Shown: one piece after another, positions 1-64,000 of the stretch | Layout: the number at the start of each line of letters is the position of its first letter | How positions within the stretch are numbered: the stretch's first letter is position 1 | From: Clostridia bacterium | Lineage (GTDB): Bacteria > Bacillota > Clostridia > Oscillospirales > CAG-272 | Assembly (NCBI GenBank): GCA_017415485.1 | Contig: JAFQGP010000115.1 | Span: 8,135 to 72,134, forward strand | Direction: 5' to 3' | Length of the DNA stretch: 64,000 nt | Program-made: the position numbers and the translations under genes | The notes under the pieces: model-generated | What the model saw: only the letters and a program-made list of their open reading frames with translations | Database searches by the model: none | What the model was told of the DNA's origin: nothing

Positions 1-1287
1 ATGCTCGCATACGCAAGCAAGGGTGCTTTCGTATTTGAAAACTGTGTAAACAAGGGCGAGATCGCTCCCACCATCGGTAAGGCTGCAGGTCTTATCGGTA
101 ACATCAACTGCAAAGACCCCGACGGTGCATCCGGCTACTACGTTACCGTTACAAACTGTGTAAACTACGGTAAGATCACCGCAGGCGGCGACGGCAACTA
201 TGCCGCAGGTATCGCTGCAACTGTTCAGAACAACCTGAACTTCACCATTACCAAGTGTCTCAACTACGGTGAGATCAACGGCACTCACGACTCCGGCGGT
301 ATCGTAGGCCACACCACTCAGGCTGTTATGAATATGTCCTTCTGTGAGAACCACGCAAAGGTCACCACCACCAGCGATCAGTACGCAGGCGGTATCTGCG
401 GATACGCATGGGGCACCAAGACCGCTTCCGTAAGCGCTGTTGACGGTCAGTATGCGAACAAGATCGAATACTGCATCAACCACGGCGAAGTTGTTGCTAA
501 CACCCGTGCAGGCGGTATCTGCGGTTCCACCGGTACCTCCAACGCTCGCGGTATCTCCCTTATCAACTACTGCCTTAACACCGCTAACGTAACCACCAAC
601 GGCACAAAGGATAACTTCTCCCTTAACACCGCAGGCGGTATCCTCGGATACGGCTACGGCACAGAGGACGTTGCATATCCCGCAGTTACAAACTGCCTCA
701 CCACCGGTAATGTAACCGCTAAGAACACCTCCGGCGCAGGCGCAAACGCAGCTTACTTCCTTGGCTACGTTAACTCCTCTCTCGCAGTTGTTACAGGCAA
801 CCAGGCACTCGGTACTCTTACCTCCGAGTCGGGCAACATCACCTCCCTTGCAAGAAACGAGGGCCACGAATTCAAGGCAGAGAACATGGCTAAGAACAGC
901 ATCCCCTCTGATGCAGCATACGCTTATACCTACGAGAACACCATCACCGACAAGAAGTACGAAGTAAGCACAACCAATGCTGCTGAGATCGCAAGCGGTA
1001 AGCTCGTATACGGCCTCAATCTTATGGCAAAGGCTATGGGTGCTCCCTCCGACGTGATCTTTATGACACTTGACGGTTCCTTCGCTCCCACTCTCGTTCC
1101 CGAGATCGGCGAGGGCGGCCTCGTTCTCAACGCGGTAGTTGCTAACGCTGACGGCACTTTCTCCAACCCCAAGCCCGCTGCACCCGTTGCTCCCACAGGT
1201 GACTCTGCTCTCATCTACATCGCAGTTGCAGTTATCTCCATCGCTACCCTTGGAGTTGCAGCTGTTGCAAAGAAGAGAGAGAACTGA
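1..1287 (+). CDS. Cell-surface beta-helix repeat protein (GLUG-like repeats), 5'-truncated by the window edge, with a C-terminal PTGDSAL/TM/KKREN sorting signal
   Basis: The ORF is open to position 1. It has about 8 repeats of CxNxGxI/V ... (A/S)GGIxG. It ends APTGDSALIYIAVAVISIATLGVAAVAKKREN and a terminator follows. Confidence 0.8.
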   Translation: MLAYASKGAFVFENCVNKGEIAPTIGKAAGLIGNINCKDPDGASGYYVTVTNCVNYGKITAGGDGNYAAGIAATVQNNLNFTITKCLNYGEINGTHDSGGIVGHTTQAVMNMSFCENHAKVTTTSDQYAGGICGYAWGTKTASVSAVDGQYANKIEYCINHGEVVANTRAGGICGSTGTSNARGISLINYCLNTANVTTNGTKDNFSLNTAGGILGYGYGTEDVAYPAVTNCLTTGNVTAKNTSGAGANAAYFLGYVNSSLAVVTGNQALGTLTSESGNITSLARNEGHEFKAENMAKNSIPSDAAYAYTYENTITDKKYEVSTTNAAEIASGKLVYGLNLMAKAMGAPSDVIFMTLDGSFAPTLVPEIGEGGLVLNAVVANADGTFSNPKPAAPVAPTGDSALIYIAVAVISIATLGVAAVAKKREN

Positions 1288-1298
1288 TTTATATATTG

Positions 1299-1326
1299 AA
1301 AAAAGACTGCTTCGGCAGTCTTTTTT
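1299..1326 (+). terminator. Rho-independent terminator (symmetric, potentially bidirectional)
   Basis: AAAAAAGACTGC-TTCG-GCAGTCTTTTTT: perfect stem with an A-tract and a T-tract. Confidence 0.8.
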
Positions 1327-1351
1327 CAATAAGAATTGATGAGGAATTTTA

Positions 1352-1380
1352 TTGACAATAAGATAATATTATGATATAAT
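1352..1380 (+). promoter_or_regulatory. Sigma-70-type promoter for the flavoprotein gene
   Basis: TTGACA (1352-1357), 17-nt spacer, TATAAT (1375-1380); about 30 nt upstream of an AAAGGAG RBS. Confidence 0.6.
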
Positions 1381-1412
1381 TAACTTAATTATATATAAAG
1401 GAGATTTTTCCG

Positions 1413-3479
1413 ATGAATAATCTTGATCCAAAATACGAAGCGTTATTTACCCCTTGGAAGGTCGGTAACGTTGAGATCAAAAACCGTATCGTAATGTGCC
1501 CGATGGGCGGAACCTCGCTTTTCGGCTGGTTCGAGCTTGGCGGATGCCATTTCGATAAGGAAGCCGCAAAGCTCTTCCTTGAGCGCGCACAGAACAACGT
1601 TGGTCTTATCATCCCCGGCATCGCACCCCTCCGCGATACTTTCTGGGGCAAGTGGCTCTGGCAGAACCCGAAGATGTTCGAGGACCTCAAGGTCTTTATG
1701 GACGAGATCCACAAGACGGGCGCAAAACTCTTCGTTCAGCTCACCGCAGGCATGGGCCGCTCCTGGGCGATCACCGAGCTTGTTGCTCCCCTTCACAAAA
1801 ACAAATTTACCCGCGCGATCCTCAAGCCCATTCTTGATACCTCGCATGAGCTTGCTTGTCCCTCTCCCCAGCCCTCGCGTTGGGCGCACGACATCATCTG
1901 CCCCGAGATTACGGTTGAGCAGATCCACGAGATCATCGAGGCTTTTGCAAAGACCGCAAAGCTCTGTATGGACGCGGGCGTTGACGGCGTCGAGGTTCAC
2001 GCTGTTCACGAGGGCTATCTCCTTGACCAGTTTGCGATCGAGTTCTTCAACAAGCGTACCGACAACTACGGCGGAAGCTTCGAGAACCGCTACCGCTTCG
2101 CAGTCGAGGTCGTTGATGCGATCAAGAAGGCTTGCGGCAAGGACTTCCCCGTTTCCCTCCGCTACTCAGTAGAGTCCAAGATGAAGGGCTTCTGCGAGGG
2201 CGCAATGCCCGGCGAGGATTACGTTGAGGTCGGACGTAATATGGAAGAATCCGAAAAGGCGGCAAAGTACCTGCAGGATGCGGGCTACGATATGCTCAAC
2301 GCCGACAACGGTACTTATGACTCCTGGTACTGGGCTCATCCGCCTATGTATATGCCCGAAAACTGCAACCTCGAGGACGTTGCACACATCAAGAAGTTCG
2401 TCGAGATTCCCGTTGTTTGTGCGGGACGTATGGATCCCGAGACGGGTGCCGCTGCCATTGCAGAGGGCAAGATCGACGGTATGGGCGTTGCGCGTCAGTT
2501 CCTGACCGACCCCGAATGGATCACCAAACTCATTGAAAACCGCATCGAGGACATCAAGCCCTGCATCTGCTGTCACGCGGGATGCTTTAACTTCTCTTCC
2601 TCGAAGGGTCACGCAAACACCCAGGATCTCACCGACACCATGGGACTTGCACGCTGCGCTCTCAACCCCGAGACTATGCAGTCAAAGAAATATAACATTC
2701 AGCCCGCAAAGAAGGCAAAGAAGGTCGCCGTCATCGGCGGCGGTATCGGCGGTATGGAAGCTGCTATCGTCTGCGCAAAGCGCGGCCACAGCGTAACTCT
2801 CTATGAAAAGTCGGGCGAGCTCGGCGGCGTATTCATCGCGGCAGCTTCTCCCTCCTTCAAGGAAAAGGATCGCGCGCTCATCGTGTGGTACAGAAGAGAG
2901 ATCTCGCGCTACCCCTCCATCACCGTTAAGCTTAACACCGAAGTCACCGACGTCAAGTCGCTCGGTGCGGACGAGGTGATCGTTGCTACCGGTGCCAAGG
3001 CAAAGAGGATCCCGATCCCCGGAGTTGAAAAGTCGATCGAAGCCGTCGATTTCCTCCTCGGCAAGAAGCAGGTTGGCGAAAGAATTGTTGTCATCGGCGG
3101 CGGTCTGACAGGATGCGAGATCGCATACGAGCTCTTCCTTCAGGGCAAGAAGCCCGCGATCGTTGAGATGATGGATGACCTCATCGTCACCCCCGGCATC
3201 TGTCTTGCAAACACCTCCTACCTCCGCGACTGCTTCAAGGCAAACAACCTGCCCGTATATCTCGAAACCGGCGTCAAGGAGATCAAGGACGGCGCGGTAG
3301 TCGTTGCCGACAAGGAAGGCAAGACTTTTGAGATCGAGGCTGATTCCGTCATCCTCTCGGTTGGATATAATCCCGCACCCATCGAAACCAAGGGCGTTCA
3401 CGTCATCGGCGACGCACAGAAAGTCGGCAACCTCCGCTCTGTAATTTGGGGAGCTTGGGACGTGGCAACAAAGATCTGA
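1413..3479 (+). CDS. NADH:flavin oxidoreductase of the 2-enoate reductase / 2,4-dienoyl-CoA reductase type (OYE barrel + Fe-S Cys motif + FAD/NAD(P) domain)
   Basis: 688 aa. OYE-like N-terminus (CPMGG, HEGYLLDQF), Cys cluster CICCHAGC, and two GxGxxG motifs (VAVIGGGIGG, VVIGGGLTG). Confidence 0.85.
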   Translation: MNNLDPKYEALFTPWKVGNVEIKNRIVMCPMGGTSLFGWFELGGCHFDKEAAKLFLERAQNNVGLIIPGIAPLRDTFWGKWLWQNPKMFEDLKVFMDEIHKTGAKLFVQLTAGMGRSWAITELVAPLHKNKFTRAILKPILDTSHELACPSPQPSRWAHDIICPEITVEQIHEIIEAFAKTAKLCMDAGVDGVEVHAVHEGYLLDQFAIEFFNKRTDNYGGSFENRYRFAVEVVDAIKKACGKDFPVSLRYSVESKMKGFCEGAMPGEDYVEVGRNMEESEKAAKYLQDAGYDMLNADNGTYDSWYWAHPPMYMPENCNLEDVAHIKKFVEIPVVCAGRMDPETGAAAIAEGKIDGMGVARQFLTDPEWITKLIENRIEDIKPCICCHAGCFNFSSSKGHANTQDLTDTMGLARCALNPETMQSKKYNIQPAKKAKKVAVIGGGIGGMEAAIVCAKRGHSVTLYEKSGELGGVFIAAASPSFKEKDRALIVWYRREISRYPSITVKLNTEVTDVKSLGADEVIVATGAKAKRIPIPGVEKSIEAVDFLLGKKQVGERIVVIGGGLTGCEIAYELFLQGKKPAIVEMMDDLIVTPGICLANTSYLRDCFKANNLPVYLETGVKEIKDGAVVVADKEGKTFEIEADSVILSVGYNPAPIETKGVHVIGDAQKVGNLRSVIWGAWDVATKI

Positions 3480-3611
3480 CGATCTTTGTTGCAATGAAAT
3501 CCGCCTTCGGCGGGTGAAATCGCGCGTTGCGCGATGAAATCGAGCTTCGCTCGGTGAAATCTTCGCCTTTGGCGAAGGTTTCGGAAGATTTTCTCGCGGG
3601 GCTCGAAAATC
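3465..3611. repeat. Hairpin-train element H1: 12-bp hairpin over the stop codon plus 4-5 GC hairpins separated by the word [AG]TGAAAT
   Basis: GCAACAAAGATC-TGAC-GATCTTTGTTGC, with the TGA stop in the loop. It is followed by aATGAAAT-ccgccttcggcgg, GTGAAAT-cgcgcgttgcgcg, ATGAAAT-cgagcttcgctcg and GTGAAAT-cttcgcctttggcgaag. Confidence 0.85.
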
Positions 3612-3632
3612 ATTTTTATTGAATGAAAGGAT

Positions 3633-4913
3633 ATGGATATGTATCTTAATGAAGAACAGCAGGCGATACTGAACGGCTCGCAGGGCGAGACTATGGCGAA
3701 GGTCATGAAGACCCTCGTTATGTTCGGTGACGCTTTCGGGGCCGAAAAGATGGTTCCCGTTACATCAAAGCACAATCACCTTGTAACCTCCTTTGGTCTC
3801 AAGGTCATGGCACCCGTTTATGACCTTATGCAGCAGCTTCTCGACGCGGGCGTAAAGTCGGGTCAGACCTTCTCGGTCGACCCCCGTCCCATCGACAAGA
3901 ACGTTCCCGCAAACTTCCTGCAGAATCTTGTTTTCAACAAGCTGATGTATACAAAGCAGGATTTCTATGAAGGACAGCTCAAGAAGCTCGGTCTTCTCTC
4001 GGATGATGCTTTCACCTGCGCTTGCTACCTCGATCAGGTCGGCAACAAGCCCGAAAAGGGCGACATCCTCTCGTGGGCAGAATCCTCCGCGGTCGTTTAC
4101 GCAAACTCCGTCCTCGGCGCGCGCTGCAACCGTAACTCGGGTATTATGGATATTATGGGCTCGATCGTCGGCTATGTTCCCTACTTCGGTCTTCTCACCG
4201 ATGAGGGCAGAAAGGCGACCTGGATCGTCAAGATCGAAACCACCAAGAAGCCCGAGGCGCAGCTTCTCGGCTCCGCTATCGGTATGAAGGTAATGGAGGA
4301 TGTTCCCTACGTTATCGGACTTGACAAGTGGATCGGCTCCGAGCTTGATGATTCGGCTTGCACCTATCTCAAGGATTTCGGTGCGGCAACCGCATCGAAC
4401 GGTGCTGTCGGACTTTACCACATCGACAACCTCACTCCCGAAGCAAAGGAGCTTGGAAAGGCACTTATTGCCGAGGGCGCAAAGGAATACGTCATCACCG
4501 ACGCCGAGCTTGAGAGAGTAAAGGCAAACTACCCCGTTATCTGGAAAGATCCCGATGCTACCCCGAAGCTCTGCTTTATGGGATGCCCCCATATGTCCCT
4601 CCAGCAGCTCAAGGATTGGACCGACAAGGTTGAAGCCGCTCTCAAAGCCGCAGGCAACAAGACCGTCCTCATTCCCACCGTCTTCACCGCACCTCCCAAG
4701 GTTCTTGAGGAGTTCAACAAGACCGATTACGCCGCTCGCCTCAAGGCAACGGGCGTTATCACCTCCTATATCTGTCCCCTTATGTATATGAACAACCCGC
4801 TCTGCAAGAAGATGCCCGTCATCACCTCGTCGAATAAGCTCCGCACCTACACCTCCGCGCGCTACTACACCGACGACGAAATTCTTGCAGCTATCACAAA
4901 GGGAGGTAAATGA
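3633..4913 (+). CDS. Aconitase X catalytic (large) subunit, DUF521 family
   Basis: 426 aa. The N-terminus MYLNEEQQAILNGSQGETMAKVMKTLVMFGDAFGAEKMVPV is typical of DUF521/AcnX. The stop overlaps the next gene's start (ATGA). Confidence 0.8.
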   Translation: MDMYLNEEQQAILNGSQGETMAKVMKTLVMFGDAFGAEKMVPVTSKHNHLVTSFGLKVMAPVYDLMQQLLDAGVKSGQTFSVDPRPIDKNVPANFLQNLVFNKLMYTKQDFYEGQLKKLGLLSDDAFTCACYLDQVGNKPEKGDILSWAESSAVVYANSVLGARCNRNSGIMDIMGSIVGYVPYFGLLTDEGRKATWIVKIETTKKPEAQLLGSAIGMKVMEDVPYVIGLDKWIGSELDDSACTYLKDFGAATASNGAVGLYHIDNLTPEAKELGKALIAEGAKEYVITDAELERVKANYPVIWKDPDATPKLCFMGCPHMSLQQLKDWTDKVEAALKAAGNKTVLIPTVFTAPPKVLEEFNKTDYAARLKATGVITSYICPLMYMNNPLCKKMPVITSSNKLRTYTSARYYTDDEILAAITKGGK

Positions 4914-5359
4914 AAATGAGAGAATTCAAAGGACGCGTTGTAACCCCCGGTACGACCAGCGCTGAAGCCGTTGTTACCACACAGGGCTTCAATACCCTCG
5001 CATCAATGCAGATGGCTCTGCAGTTCGGCGACAAACAGACCAAGTGCGGCGACCAGAACAATCCCGAGCTCAACGGCAAGCCCCTCTGCGGCAAGGCTCT
5101 CTGCCTGCCCCAGACCATCGGCTCGACCACGGGTGGTCTTGTTCTCTACTGTGCTTGCGCGATGAAGCGCCAGCCCGCTTGTATGCTCTTCTCCGAGCAT
5201 ATCGACTCTCTCGCAGCCGCAGGCGCAGTCCTTGCAAGCGTTTGGTGCGAGGACATCAATATGCCTGTTATCGACTGCCTCGGCGAGGAATTCATCAATT
5301 ACGTCAAGGACGGTATGACCGTCACCGTCAAGGAAGACGGCGTGGTAGTTGTTGACTAA
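4910..5359 (+). CDS. Aconitase X swivel (small) subunit, DUF126 family
   Basis: 149 aa. It is translationally coupled to the DUF521 gene. The pattern GRVVTPG...AVVTTQGF...GK.LCLPQTIGSTTG is typical of DUF126. Confidence 0.75.
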   Translation: MKMREFKGRVVTPGTTSAEAVVTTQGFNTLASMQMALQFGDKQTKCGDQNNPELNGKPLCGKALCLPQTIGSTTGGLVLYCACAMKRQPACMLFSEHIDSLAAAGAVLASVWCEDINMPVIDCLGEEFINYVKDGMTVTVKEDGVVVVD

Positions 5360-5375
5360 GCCACATATAACTATA

Positions 5376-5416
5376 TTGGAGGAGCCCGCAAGGGTTCCTC
5401 CAATAACATCTTTTTT
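5376..5416 (+). terminator. Rho-independent terminator after the acnX pair
   Basis: TTGGAGGAgcccgcaagggtTCCTCCAA followed by a TTTTTT run. Confidence 0.75.
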
Positions 5417-5428
5417 CGGAGGCACAAT

Positions 5429-6595
5429 TTGATAAGTATACTTTCCAAAATCTTCATCAAGGACAGCTCGGATACCTCGTCGCCCGCGGTGAGAAGTGCT
5501 TACGGCACTCTTTGCGGCATAATGGGAATCATTCTGAACGTCCTGCTTTTCGCCATCAAGCTTCTTGCGGGCGTCATCAGCGGCTCGATCTCGATCATGG
5601 CTGATGCCTTCAACAATCTCACCGACGCGGGCTCCTCGGTCATCACCCTGATCGGCTTCCGTATGTCGGGTCAGAAGCCCGACCGTGACCATCCCTTCGG
5701 TCACGGAAGAATTGAATACATCTCGGGTCTGATCGTTTCAATGCTCATAATCCTTGTCGGCTTTGAGCTTGGCAAGACTTCTGTGGGCAAGATCATCACC
5801 CCCGAACCCGTCGAATTCAGCATCGTTGCCGTCATCATCCTTGTCTGCTCGATCGCCGTCAAGGCTTATATGGCTCTTTACAACTTCCGCATCGGCAAGA
5901 AGATCTCCTCCGCAGCTATGCGCGCAACGGCGCAGGACAGCCTCAACGATACGATCGCCACCGCTGCGGTACTTCTCTGCCTCATCATCTCGCGCCTTAC
6001 CTCGTTTGATATCGACGCCTACTGCGGCCTTGCGGTTTCGGGCTTCATTCTTTTCTCGGGTCTGCGTGCGGTCAAGGAGACGATGGATCCCCTTCTCGGC
6101 ACTCCCCCGAGCGAGGAATTCATCAAACAGATCGAAAAGATCGTTTATTCCTATGAGGGCGTCGAGGGTATACACGACCTGATCGTTCACGATTACGGCC
6201 CCGCGCGCACGATGATCTCGCTCCACGCAGAGGTTTCCTGTGATTCCGACCTGCTTGAAACACACGATATGATCGACAACATAGAAAAGGAATTGCGGGA
6301 GCATCTGAATTGCGATGCCGTCATTCATATGGACCCGATAGCGACAAACGACGAGCTGACCAACTCCGTGCGCGAAAAGATCGCATCTCTCGTCACCTGC
6401 ATCGACGCAGCTCTCACCATCCACGATTTCCGTATGGTCACGGGTCCCACGCACACAAACGTCATATTCGACGTTGTCATCCCCTATGACTTCAAAAGAA
6501 GCGACGAGGAGATCCGCGCAAATATAGAAACCATTGTAAAGTCGATCGATCAGAGCTACTTTTCGGTTATAAACATCGACAGATCGTATGTTTAA
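5429..6595 (+). CDS. Cation diffusion facilitator (CDF) family metal efflux transporter
   Basis: 388 aa. TTG start after a GGAGG RBS. Six TM segments plus a C-terminal cytoplasmic domain (HDLIVHDYGP, AVIHMDP). Confidence 0.85.
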   Translation: MISILSKIFIKDSSDTSSPAVRSAYGTLCGIMGIILNVLLFAIKLLAGVISGSISIMADAFNNLTDAGSSVITLIGFRMSGQKPDRDHPFGHGRIEYISGLIVSMLIILVGFELGKTSVGKIITPEPVEFSIVAVIILVCSIAVKAYMALYNFRIGKKISSAAMRATAQDSLNDTIATAAVLLCLIISRLTSFDIDAYCGLAVSGFILFSGLRAVKETMDPLLGTPPSEEFIKQIEKIVYSYEGVEGIHDLIVHDYGPARTMISLHAEVSCDSDLLETHDMIDNIEKELREHLNCDAVIHMDPIATNDELTNSVREKIASLVTCIDAALTIHDFRMVTGPTHTNVIFDVVIPYDFKRSDEEIRANIETIVKSIDQSYFSVINIDRSYV

Positions 6596-6627
6596 GCTAT
6601 TGAATTTTATCAAATTCAATCACTTTT

Positions 6628-6668
6628 TTGACAAAAGTATTGACAAATATTATAATATAATGTATAAT
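6628..6668 (+). promoter_or_regulatory. Two overlapping consensus sigma-70 promoters upstream of the surface-protein gene
   Basis: TTGACA 6628-6633 / N17 / TATAAT 6651-6656, and TTGACA 6640-6645 / N17 / TATAAT 6663-6668. Confidence 0.55.
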
Positions 6669-6699
6669 AATTTTATCAATCTATAAAAGGAGATTAATT

Positions 6700-8097
6700 A
6701 TGAAGAAATTTTTAGCACTTGCAATCACCGCTGCTATGCTTCTTTCCTTCGCAGTAATCGGTACATCCGCTGCAGAAGTATATGACGGCACAAGCGTATC
6801 CGCTTCCCTTTCCGGCGCGGGAACAGAGGCTGATCCCTATCTTATCGCAAACGGCGCAGACCTTGCATTCTTTGCTGCAAACGCAGTAGCAGGCGCTTCC
6901 TACAAGCTCACCGCTGACATCGTCTGGGCTTCCGCTGCCGAGGCAACCAACTGGACTCCCGTTGAATTCAACGGCACCTTCGACGGAAACGGTCACTCGA
7001 TCTCCGGCCTCTGCGTCAAGGGCGAAAAGAATGCTGCATTCTTCGCAACCGCAGCCGGTGCCATCAAGAACCTTACCATTAAGGATTCCACATTTGAGGG
7101 ATCGAAGTACATCGCCGCTATTGTCGGTCAGGTAGTAGCTGCAGACGCAAAGGAATCCGCTCCTTCTCTCACGATCGAGAACTGTGTAAGCTACGCTACC
7201 CTCATCTCGACCAAGAACAGCTCACTCATCGGCTCTATGATCGGCGACGCTTTCGCTAACGCGAAGACCCCCAACTATCTCACAGTTACAGTTTCGGGTT
7301 GTGTTAACTACGGCACCATCAGCTCCACCACGGACGGCACCGTTTACGTTGGCGGTATCATCGGCCGTACCTACGGTATTCCCGCAATTGTTGAAAACTG
7401 CGCGAACTTCGGCGATCTCAACTCCATTTCCGCTATCACCGGCGGTATCGTCGGCCAGGGCGGTATCAGCGGCGATACCTACGAAGGCTTCTCTACCAAG
7501 ATCAGCAACTGCCTTAACACCGGCAACGCGACCGGCAAGCGTATCTGCGGCGGTATCATCGGCCGTGCATACCCCGGCGTATACGTTGACGGATGTGTAA
7601 ACACCGGCAGCATGACCATCACCGCTACCGATGCGGCTAAGGACGGCTACAACGATCAGCTCGGCCCCATCACCGGCCACGGCCCCGATGCAAGAGCAGA
7701 TGCAGCTACCTTCGTCAACTGCGGTGAGATCACAAACTGCTACAACTCCGCAGAAGCAGTTTTCACCAACTCGAACGATGCAGCAGCCAAGCCCTTCTAC
7801 GCTTCTCTTGCAACCAATAAAACCGCTGCAGAGCTTAACAGCGCCGCTACCGTTACCGCTCTCGGCGACGCTTGGGAGCTCAAGGACGGCGTTCTTACTC
7901 TCAAGATCGTTGCTACCGCAGGCCAGGTTGAATCCGCACAGCCCGAGGTAACAGAACCTGAGGTTACCGAGCCCGCTCCCGAAGACACCAAGCCCGCGGA
8001 TCCCGTTCCCACCGGCGACTCCGCTCTCGTTTTCGCAGTGATCGCAATCATCTCCGTCCTCGGAGTTGCTGCTGTTGCAAAGAGAAGAGAGAATTAA
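6700..8097 (+). CDS. Secreted GLUG-like beta-helix repeat surface protein with a C-terminal PTGDSAL/TM/KRREN sorting signal
   Basis: Signal peptide MKKFLALAITAAMLLSFAVIGTSAAE. Repeats of CxNxG...GGIIG/GGIVG. Ends DPVPTGDSALVFAVIAIISVLGVAAVAKRREN. Confidence 0.85.
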   Translation: MKKFLALAITAAMLLSFAVIGTSAAEVYDGTSVSASLSGAGTEADPYLIANGADLAFFAANAVAGASYKLTADIVWASAAEATNWTPVEFNGTFDGNGHSISGLCVKGEKNAAFFATAAGAIKNLTIKDSTFEGSKYIAAIVGQVVAADAKESAPSLTIENCVSYATLISTKNSSLIGSMIGDAFANAKTPNYLTVTVSGCVNYGTISSTTDGTVYVGGIIGRTYGIPAIVENCANFGDLNSISAITGGIVGQGGISGDTYEGFSTKISNCLNTGNATGKRICGGIIGRAYPGVYVDGCVNTGSMTITATDAAKDGYNDQLGPITGHGPDARADAATFVNCGEITNCYNSAEAVFTNSNDAAAKPFYASLATNKTAAELNSAATVTALGDAWELKDGVLTLKIVATAGQVESAQPEVTEPEVTEPAPEDTKPADPVPTGDSALVFAVIAIISVLGVAAVAKRREN

Positions 8098-8329
8098 GTG
8101 GACAGTGGTTAGTGGACAGTGGACAGAAAGATGCGAATGATAATTTAATTTGTATATTTGCTATCCATTGTACTAACTAATAATTTAATAGAAAAAACTC
8201 GGATATTATGACGCGTTTGCATCAAAATATCCGAGTTTTTCTATCGCTTATCCAAACGAAGTTAACAGTGCACAAAACAAAATTACTTGTCGCAACTTTC
8301 TGTTCACTGTCCACTAACCACTGTTCCCT
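8098..8329. repeat. Palindromic intergenic element E1 (GTGGACA-heptamer arms, AT-rich core with a bidirectional terminator)
   Basis: The left arm GTGGACAGTGGTTAGTGGACAGTGGACAGAAAG (8098-8130) is the reverse complement of 8296-8328 with 2-3 mismatches. The element fills essentially the whole gap between two converging stop codons (8097 and 8332). Confidence 0.9.
8192..8241. terminator. Bidirectional rho-independent terminator inside E1
   Basis: AAAAACTCGGATATT ... AATATCCGAGTTTTT, with an A-tract and a T-tract on the two sides. Confidence 0.75.
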
Positions 8330-8331
8330 TA

Positions 8332-9180
8332 CTAAGCCTTTCCCTCTTCAATAAGCTCAATAAGCTCCGCGGTGAGACCTTCGGTGTGGTGGCAAAGGCA
8401 GAGATCGGCAACCGCCTTGACACAATCAAGGGCGTTTGAAGGACAAACGGCGACGTCCGCAGCCGCGAGCATTGTCAGATCGTTCTCGTAGTCGCCGCAG
8501 GCATAGATCTTGACGGGCTTGCCAACCTTTTTCTCCACGTATTCGCGCAGAGCCGGGAGCATCGTCGCTTTTGTGGTATTGGGCGATTGGAATTCAAGAT
8601 ATGCCGCGCCGGATTTGCTTGTTTCGAATCTGCCGGGCCATTTTGCTTCGGCAGCTGAGCGGAATTCATCAATGCGCTCGTTTGATCCGCGAACGACGAG
8701 CTTGTACCAATCCGCGATCGAGACCCACTCCTCTTCGGGGAGTGTGAAGACCTTTGCGGGTGCAACTTTGTTCAGATCGCGGTCGACCTCCGGGCAACGT
8801 TCGCGCTGACCGGGTGAGGAAAGGAAGCCTTCCTCCACAGAGATCCTCGCGCCGAGGTCGGGGTATTCCTTGATCATATACTCAACAAGCTCCACTACGT
8901 GCTCGCGGTTCATCAGTCTGCCATCGATCATTTTGTCGGTGCGAAGGTCGCAAAGCATTGCGCCGTTACAACCGACAACGGGCGCGTTGACAAGGTCTGC
9001 CGCGTCGCGCCATTTGTGCTTGAGGTTGAGATTCGTTCTTCCCGTTGCGATAGTGAAATGACCTCCCTGAGCCTTGAGGCGCTCGACAGCTTCAAGATTG
9101 CGCTCGATTGGCGCGCCGTGATTGCCGAAAAAAGTGCCGTCAAGGTCGGTGACGATCAGAATATTACTTAAATCTGCCAT
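8332..9180 (-). CDS. Cof-type HAD-IIB family hydrolase (sugar-phosphatase-like)
   Basis: 282 aa. Motif I is VTDLDGTF. Cap-domain architecture and a C-terminal GDYENDLTM motif. Confidence 0.8.
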   Translation of the reverse strand: MADLSNILIVTDLDGTFFGNHGAPIERNLEAVERLKAQGGHFTIATGRTNLNLKHKWRDAADLVNAPVVGCNGAMLCDLRTDKMIDGRLMNREHVVELVEYMIKEYPDLGARISVEEGFLSSPGQRERCPEVDRDLNKVAPAKVFTLPEEEWVSIADWYKLVVRGSNERIDEFRSAAEAKWPGRFETSKSGAAYLEFQSPNTTKATMLPALREYVEKKVGKPVKIYACGDYENDLTMLAAADVAVCPSNALDCVKAVADLCLCHHTEGLTAELIELIEEGKA

Positions 9181-9181
9181 T

Positions 9182-10126
9182 TTACTGTTCCTGTCTGAAA
9201 ATTTCGATTAGATGCGACATTTCTGCGGGAAGCGGAGCCTCAAAACTCATTCTCTCCCCCGTGCGCGGATGGTCAAGTTCAAGTCTGTAAGCGTGCAGAC
9301 ATTGACCCGAAATGTATTTTGCGTGTTCCTTCGCCGCGCGGCATTTGTCGCCGCCGTAGACTTCATCGCCGAGAACGGGGTGCCCGAGGCTCGACATGTG
9401 CACGCGGATCTGATGCGTTCTGCCCGTTTCGAGCTTGCATTCGATCAAAGAAATGCCGTGAAAACGTTCTTTTACAGTCCAATGAGTAACCGCTTCACGC
9501 GCGCGACCGTCGCGGACGATCGCCATACGCTTGCGGTCAACGGGATGGCGACCTATGGGCGCGTCCACAGTTCCCGCATCCTCACGCGGTGAGCCGACGC
9601 AGATGGCAAGATAGCGCCTATATGCCGTGTGAAGCGCGATCTGCTCGGAAAGCGAGCGGTGCGCGGTGTCGTTCTTTGCAACCACAAGGAGCCCCGAGGT
9701 GTCCTTGTCGATCCTATGTACGATTCCCGGTCGCTGAACGCCGCCGATGCCCGAAAGCGAGTCACCGCAATGATAAAGCAGCGCGGAAACAAGCGTGCCC
9801 GTCATATTTCCGGGCGCGGGATGAACGACCATCCCCGTGGGCTTGTTGATGACGATGATATCGGAATCCTCATATATTATGTCAAGAGGAAGATTCTCGG
9901 GCAGAACCTCGTCGGGGAGCGGCTCGGGGCGCACGACAACAACGCTTTCGCCCTCGCGAAGAATATAATTCTTCTTGACAGCACGACCTCCGACGGTAAC
10001 TCGCCCGTCATCGCAGAGCTTCGCCGCCGCGGAACGGGAAAGCGGTTCTTCCTCCTCGGCACTCATTCGCGCAAGGAAGCTGTCAACTCGCTCGCCCGCC
10101 AAAGCGGTATAAACCGAGGTGCTCAT
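9182..10126 (-). CDS. rluD: 23S rRNA pseudouridine synthase, RluD/RluA family
   Basis: 314 aa. N-terminal S4 domain and the catalytic motif HRIDKDTSGLLVVAK. Confidence 0.9.
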   Translation of the reverse strand: MSTSVYTALAGERVDSFLARMSAEEEEPLSRSAAAKLCDDGRVTVGGRAVKKNYILREGESVVVVRPEPLPDEVLPENLPLDIIYEDSDIIVINKPTGMVVHPAPGNMTGTLVSALLYHCGDSLSGIGGVQRPGIVHRIDKDTSGLLVVAKNDTAHRSLSEQIALHTAYRRYLAICVGSPREDAGTVDAPIGRHPVDRKRMAIVRDGRAREAVTHWTVKERFHGISLIECKLETGRTHQIRVHMSSLGHPVLGDEVYGGDKCRAAKEHAKYISGQCLHAYRLELDHPRTGERMSFEAPLPAEMSHLIEIFRQEQ

Positions 10127-10614
10127 TCCGACTTCTCCTTCTCCGCCTTCTCATTCTTATATGCCTTCACGGTGTCGATGATAAGCCACAGAGAGAGCAT
10201 AAAAGTACCCACGCAAACACAGGAATCGGCAATGTTGAACACCCATTTCCAAAGGTTCGGGAAGGCGCAAAAGTCGATGAAATCTATAACGTAGCCGAGA
10301 AGCACGCGGTCGATCATATTTCCGATGCCGCCGCCGACAATGAGAATGAGCGAGGTCATCACCCATTTGCTTTTCGGCTTGTATTTGCAAATGTAATAGA
10401 TCAGCGCGATTATCATAACCGTTGAAAGCACAAGGAAGACCCAACGGTGATCGTCGAGCATTCCGAAAGCCGCGCCGTCGTTTTCAACGTAAGTGAAGCG
10501 AAGAACGCCGTCAATCAGGTAGTATGACGGCTTGCCCTGAAGCAGAGCAACGACCAGCCATTTTGAAAGCTGATCGGCAAATATTATCAAAACCAAAAGA
10601 ATAATCCAAAGCAT
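10123..10614 (-). CDS. lspA: Lipoprotein signal peptidase II
   Basis: Motifs ADQLSKW, NDGAAFG and FNIAD. I use the ATG at 10614 (MLWIILL...) because the longer ORF to 10671 runs into repeat E2. Confidence 0.85.
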   Translation of the reverse strand: MLWIILLVLIIFADQLSKWLVVALLQGKPSYYLIDGVLRFTYVENDGAAFGMLDDHRWVFLVLSTVMIIALIYYICKYKPKSKWVMTSLILIVGGGIGNMIDRVLLGYVIDFIDFCAFPNLWKWVFNIADSCVCVGTFMLSLWLIIDTVKAYKNEKAEKEKSE

Positions 10615-10657
10615 TTTGCTTTCCTTATTGTATACAAGAAGAATATTTTTCCAAAAA

Positions 10658-11016
10658 GCAAGTGCGAACAAAGCTTTCTGGGTGTCCCCTCATCACCCGC
10701 TGCGGCGGGAGCTTCTCCCAGGAGAAGCCTGGGGAACTGTGAGCTTCGTTTGATATTTCCAATTATTCATTTTTCATTATTCATTTGACCAATTTAGGTT
10801 TATAATGAATAATGAATAATTATTAATTGGCAAGAACACTTTTCTATACAATCGAAACCCAAGTAATATTAATTAACAAATTACATTCATTACTAATAAC
10901 GATAAGCTTCATTTAGATAATTCCAAATGAAGCTAACAGTGACCCCAAGGCTTCTCCTGGGAGAAGCTCCCGCCGCAGCGGGTGATGAGGGGACACCCAG
11001 AAGAATGTGTTAGCAC
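10658..11016. repeat. Long palindromic intergenic element E2 (arms about 95 bp, AT-rich core with a TTATTCA-word inner palindrome)
   Basis: The left arm GCAAGTGCGAACAAAGCTTTCTGGGTGTCCCCTCATCACCCGCTGCGGCGGGAGCTTCTCCCAGGAGAAGCC... recurs as its reverse complement at 10924-11016. The same arm family occurs at 32029 and 34919. Confidence 0.9.
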
Positions 11017-11048
11017 TATCTTTCAAAGAGCTCTAAAACAGATAAATT

Positions 11049-11082
11049 CGGGGTCGGCTCAGATCTTAATGAACCGACCCCA
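11049..11082 (-). terminator. Hairpin downstream of ileS (possible terminator)
   Basis: CGGGGTCGG ... CCGACCCC stem. The T-rich tail is better on the + strand, so its function on the minus strand is uncertain. Confidence 0.4.
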
Positions 11083-11103
11083 ATCTTTTATATTTTTTAA
11101 TGA

Positions 11104-13899
11104 TTAAAGAGTATCGATGATCTGCTTGCATCTTGCGCAGATGAAGCCTTCCTCGGTCTTTTCGCCCTCGGTGGAGTAGCACCAGCAGCGGTCGCAACGC
11201 TCGCCGTCTGCATTCTCAACGAGAACGGCGATCTTGCCTTCCTCGGGAACGTAAGCACCCTCGGGAGCAGTACCTTCAACGACGTGAGCACCGGAGGTGA
11301 TGAATACGGTCTTGAGCTCTTCCTCGGTGAACTTCGCAAGAAGCTCGAGAACGCCCTTGTCTGCGGTGTAAACAGTAACCTTGGCGTCAAGCGACTTACC
11401 AATCTTCTTCTCTGCACGGGCAATTTCAAGCGCCTTCATGACGTCATCGCGGAGAGTGAAGAGGTTTTCCCAACGCTCGGAACCGTCAAACGCGAACTTG
11501 CCTTCAGCCTTCGGCATTTCGGAAAGGTATACGCTTGTCTTGTCATCGCTCGATGCGTGAGGCATAGCCTGCCAGATCTCCTCGGCGGTGAAGGTGAGGA
11601 TGGGCGCGATCATCTTGACGAGTGCCGAGATGATGTAGTAAAGCGCGGTCTGAGCCGAGCGGCGAGCCTGAGACTTGGGATTCTCAACGTAAACTCTGTC
11701 CTTGGTGATGTCGATATAAAGCTTCGACATATCAACGGTGCAGAAGTTGTTGATCGCGTGGTAAACGAGGTGGAAGGAATAGCTGTCATAAGCCTTGCAA
11801 ACCTCTGCGATGAGAGCCTCAAGTCTTGCGAGAGCCCAACGGTCGATGTCGAGCATATCCTCAAGAGCTACACAGTCGGTATCGGGATCAAAGTCGCCGA
11901 GGTTAGCCATGATGATTCGAGCGGTGTTACGGATCTTACGGTAGGTCTCGGAGAGCTGCTTGAAGATGTTATCCGAAACGCGGACGTCAACCTGATAGTC
12001 GCTCGATGCAACCCAGAGGCGGACGAGGTCTGCGCCGTACTTCTTGACGATGTCGTCGGGGTTGATAACGTTGCCGAGGGACTTGTGCATTGCCTTGCCC
12101 TCGCCGTCAACTACCCAACCGTGGGTGAGAACGTTCTTGAAGGGAGCTTCCTTCTTACCGGAACCGATAGCGGTCAGGAGAGATGCCTGGAACCAACCGC
12201 GGTACTGGTCTGCGCCCTCAAGATATACGTCTGCGGGCCATTCTACGTCCGCGCAATCGTCAATTACCGAGAAATGAGTCGAACCCGAGTCGAACCAACC
12301 GTCGAGGGTGTTGGTCTCCTTCGAGAAATGCTTCTTGCCGCAAACGGGGCAAACGTAGTCCTCGCCGAGGATCTCGGAAGCCTCAAGGTCGAACCAAGCG
12401 TTCGAGCCCTTTTCTGCAAATACCTTTGCAACCTTGTCGATGGTCTCGTCGTTGCAGATAGCCTCGCCGCAGTCCTCGCAGTAGAATACGGGAATGGGAA
12501 GACCCCAATGACGCTGACGGGAGATGCACCAGTCTGCGCGTTCACGGATCATCTGAACCATTCTCTCGCCGCCCCAGGCAGGGAGCCAGGTTACGGGCTC
12601 GCAAGCCGCAACGGCATCATCCTTGAAGCCTGCAACAGAGCAGAACCACTGGGGAGTTGCGCGGAAGATGATGGGATTCTTGCATCTCCAGCAGTGAGGA
12701 TAGGAGTGAACTGTCTCCTCGGATGCGAAGAGAGCACCCGATTCCTTCATATCGGCAAGGATTACCTCGTTCGACTTTGCATAGTAAAGTCCCGCATATT
12801 TGCCCGCTTCCTCGGTCTGATAACCGCGGTCGTCAACGGGAACGATGATATCGATATTGTATCTCTTGCAGGTGTTATAGTCATCCGCACCAAAACCGGG
12901 AGCGGTGTGAACACATCCTGTACCGCTGTCCATGGTAACGTAGTCGGCGTTGACAACGATGGAATCGCGGTCAAGGAAGGGATGACGTGCGGTCATAAAC
13001 TCAAACTCGCGTCCGGGCATGGTGAGAACGGTCTCGTACTCCTCAATGCCGCCTGCAGCCATTGTCTTTGCCGCAAGAGCCTCTGCTACGATGTAGCAGC
13101 TACCGTCAGCCGCGCGGAGAACAACGTAGTTCTCGATGGGGTTAAGAGCGATCGCAAGGTTGCCGGGGAGAGTCCAGGTGGTAGTCGTCCAGATGATGAA
13201 GTAGGTCTTGTCGAGGTCGATGCCCGCAAGCTTGCCCTTGTCATCGTTTACCTTGAATTTAACGAAGATGGAGGTGCACTTGTCGTCTGCATACTCGATC
13301 TCAGCCTCTGCGAGAGCGGTCTCGTCGTGAGGGCACCAATAAACGGGCTTGAGACCCTTGTAGATGTATCCGCGCTTGAACATTTCGCCGAAAACGCGAA
13401 CCTCGCGAGCCTCGAACTCGGGAGCCATGGTGATGTAGGGATGCTCCCAATCCGCAACTACGCCGAGTCTCTGGAACTGAAGCGACTGCTTATCAACGAA
13501 GTCCTGCGCGAACTTGTGGCAAGCCGAGCGGAACTCCGAGATCGACATCTTCTTGCGGTCGAGCTTATTCTTCTTGATGATCGCGGACTCAATGGGCATA
13601 CCGTGGTTGTCCCATCCGGGAACGAAGGGAACGCGGTAGCCTTCCATGATCTTCGACTTATTGATAATATCCTTGAGGATCTTGTTGAGCGCGTGACCCA
13701 TGTGGATGTTTCCGTTCGAGAAGGGAGGGCCATCGTGGAGCGCAAACTGGGGCTTACCCTCTGCATTTTCGAGCAGACGGTTGTAAAGATCCTTTTCCTG
13801 CCAATACTTGAGCATATCGGGCTCGCGCTGAGGCAGATTTGCCCTCATCGCAAAGCTTGTCTGGGGCAGATTGAGTGTACTTGTGTAGTCCTTGGACAT
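11104..13899 (-). CDS. ileS: Isoleucyl-tRNA synthetase
   Basis: 931 aa. HIGH motif (NIHMGHALNK), KMSKS-like motif (AMHKSLGN), and a C-terminal Zn-finger (CDRCWCY...CARC). Confidence 0.97.
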   Translation of the reverse strand: MSKDYTSTLNLPQTSFAMRANLPQREPDMLKYWQEKDLYNRLLENAEGKPQFALHDGPPFSNGNIHMGHALNKILKDIINKSKIMEGYRVPFVPGWDNHGMPIESAIIKKNKLDRKKMSISEFRSACHKFAQDFVDKQSLQFQRLGVVADWEHPYITMAPEFEAREVRVFGEMFKRGYIYKGLKPVYWCPHDETALAEAEIEYADDKCTSIFVKFKVNDDKGKLAGIDLDKTYFIIWTTTTWTLPGNLAIALNPIENYVVLRAADGSCYIVAEALAAKTMAAGGIEEYETVLTMPGREFEFMTARHPFLDRDSIVVNADYVTMDSGTGCVHTAPGFGADDYNTCKRYNIDIIVPVDDRGYQTEEAGKYAGLYYAKSNEVILADMKESGALFASEETVHSYPHCWRCKNPIIFRATPQWFCSVAGFKDDAVAACEPVTWLPAWGGERMVQMIRERADWCISRQRHWGLPIPVFYCEDCGEAICNDETIDKVAKVFAEKGSNAWFDLEASEILGEDYVCPVCGKKHFSKETNTLDGWFDSGSTHFSVIDDCADVEWPADVYLEGADQYRGWFQASLLTAIGSGKKEAPFKNVLTHGWVVDGEGKAMHKSLGNVINPDDIVKKYGADLVRLWVASSDYQVDVRVSDNIFKQLSETYRKIRNTARIIMANLGDFDPDTDCVALEDMLDIDRWALARLEALIAEVCKAYDSYSFHLVYHAINNFCTVDMSKLYIDITKDRVYVENPKSQARRSAQTALYYIISALVKMIAPILTFTAEEIWQAMPHASSDDKTSVYLSEMPKAEGKFAFDGSERWENLFTLRDDVMKALEIARAEKKIGKSLDAKVTVYTADKGVLELLAKFTEEELKTVFITSGAHVVEGTAPEGAYVPEEGKIAVLVENADGERCDRCWCYSTEGEKTEEGFICARCKQIIDTL

Positions 13900-13936
13900 A
13901 ATGTGTATATCTCCTTAAAATTATGTAATTCAGATT

Positions 13937-15067
13937 TTATTTTTTGAGTCTTGCGCGGATGGCGTCAAGAGCACTCTTCATATCGTTAAAGGAAGTGGGA
14001 GCGGGCTTTTCTGCAGGCTTTTCTTCCTCGGCGGGAGCTTCGAGCTCTTCGGCTTTCTCTGCTTCCTCGGTTTCGGGCTCTGCTTCATCGCCGGCGAACA
14101 TTTCGTTCAGCTTTGCGGTGAGATCTTCATCCTTGACTTCTTCGGCGGGCTCGATCTCCTCGGTGGGGGCGTCAAGTCCGGCAAATCGGATGAGCTGATC
14201 TGCAATGCTTTCTTCTTCCTTGTTCTCTTCCTCGGGAGCTTCATCGGCTTCCTCTTCGATCTCGATCACCTCGGGCTCGGGGATAGCCTCGGGTTCTTCG
14301 ATCACTTCGGGTTCTTCGGTGATCTCGGGTTCGGGAGCGGACTCGGATTTTACGTCTTCCTCGGGCTCATCCTCAAATTCGGACATAAGAGCGACCTCGG
14401 CAAGAAGATCTTCTTCCTTTTCCTCGGTAGCTTCGGGGATCTGTTCGGGCTCTGCCTCTGCGGGCTCGTCCGCGAAGATCATGGGGATAACGTCGGTGGG
14501 CACGCCGTCGAGCTTGTCACCGAGCGCGTCGATGGCATCAAGAATATCCTGTGCTTTATTATTTGCAGACGTTGCAACAAGACAAGCCGATTCGCTTGCA
14601 GACTTTGATGCCTCTGCAACATCCTTTATCTGTCCGACAGCACTTGCGGCAGATTCGGCGGCATCAAGTGCATCCTCGGCGGCATCGCGCGCCTCTTCTG
14701 CGGCAGTCTTGGCAACAGAGGCAGATTCCTCAGCCTTCTTTGCCGAAATAGCCGCGTCGTTGACAACGCAAAGAGTATCGTTGACAGCATTCTTGATCGA
14801 ATCGATCTTCGCCTCAAGGGCGCCTATCATTAACTCAAGCCCCGCAACGGTGTGCTCGAGACCCGAAAGGTCTACGCTGACAGCTTCTGCGGGCGCAGCC
14901 TTCGCCTCCTCGCGAAGAGCCGCGATCTCTGCCTTGAGATCGGCATTTTCCTTGTAAAGACGTCCCGACACCGCAAAAAGCTCGGAGAGCGCGGCATCTA
15001 CGTTTTTCGAGGGATAGCTTTCACCCGAAAGAGAGTATTTTTGTTTGAAATTTTCCGGAATTTTCAT
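13937..15067 (-). CDS. DivIVA-domain protein with a long acidic E/P/A-rich C-terminal region
   Basis: Start at MKIPENF (GGAG RBS). N-terminal coiled coil LYKENADLKAEIAALREE. Position is sepF-yggT-X-ileS. The C-terminal region of about 200 aa is low complexity. Confidence 0.7.
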   Translation of the reverse strand: MKIPENFKQKYSLSGESYPSKNVDAALSELFAVSGRLYKENADLKAEIAALREEAKAAPAEAVSVDLSGLEHTVAGLELMIGALEAKIDSIKNAVNDTLCVVNDAAISAKKAEESASVAKTAAEEARDAAEDALDAAESAASAVGQIKDVAEASKSASESACLVATSANNKAQDILDAIDALGDKLDGVPTDVIPMIFADEPAEAEPEQIPEATEEKEEDLLAEVALMSEFEDEPEEDVKSESAPEPEITEEPEVIEEPEAIPEPEVIEIEEEADEAPEEENKEEESIADQLIRFAGLDAPTEEIEPAEEVKDEDLTAKLNEMFAGDEAEPETEEAEKAEELEAPAEEEKPAEKPAPTSFNDMKSALDAIRARLKK

Positions 15068-15093
15068 TATTTCTCCATTCTGCCGCGAGGGCA

Positions 15094-15381
15094 TCAAATT
15101 AGCATGGGAATACTGCCGAGCAGCGTTTGAAGCATTGCAAGAAGGATCGAGGCCAGGAAAAACGAAACGTCAAGCGGTGACCCTTGAAAGAGATTGAACT
15201 TTTCAAGCAACAAACGCACGGGCATTATGAAGGGCTCGGTAAAGAAATAAAGCACCATTGAAAGCTTGCTTTCCTCGCCCATAAAAAATATCGAAAGCAG
15301 AGCTCTTATGAGCATTGCAAAGAGCACCGCCGTAAGGATAAGGTCAACGAAATTGACCGTGAGTACCAAAAAGAGTTTCAA
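15094..15381 (-). CDS. YggT family membrane protein
   Basis: 95 aa with 2-3 TM segments. It lies directly downstream of sepF, as in Firmicutes division clusters. Confidence 0.8.
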   Translation of the reverse strand: MKLFLVLTVNFVDLILTAVLFAMLIRALLSIFFMGEESKLSMVLYFFTEPFIMPVRLLLEKFNLFQGSPLDVSFFLASILLAMLQTLLGSIPMLI

Positions 15382-15404
15382 AAACTATTCCGCCTTTCGG
15401 AATA

Positions 15405-15896
15405 TCAATAGTTGTATCCGCCAATGCCGCTAAAGCCTGCAAAGCCATATCCCTCATCCTCGGGAGCGGGCTCTTCGGATTCAATGACCTCCTCGGCAAT
15501 TTCCATGCTGTGGGGAGAAAGCATATAGGTGGTCTCGGAAACGGGCTGTATCTGTCCGCCGATGGCGTAAACAACACCGGTGAGGAAGCAAACGAGGTCG
15601 TGGGAGACCTCCTTGGTTGCGTTCTCAAGGTGAATAAGAACGGGGTGGTTCTCCATAAGTGCGTTGGCAATGATCTGTCCATCCGCAAAGGTGGTGGGAC
15701 GAATGAGCTTCATCTGCATAGGTGCGGACATAGCCGCTCCGAAGGAAGGTCTTGCGGGAGCCTGGGGCTTGGGAGCTGCGGGCTTTTCCTCCTGTGCGGG
15801 GGCTGCAAAATCCTCTTCCTGTCCGTAGTAAGCGGGATCGTAATCTTCTTCTTTAGCAGTCTTGATCTGCTTGTTGAAAATATTAAGAGATGCCAT
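15405..15896 (-). CDS. sepF: Cell division protein SepF
   Basis: 163 aa. The conserved C-terminal domain reads ...IRPTTFADGQIIANALMENHPVLIHLENA...FLTGVVYAIGG. Confidence 0.85.
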   Translation of the reverse strand: MASLNIFNKQIKTAKEEDYDPAYYGQEEDFAAPAQEEKPAAPKPQAPARPSFGAAMSAPMQMKLIRPTTFADGQIIANALMENHPVLIHLENATKEVSHDLVCFLTGVVYAIGGQIQPVSETTYMLSPHSMEIAEEVIESEEPAPEDEGYGFAGFSGIGGYNY

Positions 15897-15912
15897 TTTT
15901 TAATCCTCCGAT

Positions 15913-16644
15913 TTATTTATCATTTGTTTTATTTTTCAAGTTCATCATGTCCGCCGTCGTTCTTCCGAAAACGCTGCTTCCAAGGCGGACGATCGTTGCA
16001 CCCGCAGCGATAGCGGGGCGGTAGCTTTCGCTCATTCCCATTGAAAATATGGGCTCTCCCTCTCTTACGAGGGTGTTTTTCCAAACATCGCATCCGATGT
16101 CGTGTGTTTCTTTGAAATATCGGTAATAATCTTCGCTGCGCTCGCATTTCGGAGCCATTGTCATGAATCCGCAAAGCTCGAGGTGCGGGTATTTTGTAAG
16201 CTCGAGGCAGAAGCCGGACAGCTCCTCGGGCAAAAGCCCGCTTTTCGATTCTTCGCGCCCGATGTTGATCTCGGCAAGCACGCGGGTCGTGATCCCTCTC
16301 TTTGCCGATTGCTTTTCGATCTCCTCGGCAAGCCCGAGAGATTCAAGCGAGTGGATAAGCGCGACCTTGTCGATTATCGACTTCACCTTGTTTCTTTGCA
16401 GATGACCGATGAAGTGTATCTCGACGCGATTTTTCATCCCCTCGTAATGCTCAAGCAGGGTGTCGGTTCTGTTTTCGCCGATGACGTCAAGCCCGCGGTG
16501 CTCGCAAAGAGCATCAAGTTCCTCGGACGTGGCGTATTTTGCGGCAACAACGAGCCGCACGTTCTCGCCGCCCGCCTCGCGGATGCCCGCCATAGCGCAG
16601 TCATAACGCAAAAGCAACTCTTCAAATCTATTTTGTTCGCTCAT
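15913..16644 (-). CDS. YggS-family pyridoxal-phosphate homeostasis protein
   Basis: Motifs VVAAKYAT, HFIGHLQRNK and SMGMSESY. I prefer the ATG at 16644 (MSEQN), 1 nt after the upstream stop; the track start at 16653 is a TTG. Confidence 0.85.
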   Translation of the reverse strand: MSEQNRFEELLLRYDCAMAGIREAGGENVRLVVAAKYATSEELDALCEHRGLDVIGENRTDTLLEHYEGMKNRVEIHFIGHLQRNKVKSIIDKVALIHSLESLGLAEEIEKQSAKRGITTRVLAEINIGREESKSGLLPEELSGFCLELTKYPHLELCGFMTMAPKCERSEDYYRYFKETHDIGCDVWKNTLVREGEPIFSMGMSESYRPAIAAGATIVRLGSSVFGRTTADMMNLKNKTNDK

Positions 16645-16645
16645 A

Positions 16646-18163
16646 TCAGTCAAGTGCCTTTCCGTGATATAGATCCTTACCCGTCAGAATGATCTGCTCA
16701 AGATCGTTCAGGTGGTAGAAATAGCGCAGTGTCCTTCCCTTCGGCACGGGTATTCCGCCGTTGTCGTACACCGTTTTCTCAAGCCCCAGCCCCTCTGCAA
16801 AAGAGTGAAGCGAGGCATAATCGTCGATCTTTCCTTGATCCGGGAAGCCGAGAGAGGTATATGTCAGCGGCTTGCCGGGCTCGGCATCGGAATAATCTGC
16901 GGCAATGCAGTAGCCGTCGCCTTCAAAGATGACCTTGATCTGTCTGAAAAGGACGTATCCGCCGCCAAGCGTGTAAACGCCTGTCATTCCGTCATAGAAA
17001 CGCACCGAGGAAAGCGGAATGCGATAGCCGTGGTAGGATGCATATTCGATGCTGACGTCCTGCGTTCTGCGATAAACGAATCCATTAGGCATCTCGCTCG
17101 TCGAAAAGATCAGAAGCGCCTCGGCGCGGTCGCCATCGTCATCGTGATCGTCAAGGTCGAGCACAAGGCGTTCAAGATTCATCGTCAGCACCTTTCCGCC
17201 GTTGTCGTTGAAGGTGATGTCGTAATCCCTTCCCGACTCAAATCCCCTCGCCTTTTCCGAGTCAAAGGGCAGGCAGAGATACCATTTCGGATTGTCGAGC
17301 ATCTTTCCGACACAGCCCGCGGTATCTGCGGGTTCTTGTGCCGTCAGTTCGGCAAATTCGCCGAAGGTAATATTTTTCAGAAGCGCGGGGTCAAAGATCG
17401 CCTCGTAGCCGTCGCAGTCGCGGAAGAAATATCCCACGCTGTCGGCGTTCACGCTTCCCGTCTTCTTGCCGTAAGCGGCAACAAGTCCGCTTCTTTCGGC
17501 ATAGAGCATACTGATTTGGTTTTTTATATCCCCCGATCCGTTTTCAAGGGCATCTATACGCCCGATTGCGGAAAGGAAGGAATCCGAGATCGCGGCTGCA
17601 TCGGCATATTTGCCCTCGGAAAGCAGGAGCATGATCTCGGCATATCCCGCACTCGCATCGCGGAGTGCTTCGGGGAGACCCGTTTCGATAACACCCGTGT
17701 CCACGATCGATTCAAGCAGGGCGATCTCGCGGTCTATCTCGGCAATACGAACGCGCACGTCATCGGTGAGAGACGAATAAAGATGGCAGATCAATTCACC
17801 CACGCCGATCCTTTCGCCGTCTACAACCTGATAATCGGGCGTGCCCGATGATTTTGTGCGGACGGGACTTTCGCTTCTGACTATATAGCCAACCCCGCGG
17901 CGGTATTCCTTTTCGGTAACGTCATAGGCGGGAGTTGTCGTGACGTCGGAGGTGAAGGTCTTTACGGTATGATAACCGAAATAGAGCACCAGCCCCACCG
18001 ATGCGGCGGCAACCGCAATCGTCAGAAGCGCTGAAAAGAGGTAGGAAAAGTCAAAGCCAATCTTTCGCTCTTTCTTCTCATCGGTGCGTCCGCTATTCAC
18101 TTTTGTTATATCCGAACGCCGCGCGGTGGCAAGCGATACTTTATCTTTTCCTTGTTTTTTCAT
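16646..18163 (-). CDS. Membrane-anchored protein with an HlyD-like barrel-sandwich/coiled-coil region; function unknown
   Basis: 505 aa. Basic N-terminus, one TM segment (LFSALLTIAVAAASVGLVLYFGY), then the lipoyl-like motif GYIVRSE...VVDGERIGVGELICHL. Confidence 0.55.
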   Translation of the reverse strand: MKKQGKDKVSLATARRSDITKVNSGRTDEKKERKIGFDFSYLFSALLTIAVAAASVGLVLYFGYHTVKTFTSDVTTTPAYDVTEKEYRRGVGYIVRSESPVRTKSSGTPDYQVVDGERIGVGELICHLYSSLTDDVRVRIAEIDREIALLESIVDTGVIETGLPEALRDASAGYAEIMLLLSEGKYADAAAISDSFLSAIGRIDALENGSGDIKNQISMLYAERSGLVAAYGKKTGSVNADSVGYFFRDCDGYEAIFDPALLKNITFGEFAELTAQEPADTAGCVGKMLDNPKWYLCLPFDSEKARGFESGRDYDITFNDNGGKVLTMNLERLVLDLDDHDDDGDRAEALLIFSTSEMPNGFVYRRTQDVSIEYASYHGYRIPLSSVRFYDGMTGVYTLGGGYVLFRQIKVIFEGDGYCIAADYSDAEPGKPLTYTSLGFPDQGKIDDYASLHSFAEGLGLEKTVYDNGGIPVPKGRTLRYFYHLNDLEQIILTGKDLYHGKALD

Positions 18164-18186
18164 TAATATTTGCTGTTTTTCGTAAT

Positions 18187-19125
18187 TTATTTATCGATCC
18201 ATTCCCGAATTCGGCTGATAAGCGCCTCGGTCGGGTCGGGAAGATCGGGACGGAGCTCAACGGTTTCGATATAATTCTTCGCGCCGAACCATGTCACCTG
18301 TCTTTTTGCATACTGCCTTGTGGCAATTATAAGCCGTTCGCGAGCGTCGGCAAGCGACACCTCACCGCGAACGTAACCGAGCATTTCCTTGTATCCGATC
18401 GCCTGCGCGGCGGTGGGATTTTTCTCGAAAATGCCCATTTCGAGTAGCTTTTTCGTTTCCTCAAGCAGCCCCGTGGCAAGCATTTCGTCAACTCTCGCCT
18501 CAATTCGGGCATATCGCTCTGCCATATCGGTGCGGCGAAGCTCGAAGGCAAGGAAGTCATATTTCGCGGGCGAGGCAAGCGCATCGAGCTCGCTTTTTTT
18601 CTTGCCCGTGGTTTCAAATATTTCAAGCGCACGTATAACGCGGCGGACGTTGTTTTCGTGGATCTTTGCGGCACTTTCGGGATCGACTTCGGAGAGTCGC
18701 AGATGAAGCGCGTGCGCTCCAAGCTCTTGTGCTTCCCTCTCAAGACGCTCGCGGACGTCGCTTCTGCCGCCGCATTCGTCGAATGGACGCTCAAATAACA
18801 GGGTGTCAAGGTAAAGCCCCGTGCCTCCGCAAATGATGGGAAGTTTACCGCGCGAGAGGATGTCGTTTATAGCCTTTTCGGCATCTTCAGCATAATCTGC
18901 GCAGGAATATGGGCGCATCGGATCGACGAAATCTACCGTGTGATGCGGCGCACGGGCAAGCTCCTCGGGGGTGGGCTTTGCGGTGCCGATGTCCATTTCA
19001 CGATAGATCTGCATCGAGTCGCAGCATACTATCTCTCCGCCCAGCCTCTCGGCAAGCGCGATTGCAAGACCCGTTTTTCCCGAGGCGGTGTGTCCGACAA
19101 CGGCAACTATCTTTGGCTTGCTCAT
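18187..19125 (-). CDS. miaA: tRNA dimethylallyltransferase
   Basis: 312 aa. P-loop GHTASGKTGLAIALA, with MiaA-like sequence throughout. Confidence 0.9.
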   Translation of the reverse strand: MSKPKIVAVVGHTASGKTGLAIALAERLGGEIVCCDSMQIYREMDIGTAKPTPEELARAPHHTVDFVDPMRPYSCADYAEDAEKAINDILSRGKLPIICGGTGLYLDTLLFERPFDECGGRSDVRERLEREAQELGAHALHLRLSEVDPESAAKIHENNVRRVIRALEIFETTGKKKSELDALASPAKYDFLAFELRRTDMAERYARIEARVDEMLATGLLEETKKLLEMGIFEKNPTAAQAIGYKEMLGYVRGEVSLADARERLIIATRQYAKRQVTWFGAKNYIETVELRPDLPDPTEALISRIREWIDK

Positions 19126-20123
19126 ACCTTTATCGGATTATTCGCCGCGGCTGAAAAATCGTCGGGGTATCTTCTTTCCTTGCCGAAAAGCTTCTTCTTC
19201 GGCATCGAAACAAGCTCGGTGGGTACGTAGGGCCCATATGGCTCCTCAAAATAAACCACGCCATCCGCAATCTTTTCACCCTTTTCGGCGCAATCGGGGA
19301 TGAGCGAGTAATAAGGCTCGCCGAAGGTGCAGGCAACGCCAAGCTCAAGCGGCACACCCTGCCACCACCAGGAAATGACTCCGCTTTCCCCGCGGCAGAT
19401 CTGTCCGAAGAAGCCGCCGACGGTCAGAGTCAGCGATTTCAGCAGTCTGCGAAGTGCGAATTTCCACTCCTCGATCTCGTAAAGAGCATCGGGCATACGG
19501 ATCGAAATTCGGTTGGTGCGAAGTCCCGCGCGCTTTGCCTCGGCGCGGTTCGCATCGTTGATATGAACATGAGTTACGGGCTTCTGCGCATACCAGATCG
19601 GCGTCGGAGTATCCTTCAAAAACTCAACAAAAGCGTTCCTATCGCCATAAACCTGCTCGGGCGGCATTTCTTTTCCGTACTTCGACGGAAGCGCAAAGGG
19701 CAATTCTCTCTCGAGCAGAGAAACTATATCCTCATAAAGATCCTCGAAGCGTTTTTCACAGGAAAACCAAACCGAAAGCGTAAGCATCGGGGTGAATTCC
19801 GTGATCTGCGGGGGCAGAAGCTTTTCGGTACAAAAGGCTATCGGCTTGCCGGTTTCCTCAACCGCTCCGTCAAGCGAGCCCGCAAGTTTGAGCGCAAATT
19901 TGCGCGCGTACTGCTCCGAGCTTTCGAACTCATAGTCCGAAAGGCGCGCGTGCACGAGATGGCAGATGCCGTCGAGCGATAAAAGTATCTCGGCGGGAAT
20001 TTCATCAATTGCCGCCTCTCTGTTTTCGATCAGTTCAAAAGTGCAATCGCTGATCTTCGGTAATCTGAAATCCTCGTCCGGCGCAAGGCGCGTCCATATT
20101 TTGAAATCTATTACTCCGTTCAT
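19122..20123 (-). CDS. Hypothetical protein (333 aa), translationally coupled to miaA
   Basis: Long ORF with native GC content. Its stop overlaps the miaA start by 4 nt. I recognise no domain. Confidence 0.6.
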   Translation of the reverse strand: MNGVIDFKIWTRLAPDEDFRLPKISDCTFELIENREAAIDEIPAEILLSLDGICHLVHARLSDYEFESSEQYARKFALKLAGSLDGAVEETGKPIAFCTEKLLPPQITEFTPMLTLSVWFSCEKRFEDLYEDIVSLLERELPFALPSKYGKEMPPEQVYGDRNAFVEFLKDTPTPIWYAQKPVTHVHINDANRAEAKRAGLRTNRISIRMPDALYEIEEWKFALRRLLKSLTLTVGGFFGQICRGESGVISWWWQGVPLELGVACTFGEPYYSLIPDCAEKGEKIADGVVYFEEPYGPYVPTELVSMPKKKLFGKERRYPDDFSAAANNPIKV

Positions 20124-20130
20124 TTTTTCC

Positions 20131-20574
20131 TCATTGAATTGATTTTCTCGCGGTAGATCCGTATTCTCTTTTCATCGCATCCACAGAAACTACCCATTGT
20201 TTGCCAAATTTGCAAACATCCACTCCGTTGACAAGCTTTCCGTAAGATATAGCCTTTCGAAGTGTGCTTTCATTCAAGCCCCAAAGCTCCGTCGCATCAC
20301 CAAAGGACATCAAACCGTCAAACGGCGTATCAACTTGAACTCCATTCTCCCAAAGCTCATCGCAGGAAAGATCGAGATCGTCGTTCCAAACGATCCCATA
20401 TCCACCCACATCCACAGACACACACTCAAACTCGGCGTTATTGCGCAACTCCAAAAAATCCGGGATTTTTTCAAACAAGCTCTTTACGTCGTAAATTTTT
20501 GTAATTCCTTCTGAAAATTGCACGCTGAGCCTGTAATCGGGCAGAGGAAAGACGTTTTTTATCTTGTGAAACAT
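20131..20574 (-). CDS. DUF2442-domain protein fused to a C-terminal helix-turn-helix
   Basis: The N-terminus I..V.PLPDYRLSVQFSEG..KIYDV is DUF2442-like. The C-terminus ELWGLNESTLRKAISYGKL is HTH-like. The gene is AT-rich. Confidence 0.65.
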   Translation of the reverse strand: MFHKIKNVFPLPDYRLSVQFSEGITKIYDVKSLFEKIPDFLELRNNAEFECVSVDVGGYGIVWNDDLDLSCDELWENGVQVDTPFDGLMSFGDATELWGLNESTLRKAISYGKLVNGVDVCKFGKQWVVSVDAMKREYGSTARKSIQ

Positions 20575-20588
20575 AATTCAGCCTCCAA

Positions 20589-20843
20589 TCATTCAAGCGG
20601 CGGAATCTTCTTGAACTCCTGAGTTTTCCATATCTCCATCAAGGTATCTTTATGCAAAGAGATCCACTCACGAACCATTTCAAGCGCCTTATTTGGAAGG
20701 TAACCGTCAAGCACTTCTCCGGTCGTAAAATCTATCGCTGCAACATCTTCGTTGTATATCGCGTGAATATGCGGCGGATTGTGCTCGCTTTGAAGAAAAT
20801 ACATTCGGATTATTATTCCGTAAAATCTTGATAAAACAGGCAT
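20589..20843 (-). CDS. DUF4160-domain protein
   Basis: 84 aa. The N-terminus MPVLSRFYGIIIRMYFLQSEHNPPHIHAIY is the DUF4160 signature. It is paired with the DUF2442 gene 14 nt downstream. Confidence 0.75.
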   Translation of the reverse strand: MPVLSRFYGIIIRMYFLQSEHNPPHIHAIYNEDVAAIDFTTGEVLDGYLPNKALEMVREWISLHKDTLMEIWKTQEFKKIPPLE

Positions 20844-20907
20844 ATTGCTCTCCTTTCGGGTATAACCTGTCTACATTATATCACGATATCGTGATATTGT
20901 CAATATC

Positions 20908-21987
20908 TTATTCAATAAACATCGCATCGCCGAAGGAGAAGAATCTGTATTTCTCGCGGACGGCGGTATTGTAGACCTCGAGCATCTTTTCGCGCTCGTA
21001 GAAAGCCGAAACGAGCATCAGAAGCGTCGATTTGGGAAGGTGGAAGTTGGTTATCAGCGCGTCGGTCGCCTTGAAGCGATAGCCGGGGTAGATGAAAATG
21101 CCCGTGTCGCCGCTGATTGGATGAACGATGCCGTTTTCATCCGAAACGCTTTCAAGCGTTCTGCAGGATGTTGTGCCGACGCAGATGGTTCGTCCGCCTG
21201 CGGCACGGCGGCTGTTGATGATGTTTGCGCTTTCCTCGCTCACCGAGATATATTCGGTGTGCATAATGTGCTCGCCGATGTTCTCCTCCTTGACGGGACG
21301 GAAAGTTCCAAGCCCCACGTGGAGCATTACGGGAACGACGGCGACTCCCTTTGCTTTGATACGTTCAAGCAGCTCGGGAGTGAAGTGAAGACCCGCTGTC
21401 GGCGCGGCGGCAGAACCCTCACGCTTAGCATATACTGTCTGGTAGCGGGACTTATCGCGAAGCTTCTCCGTGATGTAGGGCGGCAGGGGCATAACACCGA
21501 CCTCGGAGAGCATATCGTAAACGTTCGCATAACAATTTTTGTCGTATTCGAGCTTGACGAGGCGGTTGCCCTCCTCGACAATATCCTCGACCGTTGCAGT
21601 GAGGACTCCGTTTCCGAAGACCATCTTCATTCCGATGCGAGCGCGTTTTCCGGGTTTCACGAGAGTTTCCCAAAGATCGTCGCCGCGCTGACGGAGAAGG
21701 AGAAGCTCGACCATCGCCTCTTCTCTGCCCTCGGCGTGTCCGTAAAGACGGGCGGGAATCACCTTTGAATCGTTGACAACAAGCGTGTCGCCCTCGCGCA
21801 GATGATCGATCAGATCGTAGAAATGCTTGTGCGAAAGCTCACCGCTTTTTCGGTCAACGCAGAGCAGACGCGAGGAATCGCGGGGCTCGGCGGGGTGCTG
21901 CGCTATCTGCTCCTCGGGGAGAAAATAGTCAAAATCGGACGTGCAAAGACTCGTTTCGGGCTTTGCATTTATAATAATATCGCTCAT
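20908..21987 (-). CDS. queA: S-adenosylmethionine:tRNA ribosyltransferase-isomerase
   Basis: Start at MSDIII... (ATG at 21987). FDYFLPEEQIAQHPAEPRDSSRLL is the QueA N-terminus. The 47-aa upstream extension in the track is AT-rich promoter DNA. Confidence 0.92.
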   Translation of the reverse strand: MSDIIINAKPETSLCTSDFDYFLPEEQIAQHPAEPRDSSRLLCVDRKSGELSHKHFYDLIDHLREGDTLVVNDSKVIPARLYGHAEGREEAMVELLLLRQRGDDLWETLVKPGKRARIGMKMVFGNGVLTATVEDIVEEGNRLVKLEYDKNCYANVYDMLSEVGVMPLPPYITEKLRDKSRYQTVYAKREGSAAAPTAGLHFTPELLERIKAKGVAVVPVMLHVGLGTFRPVKEENIGEHIMHTEYISVSEESANIINSRRAAGGRTICVGTTSCRTLESVSDENGIVHPISGDTGIFIYPGYRFKATDALITNFHLPKSTLLMLVSAFYEREKMLEVYNTAVREKYRFFSFGDAMFIE

Positions 21988-22081
21988 TTTTAATCTCTCA
22001 TTAAGTATAATTAGCCTATTATATATATTATATAATAAAACCGCGAAAAAAGCAATATTTATTTTGAGAAAGGAGCAAATT

Positions 22082-22954
22082 TTGAGTAAATTTTCTTTGT
22101 TTTTCGGTGCAGCGACGGCGCTCGTCACGCCGTTTGAGCAAAACGGCGCACTCGACCTCGATTCTTACCGAAAGCTCTTGCGTTTTCAGCTCGACGAGGG
22201 CATCGACGCGCTTCTCGTCTGCGGCACGACGGGAGAGACCCCGACCCTGTCCGACGATGAGTGCCTGACCCTGCTTTGCGAAGCAGTCAAAACGGTGCAA
22301 AAGAGCGTTCCCGTCATAATGGGAGTCGGCTCGAACTGCACCGAACACGCAGTTGAAAAAGCTCGCGCGGCAGAGCAAAACGGTGCCGACGCACTCCTCG
22401 CCGTCACCCCCTATTACAACAAATGTACCCCCTCGGGGCTCGTCCGACACTACCGCGAGATAGCCGCGGCGACCTCCCTGCCCATCATCGTCTACACCGT
22501 CCCCTCGCGCACGGGAATGACGATCCCGCCCTCAGTCTGGGGCGAGCTTTTCGCCATTCCGAACATAATCGGCATCAAGGATGCGACCGGTGACATCGCC
22601 TACGGAGCGCAATTTTTGTCTTATTTCGGGGAAGAATCCTGCCTCTGGTCAGGCAACGACAACGCCACTTTACCCCTGCTTTCACTCGGTTCCGAGGGGG
22701 TGATTTCGGTGCTTTCAAACGTCAAACCAAGGGAAACGTCCGCCCTCTGCCACACCTACGCCGAGGGCAAAATCCGAGAAGCAAAGGATCTCGCCGCCTC
22801 ACTTTTACCCCTCGCCGATGCCCTGTTCTGCGAGGTAAATCCCATCCCCGTAAAAGCCGCTCTGTCGATGATGGGAATATGTAAACCATATTGCAGACTG
22901 CCGCTGACGACGGCAGCAGAAACAACATTTAATCGATTAAAAAAACTATTATAA
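22082..22954 (+). CDS. dapA: 4-hydroxy-tetrahydrodipicolinate synthase
   Basis: TTG start at 22082, 6 nt after AAGGAG. Motifs TALVTPF, CGTTGE and the catalytic-Lys region IIGIKDATGD. Confidence 0.88.
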   Translation: MSKFSLFFGAATALVTPFEQNGALDLDSYRKLLRFQLDEGIDALLVCGTTGETPTLSDDECLTLLCEAVKTVQKSVPVIMGVGSNCTEHAVEKARAAEQNGADALLAVTPYYNKCTPSGLVRHYREIAAATSLPIIVYTVPSRTGMTIPPSVWGELFAIPNIIGIKDATGDIAYGAQFLSYFGEESCLWSGNDNATLPLLSLGSEGVISVLSNVKPRETSALCHTYAEGKIREAKDLAASLLPLADALFCEVNPIPVKAALSMMGICKPYCRLPLTTAAETTFNRLKKLL

Positions 22955-22995
22955 ATCAAAAAGCTGTTGCCTCGTTGCAACAGCTTTTTGATTTA
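22953..22995. terminator. Bidirectional terminator between dapA and the ATPase gene
   Basis: AAATCAAAAAGCTGTTGC...GCAACAGCTTTTTGATTT, a near-perfect palindrome between converging stops. Confidence 0.8.
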
Positions 22996-24222
22996 TATCA
23001 TCCAAATCGGAACGATCAGATTATCTCTGTCAAAAGCACCGAACTGCTCTGCCATACAAAGCACCGCGCCCGTACCGACTTGTAAGGGTGATTTATCTAT
23101 CACACCAAAAGTCTTGATGATTCGCTTATCTGGCGTTGCGGTCTTCTTGATCTCAAGCGGGCAAAGCTTGCCGTCACCCTCCATGATCACGTCTATCTCC
23201 TTTGCGTCGCGGTCGCGATAAAAGTAAAGGTATGGCTCGAGTCCTGCGTTCTGATAACCTTTCATGATCTCTGACACCGTAAAGTTTTCAAGAAGCGCAC
23301 CGCTCATTGCTCCGCTCTCGGCAACCTCGGGAGAAGACCATTTTGTAAGATAACAAACAAGACCGGTATCATAAAAATACACCTTCGGAGTCTTTATCGT
23401 TCTCTTAAGCAGATTGTTAGAATACGGATGAAGCAAGAAAATTATCCCAAGTGTTTCGAGAATATCAACCCACGCTTTTGCAGTATTTACATCAATATCC
23501 GCATCTTCTGCCAGAGCGTGATAATTGAGCAGTTGAGCGGTTCGCGCGGCAACTGCGGTAATGAATCTGTTGAATTTAAGAGCATCCACAGTTCCCGAAA
23601 TATCCCTCACGTCACGTTCCACATAAGTTGAAACGTAAGATGAATAATACATATTTCTATCCGCATACAGCCCGCTGACTATACCCGGCATCGAGCCCTT
23701 CCATATACGCTCAAAAATTTCGGGTGTGGTCATAGAATTGAACTTTTTGCTTTCGGAGAGTAGGATGTTAAAATCGGTTGTGAAGGGAACCAAGTCAGCA
23801 CCAATGATCTCGCGCTGTGACATCGGGGACATATGCAAAAGCGCAACTCGTCCCGCAAGCGACTCTTGCACACCGCGCATAAGCCGGAAGATCTGCGATC
23901 CCGTCATCCAGAAATCCCCCGGATTGTGATACTTGTCAATATGAATTTTTATATAGGTAAAGAGCTCGGGCGCGTACTGTACTTCATCTATCAGCACGGG
24001 AGGCTTGTGCAGTTGCAAAAACAATGCAGGATCGTTTTTTGCCATATCTCGCATCGTAAGATCATCAAGAGAAACATATTCACGCCCCTTGTTTTCTTTT
24101 TCCGCAAGCAAACGAAGCATAGTCGTCTTTCCCGCCTGGCGCGGTCCTGTCACCAAAATCGCGGAATAAGACTTTGAAAGCTCCAATATCCTGTTTTCCA
24201 TATGACGAATAATATAGCTCAT
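22993..24222 (-). CDS. AAA-family ATP-binding protein (AAA_14 + DUF4143 architecture)
   Basis: Start at MSYIIRHM (24222). Walker A is GPRQAGKTT and Walker B is VLIDEVQ. The C-terminal region is DUF4143-like. The gene is AT-rich. Confidence 0.8.
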   Translation of the reverse strand: MSYIIRHMENRILELSKSYSAILVTGPRQAGKTTMLRLLAEKENKGREYVSLDDLTMRDMAKNDPALFLQLHKPPVLIDEVQYAPELFTYIKIHIDKYHNPGDFWMTGSQIFRLMRGVQESLAGRVALLHMSPMSQREIIGADLVPFTTDFNILLSESKKFNSMTTPEIFERIWKGSMPGIVSGLYADRNMYYSSYVSTYVERDVRDISGTVDALKFNRFITAVAARTAQLLNYHALAEDADIDVNTAKAWVDILETLGIIFLLHPYSNNLLKRTIKTPKVYFYDTGLVCYLTKWSSPEVAESGAMSGALLENFTVSEIMKGYQNAGLEPYLYFYRDRDAKEIDVIMEGDGKLCPLEIKKTATPDKRIIKTFGVIDKSPLQVGTGAVLCMAEQFGAFDRDNLIVPIWMI

Positions 24223-24489
24223 AATTTTCACTCCATTAACAAAATTGCGGCAGATATTTATGCTAATACTATTATAGCCGAAAAACGGCGTTTTGTCAAG
24301 CATTTTTCGGCTAATATTTGTTTGCACCAAAGATTAGCCGAAGTTTTTTGTTCATTTACAACTCAAGCTCCACTTATTCAACCTGCGGTTAACACCATGT
24401 TTCCTGACAATACCTTTACAAATCGCGAAAATGTGTTATAATTATAGCAGAAGCAGACGTCGGCTTACTTTTATCAACGGAGGTTCACT

Positions 24490-25560
24490 ATGGAAATGAA
24501 CATCGGCGCTAACATCAAGCGCTTACGAAATGAAAAAAATATTACACAAGAACAGCTTGCAACGGCAATGAACGTAAGCTGCGCCGCCGTCAGCAAATGG
24601 GAACGCGGCGAGACCTATCCCGACATCACGCTCCTTCAACCCCTCGCCTACTTTTTCGAGGTTACACTTGACGATCTTATGGGGTACGATCAGGAAAAGA
24701 TCAAAGCGAAGATCAATGAAGTTATTAACCTCTATAAAAAGCATTGGTTCTCGAAAAAGGGCCGCGAGATCATCGTCAAGGCATATCACGACTATCCAAA
24801 TGATTATAACATTATGCACTACTATATGTGGAATATCGGCGGAGATATGGCGGACAACGATCCCGCCGTGCTGATTGCCCATAAGGATGAATTTCTGTCG
24901 ATCTGCAATAAAATACTTGATGGCTGTACCGATGAAAGGATTCGCCTCAGCGCATGGAATATGCGTGCAAAGATACTCCATGCAGAAGGCAAAACGGACA
25001 AAGCCTTGGAGATTTATAAGGCTAAGTTTACAGACTGGTATGGAACATGCACTCAGAAGACAGAACAGTTATTTGCCAAAGACACAGACGAATATTATTT
25101 CCACGTTCAAAAGAATATGTATGAGCTTGTTGACTTTGCGGCAGACAAACTCGGCAGGACTGTATTCTTCAATCCTACACTTTCGATGGCAGAAAAGTCA
25201 GAACATGCATTGCATTGCGGCGATGTGATATTGGCTGCATTTGAAGATACGGGAGAAACGTTCTTCCTGATGCTTGCTCAATCCTTCCTCGGAAGAATTG
25301 AAAACGATCTGTACTATCGTGGCGGAACGGATGAGCAGGTCATTGCCGTTATGGATAAGAATCTATATGCGAAAAAAATGCTCCACGAACTGAGAGCGAA
25401 TAACGAAGCTTTAGATCATTCCTTTGACCGCTTCCCCGAAGATTCACGGGATAATCGTTTCAAATTCAATCTTGATTACCGTAGCAACGCTACGAAAGGC
25501 AGACGCGCCGAGCTGTTGGATAATCCGGAATACGTCAAGGTGCTCGAAAAATACAAATAA
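24490..25560 (+). CDS. XRE-family HTH regulator with a long helical-repeat (TPR-like) C-terminal domain
   Basis: 356 aa. HTH is IKRLRNEKNITQEQLATAMNVSCAAVSKWERG, followed by about 290 aa of helical repeats. GGAGG RBS. Confidence 0.75.
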   Translation: MEMNIGANIKRLRNEKNITQEQLATAMNVSCAAVSKWERGETYPDITLLQPLAYFFEVTLDDLMGYDQEKIKAKINEVINLYKKHWFSKKGREIIVKAYHDYPNDYNIMHYYMWNIGGDMADNDPAVLIAHKDEFLSICNKILDGCTDERIRLSAWNMRAKILHAEGKTDKALEIYKAKFTDWYGTCTQKTEQLFAKDTDEYYFHVQKNMYELVDFAADKLGRTVFFNPTLSMAEKSEHALHCGDVILAAFEDTGETFFLMLAQSFLGRIENDLYYRGGTDEQVIAVMDKNLYAKKMLHELRANNEALDHSFDRFPEDSRDNRFKFNLDYRSNATKGRRAELLDNPEYVKVLEKYK

Positions 25561-25572
25561 CAACATAAAAAT

Positions 25573-25599
25573 CCGCGCTCGCCTTTTCGGCGGGCGCGG
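25573..25599. terminator. Hairpin terminator between the converging regulator genes
   Basis: CCGCGCTCGCC-TTTT-CGGCGGGCGCGG (one mismatch), placed between the stops at 25560 and 25609. Confidence 0.6.
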
Positions 25600-25608
25600 G
25601 TAAATTAT

Positions 25609-26694
25609 TTAGCATTCCTCAATCATCTTCTTAAAATCTTCACGCTCGCGGAGAGGATCGAAAACACTCATGGTTTTGATTCTTTCGAGCCAAAGATCTG
25701 CATGAGGCGTGTATGGCAGAGGATCGCTATAATCGTCAGCATACTTATCGAGCATAAGGCAAGTGTATTCGCCCTTGCCTTGAGCCTTTACTCTGTCGTA
25801 TTCAACACCGTGTTTTTTGGCTTCCCACAGTTTCTCAACAGCCTTTGCGTGATCCCCGTCATGGAGCGCGATCTCTGCCTGCTTGAAGCAGATCATATAC
25901 ATCATGGCGTTAAATCCGTTAAAATTATCATCGGTAATGATGGCACGGATAATCTTTTCCTCGGTTTCAAGTGCAACACGGGTGCGATCATCCTCGATAT
26001 CACCAAAAAGCCACAAGCCGAAAAGATTATTTGCCAGTCTACCCAGTGAGTTTCTTATCATCTTTTGCCGATGGCGCAGTAACTCATCCCCGTGCAGACA
26101 TTGCAGCAGAGCATCATCGCGCGTCATTCCGATAGATTCCGGCAGCATTTCAGCATACTTTTTCGCCTCGTCATACATTTTCAAGCATCGATAATCATTA
26201 ACGATATCATATATCGTCGATCTTCTGAGTTTTTCATCCTCGCAATCCTCGAGTATCATCATATAATGCTTCAAAGAGCTCTCCATGTACTCTCTGAAAA
26301 GCTCGGGGGATTCCTTTTTGTGATTATTTGCAACATAAAACTCGGTTCTCGCAAGCCAGGAGAGATACTTGAACTCACCCGGATATTCGGCAACCGCCTG
26401 TGATGCAGTCTTATATTCCTCTTTTGGATCATCCGTCAGCCAGAAATTTCGGTATTCCGCATCAAAATAAGCCTTGCGCTCGTCAACCCTTTCTTCATTC
26501 AACCCAAGCAACTCATCCGCAGAAACATGGAAGAGCCTCGTCAAGGGCACGAGCATTGCAAGATCCGGGCTTGTGATACCGCATTCCCACTTCGATATCG
26601 CCTGATATGATACATTCAGATATTCCGCCATCTTTTCCTGGGTTAGATTGTTTTTCTTTCTCAAATCCTTGATTTTTTCGCCCAATGTCATCAT
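25609..26694 (-). CDS. XRE-family HTH regulator with a helical-repeat (TPR-like) C-terminal domain, paralogous to 24490-25560
   Basis: HTH is IKDLRKKNNLTQEKMAEYLNVSYQAISKWECG. The track start at 26700 is a GTG; the ATGs at 26694 and 26691 sit better relative to the GAGGTG RBS. Confidence 0.75.
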   Translation of the reverse strand: MMTLGEKIKDLRKKNNLTQEKMAEYLNVSYQAISKWECGITSPDLAMLVPLTRLFHVSADELLGLNEERVDERKAYFDAEYRNFWLTDDPKEEYKTASQAVAEYPGEFKYLSWLARTEFYVANNHKKESPELFREYMESSLKHYMMILEDCEDEKLRRSTIYDIVNDYRCLKMYDEAKKYAEMLPESIGMTRDDALLQCLHGDELLRHRQKMIRNSLGRLANNLFGLWLFGDIEDDRTRVALETEEKIIRAIITDDNFNGFNAMMYMICFKQAEIALHDGDHAKAVEKLWEAKKHGVEYDRVKAQGKGEYTCLMLDKYADDYSDPLPYTPHADLWLERIKTMSVFDPLREREDFKKMIEEC

Positions 26695-26826
26695 TTTCAC
26701 CTCACAAAAAATTTCGAATCCGGATTACGGTTATATTATATCAAAGGCAATGAAAAAAAGCAATAACTTGTTTTTTGCACAGAACTCAACCCGGAAGTGA
26801 GTTGGCGAATGCATTTTAAACTAAAT

Positions 26827-26870
26827 CATTAGCGGTGACGATGCGCAAATACGCATTTTCACCGCTAATG
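26827..26870 (-). terminator. Nested hairpin downstream of the SGNH hydrolase gene
   Basis: CATTAGCGGTGA ... TCACCGCTAATG, enclosing the inner hairpin ATGCG-caaata-CGCAT. Confidence 0.55.
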
Positions 26871-26896
26871 TATCATAATTCAATTATGTTAAGCTA

Positions 26897-28132
26897 TCAA
26901 TTTGCGCCCTTGAACTTCGCGTATTCCGAAGCAATGAACTGCTCCATATAGGGCAGAACGTACTTCATGCCTTCGAGATTCAGATGGCTTACGTCGGTCG
27001 GCTCAATACAGTACTGCTTGCGGAAATTAGCGTCATTCATATTGACTCCGATGGTATTGGGATCAGCCGCGTAGAGGCAGACGATCCTCTTGTCATTGCG
27101 GTGCTCCGCGAGCTTGCGCATTGCGTTGGCGTAATCGACGTTCGAAAGTCCCGTAGCGGCGACCTTGCCCGTGTGATACCAAGGGGTCACAAGGATAATG
27201 AGCGCGTTCGGATAGGTCTTGAGCATACCGTCAAGCATAATATTGATGCTTCCCATAAAGGTCTTTGAATCGCGCGATTCGAGATCGCCGATCGGAACCT
27301 CCTTTGAGCGGTCGTTTCGTCCGCCCTCGAGGAGGATGACGTCGGCATCGCCCTTTGCCATTCTGGTATAACGCAGGACCATCGGGTTCTTGTCTGTTAC
27401 GTAATCCGACATCGTACTTCCGCCGATACCGTAATTTACGTAATCCATTCCGTACTTCTCGCCGAGCATATTTACCCAAGTTGCCTCTTTACCAAGAGAA
27501 GAACCGCCGAAATAGCTGTCACCCATAGCATACATGGTTATGCCCATAAGGATCTTGTTGAAATCATCCTGCGTTTTGAGAACAGTATAATCGTTTGCAA
27601 CCTCGAGAGACGCCGCATCGGTGCTTGCTTCTATGTATTTGACGAATTCTCTGACCGCAAGTGAGGTCAGATAATCGGTCGTACCGATAAGAACGAGCTT
27701 ATTTCCGCTGACGCAGACCTTGTACTCGCCGGGCTGAAGCGATGCGAGAACCTCGACGCTTTCGGGGCGGTTCGTCTCGCCGATAAGTATCTCGGGAGCC
27801 TCGGAAGTGTAAGTTTCGCCCTTTGCGAGTCCCTTGACCCAGTCATCCTGCGGCTTCAGGGTGACACCGTATTTGTCGGTGACAGCCTTACGCAGATCTG
27901 ACATAGCGTCGAGAATAAAACTCTGACACTCGGTGGGGCGGACGATAACGTAATCGCTGGCGCCATTCGATGCGAGAAGAAGTCCCGTGGGCACGGGCAC
28001 GGTGGTTTCTTCAACAGTTGTTTCTGCGGGGATCTCTGCCGCCGTTGTTTCTTCGCCCGAGCCTCCCGCGCAAGCCGCAAAGGAAGGAAGGATCATACAC
28101 AGAACCAAAAGTATAATCGTGATCTTTTTCAT
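26897..28132 (-). CDS. Lipoprotein: N-terminal domain of unknown function plus a C-terminal SGNH/GDSL hydrolase
   Basis: Lipobox LPSFAAC. SGNH blocks AMGDSYFGG, EGGRND and DVSHLN. Confidence 0.75.
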   Translation of the reverse strand: MKKITIILLVLCMILPSFAACAGGSGEETTAAEIPAETTVEETTVPVPTGLLLASNGASDYVIVRPTECQSFILDAMSDLRKAVTDKYGVTLKPQDDWVKGLAKGETYTSEAPEILIGETNRPESVEVLASLQPGEYKVCVSGNKLVLIGTTDYLTSLAVREFVKYIEASTDAASLEVANDYTVLKTQDDFNKILMGITMYAMGDSYFGGSSLGKEATWVNMLGEKYGMDYVNYGIGGSTMSDYVTDKNPMVLRYTRMAKGDADVILLEGGRNDRSKEVPIGDLESRDSKTFMGSINIMLDGMLKTYPNALIILVTPWYHTGKVAATGLSNVDYANAMRKLAEHRNDKRIVCLYAADPNTIGVNMNDANFRKQYCIEPTDVSHLNLEGMKYVLPYMEQFIASEYAKFKGAN

Positions 28133-28149
28133 AGTCTTTTATCCTTTCA

Positions 28150-28716
28150 TTAATTAATATCATCAAGGCGTTTTTTTATCGCCTTCATATCATTCAGCAT
28201 ATCTTCCTTGCGGCGCGGATCGCGGAGGAGTGCGGCGGGGTGGAAGACGGCGGTCATTGCGAAATCGCCCTTCTCGACCCAGGTTCCGTGCTCCTGCGTG
28301 ATCTTGTAATCGGGCTTGATGAGCCTCATAGCCGCGATCCTGCCGAGACAGACGATCACTTTCGGACGGATGAGCCTTACCTGCTCGCGGAGAAAATCTA
28401 TGCACGCGTCTTCCTCTGCGGGGAGAGGATCACGGTTCTTGGGCGGACGGCATTTGAGGATATTCGCGATATACACGTCCTCGCGCTTGATGTCAACGGC
28501 GTAAAGAAAACGGTCAAGGAGCTGTCCCGCGCGGCCGACAAAGGGAGTTCCCGAAAGATCCTCCTGCTCGCCGGGTGCTTCGCCGACGAACATCAGATCT
28601 GCATTCCTGTTACCCGTTCCGAAAACGCAATTTGTGCGCGTTTCGCAAAGGGAGCACTTCGTGCACTCGCAGCACTTCGCCTCAAGAGCTTCCCACCTTG
28701 CATCTATGTTATCCAT
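28150..28716 (-). CDS. Uracil-DNA glycosylase, family 4
   Basis: N-terminal Cys cluster ([10 protein letters not shown]), plus GEAPGEQED...PFVGRAG and FHPAALLR. Confidence 0.88.
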
Positions 28717-28778
28717 AAATCAAACCTCCGAATCGATATATAATTATTATATCAATGCTCGGAGCTTTTGTCAAGTAT

Positions 28779-29321
28779 TTATGCAAAATCCGCCAATCTC
28801 TGCACGGCATTCTCCGCAAAAATGGCACGGGCGTGCTCTTTTATGTATCCTTCGATCTTTTCGCAGTCGCGGCGGCAGCCGAATTCATTTATCACAGCCG
28901 CCTCGAGCGGCAACCGCTCGTCTCGGTCAACTTCGGGAAGGATCAAGGCAAACGCACCCTCGGGGAGCGCATAAGCAGAACTGCATTTGCCGAGACCGCG
29001 CGTGTGAAGGATGCGGCAAAGCGCGATCATCGACTGTATCGTGTCAAAAATGCAGACCGACGCGTCGGTTTCCTTTATTCCGCTCGTAAGCGCGACGCGC
29101 GTGACGAACATCTCGCAACCGCCGCCCCTCGAGGGAAAGACCTGAACGAGCAGCCGCCCGCTTTCGATATCGAATCCGCAATCATTGTGCGCCATCTCAA
29201 GCACGGGCTTGAACCCGCGCCTCAGCGCACTCTCACCGTCGCATTCGATATTGTATTTTTTCATATCTTCTGCGCTCAACATTATCTTGAGCTTCGAATT
29301 GCTTATAAGAATAAGTTCCAT
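28779..29321 (-). CDS. MecA-like adaptor protein (short form)
   Basis: 180 aa. The N-terminus [25 protein letters not shown] resembles the MecA N-terminal domain. Confidence 0.6.
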
Positions 29322-29412
29322 ATCAACCTCGCAAAAAATTTCGTTACACTATAATTATAATCTATTTTGCGACGAAATGTAACCCCTAAAAAGGTGGGAA
29401 ACTGGGAAATTA

Positions 29413-29713
29413 GTGGGCAGATCAGAGTGGACAGTGGACAGATCAGAGTGGACAGTGGACAGTGGACAGTGAACAGAAAGATGCGAATGATATTTTTATT
29501 TATCTTTTCTGTTAATTATTAAACAAATAATTTAATATATAAAACTCTCGGATATCTTGAATTCCTTCAAATATCCGAGAGTATTTTTTATTGCTTATTA
29601 CTCTTTAGTATAATACAAAAACTCTATGTTTTGCACAAAATTATTGCAGCAACCCGCATCTTTCTGTCCACTGTCCACTAACCACTGTCCACTCTTATCT
29701 GACCACTGTCCAC
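29413..29713. repeat. Palindromic intergenic element E3 (GTGGACA-heptamer arms, same family as E1)
   Basis: The left arm has (GTGGACA)n interspersed with GATCAGA and ends CAGAAAGATGCGAATGA as in E1. The right arm CTTTCTGTCCACTGTCCACTAACCACTGTCCAC is the exact reverse complement of the E1 left arm. Confidence 0.9.
29541..29589. terminator. Terminator hairpin in the E3 core
   Basis: ACTCTCGGATAT ... ATATCCGAGAGT followed by TTTTTT. It is homologous in position and sequence to the E1 core hairpin, with a TC/GA insertion pair in the stem. Confidence 0.7.
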
Positions 29714-29718
29714 TTTGC

Positions 29719-30936
29719 TTAAAACAGCTTATACTTCCCCTCCGCTCCCGCTCTCTTCTCGATTCCCGCGGTAAAATCGGGGAACGCCATGGGCGCGCCG
29801 CCTTGCTTGATCGACTGCTCGGAAAGGGGCGTTACTGCCATGAGGATAGCAGAGTCGTAAATATCTATCGGTACGGGTGTGCCGTCCTTGATCGCGGTGA
29901 TGAAGGAGTCGAGGACGAGGAAGTCCATTCCGCCGTGACCGGTCTTGATGCCCGCCTCGAGGTAGTCGCGCCAGAGCTTAGGCATATATTTTTCCTCATA
30001 CTGCGAGTAGTTGCCCCAGAAATTCTTCCACTTGAAGTGGTCGCTTTCCTGATGGTCGGCGTCGCTGTAGACCGACATATTATCCTGCATAAACCAAGCC
30101 TTTGTGCCGTGGATCTCAAGTCCGCGCGAATAGGGACGCGGCAGGGTGGTGTCGAGAGTCAGACGCACGGTCTGACCGAATTCGGTGGTAAGGATCGTTG
30201 TGATAATATCACCCTGCGCCCACTTGCCGTCGGCGTAAGTCTGGTCGCGGTCAGGGTGATTTTTGATATAAGTATCAAGTCCCGCGCTCTTGGAGGAGAA
30301 GGAGGAAACGCTTGTAAACTTATTTCCGTGACCGATGCCGAGAAGCACGTTGAGCGGACCAAGCTCGTGGGTGGGATAGTTTTCACCGCAGCGGCTGCGG
30401 TAGTTGCGGTGGCGGTAATGACGGTTTACAAGCCCCATCGAGATCTCCTCGCGAAGGTCGTGGCAATAGCCGCCGCAAAGGTGGACGATCTCGCCGAAGA
30501 AGTTGTCCGCGTTCATCGCGTAAAGAGTCTGCTCGAGTCTGCCGTAACAGCAGTTTTCAAGCATCATCGCGGGCGTGCCCGTCTCGCGGTGAGCCTCGCA
30601 AAGCTGAATGCACTCGTCGATGGAGTAAGCGCCTCCAACCTCAAAAGCAACCGGCTTGCCCGCCTTCATCGAAGCGACAGCCGCGGGAACGTGGTTTTCC
30701 CAAGCCGAGAAGACGAATACCATCTCGACTTCGGGCGAAGCGATAAGCTCCTCATAATTCAGATAGATCTTGGGATCGTGTCCGAGAGCCGCGATCTTTT
30801 CCTTCATATCGTCACATCTGTCCTGATATTCGTCGCAGATAGCGGTGACCGCGCAGTTTTCGTGCTCGGCAACAAGAGTTCCCATTGTCTTTCCGCGACA
30901 GCCGAGACCGATTATACCAACCTTGATCTTTTCCAT
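29719..30936 (-). CDS. Gfo/Idh/MocA-family NAD-dependent oxidoreductase (GH109-like)
   Basis: 405 aa. Rossmann N-terminus KVGIIGLGCRG, with a C-terminal alpha/beta domain. Confidence 0.8.
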   Translation of the reverse strand: MEKIKVGIIGLGCRGKTMGTLVAEHENCAVTAICDEYQDRCDDMKEKIAALGHDPKIYLNYEELIASPEVEMVFVFSAWENHVPAAVASMKAGKPVAFEVGGAYSIDECIQLCEAHRETGTPAMMLENCCYGRLEQTLYAMNADNFFGEIVHLCGGYCHDLREEISMGLVNRHYRHRNYRSRCGENYPTHELGPLNVLLGIGHGNKFTSVSSFSSKSAGLDTYIKNHPDRDQTYADGKWAQGDIITTILTTEFGQTVRLTLDTTLPRPYSRGLEIHGTKAWFMQDNMSVYSDADHQESDHFKWKNFWGNYSQYEEKYMPKLWRDYLEAGIKTGHGGMDFLVLDSFITAIKDGTPVPIDIYDSAILMAVTPLSEQSIKQGGAPMAFPDFTAGIEKRAGAEGKYKLF

Positions 30937-30940
30937 AGTC

Positions 30941-31984
30941 TTATACTCCCAGATACATTAAAATGAGCTCAACGGTTGCAACGAGCGCGTCGGCGTGGGT
31001 GCGCTCCATTCCGTGCGATGCGTGAACACCGGGGCCGATCAGCGCTCCGGGAACGTCGTGGCCCGCACGCCACATAGCTCCAACGTCGGAGCCGTAATAG
31101 GGGTAGAGGTCAACGCAATAAGGAAGCTCTGCCGCCTTCGCCATATCGATCAGCTTCGAGGTCAGCTCATAGTCATAAGGACCGCCCGCATCCTTTGCGC
31201 AGATCGAAAGAGTGTGCTCGTCGCACTTGAGATCCTTGCCTATGCAACCCATATCAACGGCAAGCATCGACTCGAGATTTTCGGGCACGAACGCCGCGCC
31301 GTGACCGACCTCCTCATACATCGAAACGAGGAATTTAATGTCCTTTTCGGGAACGATGCCCGCATCCTTCATAATTTTGAAGGCGGTGAGAATGCAAGCC
31401 ACGCTCGCCTTGTCGTCGATGAAGCGCGACTTGAGATAACCGCTTTCGGTAACGACGGTCTTGGGATCGAAGCATATGTAGTCGCCGTTTTCAATGCCGA
31501 GCGCGCGGGTGTCCGCCGCACTCTTTACGTTCTCGTCGAGGCGAACGTACATATTGTCTGCGTCACGCGAGCGGCTGCGCGCATCCGAATATACGTGAAC
31601 CGAGGGAGAACGCGAGAGGATAGTTCCCGTGTATCTCTTGCCCTCGCGGGTAATAACGAAGCAGTATTCACCGTCAAGCGAGTTGCAAAGAACTCCGCCG
31701 ACGGGAGCAAAATTGAGGTCACCGTTTCCGTCGATCGATCGAACCATCGCGCCGAGAGTGTCGCAATGCGCCGCAACACCGAGCGCGGAAGAATGATCCT
31801 TGCCCTCGTAAGTCATAAAGAAGCAGCTCTTCTTGGTAGCCTCAAGAGAGAGCCCCTGCTCCTCCGCAATATCCGCGAGCAGCGAAGCGATCTCGCGCGA
31901 ATATCCGCTCGGCGAAGGCACGTCCATCAGACGCTTCACGGTGTCAAAACAATATGATAAGTATTTTTCTCTGTCGAATTTCAT
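30941..31984 (-). CDS. M42-family metallopeptidase (glutamyl aminopeptidase / FrvX-like)
   Basis: 347 aa. Contains PSPSGYS and AAHCDTLG, with M42-like sequence throughout. Confidence 0.8.
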   Translation of the reverse strand: MKFDREKYLSYCFDTVKRLMDVPSPSGYSREIASLLADIAEEQGLSLEATKKSCFFMTYEGKDHSSALGVAAHCDTLGAMVRSIDGNGDLNFAPVGGVLCNSLDGEYCFVITREGKRYTGTILSRSPSVHVYSDARSRSRDADNMYVRLDENVKSAADTRALGIENGDYICFDPKTVVTESGYLKSRFIDDKASVACILTAFKIMKDAGIVPEKDIKFLVSMYEEVGHGAAFVPENLESMLAVDMGCIGKDLKCDEHTLSICAKDAGGPYDYELTSKLIDMAKAAELPYCVDLYPYYGSDVGAMWRAGHDVPGALIGPGVHASHGMERTHADALVATVELILMYLGV

Positions 31985-32028
31985 TTTATGTTCCTTTCTT
32001 TTGAGAAAAGTGTATTTTCTATAAAATC

Positions 32029-32423
32029 AGTGCGAACATAGACGCACTCGGTGTCCCCTCATCACCCGCTACGTCAGAACCCCAAAAACGCGCAAGCGCG
32101 TTTCCGGGAACCCGACGGCTGGAGCTTCTCCCAGGAGAAGCCTAAGGAAAGCTGTCGCTTTGAGCTAAATATTTCTCTGTTAGAGAAATGCTAAATTTTC
32201 GCTATGCAAAAGCTAAATACGCGCTTTGCGCGAGCTAAATATTCCGCCAAAGCGGAATGCAAAGGTAGAAATTTGCCAAGGCAAATTTCAATTTCATTTA
32301 ATTAATGATACGAATATTAGACAATACCAAACGAAGCTCACAGTAACCCCAGGCTTCTCCTGGAAGAAGCTCCCTCCGCAGAGGGTGATGAGGGGACACC
32401 CAGAAAGCTTTGTTCGCACTTGC
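32029..32423. repeat. Long palindromic intergenic element E4 (E2 arm family) with a central GCTAAAT hairpin train
   Basis: The arms GGTGTCCCCTCATCACCCGC...GGAGCTTCTCCCAGGAGAAGCC pair with their reverse complement at 32345-32423. The core at 32162-32292 has 5 hairpins separated by GCTAAAT. It is about 90% identical to E6. Confidence 0.9.
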
Positions 32424-32488
32424 TATTCTACTAAAATCGAAAATTTTCGCCTCGGCGAAAATTCACCTTAACTCTGCACTCTGAACTC

Positions 32489-33193
32489 TTAACTCTGCAC
32501 TATCTTTCGGATAATATGTCCCGCCATAATCAACCCTACCGCTCCCGGCACAAACGACAGGCTTCCCGGCGTATTTCTGCCGTTTTCGCTCTCAAGCCCT
32601 TGCGCCTTGATCGGCTCTTCGTCCGACCAGACGACGTCAAGCTTCTTGATACCTTTTTCCTTCATCTTCTTCCGCATAATTTTCGCAAGCGGGCAGACGC
32701 TCGTTTTGCTGATGTCGGATATGCGGAAACGCTCGGGATAAAGCTTGTTCCCCGCGCCCATCGAGGCAATAACGGGAACTCCCGCCGCATCTGCGCGGCA
32801 GATTAGCTCGACCTTTGCCGCGACGGTATCGACCGCGTCGGCAATGAAATCGAACTGCGAGAGGTCGATCTCGTCGGCATTTTCGGGCAGATAAAAGAGA
32901 TTGACGGGATGCACCTTACATTCGGGATTGATCGAAAGAATGCGCTCCGCCATAACCTCGGATTTTGGTCTGCCGACGGTATCCTGTGTCGCAATGATCT
33001 GGCGGTTTACGTTCGAGGTCGAAACCGTGTCGCCGTCAATGACTGTCAGCTCGCCGACCCCCGCGCGTGCCAAAGCCTCGCAAAGATGTCCGCCGACACC
33101 GCCAAGCCCGAAGACCGCAACGTGCGCCGATCTCAATCTGTTCACGCCCTCCTCGCCAAGCAAAGCCCGCGTGCGTGTATCGTCAAGTTGCAT
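32489..33193 (-). CDS. tcdA: tRNA threonylcarbamoyladenosine dehydratase (ThiF/HesA fold)
   Basis: 234 aa. Nucleotide-binding loop VFGLGGVGG, with TcdA/CsdL-like sequence. Confidence 0.85.
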   Translation of the reverse strand: MQLDDTRTRALLGEEGVNRLRSAHVAVFGLGGVGGHLCEALARAGVGELTVIDGDTVSTSNVNRQIIATQDTVGRPKSEVMAERILSINPECKVHPVNLFYLPENADEIDLSQFDFIADAVDTVAAKVELICRADAAGVPVIASMGAGNKLYPERFRISDISKTSVCPLAKIMRKKMKEKGIKKLDVVWSDEEPIKAQGLESENGRNTPGSLSFVPGAVGLIMAGHIIRKIVQS

Positions 33194-33215
33194 TTTGTCA
33201 CCTCATTTTGCCAAT

Positions 33216-33905
33216 TTATAACTCTGTCAAAACATCACCATTGAAATAATATATATTCTCTTTCTTATAACCGTAAAGCGAATCTTTTATACCGATGTGC
33301 GGCTCAAATGTAAAGAAACCGGTCTCGCTCAACTTGCGCTGATTACCTTTTTCGATATAAATTCGATCCGATTTCTTTCGTACTATGGAATGACCGAGAT
33401 TACCCAAGAAATCCAAATTGATAAAACCGTTGGAAGTTATATATTCATTCATATGATAATACAGTCCCTCAAAAGTGGTATTTCGATCAGCAAATCTCAG
33501 CAGTTCTTTATGAAGTTTTTCTTCCATAAGGAGTCCGTTTTTCCATTCAGAGTTTTGAATTACATCAATATTTTCAACAACCGCGCCATTTTCGATAATT
33601 ATTGTTCGTGCATAATCGCCCCATACAGATTCTTTTGAAGGACTCAAATCAATAGTAATAATATCACTATCTCCGATAGATTTATCGGCAGTTTTGTATT
33701 TCTTTCCCGAAACGGAAAGCGCTGTTTCATCCGATGAAAAGACAAAAGCGCCTACATCCCAATACCAAAATGAATCTGCTCCGAGCTCAAGCATTTTATT
33801 TTCGCATAAACTGCGAATATCAATAAGAGTCATTCCGGGCTTTATTTCTCCCTTTATATACTCCATCGTGAATTTCGCTATCTGTTGTACTTCTAAATTG
33901 GTCAT
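33216..33905 (-). CDS. M24-family metallopeptidase-fold protein (small, AT-rich gene)
   Basis: Start at MTNLEVQQ (33905); the upstream ORF extension reads through repeat E5. Motifs DLSP....WGDYARTI and GHSI... / FTFEPH resemble the pita-bread fold. Confidence 0.6.
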   Translation of the reverse strand: MTNLEVQQIAKFTMEYIKGEIKPGMTLIDIRSLCENKMLELGADSFWYWDVGAFVFSSDETALSVSGKKYKTADKSIGDSDIITIDLSPSKESVWGDYARTIIIENGAVVENIDVIQNSEWKNGLLMEEKLHKELLRFADRNTTFEGLYYHMNEYITSNGFINLDFLGNLGHSIVRKKSDRIYIEKGNQRKLSETGFFTFEPHIGIKDSLYGYKKENIYYFNGDVLTEL

Positions 33906-33934
33906 TTCTGTCCTTTCCGCAAATACAGACTTTG

Positions 33935-34154
33935 TCCTCCTCATCCACCACTGCCGTGGTCCCCCTTCCCCGCTGGGGAAGGCTTGTTGAGCGAGTGCTG
34001 ACATTGACTGTATGGGGTGATTTTGCAGTGCTTTTAGAAACGCTGGTAAATGCTCAATACTATTGCACTATACGATGTTCATAAGATCAAGTGAGACTAT
34101 AATTTAGCCTTCCCCAGCGGGGAAGGGGGACCACGGCAGTGGTGGATGAGGAGG
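33935..34154. repeat. Palindromic intergenic element E5 (same arm architecture as E2/E4/E6, different hairpin sequences)
   Basis: TCCTCCTCATCCACCACTGCCGTGGTCCCCCTTCCCCGCTGGGGAAGGC (33935-33983) pairs with its reverse complement at 34107-34154. Confidence 0.85.
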
Positions 34155-34347
34155 ACATTATCGCAGCAAATTGTATTCAGAAATCAAGTTGTAATGTAAT
34201 ATCGTTATAATTCTATCACAATTCCCCGAAATATGCAATAGAAATTTCAAAAGAGGTGCGTAAGTATGCAAAAAAATCTTTACAAGAGGGAAAAAATGGT
34301 GTATAATTATTCTGTATAAATATAAAATAATATTTTGAGGTGATAAT

Positions 34348-34899
34348 ATGCAAAGTATTGATATGACCGAGCGGCGCATTGACGGGCGCGAGGTCTATTC
34401 GGGCAAGATACTTCACGTTATGGTCGACCGTGTAACGCTTCCCGACGGCAAGGAGGCGACGCGCGAGTACGTCGGTCATCCCGGTGCGGTTTGCGTCGTT
34501 CCGATAAACGAAAAAGGCGAGGTGCTCTGCGTTCGTCAGTTCCGTTACACACACGGGCGCGTCTTCCTTGAAATTCCCGCGGGCAAGCTTGAGCCCGGCG
34601 AGACCGACCGACCCGCGGCGGCTCTGCGCGAGCTGCGTGAGGAAACGGGAGCCGTTTGCGAGACCTTGACTCACATCGGCGACTTCGTCCCCTCCCCCGC
34701 GATCCTCGGTGAGGTCATCTCGATGTATATTGCAGAGGGGCTTTCGATCGGCGAGACCGACCCCGATGACGACGAATTCATCGACGTTGAGGCAATTCCG
34801 CTCGACAAACTCGCCGAAATGTGCGTCTCGGGTGAGATAACCGATGGAAAAACTATCGCTGCGGTTCTTAAAGCGAAGTACATTTTTGATAAGAGATGA
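34348..34899 (+). CDS. NUDIX hydrolase, ADP-ribose pyrophosphatase type
   Basis: 183 aa. Nudix box GKLEPGETDRPAAALRELREETG. Confidence 0.85.
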   Translation: MQSIDMTERRIDGREVYSGKILHVMVDRVTLPDGKEATREYVGHPGAVCVVPINEKGEVLCVRQFRYTHGRVFLEIPAGKLEPGETDRPAAALRELREETGAVCETLTHIGDFVPSPAILGEVISMYIAEGLSIGETDPDDDEFIDVEAIPLDKLAEMCVSGEITDGKTIAAVLKAKYIFDKR

Positions 34900-34918
34900 T
34901 AATTGACTTTATCATTTA

Positions 34919-35285
34919 GCAAGTGCGAACAAAGCTTTCTGGGTGTCCCCTCATCACCCGCTACGTCAGAACCCCAAAAACGCGCAAGCGCGTTTCCGGG
35001 AACCCGACGGCGGGAGCTTCTCCCAGGAGAAGCCTAGGGAGTCTAACGCCTTGAGCTAAATATTTCTCTCTTAGAGAAATGCTAAATTTTTGCTATGCAA
35101 AAGCTAAATTCGCGCTTTGCGCGAGCTAAATATTCCGCTAAAGCGGAATGCAAAGGTAGAAATTTGCCAATGCAAATTTCAATTTAATAAATAATTCGAA
35201 GATTCGAGAATTCCAAACGAAGCTCACAGTAACCCCAGGCTTCTCCTGGGAGAAGCTCCCGCCGCAGCGGGTGATGAGGGGACAC
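34919..35285. repeat. Long palindromic intergenic element E6 (near-copy of E4, same orientation)
   Basis: Same arms as E4, and the same GCTAAAT hairpin train at 35053-35183. Confidence 0.9.
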
Positions 35286-35352
35286 CGTTTGTGCCCAATG
35301 AACACAAGTGAATATTCACTTTAACGATAAAAATTAATCAAGGAGTCCCAAA

Positions 35353-36867
35353 ATGAAACTCAATTACAAACGCACTTTATTTGTCGGATTCGCATTTTTC
35401 CTCATTTGCGCCTTCTGGCAGGCTTATGACACCATCGTTCCCAAGATCCTGACCGACCGCTTCGGTATGTCGCAGTTCTGGTCGGGCGCAATTATGGCTA
35501 TCGACAACATTCTCGCGCTCTTCCTTCTTCCCCTCTTCGGCATCCTTTCGGATAAGACAAAATCCAAGCTCGGACGCCGCACACCCTTCATCATCTTCGG
35601 CACTCTGATCGCGGCGACTGCGCTCATTTCGCTTTCCTTCGTCGATTCAATGCAGCTTGACCGCCTCGGTAACATTGCCGACATCAACTCCGAGGAAGCA
35701 CGCGCAGTCCTTTATGATTATGACTACGGCTCGCCCCTCGCGACTCCCGACGGCGTTGAATACACCCTCTCGGACGAATTCTCCCGCGAGGAGTTCCTCA
35801 CTCTCTCGCCCACGCTTGAAAACGGCAAGGCAAACCCCGATTACACCAATTTCGTCGTTCCCGCGCGCTCGGCTTATATCGCACGCGAGATCGTCGGCAA
35901 GGATCCTTCCGCGCTGATAACCTTCATCGCCGTGCTCTTTGTGTTGCTCCTTTCAATGGCGACCTTCCGCACTCCCGCCGTCGCGCTGATGCCCGACGTT
36001 ACGCCGCGCCCCTTGCGTTCCAAGGCTAACGCCGTCATCAATCTGATGGGCACCATTGGCGGAAGCCTTATCCTCGGACTCGGTATGATTCTTGCCACGG
36101 GCTCGACCAAGAACACGTATATGCCCTACACAGGCTATTTCTGCATCGTTGCGGGAATTATGCTTGTCAGCCTTGTGATCTTCCTTTCAACCGTCCGCGA
36201 GCGCAAATTCGTTGCGGAAATGGAAGAGATCAGCCGTAAAAACGCTATCCAAGAGGGCAACGACGAGGACGATGCATCCGGCAGCCGCAAGCTTTCGGGC
36301 GCGGAAAGGCTCTCGCTCATCCTCCTGCTTGCATCCGTTGTGCTTTGGTTCTTCGGCTACAACGCCGTAACGAGCAAATACTCGGTCTATGCGGGACGCG
36401 TTCTTCAGCTTGACTACAACTCCACCCTCCTCGTTGCAAACATTGCCGCCCTCATCGCATATCTCCCCGTCGGCTTCATTGCCACCAAGTTCGGCAGAAA
36501 GAAGACGATCCTCGCGGGCGTTATTATGCTCTCGGGCGCGTTCCTCACCGCATCCTTCCTTGACGCGGGAACTCCCCTGCCCGTTATGATGATCCTCTTC
36601 GCCATCGCGGGTATCGGATGGGCAACCATCAACGTCAACTCCTTCCCCATGGTCGTCGAGCTTGCACGCGGCGGTAACGTCGGCAAGTACACCGGCTTCT
36701 ACTACACCGCAAGTATGGCGGCACAGACCCTCACCCCCGTCGTTTCGGGTTATCTTATGGACTCCTTCGGACTCAAGATTCTCTTCCCCTACGCCGCTAT
36801 CTTCGCAGCAGGCGCGTTCATCACAATGCTCTTCGTCCGTCACGGCGACTCCAAACCCACGAAATGA
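35353..36867 (+). CDS. MFS transporter (glycoside/cation-symporter-like)
   Basis: 504 aa, about 12 TM segments, with a long extracytoplasmic or central loop. Confidence 0.75.
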   Translation: MKLNYKRTLFVGFAFFLICAFWQAYDTIVPKILTDRFGMSQFWSGAIMAIDNILALFLLPLFGILSDKTKSKLGRRTPFIIFGTLIAATALISLSFVDSMQLDRLGNIADINSEEARAVLYDYDYGSPLATPDGVEYTLSDEFSREEFLTLSPTLENGKANPDYTNFVVPARSAYIAREIVGKDPSALITFIAVLFVLLLSMATFRTPAVALMPDVTPRPLRSKANAVINLMGTIGGSLILGLGMILATGSTKNTYMPYTGYFCIVAGIMLVSLVIFLSTVRERKFVAEMEEISRKNAIQEGNDEDDASGSRKLSGAERLSLILLLASVVLWFFGYNAVTSKYSVYAGRVLQLDYNSTLLVANIAALIAYLPVGFIATKFGRKKTILAGVIMLSGAFLTASFLDAGTPLPVMMILFAIAGIGWATINVNSFPMVVELARGGNVGKYTGFYYTASMAAQTLTPVVSGYLMDSFGLKILFPYAAIFAAGAFITMLFVRHGDSKPTK

Positions 36868-36878
36868 GGTAAATTCAA

Positions 36879-37691
36879 ATGACGATCGTTTATATCCTTC
36901 TCGCTCTCATCGCGCTTTCCGCGCTCTACGTTTTCCTTCTCCGTCCCCGTCCCCAGCCCAAGACCTCGGTTGAGCCCCTCAAGGTGGACTATGCCCACCG
37001 CGGACTCCACGGCGACTTTGCCGTTGAAAACACCATGCAGGCTTTCTACGCCGCCGAGCGCGAGGGCTACGGCATCGAGCTTGATGTTCGACTCTCCAAG
37101 GACAACCAAGTTGTCGTTTTCCACGATGACACTCTCCAGCGTATGTGCGACCGCACCGAGCGCGTTGATTCAAAGACAGCTTCCGAGCTTTCTTGGATGG
37201 AGATCAAGGGTACCTACGAGAGAATTCCCCTTTTCGAGGACGTCCTTGCGGGAATCGACCCCACAACACCCCTCTGCATCGAGCTTAAAGGCAACGATCC
37301 CCGCCTTTGCGTTGAGCTTTCAAAGCTCCTTGACAAGGAAGACAGATTCTATTCGGTCAAATCCTTCAACCCGATGCTCATCTCCTGGTATCGCAAAAAC
37401 CGCCCGAGAGTTGTGCGCGGCGTGCTCGTTTCGAACTTCCTCGCGAAGGGACACAAGGGCAACATTTTCACCCGCTTCATCGCAACCACAATGGTACTCA
37501 ACTGCATCGCACAGCCCGACTACATCTCCTATGACTGCCGCCACCCGAAGCTCTTGCCCCTTGTGATCTGCAAGAAGCTTTATAACGTCCTGACATTCAC
37601 CTGGACAGTAAACACCCCCGAGCTTTACGGCGAGGCAAAGGCAAAGGGCGACATCCCGGTTTTTGAAGGCTTCGAGCCCAAGAGATATTGA
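36879..37691 (+). CDS. Membrane-anchored glycerophosphodiester phosphodiesterase
   Basis: N-terminal TM segment. GDPD motifs HRGLHG..ENT, GIELDVRLSKDNQVVVFHD. Confidence 0.8.
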   Translation: MTIVYILLALIALSALYVFLLRPRPQPKTSVEPLKVDYAHRGLHGDFAVENTMQAFYAAEREGYGIELDVRLSKDNQVVVFHDDTLQRMCDRTERVDSKTASELSWMEIKGTYERIPLFEDVLAGIDPTTPLCIELKGNDPRLCVELSKLLDKEDRFYSVKSFNPMLISWYRKNRPRVVRGVLVSNFLAKGHKGNIFTRFIATTMVLNCIAQPDYISYDCRHPKLLPLVICKKLYNVLTFTWTVNTPELYGEAKAKGDIPVFEGFEPKRY

Positions 37692-37692
37692 T

Positions 37693-38532
37693 ATGAGAGA
37701 TAATTACGACATTTTGAAGACCGAGGGCAGAAACCCTCGCACAATGGACATTGATAAGCTTTCCTCACTCGAAATGGTGCGCCTGATAAATCAGGAGAAC
37801 CGAGCCGTTGAGGACGGCATCGATGAGGCACTCCCCGAGATTGCGGCGGCTATTGATATGATAAGCGAAGCCATCGAGGCGGGGGGCCACGTCATTTATA
37901 TCGGCTGCGGCACTTCGGGCAGACTCGGCATCGTCGATGCCTCCGAATGCCCGCCCACCTTTGGCGTTGATTATGATCTTTTCCGCGGCGTTATCGCGGG
38001 CGGCAAGGAAGCCGTTTTCCGCGCGACCGAGAACGCCGAGGACAGCGAGGAAAAGGGTATGGCCGCCATCGAAGCCGACGGCGCGGCCAGAGGCGACGTT
38101 GTAGTCGGACTTTCCGCGTCGGGACGCGCGCCCTTCGTCATCGGCGCACTCAAAAAGGCAAAAGAACTCGGCTGCAAGACGATCTCCGTAACCTGCAACC
38201 CCGGCTCGCTTATGGAAAACTGCGCTGATATTGCCGTTTCGGTTTACGTCGGCCCCGAGGTAATTTCGGGCTCCACAAGACTCAAAGCCGGCACGGCACA
38301 GAAACTGATACTTAATATGTTCTCCACCTGCGCGATGATAAAGACGGGCAAAGTGCGCTCGAACCTCATGGTAAACGTCCGCCCGACCAACGAAAAGCTC
38401 GTTGAACGCGCGACACGCATCATTATGCAACTTTCCGACGCCGACAGAGAGACCGCCGAAAGACTGCTTGCGGAGTACGGCGAGGTGCCCGCGGCGCTGG
38501 ATGCGTATGAAAGTGCAAAAGGCAAAATGTAA
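37693..38532 (+). CDS. murQ: N-acetylmuramic acid 6-phosphate etherase
   Basis: Start at MRDNYDILKTEGRNPRTMDID. SIS domain GCGTSGRLG. The ATG lies 2 nt after the upstream stop. Confidence 0.9.
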   Translation: MRDNYDILKTEGRNPRTMDIDKLSSLEMVRLINQENRAVEDGIDEALPEIAAAIDMISEAIEAGGHVIYIGCGTSGRLGIVDASECPPTFGVDYDLFRGVIAGGKEAVFRATENAEDSEEKGMAAIEADGAARGDVVVGLSASGRAPFVIGALKKAKELGCKTISVTCNPGSLMENCADIAVSVYVGPEVISGSTRLKAGTAQKLILNMFSTCAMIKTGKVRSNLMVNVRPTNEKLVERATRIIMQLSDADRETAERLLAEYGEVPAALDAYESAKGKM

Positions 38533-38844
38533 AATGCAAAATGTAGGTGAATTTTCTCGCTTCGCTCAAAAATTTTCATTTGAATACAAGCAGCTTAAAG
38601 TTTTGATCGAACTTTTTCAAAAGTTCGCAGAGCTCGAGACAGCGTCTCGATTCAATGCAAAAGCTTCAGCTTTTGCCTCCGTGCTTCAAAATGGCGAAGC
38701 TTCGCTTCGACATTTTGGACAGAGTCAATACTTCCCGATTGTAGGGAAGTGCAGCTCTTGCGGTTTTCCGAAGGAAAATGGAGGCGTAAGCCGAGAAGCA
38801 AGAGTTGCAACTTGCCGTAGGCAAGTATTTGCGCTCTGTCACCC
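38521..38844. repeat. Structured repeat H2 (left module, copy A)
   Basis: It begins with (C/T)AAAATG x3 across the murQ stop. Positions 38549-38844 are homologous to 42879-43101, and the module ends GCGCTCTGTCACCC. It carries extra hairpins inserted at 38755-38830. Confidence 0.85.
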
Positions 38845-38904
38845 TTTGCTGAATAAAATTATTTAGCAAATTGGCTTTACATCTCTCTATTTTGGAGAAT
38901 CCCT

Positions 38905-39114
38905 ATGAAAAAGAACCTTATCTGGAACATTATCTTAATAATCGGCATCATCCCTTTCATACTTCCGTTCGCTTTCGGCATATACAAAATTTCGATCGAA
39001 AGCTGGACGATGTTCGATTGGCTCGTTATGTACTCGTACATTTTTTGGCCCACTTATATCGTCGGCGCGGTAGTTATCGCGATTTCGATCATTGGAAGAT
39101 TCATAAAAAAGTGA
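38905..39114 (+). CDS. Small hydrophobic membrane protein (69 aa), the AT-rich cargo of element copy A
   Basis: MKKNLIWNIILIIGIIPFILPFAF..., with 2-3 TM segments. AT-rich codon usage unlike its neighbours. The stop lies inside the first hairpin of H3. Confidence 0.5.
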   Translation: MKKNLIWNIILIIGIIPFILPFAFGIYKISIESWTMFDWLVMYSYIFWPTYIVGAVVIAISIIGRFIKK

Positions 39115-39275
39115 AGGAGCAAAACCTCCCCGCGGGGAGGTTTTACTCCTTCCAAACAGCCTGCGGGGCGCAGTCTGTTTGAAGCGCAAGGGAATTTCGC
39201 CCTCTGCGGAGGGCGACTTAAGGCTCTGCCTTAAGAAACCGCAACCTTTTGAAAAAGGTTGACCAAAACTTTGAT
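39111..39275. repeat. Structured repeat H3 (right module, copy A)
   Basis: GTGAAGGAGCAAAACCTCCCCGCGGGGAGGTTTTACTCCTTC... contains five hairpins and is homologous to 44837-45001 with compensatory stem changes. Confidence 0.9.
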
Positions 39276-39295
39276 CTTTTTTGTTAGTTGGTAAA

Positions 39296-40630
39296 ATGAA
39301 AACACAATTTCAAGCTAAAATTGAAGAGATAACCGCCTCCGCGATCCCGATGCATATGCCGGGGCATAAGCGCAACACAGCGCTGCTCGGCGACGATCTT
39401 CCCTACTCCGTTGACCTCACCGAGATCGACGGCGCGGACGATCTGCACGATCCCGAGGAAGGCGGCATTATCGGCTCGCTCTGCGAAAGATTTGCCTCGC
39501 TTTACGGCGCAAGATCGGCGCATCCCCTCGTGAACGGCTCGACCTGCGGCATCCTTGCGGGCATCCGAACGCTGACCAAGCCGAACGATTCCGTCATCGT
39601 CGCGCGCAACTGCCACAAATCGGTCTGGCACGCGATCGAGATCTGTCGCCTCAATCCCACCTGCATCCTCCCGCCCATCACCCCGGAGCACGGCATCTGC
39701 GGCGCGATCACGGCTGAGGCAGTCGAAGACGCATTTGTGCTCTCGGGCGGCGCGACTTGCGTGATCCTCACCTCGCCTACATACGAGGGCGTGATCTCGG
39801 ATATCGACGCGATTGCGGAAGTATGCAAAAAGTACAATGCCGCGCTCTTCGTCGATGCCGCTCACGGCGCACACCTCGGATTTTCGAAACACTTCCCCGA
39901 CTTCCCGCGAGGCGCAGATATCGCCGTGACAAGTCTGCACAAGACCCTCCCCGCGCTGACGCAGACCGCGCTCGGACTCGTTTTCAACGATAAATATTCC
40001 TCCGCCTACGCGCGCAATCTCGGCATCTTCGAAACGAGCAGTCCTTCCTATATATTAATGAACTCGATCGCAAAATGCGCCGATATCCTTTCGGACTGCC
40101 GCGAGATGTTCGATAATTACCGCGCGATGCTCGATGACTTTTACGCCTCGACAAAACCGCAAATGCTCTCGCTCATCAAAACCGATGACATCGGCAAGAT
40201 TTCGATCTCAACGAGAAATACGACCTTCACCGGCAGCTCTATCGCAGATGCTTTGCGTAACAGATTCCGCATCGAGCCTGAAATGGTGCATTCGGATTAT
40301 CTCCTCTGCATGACCTCGATCTGCGACACCTCGGAGAATCTTTTCGCCCTCTCTCGCGCGATCATGGAGCTTGACGGGGAGGCTGAATGTTCGGAAGGCA
40401 GAACTTATCCCTCCTTCATCACCGAGCTGCCGCCCGTAGAGATCCCGCTTACCGACGCGGTCTGGCTCGATCTTCCCGACGGCGGCGAGGTCTCAAACGC
40501 CTACGTTTGGGTCTATCCCCCCGGCGTTCCCCTGCTTCTGCCCGGCGAAAGAGTCACCGAGGAAATAAAAAATCACCTCGAAATGCTGAAAAATTCGGGG
40601 ATTTCGCCAAAAATCATCAAAACCTCTTGA
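39296..40630 (+). CDS. PLP-dependent Orn/Lys/Arg decarboxylase-family protein
   Basis: Start at MKTQFQ (ATG 39296). IPMHMPGHKR is the family hallmark, and SLHKTLP provides the PLP lysine. Confidence 0.8.
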   Translation: MKTQFQAKIEEITASAIPMHMPGHKRNTALLGDDLPYSVDLTEIDGADDLHDPEEGGIIGSLCERFASLYGARSAHPLVNGSTCGILAGIRTLTKPNDSVIVARNCHKSVWHAIEICRLNPTCILPPITPEHGICGAITAEAVEDAFVLSGGATCVILTSPTYEGVISDIDAIAEVCKKYNAALFVDAAHGAHLGFSKHFPDFPRGADIAVTSLHKTLPALTQTALGLVFNDKYSSAYARNLGIFETSSPSYILMNSIAKCADILSDCREMFDNYRAMLDDFYASTKPQMLSLIKTDDIGKISISTRNTTFTGSSIADALRNRFRIEPEMVHSDYLLCMTSICDTSENLFALSRAIMELDGEAECSEGRTYPSFITELPPVEIPLTDAVWLDLPDGGEVSNAYVWVYPPGVPLLLPGERVTEEIKNHLEMLKNSGISPKIIKTS

Positions 40631-40695
40631 CAAATGCGCCAAAATCATTTATACTATATAGTGCATATTTAATAATCGAAAGGTGGAATTTTATT

Positions 40696-40842
40696 ATGAA
40701 GAGAATTCGTACTATCAATACTCGTGACCTCAAGGCTTCCGTTAAGAACGGCGGATGCGGCGAGTGCCAGACCTCCTGCCAGTCCGCTTGCAAGACCTCT
40801 TGCGGTGTTGCTAACCAGGCTTGCGAGAAAAAGGCAAAGTAA
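40696..40842 (+). CDS. scfA: SCIFF (six-cysteines-in-forty-five) ranthipeptide precursor
   Basis: 48 aa: MKRIRTINTRDLKASVKNGGCGECQTSCQSACKTSCGVANQACEKKAK. AGGTGG RBS. It was embedded in a longer track ORF. Confidence 0.92.
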   Translation: MKRIRTINTRDLKASVKNGGCGECQTSCQSACKTSCGVANQACEKKAK

Positions 40843-40844
40843 GT

Positions 40845-40879
40845 AAAATAAGCCGCCGCAAATAGCGGCGGCTTATTTT
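40845..40879 (+). terminator. Terminator/attenuator hairpin immediately after scfA
   Basis: AAAATAAGCCGCCG-caaata-GCGGCGGCTTATTTT. Confidence 0.75.
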
Positions 40880-40880
40880 G

Positions 40881-41090
40881 CGATATAGATCCTTGCGGAT
40901 CTGTGATATACGCAGAGCGTGCGATATACCTTCGGCACGATATGCCCCTTCGGGGCGTGATTTCACGTTCGCCTTCGGCGAACATATCGTATCGCGCTTT
41001 GCACGATATATCGTACTGTTTGCCAAAGGCAAACAGTATATCGTATGAGCATAGCGAATATATCGTGTTTACTAAATAAACGAGGTTAAC
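40881..41090. repeat. Hairpin-train element H4 (word CGATAT / ATATCG, overall palindromic)
   Basis: About 9 GC hairpins (gatccttgcggatc, gccccttcggggc, gttcgccttcggcgaac, actgtttgccaaaggcaaacagt ...). The spacer is (G)CGATAT(A) in the left half and ATATCGT in the right half. The centre is cgtgatttcacg. Confidence 0.85.
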
Positions 41091-41092
41091 CG

Positions 41093-41464
41093 ATGAATAA
41101 TATCACTATACGCGAATTAGCAGTAGAATTGACCGTTGAAATTACGCAAATATGCGATAATATCAAAGGAAGAAGCGTTTTCATAAATCAAATTTTGAGA
41201 TCCTGTTCTTCCATCGGAGCAAATTCCGCAGAAGCCAAATATGCACAAAGTTCCGCAGACTTCATTCACAAATTGGAAATCTCACTCAAAGAATGCTATG
41301 AAACCGATTATTGGCTTGAAATCCTTTATAAAACCAATTCAATGGATAAAGAAACATATATAAGATTGTTAAATAAATGCGGTTCTATTCGCAGAAAGCT
41401 TATTGCCTCCATAACAACGGCAAAAGCAAATTCAGAACAGCAATCCGGAGGTACAACAAAATGA
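41093..41464 (+). CDS. Four-helix-bundle protein (23S rRNA intervening-sequence protein family, PF05635/TIGR02436)
   Basis: 123 aa. Contains ...QILRSCSSIGANSAEAKYAQSSADFIHKLEISLKECYETDYWLEIL. AT-rich. Its stop overlaps the scfB ATG (ATGA). Confidence 0.85.
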   Translation: MNNITIRELAVELTVEITQICDNIKGRSVFINQILRSCSSIGANSAEAKYAQSSADFIHKLEISLKECYETDYWLEILYKTNSMDKETYIRLLNKCGSIRRKLIASITTAKANSEQQSGGTTK

Positions 41465-42843
41465 TCCATTCCTATAAACTTGGCGGTTACAATATCGTCC
41501 TTGACGTCGGCTCGGGCGCGGTGCACGCGGTTGATGATCTTGCCTATGACGTCATAAATCTCTACGAAACCAAGTCGGCAGACGAGATCGTCTCGGTCTG
41601 CCTTGAAAAATTCGCCTCCGAAGGTATCACCGAAGAGGACATCCGCGACACGATCTCCGACGTTGAAGAGCTCAAACAGAGCGGCAAACTTTACGCCGAG
41701 GATATCTATGCGCCCCTCGTCGGCAAGCTCAAGAACAATTCCAACATCGTCAAGGCACTCTGCCTGCACGTCGCGCACACCTGCAACCTCAACTGCGAAT
41801 ACTGCTTCGCGGCACAGGGTCGATTCCACGGCGAACGCGCCCTGATGTCATTTGAGGTCGGCAAGCGCGCGCTTGATTTCCTTGTTGAAAACTCGGGAAC
41901 CCGCCACAATCTTGAAGTCGACTTCTTCGGCGGCGAGCCGCTGATGAACTGGCAGGTCGTCAAGGATCTCGTTGCCTACGCGCGCTCGATCGAGGAAGCC
42001 GCAGGCAAGCATTTCCGCTTCACGCTGACGACAAACGGCGTGCTGATCGACGACGACGTCATTGATTTTGCCAACAAAGAGATGGACAACGTCGTTCTCT
42101 CGCTCGACGGCAGACGCCACGTGCACGACAACCTCCGCAAAACTGTGAACGGTCAGGGCAGCTATGACCTGATCCTTCCGAAGTTCAAGGAATTCGTCAC
42201 CCGCCGCGGCGACAAGGGCTACTATATGCGCGGTACATACACCAAGTTCAACACCGATTTCTGCTCCGACATCATCCACATGGCTGACGAAGGCTTTACC
42301 GAGCTTTCGATGGAGCCCGTAGTCTGCCCTCCCGGCGACCCCTACGCACTCGGCGACGAGGATCTGCCCGTGCTTTACGATCAGTATGAAAAGCTCGCCT
42401 TTGAGATGATGGACCGCAAGAAGCGCGGCAAGCCGATCACCTTCTATCACTATATGCTCGACCTTGAGGGCGGCCCCTGCATCTACAAGAGAATTTCCGG
42501 CTGCGGCTCGGGCACCGAGTATATGGCTGTCACCCCTTGGGGCGACCTTTACCCCTGCCATCAGTTCGTCGGCGACGAAAAATACCTCCTCGGCGACATC
42601 TGGAAGGGCGTAACGAACGACGCCATCCGCGACGAATTCCGCTCCTGCTCGGCATATTCGAGAGAGGAATGCCGCGACTGCTGGGCCAGACTCTACTGCT
42701 CCGGCGGCTGCGCCGCGAACTCCTACCACGCAACCGGAAGCGTAAACGGCGTTTATGAGTACGGATGTAAGCTGTTCAAGAAACGAATCGAGTGCGCGAT
42801 CATGCTGAAGGTCGCGGAATCCCTCGAAAACGAAGAAGAATAA
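41461..42843 (+). CDS. scfB: SCIFF radical SAM/SPASM maturase
   Basis: Start at MIHSYKLGGYNIVLDVGSGAVHAVDD. CNLNCEYC radical-SAM motif and a Cys-rich SPASM C-terminus (CRDCWARLYCSGGCAANS). Confidence 0.92.
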   Translation: MIHSYKLGGYNIVLDVGSGAVHAVDDLAYDVINLYETKSADEIVSVCLEKFASEGITEEDIRDTISDVEELKQSGKLYAEDIYAPLVGKLKNNSNIVKALCLHVAHTCNLNCEYCFAAQGRFHGERALMSFEVGKRALDFLVENSGTRHNLEVDFFGGEPLMNWQVVKDLVAYARSIEEAAGKHFRFTLTTNGVLIDDDVIDFANKEMDNVVLSLDGRRHVHDNLRKTVNGQGSYDLILPKFKEFVTRRGDKGYYMRGTYTKFNTDFCSDIIHMADEGFTELSMEPVVCPPGDPYALGDEDLPVLYDQYEKLAFEMMDRKKRGKPITFYHYMLDLEGGPCIYKRISGCGSGTEYMAVTPWGDLYPCHQFVGDEKYLLGDIWKGVTNDAIRDEFRSCSAYSREECRDCWARLYCSGGCAANSYHATGSVNGVYEYGCKLFKKRIECAIMLKVAESLENEEE

Positions 42844-43101
42844 GTTGCTAGTTGCTAGACGCTAGTTGCTAGTTGAAGGTTAATTTCCGCCCTGATCGGG
42901 CGGAAATTTTCATTCTAATTAAAGAGCAGGAAAGTTTTCGTCCACCTTTTTCAAAAGGTGGCGGAGCACGAGGCAGAGCCTCGGACTAATGCGAAAGCTT
43001 CAGCTTTCGCTTCTGCGCTTCAAAATGACGAAGCTCTGCTTCGGCATTTTGGACAGAGTCAACACTTCCCGAATGTAGGGAAGTGTTGCGCTCTGTCACC
43101 C
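42844..43101. repeat. Structured repeat H5 (left module, copy B)
   Basis: It begins with GTTGCTA-type heptamers x5 directly after the scfB stop, continues with sequence homologous to 38549-38844, and ends GCGCTCTGTCACCC. Confidence 0.9.
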
Positions 43102-43121
43102 CTTATTATTTAATATTCAAA

Positions 43122-43164
43122 GGCACACTTTTCGGTAAAAGCCGATTGGTGTGCCAACTTTTTT
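43122..43164 (+). terminator. Rho-independent terminator (plus-strand T-tail)
   Basis: GGCACAC...GTGTGCC followed by TTTTTT. Confidence 0.65.
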
Positions 43165-43489
43165 ATTCAAGTGAATTCAGATATACTTCAAGCAGTTGCT
43201 TAGCAGTTTCGCGATTCTTCTCAGGGAGTAAATCAACTCGTTCGGCAAGTGTTGCGCCGATTGGCACAATTATCTGATCTTCAACAAAAATATCGTTCGG
43301 AGTAATGCCCAACGCCTCGCATATTCTAAGCACACTCTCGATGCGCATATTAACGCTTCCTCTTTCGATATCAGCGTAAGTGCGATCAGAAAGTCCCGCC
43401 TCCTCCGCAACCTGTGCCTGCGTAAGCCCTTTTTGTTTTCTTATGGCATACAATTTATTTCCTATTTCCATCAAATCAAAAACAAGCAT
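43163..43489 (-). CDS. Small XRE-family HTH repressor-like protein
   Basis: 108 aa. HTH is LYAIRKQKGLTQAQVAEEAGLSDRTYADIERG. AT-rich. It is divergent from a consensus promoter. Confidence 0.8.
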   Translation of the reverse strand: MLVFDLMEIGNKLYAIRKQKGLTQAQVAEEAGLSDRTYADIERGSVNMRIESVLRICEALGITPNDIFVEDQIIVPIGATLAERVDLLPEKNRETAKQLLEVYLNSLE

Positions 43490-43537
43490 CTTAATTCCCC
43501 TTTTTATTATATATAGGAATTATAGCACCATTTTATC

Positions 43538-43566
43538 TTGACAAAAAGGAGTTTCAGTGCTATAAT
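43538..43566 (+). promoter_or_regulatory. Perfect consensus sigma-70 promoter with a flanking inverted repeat (candidate operator)
   Basis: TTGACA (43538-43543), N17, TATAAT (43561-43566). The inverted repeat TTATAGCAC (43519-43527) / GTGCTATAA (43556-43564) overlaps the -10 element. Confidence 0.7.
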
Positions 43567-43608
43567 ATAGGAAGTAAGATTCTTATTTGTTTTCAAGGAG
43601 GTATTACA

Positions 43609-43803
43609 ATGAAAAAATATGTTCTTAATGAATCTACAGGTACGCTACACATTCTCGGTTATTGTACACATTCGACACATAAGTTTGACAATGCAATTAC
43701 ATTCGAAACAGAACAAGAAGCATACAAATTTGCTGGCAAGCATATTAAGCTTTGCAAGCTATGTGAAAGAAAAAAAGAAGCAATCTTAAAAGAACAAAAC
43801 TAA
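43609..43803 (+). CDS. Small Cys/His-containing protein (64 aa), possible zinc-binding
   Basis: AGGAGG RBS. Contains LHILGYCTHSTH ... CKLCERKK. AT-rich. I recognise no family. Confidence 0.5.
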   Translation: MKKYVLNESTGTLHILGYCTHSTHKFDNAITFETEQEAYKFAGKHIKLCKLCERKKEAILKEQN

Positions 43804-43831
43804 TTATGCATTAAAGAAAGGAATATAATCC

Positions 43832-44563
43832 ATGAAAAAATTTATTGCAATATTATTAGCGGTAATTATGTGTTTTTCCCTAGTTTCATGCGGAAAGAAA
43901 GTGGCTTTTGAATTAACACAAAATGCATTTTTTGAGATAAGCAAGTCTGTAGATATTTTGAAGCAGATCAGCAATGACATTATTAGCGCGTGGACGATAG
44001 GTATTTATGATGAATCAACATTAAAACACTATGGTGATGGATTTGATTGGTTATGTGAAAACGTTTCATTATCAAGAGATGATATGCTTGATGGATTAGC
44101 ATATTATAAAAGTCTTGGTATTCAACCCGAATACGTAGAAATTTTATGTGATCCGGAATTAGGATTATATAATGATTATTATGAATACCATAAAGAAGCA
44201 GTACGAAAACTTTATGATATGTATTTCTATACCAGTTATGAGGAAACAGGTATATTAAATGTTTACGATAAAGTGTTCACAGGTTGTGTAATGTTGGTCG
44301 TATACTCTTACGAGGCGAACGGAAAGCTCAGCGAAATCGAACAATCTCTTACATCCGCTGAAACAAAAATCAAAGAATTGAGCAATAAGCATTCAAACTA
44401 TGAGCATTACGAAAACATAAAAGAATATTATTCTACTGCTAGGACTATGTATAATTTCTGCAAATTGCCCACTGGAACATTAGAGCAAGCTAAGAGCAAC
44501 ATAAACGATTATAAAAACACAGCAGATTCGTGTTATAACAGTATGTATTACTTTTTCCAGTAG
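43832..44563 (+). CDS. Lipoprotein of unknown function (243 aa)
   Basis: Lipobox FSLVSCG. AT-rich, helical, Tyr/Glu-rich. Confidence 0.6.
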   Translation: MKKFIAILLAVIMCFSLVSCGKKVAFELTQNAFFEISKSVDILKQISNDIISAWTIGIYDESTLKHYGDGFDWLCENVSLSRDDMLDGLAYYKSLGIQPEYVEILCDPELGLYNDYYEYHKEAVRKLYDMYFYTSYEETGILNVYDKVFTGCVMLVVYSYEANGKLSEIEQSLTSAETKIKELSNKHSNYEHYENIKEYYSTARTMYNFCKLPTGTLEQAKSNINDYKNTADSCYNSMYYFFQ

Positions 44564-44599
44564 ACACTGCAACAAAATTTTCATTCTATGCAGTAAAGT

Positions 44600-44836
44600 T
44601 GACGATATATCAAGAGCCCTCCCGCTTGCGGGAGGGTTGGGAGGGGAGTCAGCGGCGCGCGAAATTTGAGCACCAAAACCAAACTCAAAGCGAAATATAA
44701 TAAAAATGTGAAAATCCGCCGCGGCGGATTTTTCCTTTACGTTCCGCGGTGCGGAACATATCGCATCGCGAAGCGATATATCGTATCCGCAGGATATATC
44801 GCGCCGAAGGCATATCGTGCGCCCTGCGGGCGCAGG
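44600..44836. repeat. Hairpin-train element H6a (ATATCG word)
   Basis: ccctcccgcttgcgggaggg and aaatccgccgcggcggattt, followed by gttccgcggtgcggaac-ATATCGC-atcgcgaagcgat-ATATCGT-atccgcaggat-ATATCGC-gccgaaggc-ATATCGT-gcgccctgcgggcgc. Confidence 0.85.
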
Positions 44837-45001
44837 GTGAAGGAGCAAAAATCTCCCGCAAGGGGAGATTTTACTCCTTCCGAACCGTCGACGGGGCGTC
44901 GCCGGTTCGAAGCACAAGGAAATTTCGCGCTCTGCGGAGCGCGACTTAAGGCTCTGCCTTAAGAAACCGCAAACTTTTGAAAAAGTTTGATCAAAACTTT
45001 T
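44837..45001. repeat. Structured repeat H6b (right module, copy B)
   Basis: Collinear with 39111-39275. Linkers are identical (TTACTCCTTCC, CTTAAGGCTCTGCCTTAAGAAACCGCAA) and the stems differ by paired substitutions. Confidence 0.9.
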
Positions 45002-45024
45002 CCGCTGATATAGTTAAATTGTTC

Positions 45025-45053
45025 TTGACATCCCCGCGCGGGCGTGGTACAAT
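45025..45053 (+). promoter_or_regulatory. Sigma-70-type promoter for the glycan cluster
   Basis: TTGACA (45025-45030), N17, TACAAT (45048-45053). Confidence 0.55.
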
Positions 45054-45091
45054 TATCTTAGAGAAAAACTTCATCGATCGGAGGAAGACTT

Positions 45092-46117
45092 ATGGAAAAT
45101 AAAATTCGTTTTGCCGTCATCGGCACCGAGGGCATCGGACGCAGTCACATTGAGGGCATCCTCAGAAATGAAAACGCCGTCCTCGCCGCGCTTTGCGATG
45201 TTGACGAAGCGGGTGTTAAGGCTCGTGCCGAAAAGCACGGGCTCCCGACATATTACACCGACTACAAGGACATGCTCCGCGCGGGAGGCTTTGACTGCGT
45301 TGTCGTCTGCTCCCCCGACTCCTTCCACAAGGATCAGTGTGTCGATTCGCTTGAAGCGGGCTATCACGTGCTCTGTGAAAAGCCGCTTGCAATGCGACTT
45401 GATGAATGCGAGGCTATCATTGCCGCCGCACGCGCATCGGGCAAGAAATTCATGGTCGGTCAGGTCTGCCGCAAGACTCCCGCCTTCGCGCTGATGAAGG
45501 AAATGGTCGACCGCGGCGACATCGGCGAGCTTTTCTACGTTGAATCCGAATACGCGCATGATTACTCGATCCTTGGCAGAGGCGAATGGCGCAAGGATCC
45601 CTCCTACATCCGCCATCCCGTTGTCGGCGGCGGCTGTCACGCGATGGACCTCCTCCGCTGGATCGCGGGCGACCCCACCGAGGTCTTTGCCTACGCAAAC
45701 CACAAGGTGCTCACCGATTGGCCCGTTGACGACTGCACGATCTCGATCCTCAAATATCCCAACGAAGTCATCGGCAAGGTGCTGACCTCGATCGGCTGCA
45801 AGCGCCCCTACACGATGCGCACCCAGCTTTTCGGCTCAAAAGGCACCATCCTCGGCGACAACAAATCGCCATATATCACCCTCTTCACGCCCTGCATTGA
45901 TGAAAAGGGCAAGCACTCCTTCAAGGAGGAGCAGATCCCGATCGACATCAACCACCACAATATGACCGCCGAGATCGGCGATATGTGCGACATCATCCTT
46001 GGCAAAAAGGAGCTTGAGATCGACGTCATCGAGGGCTCGAACACGGTTGCCGTCTGCCTCGCCGCAGTTGAATCGGCAAAGACAGGACTCCCCGTAAATC
46101 CCAAATACTTCAATTAA
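45092..46117 (+). CDS. Gfo/Idh/MocA-family oxidoreductase
   Basis: 341 aa. Rossmann N-terminus RFAVIGTEGIGRSH and the EKP motif (LCEKPLA). Confidence 0.85.
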   Translation: MENKIRFAVIGTEGIGRSHIEGILRNENAVLAALCDVDEAGVKARAEKHGLPTYYTDYKDMLRAGGFDCVVVCSPDSFHKDQCVDSLEAGYHVLCEKPLAMRLDECEAIIAAARASGKKFMVGQVCRKTPAFALMKEMVDRGDIGELFYVESEYAHDYSILGRGEWRKDPSYIRHPVVGGGCHAMDLLRWIAGDPTEVFAYANHKVLTDWPVDDCTISILKYPNEVIGKVLTSIGCKRPYTMRTQLFGSKGTILGDNKSPYITLFTPCIDEKGKHSFKEEQIPIDINHHNMTAEIGDMCDIILGKKELEIDVIEGSNTVAVCLAAVESAKTGLPVNPKYFN

Positions 46118-46133
46118 AGGTAGGTTAAAGACC

Positions 46134-47459
46134 ATGTTAAGAGTTGGATTTTCCGAATTTGATATAACCCCGCCCGTGGGCAAGCTCATCCCCGGCGGTT
46201 TCACACCGTGTCTGACAAGCGAACCCGCGCGCGGCAAGCTCCTTGCAACCGCCGCAGCTTTCGACGTTGACGGGGGCGGCCTTATTCTCGTGTCCGTCGA
46301 CACCCTCTCCTTCCACGTAAACACCGCCGACCGCATCCGTCAGACCATTTCGGATGACACGGGCGTTCCCTTTGACCGCATCCTCGTCGGCGCGACTCAC
46401 ACCCACACGGGCGGCGCCTGCGACTATCAGCTTTGGCTCTGTCCCCCCGACCCCGAGGTTGCTTCCGTGACCGAAAAGGGCGCGATCACCGCCGCTATTG
46501 AGGCATATAAGAACCTTTCCGATGCCGCGATCGGCACGGGCAAGGGCGCGGAGGACCGTTACAGCTTCTGCCGCGACATCCGCCTTACCGACGGCTCGAT
46601 CAAGATGAATCCCAACCGCGCGCACCGCGAGCTTATGGTTGCGCCGATCAGCACCCCCGACTACGCCGTCAACGTGATGCGTATCGACTCCGCAGAGGGC
46701 GACGTGCGCGGCTTCATCGTCAACTATGCAAACCACCCCGACTGTCACCAGAAAAACAAGAGTAGCTTCAGCGCCGACTTCCCCGGTGCGCTCCGCCGAG
46801 GTCTGAAGCGCGTTTACGGCGAGGACATCTTCGTTCTCTTCTTCAACGGCACAGCGGGCGACATCAACTGCATCGACTGGCTCGGCACCACCTCGGATTC
46901 CTACTACGGCGGCACGAAAAACGCGCCCGAGGCTATCGGCGCGGGTCTGACATCCACCGTCGTTGAGATCAACGCCGACATTAAGGCTGATAATTCCGCT
47001 CCCGAGATCGCTTCGATCTCGAAGAACCTCATCCTCGCGCGCCGCTATAAATCGGACGCCGACTACGCGTGGGCACAGGAGATCGCCAAGGATATGGCTT
47101 CGCACGACGCGATGTCGAGAGCCTTTGCGACCGAGTATCTTGAGTCCGACGATGACGTCAGCCCCGAGATCCCCTTCGAGATCCACACCATCCGCCTTGG
47201 CGACTGGGCGATCGTCGGTCTGCCCTCCGAGATCTTCACCGAGGTCGGCAAGCGGATCAAGACGGCTTCTCCCTTTGAAAACACCGTTATTTTCGAGCTT
47301 GCAAACGGCACGCACGGATATATCGCGACCAAGATCATCCACGAAAGCACGGCTTATGAATCGAGAGTCAGCAAGGTCAACGCCTGCACCGCCTCCGACA
47401 GCGCAGATCGCATCGTCGAAGCGGCTCTCCGTCAGCTTGAGGAACTGAAAAATGTATAA
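46134..47459 (+). CDS. Neutral/alkaline ceramidase-N-like hydrolase-fold protein (function uncertain)
   Basis: 441 aa. The N-terminus LRVGFSEFDITPPVGKLIPGG ... GATHTHTGG resembles the ceramidase_alk N-terminal domain. Confidence 0.55.
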   Translation: MLRVGFSEFDITPPVGKLIPGGFTPCLTSEPARGKLLATAAAFDVDGGGLILVSVDTLSFHVNTADRIRQTISDDTGVPFDRILVGATHTHTGGACDYQLWLCPPDPEVASVTEKGAITAAIEAYKNLSDAAIGTGKGAEDRYSFCRDIRLTDGSIKMNPNRAHRELMVAPISTPDYAVNVMRIDSAEGDVRGFIVNYANHPDCHQKNKSSFSADFPGALRRGLKRVYGEDIFVLFFNGTAGDINCIDWLGTTSDSYYGGTKNAPEAIGAGLTSTVVEINADIKADNSAPEIASISKNLILARRYKSDADYAWAQEIAKDMASHDAMSRAFATEYLESDDDVSPEIPFEIHTIRLGDWAIVGLPSEIFTEVGKRIKTASPFENTVIFELANGTHGYIATKIIHESTAYESRVSKVNACTASDSADRIVEAALRQLEELKNV

Positions 47460-49410
47460 GATATTCAAATATTCCGATCATCCCACCGTTGATTTCGCCG
47501 CCGAGGAGCTGAAAAAGTATCTCAGGATGATGATGCCCCGCTGCGGCGAGATCGAGATCACGACCGACGAGCGCGACGGCGACGGCTTCGTTCTCGCACT
47601 CTCTGCCGACATCGGCATCGATCTGCCCGAAACAGATGAACCCGAGCTTGACGACGTCATCGTCATCAACACAAACGAGCACGGCGGCATCATCGCGGGC
47701 AGTAATCCGCGCGCGCTTCTGATCGCGGTCTACGAATATCTGCGTCAGAACGGCTGCCGTTGGCTCTATCCCGGCGTTGACGGCGAGTTTATCCCCGTTA
47801 CAGACCTCAAAGCGGTCAATTACCGCAAAATGGCTGACCTTCGTGTCCGCGCACAATGCAACGAGGGCGCGGAGTATCAGGCCTCTATGATCGAAACCAT
47901 CGATTTCTCTCCCAAGATCGGGCTCAACTCCTATATGATCGAGTTCGACAACCCGAAAACCTACTATAATTCCTATTACAACCACAAAAACAATCTCGCC
48001 AACCGCTTGCCCGAGCCGATCACCTCTGAGCAGGTGCTTCAATGGAAGCGCGCCTGCGAAGCGGAGATCGCGAAGCGTTCACTCATCTTTCAGGATATGG
48101 GACACGGCTGGACGGCTGAGCCCTTCGGGATCGACACCACCGAGGGCTGGACGAAGGACGCGGGCAATCCGATCCCCGAGGAAAGCCGCGATTTCGTCGC
48201 GTTCACCGAGGGTTCGCGCTCGCTTTATCACGGCGTTGCGCTGAACACGAATTTCTGCATGTCAAACCCGAAGGCGCGCGAGATCGTTGCAAAGGCGATC
48301 GCCGATTATGCCGAGATCAGCCCGCAAGTAAACTACCTCCACGTTTGGCTCGCCGACAACAGGAATAACCATTGCGAGTGCGAGGAGTGCAAAAAGCAAA
48401 CCGTTTCGGATTGGTACGTTATGCTTCTCAACGCCATCGACGAGGAGCTGACGGCACGCGGACTTGCCACCCGAATTGCATATATCGCGTATTACGACAC
48501 CGCCTTCCCGCCCGTGACCGAAAAGATCAAGAACCCCGACCGCTTTGTGCTTCTGCTTGCGGCGATCACGCGCGACTACACCGAAACGCCCGATATGTCC
48601 GCCACGGGCAAGGAACTGCCGAAGTTCACGTTGAACAAAAACGTCTTCCCGAGCGACCTTGGGGACTACATCCGCTATTCCGAGGGGTGGCAGGAGACCG
48701 CCTTCACACCGAAATTCTGCTACGAATACCATTTTTGGGTACATCAGTACTATGACATCGGCGGCATTCGCCTTGCCGAGCGGCTTTACGAGGACGTCCG
48801 TGCCTACCGCGAGGCGGGCTTCTTCGGCATCATTCAGGACGGCTCACAGCGCTCCTTCTTCCCCAACGGCTTCCCCTTCTACGTCTACTCGCGCGCGATG
48901 TACGACAAGGAGGTAAGCTTTGAGGAGCTTCGCGAGGACTATTTCAGCCACGCTTACGGCGAAAATTGGCGCGAGATCTCCGAATATCTCGAGAAGATCT
49001 CGGATATCTTCGACGTCAATTACCTCGAAGTTCCGCACAGATCGGCAACGGCAAGGAAACTCGTCTCTCCCGAACGCGCAGAAGCGCTCAAAGAGATCGC
49101 TCCCCTTTGCGCGGAAATGGCAAAGAAGCTCCGCGCGTGGAGAAAGATGCCGCAAAGAAGGATCTCCGGCCTCTCGCTGCGACTTCTCGAGCTCCACGCC
49201 GAGTATTGCACGGGGCTTGCAGAGTCTATGATCCTCACCGCCGAGGGCAAGGCGGACGAGGCTTTCGATGCCTTCAACGCCCTCTTTGACTCCTTTGGCA
49301 GCCACGAATTTGAGATAGAACGCTATTTTGACCATTACCTTGCATACTCCGCGCTGAGGCGCAGCCTGCACGCGGGCAAAAACAGAGTTGAAAGAGAGGA
49401 GATCGGATAA
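47452..49410 (+). CDS. DUF4838-like putative glycoside-hydrolase-related protein
   Basis: 652 aa. It overlaps the upstream gene by 8 nt. The N-terminal domain resembles GH20b/GH67N-type modules. The family assignment is tentative. Confidence 0.5.
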   Translation: MYKIFKYSDHPTVDFAAEELKKYLRMMMPRCGEIEITTDERDGDGFVLALSADIGIDLPETDEPELDDVIVINTNEHGGIIAGSNPRALLIAVYEYLRQNGCRWLYPGVDGEFIPVTDLKAVNYRKMADLRVRAQCNEGAEYQASMIETIDFSPKIGLNSYMIEFDNPKTYYNSYYNHKNNLANRLPEPITSEQVLQWKRACEAEIAKRSLIFQDMGHGWTAEPFGIDTTEGWTKDAGNPIPEESRDFVAFTEGSRSLYHGVALNTNFCMSNPKAREIVAKAIADYAEISPQVNYLHVWLADNRNNHCECEECKKQTVSDWYVMLLNAIDEELTARGLATRIAYIAYYDTAFPPVTEKIKNPDRFVLLLAAITRDYTETPDMSATGKELPKFTLNKNVFPSDLGDYIRYSEGWQETAFTPKFCYEYHFWVHQYYDIGGIRLAERLYEDVRAYREAGFFGIIQDGSQRSFFPNGFPFYVYSRAMYDKEVSFEELREDYFSHAYGENWREISEYLEKISDIFDVNYLEVPHRSATARKLVSPERAEALKEIAPLCAEMAKKLRAWRKMPQRRISGLSLRLLELHAEYCTGLAESMILTAEGKADEAFDAFNALFDSFGSHEFEIERYFDHYLAYSALRRSLHAGKNRVEREEIG

Positions 49411-50498
49411 TGAAACACATCATCATCGGACGCACCGAAAACGGATTTTACCGCTATCAGGGTTGGCCGACCGTTTGCATTGACGAAAACGGCGTGCTTT
49501 ACACCGTTTGCTCGGGAAACAGACTCGGACACCTTTGCGTTTTCGGCAAGAACTTCCTTTACAAAAGCTTTGACGGCGGCGAGAGCTGGACTCCGCCCAT
49601 CGTCATCAACGACACCTACCTTGACGACCGCGACGCGGGAATAACCTACCTCGGTGACGGCAAGATGCTTCTGACCTATTTCTGCCACCCCTGGCAGTTT
49701 TACGCCGAAAGACGCGGTTGGATCGACAGCTACGCAACCGAAGTCACCCGCCCGATGGCAGAGGGTATACTGAACGGATATGCCAATATGCCCGAAGAGC
49801 ACAATAAATACGGCTCCTTCGTCCGTCTCTCGCAGGATTACGGAAACACTTGGGGCGAGGCTGTCAAGGTGCCCGTCACCGCACCTCACGGACCGATCAA
49901 GCTAAAAAACGGCAAGCTTTTCTTCCTCGGCAAGGAATTCCACTCCGGTGACGAATCGCTCGAACAGGGCGCTATCTACGCCTTTGAGAGTGCCGATGAC
50001 GGAAAGACCTGGCAGAAGCTTTGCAAGATCGACTTCCCCGAGGGACTTGACAAGAACAATATGCACGAGCCCCACGCAGTTGAACTGCCCGACGGCACGA
50101 TCGTCGGCTCCATCCGCGCACAGGGCGAGGGTGTGCCGCACAAATTTTCGATCTTCAACTGCACATCGACCGACGGCGGCAAGAGCTTTTCGCATCCCGA
50201 ATGCCTCGGCATCAGCGGCTCGCCCCCTCACCTTTTGCTTCACTCCTCGGGCGCGCTCATTCTCACATACGGCCGCCGCGAAGCTACCTTCGGCGAGCGC
50301 GTTATGATAAGCCGCGACGGCGGCAAGACCTGGGGCGAGGAGCACGCCCTCACCGAAGCCTACTGCAACGATCTCGGCTACCCCGCAACCACCGAACTCC
50401 CCGACGGCTCGCTCGTCACCGTTTACTACGAAAGATACAAGGACGATAAATTCACTTCGATACTATGCGTAAAGTGGAGAATTGAGGAGTTTGAATAA
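49410..50498 (+). CDS. BNR/Asp-box repeat protein (sialidase-like six-bladed propeller)
   Basis: 362 aa. Five Asp-boxes: SFDGGESW, SQDYGNTW, SADDGKTW, STDGGKSF, SRDGGKTW. No signal peptide is apparent. Confidence 0.8.
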   Translation: MKHIIIGRTENGFYRYQGWPTVCIDENGVLYTVCSGNRLGHLCVFGKNFLYKSFDGGESWTPPIVINDTYLDDRDAGITYLGDGKMLLTYFCHPWQFYAERRGWIDSYATEVTRPMAEGILNGYANMPEEHNKYGSFVRLSQDYGNTWGEAVKVPVTAPHGPIKLKNGKLFFLGKEFHSGDESLEQGAIYAFESADDGKTWQKLCKIDFPEGLDKNNMHEPHAVELPDGTIVGSIRAQGEGVPHKFSIFNCTSTDGGKSFSHPECLGISGSPPHLLLHSSGALILTYGRREATFGERVMISRDGGKTWGEEHALTEAYCNDLGYPATTELPDGSLVTVYYERYKDDKFTSILCVKWRIEEFE

Positions 50499-50538
50499 AA
50501 CAAAACGGATACAGCCGCGGCTGTATCCGTTTTGTTTG
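50499..50538. terminator. Bidirectional terminator
   Basis: AAACAAAACGGATACAGCCGCGGCTGTATCCGTTTTGTTT, a perfect palindrome between converging stops. Confidence 0.85.
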
Positions 50539-52860
50539 TTATTTTTTGATCTTGACCGAGATCACCCAATCTCCCGCGTCAGGTTTAGCGGGGAGTGTAT
50601 ATGTTCCGTCGGTAACCGTCACGGTGAATGCATCACCGTATTCGCCGGTGATGCAACTGAACCATTGAACCTCGTATTCGCCGTTTGCCATTGCCGTAAG
50701 CTTGCCAAGCTTACCGTTGGTGTTATTGCCATAGAAGTAGCCGAGATAAAGCTCGTTACCGATATGGCAGACCGAATACTTGCAGGAGCCGGGCTGATAG
50801 AAATAGGATTTATTGAAGCAGGGCACAAGGCGCCACCATTCATATTTCTGAAGATAATCTTTGATATAAGTTATCTGCTCACCGGACTCCAGATACAGTC
50901 CCTCTATCCAGTTCAGTCCTTTATCAAAGGTCTCGCCGTATGAGTCGATTATCGTTCTGGTTTCGTAGTCGGGATATCCGTTTTGCGCCCAGAAAATGCT
51001 CCATATGGGCTGTGCTCCGTAGCCGTATCCGAACTGACCGTTCATATACGCACCCCACGCTTGGATACGGACACCATATCCGCTTCCGCCGCTTTCGTCC
51101 CAATGGTCATACGGACCCTCGTAGTTTACAACGGGCTTACAGCCGTAATTATTGTAAAACTCCTTTGCCCACTCCCAATTTATTCCGTTGAAAGCATAGT
51201 TATACTGTGCCGCGTACCAAGAGTGATTTTCCGAATCATCAAAGCGTGAATTTTCAACACGGGTATAAATCGAATTTTCCTGATGACATGTGGACGGATG
51301 ATCGTACGGATCATATTTTGCGACCCAGTCCATTACGTAGAACCACGGATTCGTCTCGGGAGTTGCCGCGCAGTCGCCGCGGTCAACGCCGTAATAATCG
51401 TTGTCGCCCTCCTGCGTGGTCGCCCACATAACGGGATACGCACTATACCTTGCAACCCAATAGCGAGATAGCTTTTCAAGCTGCTCGTCAGTAATCTTTC
51501 CGCCGAAATATGCGCTCATTAAGGTCGTTGGATATCCAAACTGAGTATTTGAATGAACAAGTCCGTAATCAGCTATTATTTTAAAATAGCGATCATATTG
51601 CTCGAACTTTTCCAGCATAAAGTCATTTACGCCAAGGGTGAAGATATTTTCGGCTCCATCCTGAAACCATATCTGATCGTTGACATCCCACCAATAAAGG
51701 GGTTGCGACTGAATAACGGTATAGCCTTGCTCGGCACGGTAGTTAATAATATAATCAAACTGCGAGGTGATGCCGTACTGATCTGCGATCTCCTTGGTGA
51801 TACCCGCGACCTTTTGGGTCTCGACTGAGCCGTATCCGTCGATCTCCTCTATCGCAAGAGTCCAATGAGTATCGCCAAGATAGAAGAAGGGCGTGCCGTC
51901 ATCATACATAAAATAGTTTTTTCCCGGCTCGGTCTTGACAAATCCGTGCTTGTAGATATCGAGATTACCCGAGTATTCCTTACAGAGCACGCTGCCGCCG
52001 CGATGATGCAGACCGCTGTTTGCGGTATCGGTGCATACGGTATAAAAGCTCCACTCACCAACCTCTGTGGGTGCGAAACGAACCTTCCAGCTCGTTCCGC
52101 CGTCCCAAAATGCAGGAACTTTGAGCGCAGTACCGCTTGACTTATTATAAAAAATAACGTCGGTGTCAACAGTATAAACCGGATTTTCGTATTCCTTTGA
52201 GCTTTCAAATTCGATCTCGCAGGCTACCCATTTTTCGGTCTCTGCCTTGAATAATTCGCCAACGGGTGTAATATTTTCCACTATAGCTTCGTCCTTTTTA
52301 CCATTTTCGGATGAATACGCCGAGTCAATAATATTGAGACTTTCGGGAATGAGAGGCTCGCCTCCCTCGGCAGCGGCTATATAATCGTTTATAAATCTCT
52401 CTGTGGCAACAACCGTGAGATTATCGTTGTAACCAATGATAACGATCTTGTTTCCAACAGCGCGGATGGCATACTCACCCACAGAAAGAGTGAGATAGAC
52501 CTCGCGGCTCTCACGGCGGTTTGTCTCGCCAACGAGTATTTCAGCACCTTCGCTGATATATTCACCAGCCATGGGCTTGCCCTGCACCCAGTCATCCGTA
52601 TCCTTGACAGAGATACCGAGCTTCTCCTCAATTGTGGATTTTATGCTTTTGATTGCCGAAAAAAGGGTTGTAGAGCATTTTTCGGGACGAACGAGAGTAT
52701 ACAAAAGCTCTCCGTTTTCAATTAATTTAAGATAAGTCTCTTCTTTTTCGGTTTCGAGAGAGGTCGTTTCCTGAGGAAGAGTCTCCTCGGGAACGTCCGT
52801 ACATCCAAAAATCGGAATCATCATAAGAAGAGCGAGAATAAAGCTTATGAATTTTTTCAT
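50539..52860 (-). CDS. Lipoprotein: N-terminal domain shared with 26897-28132, plus DUF5060 and DUF4038 (GH140-like glycoside hydrolase)
   Basis: Lipobox PIFGCT. DUF5060-like segment VPAFWDGGTSWKVRFAPTEVGEWSF. DUF4038 hallmark DGTPFFYLGDTHW. Confidence 0.7.
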   Translation of the reverse strand: MKKFISFILALLMMIPIFGCTDVPEETLPQETTSLETEKEETYLKLIENGELLYTLVRPEKCSTTLFSAIKSIKSTIEEKLGISVKDTDDWVQGKPMAGEYISEGAEILVGETNRRESREVYLTLSVGEYAIRAVGNKIVIIGYNDNLTVVATERFINDYIAAAEGGEPLIPESLNIIDSAYSSENGKKDEAIVENITPVGELFKAETEKWVACEIEFESSKEYENPVYTVDTDVIFYNKSSGTALKVPAFWDGGTSWKVRFAPTEVGEWSFYTVCTDTANSGLHHRGGSVLCKEYSGNLDIYKHGFVKTEPGKNYFMYDDGTPFFYLGDTHWTLAIEEIDGYGSVETQKVAGITKEIADQYGITSQFDYIINYRAEQGYTVIQSQPLYWWDVNDQIWFQDGAENIFTLGVNDFMLEKFEQYDRYFKIIADYGLVHSNTQFGYPTTLMSAYFGGKITDEQLEKLSRYWVARYSAYPVMWATTQEGDNDYYGVDRGDCAATPETNPWFYVMDWVAKYDPYDHPSTCHQENSIYTRVENSRFDDSENHSWYAAQYNYAFNGINWEWAKEFYNNYGCKPVVNYEGPYDHWDESGGSGYGVRIQAWGAYMNGQFGYGYGAQPIWSIFWAQNGYPDYETRTIIDSYGETFDKGLNWIEGLYLESGEQITYIKDYLQKYEWWRLVPCFNKSYFYQPGSCKYSVCHIGNELYLGYFYGNNTNGKLGKLTAMANGEYEVQWFSCITGEYGDAFTVTVTDGTYTLPAKPDAGDWVISVKIKK

Positions 52861-54317
52861 GATAACACCTTTCTGATCGTCTCAACAACACCGACATTCG
52901 TCCATATCGAAATTACTGAAAGAGCAGCGGTCAAAACGCCGAATATCGGCTTTTCGTAACCCTCGCTCTTCTCGGTCAGATTCATAAGAACAGCCGCCGA
53001 GATCATTGCGAGTATCACGGAAATATCGTAAACGTATCTCATATTGACTCCGCCGAGGCAGAAATCCGAGAAGGCTATGCCAAGGGCGAGAACGGCGGTC
53101 ACGCAGACCATTGCTGTCTTCCACACATCCCTCTCGCCGCGATGCTTTTCGATAAGCGCGAGGCGGGGATAGAGAAGAATACCGAGGGGCAGACCGTAAG
53201 CAAAGACTCCGCAGGCGCGGTCGGCGTAGAAATACCTTGCTTCTTTGGGCAATACCATAATTCTCTGCATCTCAATGAAGGGCTTCGCCTCACTTTGCCA
53301 CATCGGGCAGAGGAAATAGGAGAAGAAGGACGAGAAAAGGTACTTGAGATCGATCGTATTCAGCGAAACGTCGCTGACGGTGAGCTGATAATTCGCGCCG
53401 AAATCAAGCGGCGAGCCGAAACGCGCGTTGTTATACCACATTACGGCAAGCGCGCCCGCGATCAGGGGGAGTGCGAAGGATGCGACTGTCAAAAGCCCGT
53501 CCTTCAAGGTATCCTTGCGGATCTTGAAAATGAATTCGATAAAGAGCGGGAAAACGGCGACGCACATCAGCGCGACAGTCGGGCGCGACCATACGGTCAG
53601 CGTCAGCGCAAGCGCGGCAAGGACGAGCATTATCATTCTCGCCCACAGCTTCTCTTCCCTCATCGAGCGAACCGCGAGGGCGACGAAAGCCATCGAGAAG
53701 GTCTGCGCCGAGAGCACGGCGACGTAATACATATCCGAGCAAAGCACGCCGAGGTAAACTCCGCTTGCGCAAACGGTTCCCGCAAGTCCGATCAGAAAGA
53801 GCCAAAGATTCGGCTTTTTGATAAATCGGATCACGACCTCGCGATAGGCAAGCGCAGTCGCGATCACCGCTGCGATGGCGAGGATCAGGCAAGTGAGCGA
53901 TATATTCGGCAGCTTGCCCGTCAGCGCGTATATCGGCGAGTGGACGGTGATGATCGGCGCGATGCCGAAATAGGAATAGTATTTTCCCTCGAAAAATGCG
54001 TAATCCCAATTATATCTCGCTCCGGAATTTTTTCTTTCGGTTGGGTCATACGGATTTTCAAGCGCGGCAAGTCTGTGGTCTACTTCGAGATCAAGCTCGA
54101 TCTGTCCCTTTTGCCATGCATCGAACTGCCTGATATAAATATCCGTCGGCACACGACCGCCAACCTCGTATTCGATCAGCTCGGGCTCCTTGCCCATCGT
54201 GGGGAAGCACGTGGCGGCGAGTATCAGCACGACAAGAAAAAAGAGAATATTGTTATATATATTTTTCGGGCTGAAATGCGCGCCCGCGATTCTTTTTATA
54301 GTCTTCATTGGTTTCAC
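52857..54317 (-). CDS. Polytopic membrane protein (GT-C-like glycosyltransferase fold suspected)
   Basis: 486 aa, about 11 TM segments, with an extracytoplasmic first loop. Its stop overlaps the start of the downstream glycosidase lipoprotein gene. Confidence 0.5.
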   Translation of the reverse strand: MKPMKTIKRIAGAHFSPKNIYNNILFFLVVLILAATCFPTMGKEPELIEYEVGGRVPTDIYIRQFDAWQKGQIELDLEVDHRLAALENPYDPTERKNSGARYNWDYAFFEGKYYSYFGIAPIITVHSPIYALTGKLPNISLTCLILAIAAVIATALAYREVVIRFIKKPNLWLFLIGLAGTVCASGVYLGVLCSDMYYVAVLSAQTFSMAFVALAVRSMREEKLWARMIMLVLAALALTLTVWSRPTVALMCVAVFPLFIEFIFKIRKDTLKDGLLTVASFALPLIAGALAVMWYNNARFGSPLDFGANYQLTVSDVSLNTIDLKYLFSSFFSYFLCPMWQSEAKPFIEMQRIMVLPKEARYFYADRACGVFAYGLPLGILLYPRLALIEKHRGERDVWKTAMVCVTAVLALGIAFSDFCLGGVNMRYVYDISVILAMISAAVLMNLTEKSEGYEKPIFGVLTAALSVISIWTNVGVVETIRKVLS

Positions 54318-54434
54318 CTCGGTAATATTATACCATCAGCAGGCAATAAAGTCAAGAATCGGACTGATTTTATTCTTGACAAGAAATAGATTTTATGATA
54401 TAATGTTCTGTCAAATCATCGAAAGGACAATAAT

Positions 54435-55307
54435 ATGATAATACATTCTTTTTTGCACGCGATCGAGCACACCCTGCCGATCATACCTTTTTTATACTTG
54501 ACTTATCTGCTGATGGAGCTACTTGAGCGAAAAGCGGGAGGCAAAATGCAAAGGATAATTTCGGACGCAGGAAAATTCGGACCTATCCTCGGTGCCCTGC
54601 TCGGTGTAGTGCCTCAATGCGGCTTTTCCGCCGTCGGATCGGGTCTTTATGCGGGCAGGGTGATCACGACGGGAACACTTCTTGCAATCTTCCTTTCGAC
54701 ATCCGACGAAATGCTGCCTTTGCTCATTTCATCGGGCGCACCGATCGGACTGATACTAAAAATTCTCGCATCAAAGTTGATAATCGCCGCGATTGCGGGC
54801 ATTGCAGTTGACGGTATCACAAGGATCATCGCCAAGGATAAAAACGAAAAACACAAGATCGGCGAGATCTGCTCGGCAGAACATTGCCATTGCGACAGCC
54901 AATCGATATGGCTTGCCTCTCTCGTGCACACACTCAAGATCACGGCAAGCGTCTTTACCGTCAGCTTCGCGCTTGAGATCGCACTTGAACTGCTCGGCGA
55001 GAATTTTCTTTCGGGTATCCTTACGGGAACGCCCGTTATCGGCTGTCTTTTTGCAGCAATAGTCGGACTCATCCCCAACTGCGCGTCATCGGTCGCGATC
55101 ACACAGCTTTATCTTGAAGGCGTCATATCGTCGGGCGCAATGCTCTCGGGACTCCTCGTCGGCGCGGGGATCGGAATCCTTGTCCTCCTCCGTGCTAACC
55201 GACCGCTCAAAGACTCCATTCGCGTCATTGCTATCCTATTCGGTATCGGACTCGCCGCAGGACTTGTCTTTGATCTGATCTCTATAGGAACAATAATCAA
55301 TATATAG
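54435..55307 (+). CDS. 10-TM putative metal exporter (ArsP_2-like)
   Basis: 290 aa. Contains GVVPQCGFSAVGSGLYAGRVITTGTLLAIFLSTSDEMLPLLIS, and a second half-repeat with PNCASSV. Confidence 0.55.
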   Translation: MIIHSFLHAIEHTLPIIPFLYLTYLLMELLERKAGGKMQRIISDAGKFGPILGALLGVVPQCGFSAVGSGLYAGRVITTGTLLAIFLSTSDEMLPLLISSGAPIGLILKILASKLIIAAIAGIAVDGITRIIAKDKNEKHKIGEICSAEHCHCDSQSIWLASLVHTLKITASVFTVSFALEIALELLGENFLSGILTGTPVIGCLFAAIVGLIPNCASSVAITQLYLEGVISSGAMLSGLLVGAGIGILVLLRANRPLKDSIRVIAILFGIGLAAGLVFDLISIGTIINI

Positions 55308-55338
55308 AAAACACCCGCACAGCGGGTGTTTTCTATAT
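55303..55338. terminator. Bidirectional terminator
   Basis: ATATAGAAAACACCCGC-acag-CGGGTGTTTTCTATAT. Confidence 0.85.
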
Positions 55339-55341
55339 AGA

Positions 55342-57057
55342 TCAGTTCGTCTTCTCTCCGTAAACGAGGATCTCGCGGGTATTGATGGTGTTGTATTTGT
55401 TTTCTTCGTCATTTCTGCCGACAATGACGCCAACACGGATATACTGTCCCTCGACACCGCCCATATCAAACAGGCAGGTGACCTTCGAGGTATTGCCGTT
55501 CCAGGGGTCCTTCGGCGAGGTTCCGCAGTTGACAAGATCGGTTCCTGTCACCTGATTCCAGCAAGCCGTAGGCACCTGGGTCCAATTCACTCCGTCATCG
55601 CTGACATAGACAGCAGCAACTCCGGGGAATCCCTCAAGGCTTCCCGAAGCGAATCCCATTGCATCAAACTTGTGCTTCGAGCCGAAATTGAGGGTGATAA
55701 GGCAGGTATAGGGAGAATTTGCATCGACCTCGCCCTTGATGTTATAGGTCTTATCGTCAAAGACGAAGTTTGCCATAAAGGAGTTGCCCCAGTGGCCGTT
55801 GACAAGGTTTTCGACAGCTGTGGTGTAGCCCTTTGCGGAGGAATCCATTTTTTCGATACCTATTACCGAAACACCGTAGCCGATATCGGCAATGTCAGCC
55901 TTCTGCGCGTCGGTAAGTCCCGTGGTCGAATACTCGGTCGATGCGATCGCATTCTTGGTGCCGAGAATACCCGAGAAGCTCTTGCCGTTCGGGTATGTTC
56001 CGCCCTCGAGGACGGAGATGAGCTTCGACTTCGGGAAAGCGGTCAGGTTCTTCATAGCCGAAGCATCGACCGCATAGGTCTTCTCAACGAATTCAACGCC
56101 GACAGACGAGGTCTTGTACTTTTCGGGGATCGCGGGAGTCTCCCAAACAGCCTTGCGAGCCGCTTCTTTGAGAACAGCCGCCGCTTCATCGGTAAGATTT
56201 GCATTGTAATCGACCGTGGTGGGATCGATACCCGTGATCTTTGCAAAGATCGTCATCGCCGCGAGATAGCTTCCCGTAGCGTTGGGGTGGGTCAGGTCGG
56301 AATCATAGAGGTTGATGTTCTTGTTATTGTTATAAACGTCAAAGAAAGCAAGACCCGCATATGCAATGTCGATACCGAGCTCGGCGCCGATAGCCTCGTA
56401 TGCCGCGCTGATCATCCAGGTCATACTCTCGTTGGTCCAGCCGTTTTCCTTGAGAACGCTGTGTCCCTCTTTTCTGCCCCAGGTGCCGTAGAGAATGGGG
56501 GTCGCGCCGTCTGCAATCACCTTTGCGGCAAGGTTGCGCACGCCGGTGTAGAACTTATCGGGGTACAGCGCGGGGCAGGTGCTCTGCTCCTGCAGAACGA
56601 TGTAATCGTAATCGCGGAGCTTAAGCGCGGAGTCAACCTTCGCGCCGACCTCGTCGGTCGACTTTGCGGAATCGATCAGATACCATCCGCCCTTGGTGAT
56701 ACGGGTGACGGTGGCATCATAGCCCGCCGCCTTCAGTATCTTCGCAAAGATCTGCTCGGGCATATCGTTATAATGAGTATAGCTGTTTCCGATAAAGAGG
56801 AAATTGTATTTCTTGCTCTTGTCGAGGACCGTGGTTTCGGGCTCGGCGGTGGTCTCGGGAGCGGGCTCGGTCGCCTCGGTCTCGGGAGCGGGCTCGGTCG
56901 CCTCGGTCTCGGGAGCGGCAGTGGTTACTTCAATTTCGGGTGCTTTGGTGGTTTCCTCGGGGGCTGTGGTGACTTCACCTTCGCCCGTGCAGGCAACACC
57001 CGCAAAAAGCATTGAGAAAAGCAAAAGCATTGCGATCAATCTCTTTTTCATTGTCAT
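55342..57057 (-). CDS. Lipoprotein with a DUF4886 (SGNH-like) domain and a C-terminal discoidin-like domain
   Basis: Lipobox FAGVACT. T/E/P-rich linker with the EATEPAPET repeat. FLFIGNSYTHYNDMP is DUF4886-like. Confidence 0.6.
   Translation of the reverse strand: MTMKKRLIAMLLLFSMLFAGVACTGEGEVTTAPEETTKAPEIEVTTAAPETEATEPAPETEATEPAPETTAEPETTVLDKSKKYNFLFIGNSYTHYNDMPEQIFAKILKAAGYDATVTRITKGGWYLIDSAKSTDEVGAKVDSALKLRDYDYIVLQEQSTCPALYPDKFYTGVRNLAAKVIADGATPILYGTWGRKEGHSVLKENGWTNESMTWMISAAYEAIGAELGIDIAYAGLAFFDVYNNNKNINLYDSDLTHPNATGSYLAAMTIFAKITGIDPTTVDYNANLTDEAAAVLKEAARKAVWETPAIPEKYKTSSVGVEFVEKTYAVDASAMKNLTAFPKSKLISVLEGGTYPNGKSFSGILGTKNAIASTEYSTTGLTDAQKADIADIGYGVSVIGIEKMDSSAKGYTTAVENLVNGHWGNSFMANFVFDDKTYNIKGEVDANSPYTCLITLNFGSKHKFDAMGFASGSLEGFPGVAAVYVSDDGVNWTQVPTACWNQVTGTDLVNCGTSPKDPWNGNTSKVTCLFDMGGVEGQYIRVGVIVGRNDEENKYNTINTREILVYGEKTN
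56851..56918. repeat. 27-nt tandem repeat (2.5 copies) encoding the linker of the lipoprotein
   Basis: GGTCTCGGGAGCGGGCTCGGTCGCCTC x2 plus a partial copy; on the minus strand it encodes (EATEPAPET)n. Confidence 0.9.
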
Positions 57058-57113
57058 TGATCCTTTCGGGTAATTATAAGATAATATAATAATATATTAT
57101 TTTACCCGATTTG

Positions 57114-57779
57114 TCAAGTGTTTTTTGCGATTTTCATCAATTCCTGCCAAGTGACAACGCCCGCGACCGAGTCTGCCGTGATTCCGCGGCTCCTTTGAAA
57201 CGCTGCCAGCGCCTTCGCAGTTGCGGGACCGAAGCTTGAGTCACATTCAATCTTTGCGCCGTGAAAGTTGAGAAGCGTCTGCAAAAGCTTGACCTCTTCG
57301 CCCTTGGCGCCTCGCTTGAGCAGTTTTCTTTCTTGTATTACAGTCAATTTGTTCACCTCACTTAAATCCTTATCAAAATATTTTTCCGGATCGACCCACT
57401 CGCCGAAAAGCGAGATCCCGAAGTGCAAATGTGCCCCCGTGCTTCTTCCCGTGCTGCCCATATAGCCAAGGATCTCCCCTTTTACCACCTTATCGCCCTT
57501 TTTCACCCGAAGCGTGCCTTTTTTGAAGTGGCAATAGAGCGTGACGAGCGTTTCATCGTGCCTGATCTTGCAATAATAACCCGAGCGCGAATTATATCCC
57601 GCCTCGATGACTTCACCCGAGTCGAACGCAACCACATAATCCGACACCGCACCGCCGTTTTCGGCAACGGCGACAAGATCGACTCCTGTGTGATGCTCTT
57701 TTTTGCCAAATATCACGCGCGAGCCGAATGGATACGTGATCTTATATCTGTCATAATTCTTAAAAAATCTCGAAGCCAT
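57114..57779 (-). CDS. M23 peptidase fused to a PG_binding_1 domain (endolysin-like)
   Basis: Contains HTGVDL and GSTGRSTGAHLHF. C-terminal LLKRGAKGEEVKLLQTLL...FGPATAKALAAFQ. Confidence 0.85.
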   Translation of the reverse strand: MASRFFKNYDRYKITYPFGSRVIFGKKEHHTGVDLVAVAENGGAVSDYVVAFDSGEVIEAGYNSRSGYYCKIRHDETLVTLYCHFKKGTLRVKKGDKVVKGEILGYMGSTGRSTGAHLHFGISLFGEWVDPEKYFDKDLSEVNKLTVIQERKLLKRGAKGEEVKLLQTLLNFHGAKIECDSSFGPATAKALAAFQRSRGITADSVAGVVTWQELMKIAKNT

Positions 57780-57780
57780 C

Positions 57781-58212
57781 TTATGCCGCTCCCCTTTTCA
57801 GCGCTTTGATCTCTCCGCGAAGCGATTCGATCTCGGCGCGGAGCTGATCGAGCTCGCTCGGCGCATACTCCTTCGGCTCACGCCCGCCGGGGTAAGCGGT
57901 ATCAATGACCCGAAGCTCGCCGCGCGCGCTGACGAGTCTGTTTCCGCCCGAGTCGATTCCATCAAGCACAAACACCGCAGTTCCCGCATTCGCCATGACC
58001 TCATCGGGCACTCTGACAGCATTTTCGCTTAACAGCAAAGCCACTCCATCGCCCCCGCCCGCGGGAAAAAAGGTTACCCGCTTATTCATCCCCTGCCAAT
58101 CGGGCGAAAGATCGAACACGATCCGGCAGCTCCCGAAACTCCCGCGCGTGCCCGCCACCGCCCAATCGGGCGTCAATTTCCAAAGATCTGCTTTAATATT
58201 GATTTCCTTCAT
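57781..58212 (-). CDS. Hypothetical protein (143 aa) coupled to the M23 peptidase gene
   Basis: There is a 1-nt gap to the downstream gene. C-terminal coiled coil ELDQLRAEIESLRGEIKALK. Possibly phage-derived. Confidence 0.5.
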   Translation of the reverse strand: MKEINIKADLWKLTPDWAVAGTRGSFGSCRIVFDLSPDWQGMNKRVTFFPAGGGDGVALLLSENAVRVPDEVMANAGTAVFVLDGIDSGGNRLVSARGELRVIDTAYPGGREPKEYAPSELDQLRAEIESLRGEIKALKRGAA

Positions 58213-58292
58213 CAGTTTCTCCTTTCATTTTGCCATCCAAAATAGATTTTAGCATATAAACAAACAGAGTGACTGACAGAAAACTGTCGCAA

Positions 58293-58326
58293 CAAAAAAG
58301 CTGCCGGCTCATTAAGAGCCGACAGC
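58293..58326 (-). terminator. Rho-independent terminator after the surface-protein gene
   Basis: On the minus strand: GCTGTCGGCTC-ttaat-GAGCCGGCAGC followed by TTTTTT. Confidence 0.75.
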
Positions 58327-58352
58327 AATGTTAGTCGATTATTAATTTATAA

Positions 58353-59987
58353 TCAGTTTTCTCTTCTCTTTGCAACAACTGCAACTCCGCAAAGGGAGAT
58401 AACAGCAACAACAGCGAAGATGAGAGCGGAGTCGCCGGTGGGAACGGGATCTGCAGGAACTTCGGGCTCGGTGATAACGGGATCAAGCTTGCCCTCGGGA
58501 TCCGAGATAATGAGTCCCTTGTAGATGTTGATATCCTTGTACTCTGCAACAAGGCTCTTGTTGTGGAGGTAGAAGCCTACACAAACCTGGAAACCGGACT
58601 CGTGAGGATAAGGAGTGCCATCGGTAGCCTTGGTGGTGTTGGTCATATCGATAACGTTGTAGGAGATCCACTTGCCTTCGGTGTTGAGGTAGTAAATGGT
58701 AGCCTGGTAACCGTGCATCTCAACGCGGAAGGTTGCGTAACCGTCTGCATCGTGGCCGAGGTCTTCAACAGGAACATACTCCTTGCCGGGAGTGTTGATG
58801 TTTGTGATCTTGGTGGAACCGTGCTCGGTTGCGAAGGAACCGGTCTGGAAGTTACCGTAGATATTGAAGGAGTTGTTGAAGGGATGGAGGGTAGGAACTG
58901 CGAAGCAGAAACCGGTGTTCTTTGCGCCGGTCTTTACCTTCCACTCAGTGGTGTATCTGGTCTCGGAGTTGATCTCAAGGCCTTCAACGATAGAACCGTA
59001 GTATGTACCCTTTTCTGCGGAGCCGTCCTGCTCGATCTTGATGTAGTCCTTATCAGCGGGATCAAGAGTGATGTTGAACTTTTCGCCGTTAGCAGCAAGG
59101 AAACGTGCGGAGAAGCCGGTATCCTTTCTCGAGAAATCGGGGGTAAAGAGAATGTCGCCGGTCTTAGCCTTATCGTAACCGGTTACGGAAGCACCCTCAA
59201 CGTAGTAGTCGGGGTAAGTGGGGTTCTTAACGGTGTTGCCTTCGTAAACAACAGCATCCTTGATGGTGATAGCTGCGCCCGGGTTGTAGAGGTATGCGGA
59301 GAGACCGAAGTTGGGAGCAACCTCAAGAAGACCGGTGTTGAATGCATCATACTCGTCGATGTATACGTTGTTGATGAATACCTTAACGTTTGCACCGGTA
59401 ACTACGAAATCGATGTCAACGAAGCCCTCAGCGTCAACTGCGGAGAGGTACTTTGCGTCGGTAACGTAAGCATCGCCATAGAAAATGGAACCGATGGACT
59501 TACCGCCTGCACCGTAGCTCATTACGTGACGGATGTTGGGACAACCGTAGTAGCCAACAAGAGATTTGTAACCAAGGTCAAGAAGATACTGAGCCTCGGT
59601 GTTGGTGGGCATGTTGATGAACACACCTGCGTTGCCGGAAGCGAGCTTACCGTCGGTATCGGTGTAAGCAACTGCCATCTTCATAGAGAAGGTGTAGTTC
59701 TTGCCCTCGCCGTAGGTGAGACCCTTGATTGCGCCGCCCCAGAATGCACGGCCTGCAGCAGTACCTGCATAGGTAACGGTTGCGGACTTGCCGTCATCGG
59801 AAACGGTTGTTGCGAGAGTTCCGTCGCCCTTGAGGAGACAGAAATCTGCGGGAGCGTACTTGTCGTCGCCCTTGAAGTTGACTTCATAGAGAACGTCGCC
59901 TTCCTTAGCGGAAGCGGTGATTCCCATAGCAGCAACAAGCGCGAGGATCATTGTGAGAGAAAGAATTGCGCTGAGGATCTTTTTCAT
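58353..59987 (-). CDS. Secreted surface protein (beta-sandwich/lectin-like, function unknown) with a PTGDSAL/TM/KRREN sorting signal
   Basis: Signal peptide MKKILSAILSLTMILALVAAMGITASA. Ends DPVPTGDSALIFAVVAVISLCGVAVVAKRREN. It is a paralogue of the next gene. Confidence 0.8.
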   Translation of the reverse strand: MKKILSAILSLTMILALVAAMGITASAKEGDVLYEVNFKGDDKYAPADFCLLKGDGTLATTVSDDGKSATVTYAGTAAGRAFWGGAIKGLTYGEGKNYTFSMKMAVAYTDTDGKLASGNAGVFINMPTNTEAQYLLDLGYKSLVGYYGCPNIRHVMSYGAGGKSIGSIFYGDAYVTDAKYLSAVDAEGFVDIDFVVTGANVKVFINNVYIDEYDAFNTGLLEVAPNFGLSAYLYNPGAAITIKDAVVYEGNTVKNPTYPDYYVEGASVTGYDKAKTGDILFTPDFSRKDTGFSARFLAANGEKFNITLDPADKDYIKIEQDGSAEKGTYYGSIVEGLEINSETRYTTEWKVKTGAKNTGFCFAVPTLHPFNNSFNIYGNFQTGSFATEHGSTKITNINTPGKEYVPVEDLGHDADGYATFRVEMHGYQATIYYLNTEGKWISYNVIDMTNTTKATDGTPYPHESGFQVCVGFYLHNKSLVAEYKDINIYKGLIISDPEGKLDPVITEPEVPADPVPTGDSALIFAVVAVISLCGVAVVAKRREN

Positions 59988-60037
59988 AATCAGATTCCTT
60001 TCTTTATTTTTCGGTCATACCGAATTGATACAATATA

Positions 60038-60066
60038 ATAATATCATTTTTATTCTTATTTGTCAA
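60038..60066 (-). promoter_or_regulatory. Promoter of 58353-59987 (followed by a conserved leader hairpin at 60010-60024)
   Basis: On the minus strand: TTGACA, N17, TATTAT. The leader is TGTATCAATTCGGtatgaCCGAAA. Confidence 0.55.
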
Positions 60067-60086
60067 TAGTAAATTACATTTTTCTA

Positions 60087-60116
60087 TAAAAAGACCGCCT
60101 CACGAGGAGGCAGTCT
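60087..60116 (-). terminator. Terminator after 60137-61855
   Basis: On the minus strand: AGACTGCCTC-ctcg-tGAGGCGGTCT followed by TTTT. Confidence 0.65.
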
Positions 60117-60136
60117 TGATTATGTTGATGAATTTA

Positions 60137-61855
60137 TCAGTTTTCTCTTCTCTTTGCGATGGTTGCAACGCCGAGAACGGAGATGATAGCAACAACTGCG
60201 AAGATGAGAGCGGAGTCACCGGTGGGAACGGGATCAGCGGGCTCTGTTACTTCGGGCTCGGTCTCAACGGGAGGAACATAGTTCGCGATATCGGTGAGAG
60301 TACCCTTGTAAAGAGCAACGTCCTTCATACCGAATGTAGCCATATCGTGGTAGATGTAAAGGCCGCATGCAACCTGAGGAGCAGCTGCAAATTCAGCAGC
60401 GGTGCCGTGGTAGGACTCGAAGAGTACCCACGCGCCGGTAGCATCCTTGTAGTATACGTTCCAAGTGTAACCGTCAACGGTTACAGCCATATCAGCATAG
60501 CCCTCAGCGTCGAACGCGATGTTCTTCTCGAGGTTAGCAAACTTGGTGTAGGAGGTGGTCTTTACGGTCTCGTGACCCTTGATCTTGGTGCCGCTGATAG
60601 CGATAACCATATCGGAATCTGCGCTGCCGTTGAAGTTGCCGTAGAAGTTGTAGAGCTGTGCCCAGTTGTACTTCATATTGGTCTCATCAAGATTGAAGAG
60701 AATGCCGCCGCGGAGCTCGTTGGACTTAACCTTGTAGGTGAAGGTGTAAACGGTGTCAGCGGTGTACTCAAGAGAACCGATAGCGCCGCCCCACCAGGTA
60801 GCACCCTGGCCTGCATCCTTCATAGCTGCATCGGTGGGCTTTTCAAAGTCGATCTTGGAGCCGTCATCGGAAACGGTGATGTTAAGGTCGGTACCTGCAA
60901 GATAGAGCATCTTGGGGTCGAAATCGGTGCCGTTCTTGAAGTTTACGTCGGTAAGCTTTGCGCCAAGGCCTGCCTTAGCATAAGCATCCATAGTGAGCGA
61001 CTTTGCGTTGAGAGCCATTGCGCCGGACCAGTCTTCCTTTACTGCGCCTTCGCGGAGTGCGGGATAGGTGAAGCCCTTAGCGGTGTAGATGTTGCCCTCG
61101 TATACAACAGCATCCTTGAAGGTTACGGAACCTGCGTTGTAAACGTAGAAAATGAGAGCGAGATCATCGTAGTTGTTTGCGAAGGGGATATAGTCCTCGT
61201 CAAAGAACTCGCCGTTGATGAATACACGGTAAACGAAGCCGTCAACTTCGATGGAAACCTTGCAGAAACCGTCTGCGTCGGGAGTGTAAAGACCGCCAAC
61301 ATAGTTGGAGCCGTCACTTACGTAAAGACCGTAGTCCTTGCTGCCCGCGCCACGAGAAAGGGTGTTCTTGGGAGTACCGTTCCAGCCCTCGGGAGTGCCG
61401 TAGTAGCCTCTGAGAGCGTTCATGGTATCGGTGTACTTGCTGTTGTTGGGAGTAATTGCTGCCCAATCGCCTTCAACGACGTCCTTGTTGCCATTGATGT
61501 ATACACCGAAGTTCTGCATTGCGTCCTTGCCTTCGATGGAGTTGTCAGCGAGAACTTCAACAGTGTACTTCTTGCCTTCGCCGATCTTGAGACCGTCGAG
61601 GATGTCGCCGTAGAAGTATCTCTTGGACTTGGTGACAACGGTGATGGTTGCTGCAGAGCCGTCTTCGGAAACTTCTGCTGTAACACCGTCTGCCTTGCCG
61701 TTTGTAGCAAACATATTGAACGAATACTTGTCGTCGTTCTTGAAGTTGATCTTACGAAGAACGTCGCCTTCCTTAGCGGAAGCGGAGATTCCCATAGCCG
61801 CAACGAGCGAGAGAATCATAACAAGCGAGAGAAGTGCGCTGAAAATTCTTTTCAT
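60137..61855 (-). CDS. Secreted surface protein, paralogue of 58353-59987, with a PTGDSAL/TM/KRREN sorting signal
   Basis: Start at MKRIFSALLSLVMILSLVAAMGISASA (61855). Ends DPVPTGDSALIFAVVAIISVLGVATIAKRREN. Confidence 0.8.
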   Translation of the reverse strand: MKRIFSALLSLVMILSLVAAMGISASAKEGDVLRKINFKNDDKYSFNMFATNGKADGVTAEVSEDGSAATITVVTKSKRYFYGDILDGLKIGEGKKYTVEVLADNSIEGKDAMQNFGVYINGNKDVVEGDWAAITPNNSKYTDTMNALRGYYGTPEGWNGTPKNTLSRGAGSKDYGLYVSDGSNYVGGLYTPDADGFCKVSIEVDGFVYRVFINGEFFDEDYIPFANNYDDLALIFYVYNAGSVTFKDAVVYEGNIYTAKGFTYPALREGAVKEDWSGAMALNAKSLTMDAYAKAGLGAKLTDVNFKNGTDFDPKMLYLAGTDLNITVSDDGSKIDFEKPTDAAMKDAGQGATWWGGAIGSLEYTADTVYTFTYKVKSNELRGGILFNLDETNMKYNWAQLYNFYGNFNGSADSDMVIAISGTKIKGHETVKTTSYTKFANLEKNIAFDAEGYADMAVTVDGYTWNVYYKDATGAWVLFESYHGTAAEFAAAPQVACGLYIYHDMATFGMKDVALYKGTLTDIANYVPPVETEPEVTEPADPVPTGDSALIFAVVAIISVLGVATIAKRREN

Positions 61856-61905
61856 AATTTTCTTTCCTTTCAAAAATTTCGGCTTTGCCGAATTGATACA
61901 TAATA

Positions 61906-61934
61906 ATGATACCACTTTTGTGCGAATTTGTCAA
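61906..61934 (-). promoter_or_regulatory. Promoter of 60137-61855 (followed by a conserved leader hairpin at 61878-61892)
   Basis: On the minus strand: TTGACA, N17, TATCAT. The leader is TGTATCAATTCGGcaaagCCGAAA. Confidence 0.55.
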
Positions 61935-62058
61935 GCAAAATCGAAATTTTCTTGACAAATTAAAAAATTATATAATAAATGCGAAAACAAAAACAGCCCA
62001 AAAACGGCGGTTTTGTGATCGCATTTTATTTTTTTATTCAAAAAGGAAGGTTGCGCGG

Positions 62059-62334
62059 ATGAAGGTGCTTGAAAAAGGCGTGATGCCGAACAAAACGAAA
62101 ATTCAAATTGAGGATTGGAGCGGTGACTATACATTTCTCGCACACGCCGACACGATTGCCGCGTATCCGACAAACAGACACGGTGAGCGATTCAGAGCAG
62201 AAAAGAGATTTGAAAGCGGCGATGCGGCGGCGTGTGCATTCAAAGAACTGTTGAGCGGGAAGGCAACGCTTGACGATTACGGATTCACGACAATGCACGC
62301 GGGGCGGTCAATCCCCTATCAAGAAAAAATGTAA
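62059..62334 (+). CDS. Hypothetical protein (91 aa)
   Basis: ATG at 62059 after GGAAGG. MKVLEKGVMPNKTKIQIEDWSGDY... I recognise no family. Confidence 0.45.
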   Translation: MKVLEKGVMPNKTKIQIEDWSGDYTFLAHADTIAAYPTNRHGERFRAEKRFESGDAAACAFKELLSGKATLDDYGFTTMHAGRSIPYQEKM

Positions 62335-62350
62335 AGGAGGCGGCAGCGGG

Positions 62351-62599
62351 ATGACATATCACTATTTATCATATGAAGATCGGCAGGAGATCGAACAGCG
62401 TTATTCGCAGGGGGAACGCCCCGAAGATATTGCGGCGGTGGTTGGCGTACATACCGCCACGATATACAGAGAACTTGAACGCGGGTACACAGGCGAAAAG
62501 GACGAAAGCGGAAAGCCGAAGTACAGCGCGGACATCGGACAAAGTAAGCAGAAAAACAGTTTTCGCCGGAGAGGGCGGACACCAAACGCCGCGTGTTGA
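62351..62599 (+). CDS. Helix-turn-helix protein (IS30-type N-terminal HTH-like)
   Basis: MTYHYLSYEDRQEIEQRYSQGERPEDIAAVVGVHTATIYRELERG. Confidence 0.6.
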   Translation: MTYHYLSYEDRQEIEQRYSQGERPEDIAAVVGVHTATIYRELERGYTGEKDESGKPKYSADIGQSKQKNSFRRRGRTPNAAC

Positions 62600-62611
62600 G
62601 GAGGATGGGAT

Positions 62612-62788
62612 ATGCAACTGTGTGAGATCAAGCGATTTGATGGCAAATGCCGCATCAGCATTCCGAAGGAATATGTGGCGGGCGCGGGCGGCAAACCGAA
62701 TCAACGTGCGTATGTTTCTTTCGATGAAGAAACCAAAGAAATCAAAATCACTTTGAAGCAGGAGAACGAAGCCGATGGGAACGTGTGA
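62612..62788 (+). CDS. AbrB/SpoVT-like small DNA-binding protein (58 aa; not in the ORF track)
   Basis: GAGGAGG RBS. MQLCEIKRFDGKCRISIPKEYVAGAG... has a looped-hinge-helix-like R-I-S-I-P-K pattern. Confidence 0.4.
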   Translation: MQLCEIKRFDGKCRISIPKEYVAGAGGKPNQRAYVSFDEETKEIKITLKQENEADGNV

Positions 62789-63020
62789 CATCATCCGTGG
62801 CGGGCGCGAATATCACATATCGCCACATTTTATTTATAAATACAATCTGACAAAAGATGCGTTACGCCGCGCACGAAAAAACGGATTGCCGTACATAAAG
62901 GAATCGGGCGTGTACTTTTACAACGAAAACGATTTCCACGATTATTATGCGGGGCGCATCGGAAATGATGTTAAAAGAAAACAGGAGGTTAAACATGGCA
63001 ACACACATCAAAACAATTAA
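62775..63020 (+). CDS. Hypothetical protein (81 aa)
   Basis: It overlaps the previous gene by 14 nt. MGTCDIIRGGREYHISPHFIYKYNLTKDALRRARKNGLPY... Confidence 0.4.
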   Translation: MGTCDIIRGGREYHISPHFIYKYNLTKDALRRARKNGLPYIKESGVYFYNENDFHDYYAGRIGNDVKRKQEVKHGNTHQNN

Positions 63021-63357
63021 AAACGACAATGGCGATACCATTGACATCGTTGTGGATATTTCCACGATGCACGGGTACACAGGATCAACACCGTGCCATT
63101 TCATCAAGATCGTTGATTTGCGAATCAAGCGTTGCAGAAAACGCACATGGGAGGACATCGGACAAGCCATTTCGGATGATTACAATTTCCGCAAACAACC
63201 GATTGGCAAAGAGCGCGACACATACAAGATGCAAATTTTCCTTCAGTATATCACGCCCGAACAGGCGAAAGCGGCGATCATGGAAGCGTATGAAGCCATC
63301 AAGCCGGATACAAGCATCATCGACATCGCGGCGCAGAACGTGAAACGGGAGGTGTGA
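62995..63357 (+). CDS. Hypothetical protein (120 aa)
   Basis: ATG at 62995 after an AGGAGG RBS. MATHIKTIKNDNGDTIDIVVD... Confidence 0.5.
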   Translation: MATHIKTIKNDNGDTIDIVVDISTMHGYTGSTPCHFIKIVDLRIKRCRKRTWEDIGQAISDDYNFRKQPIGKERDTYKMQIFLQYITPEQAKAAIMEAYEAIKPDTSIIDIAAQNVKREV

Positions 63358-63360
63358 ATC

Positions 63361-63447
63361 ATGGAATCTGTTTTGATAACGGCGATCATTTGCATCACGG
63401 TCATCATCGTGTTTGCGATCATGTCAAAGAACAGCGGAAGGAAGTGA
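63361..63447 (+). CDS. 28-aa single-TM peptide (not in the ORF track)
   Basis: GGGAGG RBS. MESVLITAIICITVIIVFAIMSKNSGRK. Confidence 0.35.
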   Translation: MESVLITAIICITVIIVFAIMSKNSGRK

Positions 63448-63452
63448 ACGGC

Positions 63453-64000
63453 ATGACGGTCAATATTTTTGATACGGCGAATCGGTACAATCTCATATAT
63501 GCCGATCCGCCGTGGAAACAAAGCCGCGGCGGGAAAAAGAGTGTCCGCGCGAATTCAAGCGGAAAGCCACTTGAATATCCCGTTTGTTCCCTATCTGAAA
63601 TCAAAGAGCATTTGAAACAGGCGGATTCCCTTGCGGAAGGTGACACCATTCTGTTCCTATGGACGATTGACAAATATCTGTTTGAAGCGCAGCAGATGGC
63701 GGAGGAAATGGGATACAAATTGCACGCCCGCATGATTTGGGATAAGGTCACAGGCATTCCCGCGGCGTTCACGGTGCGTTACGGTCACGAATATCTGCTG
63801 TATATGTACAAAGGAAAATTGATGCCCGTGGCAAAGGATGAACGCGGGAAAATACATACAGTATTCCGCGAAAAGGTGCAGCGGCACAGCCAAAAGCCGG
63901 AAATTGCATACAACATCATCGAGCGGTTATATCCCGACACAAACAAAATCGAACTATACGCCCGCAAACATCGCGCCGGGTGGGATTGTTGGGGGAACGA
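63453..64000 (+). CDS. MT-A70-family N6-adenine DNA methyltransferase, 3'-truncated by the window edge
   Basis: My own translation gives MTVNIFDTANRYNLIYADPPWK...FLWTIDKYL...HSQKPEIAY...ELYARKHRAGWDCWGN. It contains the DPPW catalytic motif. The ORF is open to the window end. Confidence 0.85.
   Translation, partial: MTVNIFDTANRYNLIYADPPWKQSRGGKKSVRANSSGKPLEYPVCSLSEIKEHLKQADSLAEGDTILFLWTIDKYLFEAQQMAEEMGYKLHARMIWDKVTGIPAAFTVRYGHEYLLYMYKGKLMPVAKDERGKIHTVFREKVQRHSQKPEIAYNIIERLYPDTNKIELYARKHRAGWDCWGN

Follow-up and report, generated by a model that had tools for sequence, protein, structure and literature searches.

In a 64,000-nt (64-kb) stretch of DNA from a Clostridia bacterium (hereafter, the window), a seven-nucleotide word is repeated five times in tandem at the stop codon of scfB, and other seven-letter words recur elsewhere, at the edges of elements or between hairpins. 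This raises the question of whether unrelated words owe their common length to one generating or recognising machinery, as the original prediction had it for every element family, each with its own locus-specific word in a fixed register. All the repeats on which that prediction was built were recovered, at or near the positions where they had been noticed. The original observation merges two things, however, namely tandem 7-nt arrays and words linking hairpins. The explanation that we favour, with a probability of roughly 0.55, is that the tandem arrays are the arms of cassettes, or derivatives of such arms, and that the hairpin words are linkers of Gut-1-type RNAs.

Tandem heptad arrays in the window

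In the 64-kb window, TRF detected 8 arrays of period 7 with 2.5 or more copies, compared with 0.31 expected from 300 dinucleotide shuffles (maximum in a shuffle, 3); with 3 or more copies there were 7, against 0.08 expected. Without exception, these arrays are intergenic or lie across a stop codon (Table 1), and TRF found no intergenic arrays of period 4-6 or 8-11 in the window. The predicted enrichment thus holds for tandem arrays but not for a general register across unrelated sequences: the weak intergenic autocorrelation at lag 7 (z = 2.4) fell to z = -0.4 when nine short arrays, ~330 nt in total, were masked, and a pervasive 7-nt register was rejected. In the non-coding DNA of relatives, 15 arrays with 3 or more copies had period 7, versus 1-8 for periods 5, 6, 8, 9, 10 and 11; a period-12 signal in the same DNA was traced to the unmasked scfA peptide gene.

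The arrays consist of head-to-tail 7-nt units in excess of composition and differ between relatives by whole units, as do heptanucleotide long simple sequence repeats and VNTRs. Shifts in array length between strains, by 7 or 14 nt, agree with the suggestion of a generating machinery, and units may be gained or lost through slipped-strand mispairing or unequal exchange. The heptad words are family-specific and not, as had been claimed, locus-specific: AGTGGAC is found on four arms at two loci of the window and on 14 metagenome contigs, GCTAAAT at two loci, ATATCG/GCGATAT upstream of homologous genes in other genomes, and TAGTTGC also at another locus in a sister species (L002). Single-linkage clustering chained all heptamer words together and returned no informative groups. 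An ARTG core is present in 11 of 34 units (3.1 expected), a pattern that was picked post hoc.

Table 1. Heptad arrays, hairpin arrays and associated features of the window.
Feature	Positions	Strand	Description
Family A copy 1, gene-less	8097..8329	.	4-heptad left arm (AGTGGAC, 8097-8126) and AGAAAGATGCG; central bidirectional terminator; inverted right arm (8291-8329); between convergent genes
Family A copy 2, gene-less	29412..29714	.	9-unit left arm (AGTGGAC, 29412-29476); central terminator; inverted 7-unit right arm (29664-29714), its end 4 nt away from a GH109-family gene's stop
scfB solo array	42843..42877	+	AGTTGCT AGTTGCT AGACGCT AGTTGCT AGTTGAA, five heptads
scfB junction and terminator	42876..42908	+	AAGGTTAATTT, then intrinsic terminator hairpin; terminator scan, fold, junction motif at array ends
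murQ solo array	38512..38546	+	AGTGCAA AAGGCAA AATGTAA AATGCAA AATGTAG, then GTGAATTTTC and hairpin
ThiF solo array	32467..32501	-	AGTGCAG AGTTAAG AGTTCAG AGTGCAG AGTTAAG, across the stop of a ThiF-family gene
ThiF junction and terminator	32441..32469	-	AAGGTGAATTT junction and terminator hairpin 3' of the array; terminator scan, junction motif
Gut-1 RNA	3492..3565	+	Four hairpins joined by (G/A)UGAAAU; Rfam RF01706, 75.6 bits (gathering threshold 50)
Array of ~nine hairpins	40878..41092	+	Linkers [GA][CT]GATAT in first half, ATATCGT in second half
PF05635 four-helix-bundle (S23p/Avd-like) gene	41093..41464	+	Between scfA and scfB
GCTAAAT and hairpin, four times	32162..32245	+	Inside E2 copy 2; ends in GCAAAGGTAGAAATTT and terminator
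GCTAAAT and hairpin, four times	35053..35135	+	Inside E2 copy 3; 92% identity with the array at 32162
ATATCG[CT] and hairpin, four times	44758..44815	+	Near right end of B2 element; ends in GGGTGAAGGAG and hairpin
Heptamer inverted pair	10762..10820	.	Centre of E2 copy 1; ATTATTC x3.4 (10762-10785) and ATAATGA x2.7 (10802-10820)

Inverted arms and PF05635 cassettes

In the window, the GTGGACA arrays form inverted arms at the two ends of a dispersed element, family A, which is ~230-300 bp long, has two copies there and is also present on the 14 metagenome contigs. Both window copies have a bidirectional terminator where full-length copies have a gene. The arms are 75-90% complementary (90% in copy 2), and copy 1 is predicted to fold into a 31-bp stem (z = -14). 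A 4-unit layout is common to 18 of 28 arms; the left arm of copy 1 has 4 units here versus 6 in strain L098. In all 18 scorable arms, the start of the array lies within -9 to +7 nt of a long ORF's stop codon. A promoter role was rejected, the only matches that overlap the last GTGGACA unit being weak ones (9 of 12).

Full-length copies (L116, L129-131, L132-133 and L134) consist of ~4-5 direct heptads, AGAAAGATGCGAGGA (Shine-Dalgarno), a PF05635 four-helix-bundle gene and the heptads in inverted orientation, with one variant word on both arms in L134. The PF05635 ORF lies between repeats in L116, L129-134 and 18 further loci, and is missing from the window's family A copies and solo arrays. 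Distant homologues with other words were found on viral contigs and on plasmids of cultured bacteria, and heptamers flank the four-helix-bundle genes on plasmids of Anabaena, Nostoc, Calothrix and Stanieria. The tally comprises 24 PF05635 gene loci from Clostridia, cyanobacteria, Bacteroidota, Gemmatimonadota and viral contigs, which were collected through homology to a single subfamily and do not amount to a random census.

With the TRF threshold that was applied, 29 of the 48 flanks of these loci have an array of period 7, 3 of period 14/21, 6 of period 8 and 1 of period 11, with the remaining 9 having none; the median is 4.3 TRF copies. As a control, the downstream flanks of ordinary long ORFs were scanned, and 12 of 652 contained a period-7 array. 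The upstream word and the reverse complement of the downstream word are at most one base apart in 10 of 11 loci, whereas word pairs from different loci have 3.05 differences on average. At all of the loci (24 of 24), which span several phyla, the gene between the arms encodes a four-helix bundle, and no other was ever found there. Cassettes are located 3' of stop codons, between genes, between cas genes and inside a large ORF. The claim of a constant unit length is thereby upheld for most cassette flanks, the unit being 7 nt in about two thirds of them, but not for some lineages, in which it is 8 nt; the word differs per lineage. The common machinery that had been hinted at is likewise borne out in part, the GTGGACA arrays sharing one system as inverted arms of PF05635 cassettes, while the 8-nt units of some lineages and the hairpin-spacer words, which are separate, depart from it.

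A PF05635 ORF within inverted repeats, as found here in the full-length relatives, is also characteristic of the 23S rRNA intervening sequences that carry an S23p ORF in Leptospira and Coxiella (PMC4990558), an ORF for which a role in mobility has long been suspected but never shown (PMC4990558). Both the intervening sequences and the elements described here have a sporadic, selfish-looking distribution. The Coxiella intervening sequence ends in a 28-bp terminal stem that is cut by RNase III (PMC4990558), compared with the 31 bp predicted for family A, whose terminal inverted repeats could also form a long stem. With both arms on one transcript, a stem of at least 30 bp would form, which might resemble that of an RNase III-excised intervening sequence. 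In contrast to intervening sequences in 23S rRNA, the elements here lie outside it, their arms are tandem heptads, and gene-less and one-armed forms exist; the window contains no rRNA and hence no insertion in 23S rRNA helix 25 or 45.

Solo arrays and hairpin arrays

The arrays at scfB, murQ and the ThiF-family gene, the last of which is additional to those originally noticed, have five heptads each and lie on the sense strand, with a stop codon on one side and a terminator on the other. The scfB array starts on the final base of the stop TAA (42841-42843), and the murQ stop codon falls inside unit 3. In the intergenic DNA of the window, the junction motif [AT]AGGT[GTA]AA[AT]TT matches three times, on each occasion at the end of an array, and three further matches fall at the orthologous sites of L002, where the ThiF slot holds AATGATAAT and a hairpin three times over. 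The AAGG(T)G 3' of the solo arrays may be a vestigial ribosome-binding site. The scfB array is unchanged in 7 strains and has ~2 units in L002 (versus 4.7); in 5 strains the array and the terminator are both deleted, and the scfB protein there is identical or nearly so. The murQ array is VNTR-like, with 4 versus 7 units and a word that drifts between strains.

Judging from their layout, the three arrays are probably one-armed relatives or derivatives of the cassette design; since both a partner arm and a four-helix-bundle gene are missing from them, it is by anatomy alone that they are assigned to the cassette family. In the 80 scfB loci of relatives (1.19 Mb), no four-helix-bundle genes were found, though period-7 arrays are present. 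On viral contigs, a four-helix-bundle ORF near (TTGCTAG)n or (AGTGCAG)n arrays was found in 0 of 28 cases, with a profile from one subfamily only.

As for the words between hairpins, they are the linkers in multi-hairpin RNAs of the Gut-1 type, and their length of ~7 nt is approximate. It is confined to this window, related arrays in L002 and L016 having 9-nt words, and the hairpins are spaced by 16-30 nt, not by multiples of 7. Extending the rule to every element family was an overstatement, and the hairpin-spacer words are a separate phenomenon. One array is a full-length member of the Gut-1 motif (RF01706; Weinberg et al. 2010, PMC2864571), with hairpins joined by GUGAAAU; it is located within the 3' part of the gene upstream, with a terminator after it. 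A sub-threshold relative of Gut-1 (40.7 bits) was matched at 40878-40968, within the array of ~nine hairpins (fold z = -9.6), whose 3' end is formed by the Shine-Dalgarno sequence of the four-helix-bundle gene present in the window itself. The linker words of the two halves of this array are complementary and could pair with each other. The gene, which is present in some strains and absent in others, represents a second subfamily, with a hairpin array as its leader instead of tandem heptads, and the same leader design was found upstream of homologues in L117, L127 and L128. Unlike Gut-1, one class of hairpin arrays forms the leader of a four-helix-bundle gene. No Rfam match was obtained for the GCTAAAT and ATATCG arrays or for the arrays in L002, L115 and L117-128.

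Alternative explanations, known repeats and a possible reader

The strongest competitor, which we regard as possible though unlikely, holds that the arrays are generic heptanucleotide microsatellites: slippage favours 7-nt units, arrays arise wherever they are tolerated, and those at scfB, murQ and ThiF are unrelated to cassettes. The copy-number shifts of 7 or 14 nt among strains, the period-7 preference in relatives' non-coding DNA that has no four-helix-bundle gene, and the occurrence of the solo-array words on unrelated viral contigs, again without such a gene, all speak for it. So does published work: according to the survey by Mrazek, Guo & Shah 2007, as summarised in PMC4679880 and PMC4692102, heptanucleotide long simple sequence repeats are over-represented in prokaryotes, and polymerase slippage was put forward as the cause, the same slippage register that the original prediction invoked. 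As portrayed there, those repeats resemble the present arrays in being tandem, intergenic, beyond chance and variable among close relatives, but they are generic, whereas here one word family forms inverted cassette arms, in an anatomy built around one gene family across phyla. Microsatellites leave unexplained the co-variation of these inverted arms, the position-specific 4-unit layout of 18 of the 28 family A arms, and the common five-unit length and AAGGT junction of the three window arrays; the equal unit count of the scfB array in 7 strains also tells against them.

Other heptamer repeats resemble the arrays to different degrees. The STRR heptamers of Calothrix, Anabaena and Nostoc are lineage-specific and intergenic, and the GGGAATC repeats of Xanthomonas form 70-75 convergent inverted pairs per genome, an anatomy like that of family A; both have been read in the literature as G-quadruplex-forming or as having no known function (PMC4692102). 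TAACTGA direct repeats, present in 2-6 copies abutting start or stop codons in Beggiatoaceae, cyanobacteria and Bacteroidetes (PMC4679880), are likewise heptamer direct repeats, with one word recurring in distant phyla and a repeat-binding protein suspected, but they lie mostly 5' of start codons, and no inverted pairing about a gene is described for them. In the searchable literature, we found no link between heptamer repeats and S23p/four-helix-bundle genes. Elhai et al. are said to have described, in 2008, small dispersed repeats within Nostoc heptamer arrays.

We consider it improbable that the elements are conventional miniature transposable elements, in which the heptads would be subterminal sites for a transposase encoded elsewhere and the four-helix-bundle gene a passenger. 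Family A has terminal inverted repeats and many dispersed copies, insertion polymorphism is seen among strains and species, and the versions without and with the gene recall a MITE alongside its parent element. Yet neither the window nor any of the full-length copies yielded a transposase, the parent-like copies encoding the four-helix-bundle protein only, and the presence of this gene in 24 of 24 loci is unlike random cargo. Comparison of empty and filled sites of the other window elements E2, B1 and B2 (L002) revealed no clear target-site duplication, and the possibility that the words themselves are such duplications was rejected on the same grounds; for family A, no clean empty site was found. 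No mobility mechanism was identified. Separately, the scfA-scfB spacer suggests that the words resemble native sequence, an observation that is not decisive.

Equally improbable are cis-acting 3'-UTR RNA elements unrelated to cassettes, the heptads of which would bind a host single-strand RNA-binding protein and tune termination or decay; a cold-shock-domain protein covers about 7 nt. The sense-strand location of the three solo arrays between stop codon and terminator is consistent with such a function, as is the use of the same slot by Gut-1 and other hairpin arrays, and cold-shock, S1 and CsrA proteins have been suggested for the TAACTGA repeats (PMC4679880). However, words that vary by locus and drift by strain are awkward for one host protein, and five strains have lost the scfB array and terminator with the scfB protein unaltered or nearly so. 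Finally, an artefact of perception, whereby 7-mers were picked from AT-rich intergenic DNA, is refuted for the tandem arrays by their excess over shuffles in a claim-blind TRF scan with no other short intergenic period, even if word boundaries in hairpin arrays are partly arbitrary and the global lag-7 signal is weak and vanishes on masking.

If the arrays are cassette arms and their derivatives, the protein encoded between the arms may itself recognise them. Among solved structures, the four-helix-bundle proteins have matches in PDB entries 2GSC and 2RLD, in each of which five chains are deposited, and the S23p protein of Xanthomonas is a homopentamer (PMC4990558); the correspondence between five chains and the median array length of 4.3 TRF copies (five units for those of the window) is suggestive only. 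A pentameric four-helix-bundle protein might, speculatively, read the heptads at one per protomer. Oligomers reading short tandem repeats have precedents in the omega repressor of pSM19035, which binds 7-bp heptad operators with one unit per subunit, and in the TRAP ring, which binds 11 GAG repeats with the RNA wrapped round it. Here neither an RHH nor a TRAP gene accompanies the repeats, and the candidate reader would be the pentameric four-helix bundle; the repeats are contiguous, but Pfam scans covering 30 ORFs of the window, among them the neighbours of the arrays, revealed no RHH gene. By analogy, PF05635 pentamers could be sequence-specific readers of ~5 heptad units, with RNA or DNA wound round the ring as in TRAP and a specificity that co-evolves with the word, and cassettes with their derivatives could be a major source of the heptanucleotide excess; we regard this extended proposal as doubtful.

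To our knowledge, the PF05635 S23p/four-helix-bundle family, huge as it is, has no known function outside diversity-generating retroelements, and we know of no established mobility mechanism for the 23S rRNA intervening sequences that carry PF05635. Heptanucleotide repeats have been noted as over-represented since 1990 (STRR) and, genome-wide, since the 2007 survey; the excess and the slippage idea were thus published in 2007, and we found no paper that makes the link to four-helix-bundle cassettes. In practice, heptad arrays break metagenome assemblies, many homologues lying on contigs of <2 kb, and they alter gene C-termini, as in murQ, and deliver or replace terminators. Were pentamers to read the heptads, this would be the first function for the S23p/standalone-Avd family, and the STRR, Xanthomonas GGGAATC and window arrays would stem largely from cassettes. 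If heptad arrays are cassette arms, the heptamer excess, the function of PF05635 and the mobility of intervening sequences become one testable problem. The cassette link may help to explain the abundance of seven-letter repeats in bacteria, a lead that can be tested, and other arrays may derive from the element.

Discrete heptamer arrays and hairpin words

The window, from an uncultured gut member of Clostridia, carries ordinary chromosomal genes, with repeat families crowding its intergenic DNA (~7.3 kb). Its ScfB protein is 99% identical to that of a MAG labelled Eubacteriales, 95% to that of a yak-colon MAG (L002, the sister species) and ~70% to Oscillospiraceae, Acutalibacteraceae and Ruminococcus homologues. 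With a minimum of 2.5 copies, TRF detected eight period-7 arrays, compared with a mean of 0.31 (maximum of 3) in 300 dinucleotide-preserving shuffles of the window; with a minimum of three copies it detected seven, with 0.08 expected from shuffling. All eight are intergenic or lie across a stop codon, and no array of period 4-6 or 8-11 was found by TRF in the intergenic DNA of the window. Every sequence listed in the original prediction was found in its place, but the pervasive 7-nt register proposed there was not: lag-7 autocorrelation of the intergenic DNA gave z = 2.4, dropping to z = −0.4 once nine arrays (~330 nt) were masked. The discrete heptamer arrays are therefore real and non-random, but a general 7-nt register is absent. 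The observation and its interpretation each hold only in part. Lags 18-22 stayed high after masking because of the hairpin arrays.

Coordinates of repeat features and associated genes (in the window unless another locus is named)
Feature	Position	Strand	Detail
Period-7 array (TRF, >=2.5 copies)	8097-8126		
Period-7 array (TRF, >=2.5 copies)	10762-10785		
Period-7 array (TRF, >=2.5 copies)	10802-10820		
Period-7 array (TRF, >=2.5 copies)	29426-29476		
Period-7 array (TRF, >=2.5 copies)	29664-29714		
Period-7 array (TRF, >=2.5 copies)	32470-32501		
Period-7 array (TRF, >=2.5 copies)	38510-38543		
Period-7 array (TRF, >=2.5 copies)	42843-42875		
scfB solo array	42843-42877		AGT register, five heptads
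murQ solo array	38512-38546		AGT register, five heptads
ThiF solo array	32467-32501	minus	AGT register, five heptads
Family A, copy 1	8097-8329		
Family A, copy 2	29412-29714		
Gut-1 RNA	3492-3565		75.6 bits
Gut-1 relative	40878-40968		40.7 bits
Four-helix-bundle gene	41093-41464		second subfamily
murQ	37663-38532		
Family B	38570-39277		
Family B	42904-45006		
E2, copy 1	10654-11023		
E2, copy 2	32026-32427		
E2, copy 3	34917-35286		
52-nt perfect inverted repeat	33933-33984 / 34106-34157		121 nt between arms
Sequence resembling this repeat	L002 3300-3330		
Paralogous ORF	1-1287		
Paralogous ORF	6700-8097		
Paralogous ORF	58353-59987	minus	
Paralogous ORF	60137-61915	minus	
27-nt perfect tandem repeat	56851-56918		2.5 copies, TRF score 136; inside minus-strand ORF 55342-57057
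(AATGCAG)n array	L061 14938-14970		
(AATGCAG)n array	L061 19493-19523		
(AATGCAG)n array	L080 109-140		
(AATGCAG)n array	L080 3727-3755		

The non-coding DNA of 78 related loci, 137 kb in total, contained 15 arrays of at least three copies at period 7, and 1, 1, 4, 8, 1 and 3 at periods 5, 6, 8, 9, 10 and 11, respectively, a preference in agreement with Mrazek et al. 2007, as summarised in PMC4679880 and PMC4692102. That work already presents both heptamer over-representation and polymerase slippage; the heptamer bias itself is thus known, and the slippage proposal is a rediscovery. A period-12 peak in the same DNA was rejected as an unmasked SCIFF peptide gene.

The words joining hairpins, for which a 7-nt register had also been proposed, are a matter separate from the tandem heptads. 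They are spaced by 20, 22-26 or 16-30 nt, and the hairpin arrays are therefore not in such a register; related arrays even use 9-nt words (AATGATTAT in L002, CGTACTGTC in L016). One array is a full-length Gut-1 RNA (Rfam RF01706), in whose consensus the conserved GUGAAAU comprises two closing pairs and a three-base linker; a second scores below threshold. The window also has a four-helix-bundle gene of its own (PF05635, S23p/Avd-like), for which the ATATCG-class array forms the leader. Homologues in L117-126, L127 and L128 are preceded by the same design, in which four GCGATAT and then four ATATCGC words, mutual reverse complements, are separated by variable hairpins and end at the ribosome-binding site. 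The window copy folds with z = −9.6, and no Rfam family covers these arrays. The gene has 2920 close homologues, mostly on contigs <2 kb, suggesting that it is a multi-copy dispersed gene. Together with its ~210-nt leader, it varies in presence between scfA and scfB among strains (L083, L088, L089 and L001 compared), and strains without it can have an identical ScfB protein.

Several further repeats share the window. Family B has inverted AAAGTTTTGATCGAACTTTTTCAAAAGTTCGC-type ends, and the larger of its two copies contains an XRE-type HTH gene as well as ORFs without Pfam match; both copies are missing from L002. The inverted arms of family E2 span ~80 nt (GGTGTCCCCTCATCACCCGC...), and their cargo varies: copy 1 holds heptamer mini-arms, and copies 2 and 3 hold GCTAAAT hairpin arrays with a terminator. 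Copy 3 is missing from the NUDIX-MFS spacer of L002. The 52-nt inverted repeat overlaps the annotated 5′ end of an M24 peptidase ORF. Four paralogous ORFs without Pfam match have ~35-nt internal repeats in common, and their 3′-terminal 100-125 nt are conserved (inverted repeats I1, I2 and I15); one stops exactly at a family A arm.

Inverted heptad arms around four-helix-bundle genes

The AGTGGAC arrays make up the outer portions of a dispersed inverted-repeat element, family A, with two copies in the window. Its left half consists of (AGTGRNY)n, AGAAAGATGCG and ~50 nt, leading to a bidirectional terminator (CTCGGATATT...AATATCCGAG), and its right half of ~50 nt, CGCATCTTTCT and (RNYCACT)n. Exact matches to a 22-mer that bridges array and core were found in 14 metagenome contigs with different gene contexts. 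Arms have 2-9 units, with a four-unit layout (x, AGTGGTT, AGTGGAC, AGTGGAC) in 18 of 28, and the distance from a long-ORF stop codon to the start of the array is −9 to +7 nt in all 18 scorable arms. Folded as one RNA, copy 1 forms an uninterrupted 31-bp stem (z = −14); co-transcribed arms would pair into an RNase III-type stem.

At another locus, L116, family A arms enclose a gene in place of the terminator, the product being a PF05635/PF22296 four-helix-bundle protein and AGAAAGATGCGAGGAAG of the left arm its ribosome-binding site. The window's copies are securely gene-less relatives of this cassette. Cassettes of close homologues with the same anatomy lie between def and fmt (L129-131), upstream of cotJA (L132-133) and between fmt and a Zn-peptidase gene (L134), the latter with identical variant words AGTGATC/AGTGGTC on both arms. 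Homologues on viral contigs (38-66% identity) retain the design with other words: AGTGGGT/AGTGATC, AGTTGCC (L139), which is close to the scfB word, ATAGGGT, ATTGGGA, TGAACGT, TGGCTGT, GTAGTCT, the 8-mer TAAGGAAC and an 11-12-mer. Plasmids of cultured bacteria, namely Anabaena sp. 90 (TGACAGG), Nostoc PCC 7120, Stanieria, Geminocystis, Calothrix and Riemerella, share it as well, and the Gemmatirosa and Picosynechococcus cassettes have 8-mer units.

When TRF was applied to 170 nt on each side of 24 four-helix-bundle genes, 29 flanks had period 7, two period 14, one period 21, six period 8 and one period 11, with nine lacking an array (median copy number, 4.3). In a control set of 652 flanks downstream of ordinary long ORFs, 12 had a period-7 array. 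In 10 of 11 loci, the upstream word matched the reverse-complemented downstream word with no more than one mismatch, versus a mean of 3.05 mismatches for pairs from different loci. Within this sample, there is good support for genes of this type lying between inverted arrays whose units are lineage-specific and mostly 7 nt long. It is also shown that one word family makes up the inverted arms of a cassette, that the arms co-vary and that the anatomy is widespread. The reverse link, from heptad arrays to a four-helix-bundle gene, is not supported, because loci of relatives have period-7 arrays at which no such gene was found, and none of the 28 viral-contig arrays of (TTGCTAG)n or (AGTGCAG)n had such an ORF nearby.

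In three IMG/VR contigs (L135-L137), a cassette interrupts a large ORF, with ...AVGCMFGRYSLD..GLAxAGG before it and ..DNVIPIxDDEYFxDDIV... after it; on Anabaena and Picosynechococcus plasmids (L157, L163), cassettes are flanked by cas6 and cas4 or by cas10 and cmr3. Both groups behave like intervening sequences inside defence loci.

Solo arrays and unit-number variation

Exactly five units make up each of the single arrays at the scfB, murQ and ThiF-family gene stops; next come G(G)T[GT]AATTT and a terminator hairpin. The motif [AT]AGGT[GTA]AA[AT]TT has three intergenic matches in the window, all at the ends of these arrays, and three in L002 at orthologous sites, against a background of 17 per 1.19 Mb of other loci. 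The shared AGT register, unit number and end motif contradict the original prediction that words are locus-specific and the sequences unrelated. Their length of five units, words of AGT type, the downstream AAGG(T)G, which resembles a Shine-Dalgarno sequence, and the AGTTGCC word of L139 lead us to infer that the solo arrays are one-armed derivatives of cassettes; a purely generic microsatellite origin is a serious rival. At the ThiF 3′ end, L002 has AATGATAAT plus a hairpin three times where the window has five heptads, both closing with AAGGTGAATTT and a terminator; the same slot can hence hold a hairpin array or tandem heptads.

Among 34 heptamer arrays from the window and L002-L080, A[AG]TG, a pattern picked after seeing the data, occurs in eleven consensus units versus 3.1 expected from letter permutations (z ~5). 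The words AGTGCAG and TTGCTAG also form arrays on unrelated GC-rich viral contigs, and (AATGCAG)n arrays of more distant relatives (L061, L080) are embedded in a different dispersed element, with ggagtttgycgatgta and gggtctgcgacgcgattataaaa...aatgtaggggcg as flanking sequences.

Heptad arrays behave as variable-number repeats, changing in whole units. Four TGCAAAA-type units plus a terminal unit lie at the murQ stop in the window and in L081; L083 and L084 have four units there (TGAAAAG/TGGAAAG), L088 seven and L002 four (TGCAAAG/TGCAGAG). A family A left arm has six units in L098 versus four in five assemblies, and L002 carries (TAGTTGN)4 at a locus without an array in the window. The scfB array is constant in unit number in seven strains, bears three substitutions in L090 and is shortened in L002 to ATTGCCA GTTACTA ATTGAAGG; five strains lack both array and terminator, with another repeat element, a B-type end, directly abutting the stop codon. 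Units may be gained and lost via slipped-strand mispairing or unequal exchange. As the murQ array spans the stop codon, the C-terminus and annotated length of MurQ (259-281 aa) vary between strains (L081-L088).

Relation to the 23S rRNA intervening sequence

The closest match among known systems is the 23S rRNA intervening sequence, which RNase III excises and in which an S23p (PF05635) ORF, long suspected of a role in mobility, lies between terminal inverted repeats that pair into a 28-bp stem (PMC4990558). The cassettes likewise hold a PF05635 ORF between inverted repeats, but are located after stop codons, between cas genes or within a large ORF (L135-137), have arms built of tandem units and have derivatives. 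The four-helix-bundle proteins match PDB 2GSC and 2RLD, both of them five-chain entries, and a Xanthomonas S23p protein is described as a homopentamer (PMC4990558). Speculatively, each protomer of the pentameric protein would read one heptad in an array of about five, in the way that TRAP reads its triplets. Xanthomonas GGGAATC heptamers form convergent inverted pairs, 70-75 per genome (PMC4692102), an anatomy identical to that of family A. The literature searched, with incomplete coverage, yielded no link between heptamer repeats and the four-helix-bundle family. The cassette anatomy seems to be a previously undescribed variation on the S23p intervening sequence, one that turns an old puzzle into a testable one.
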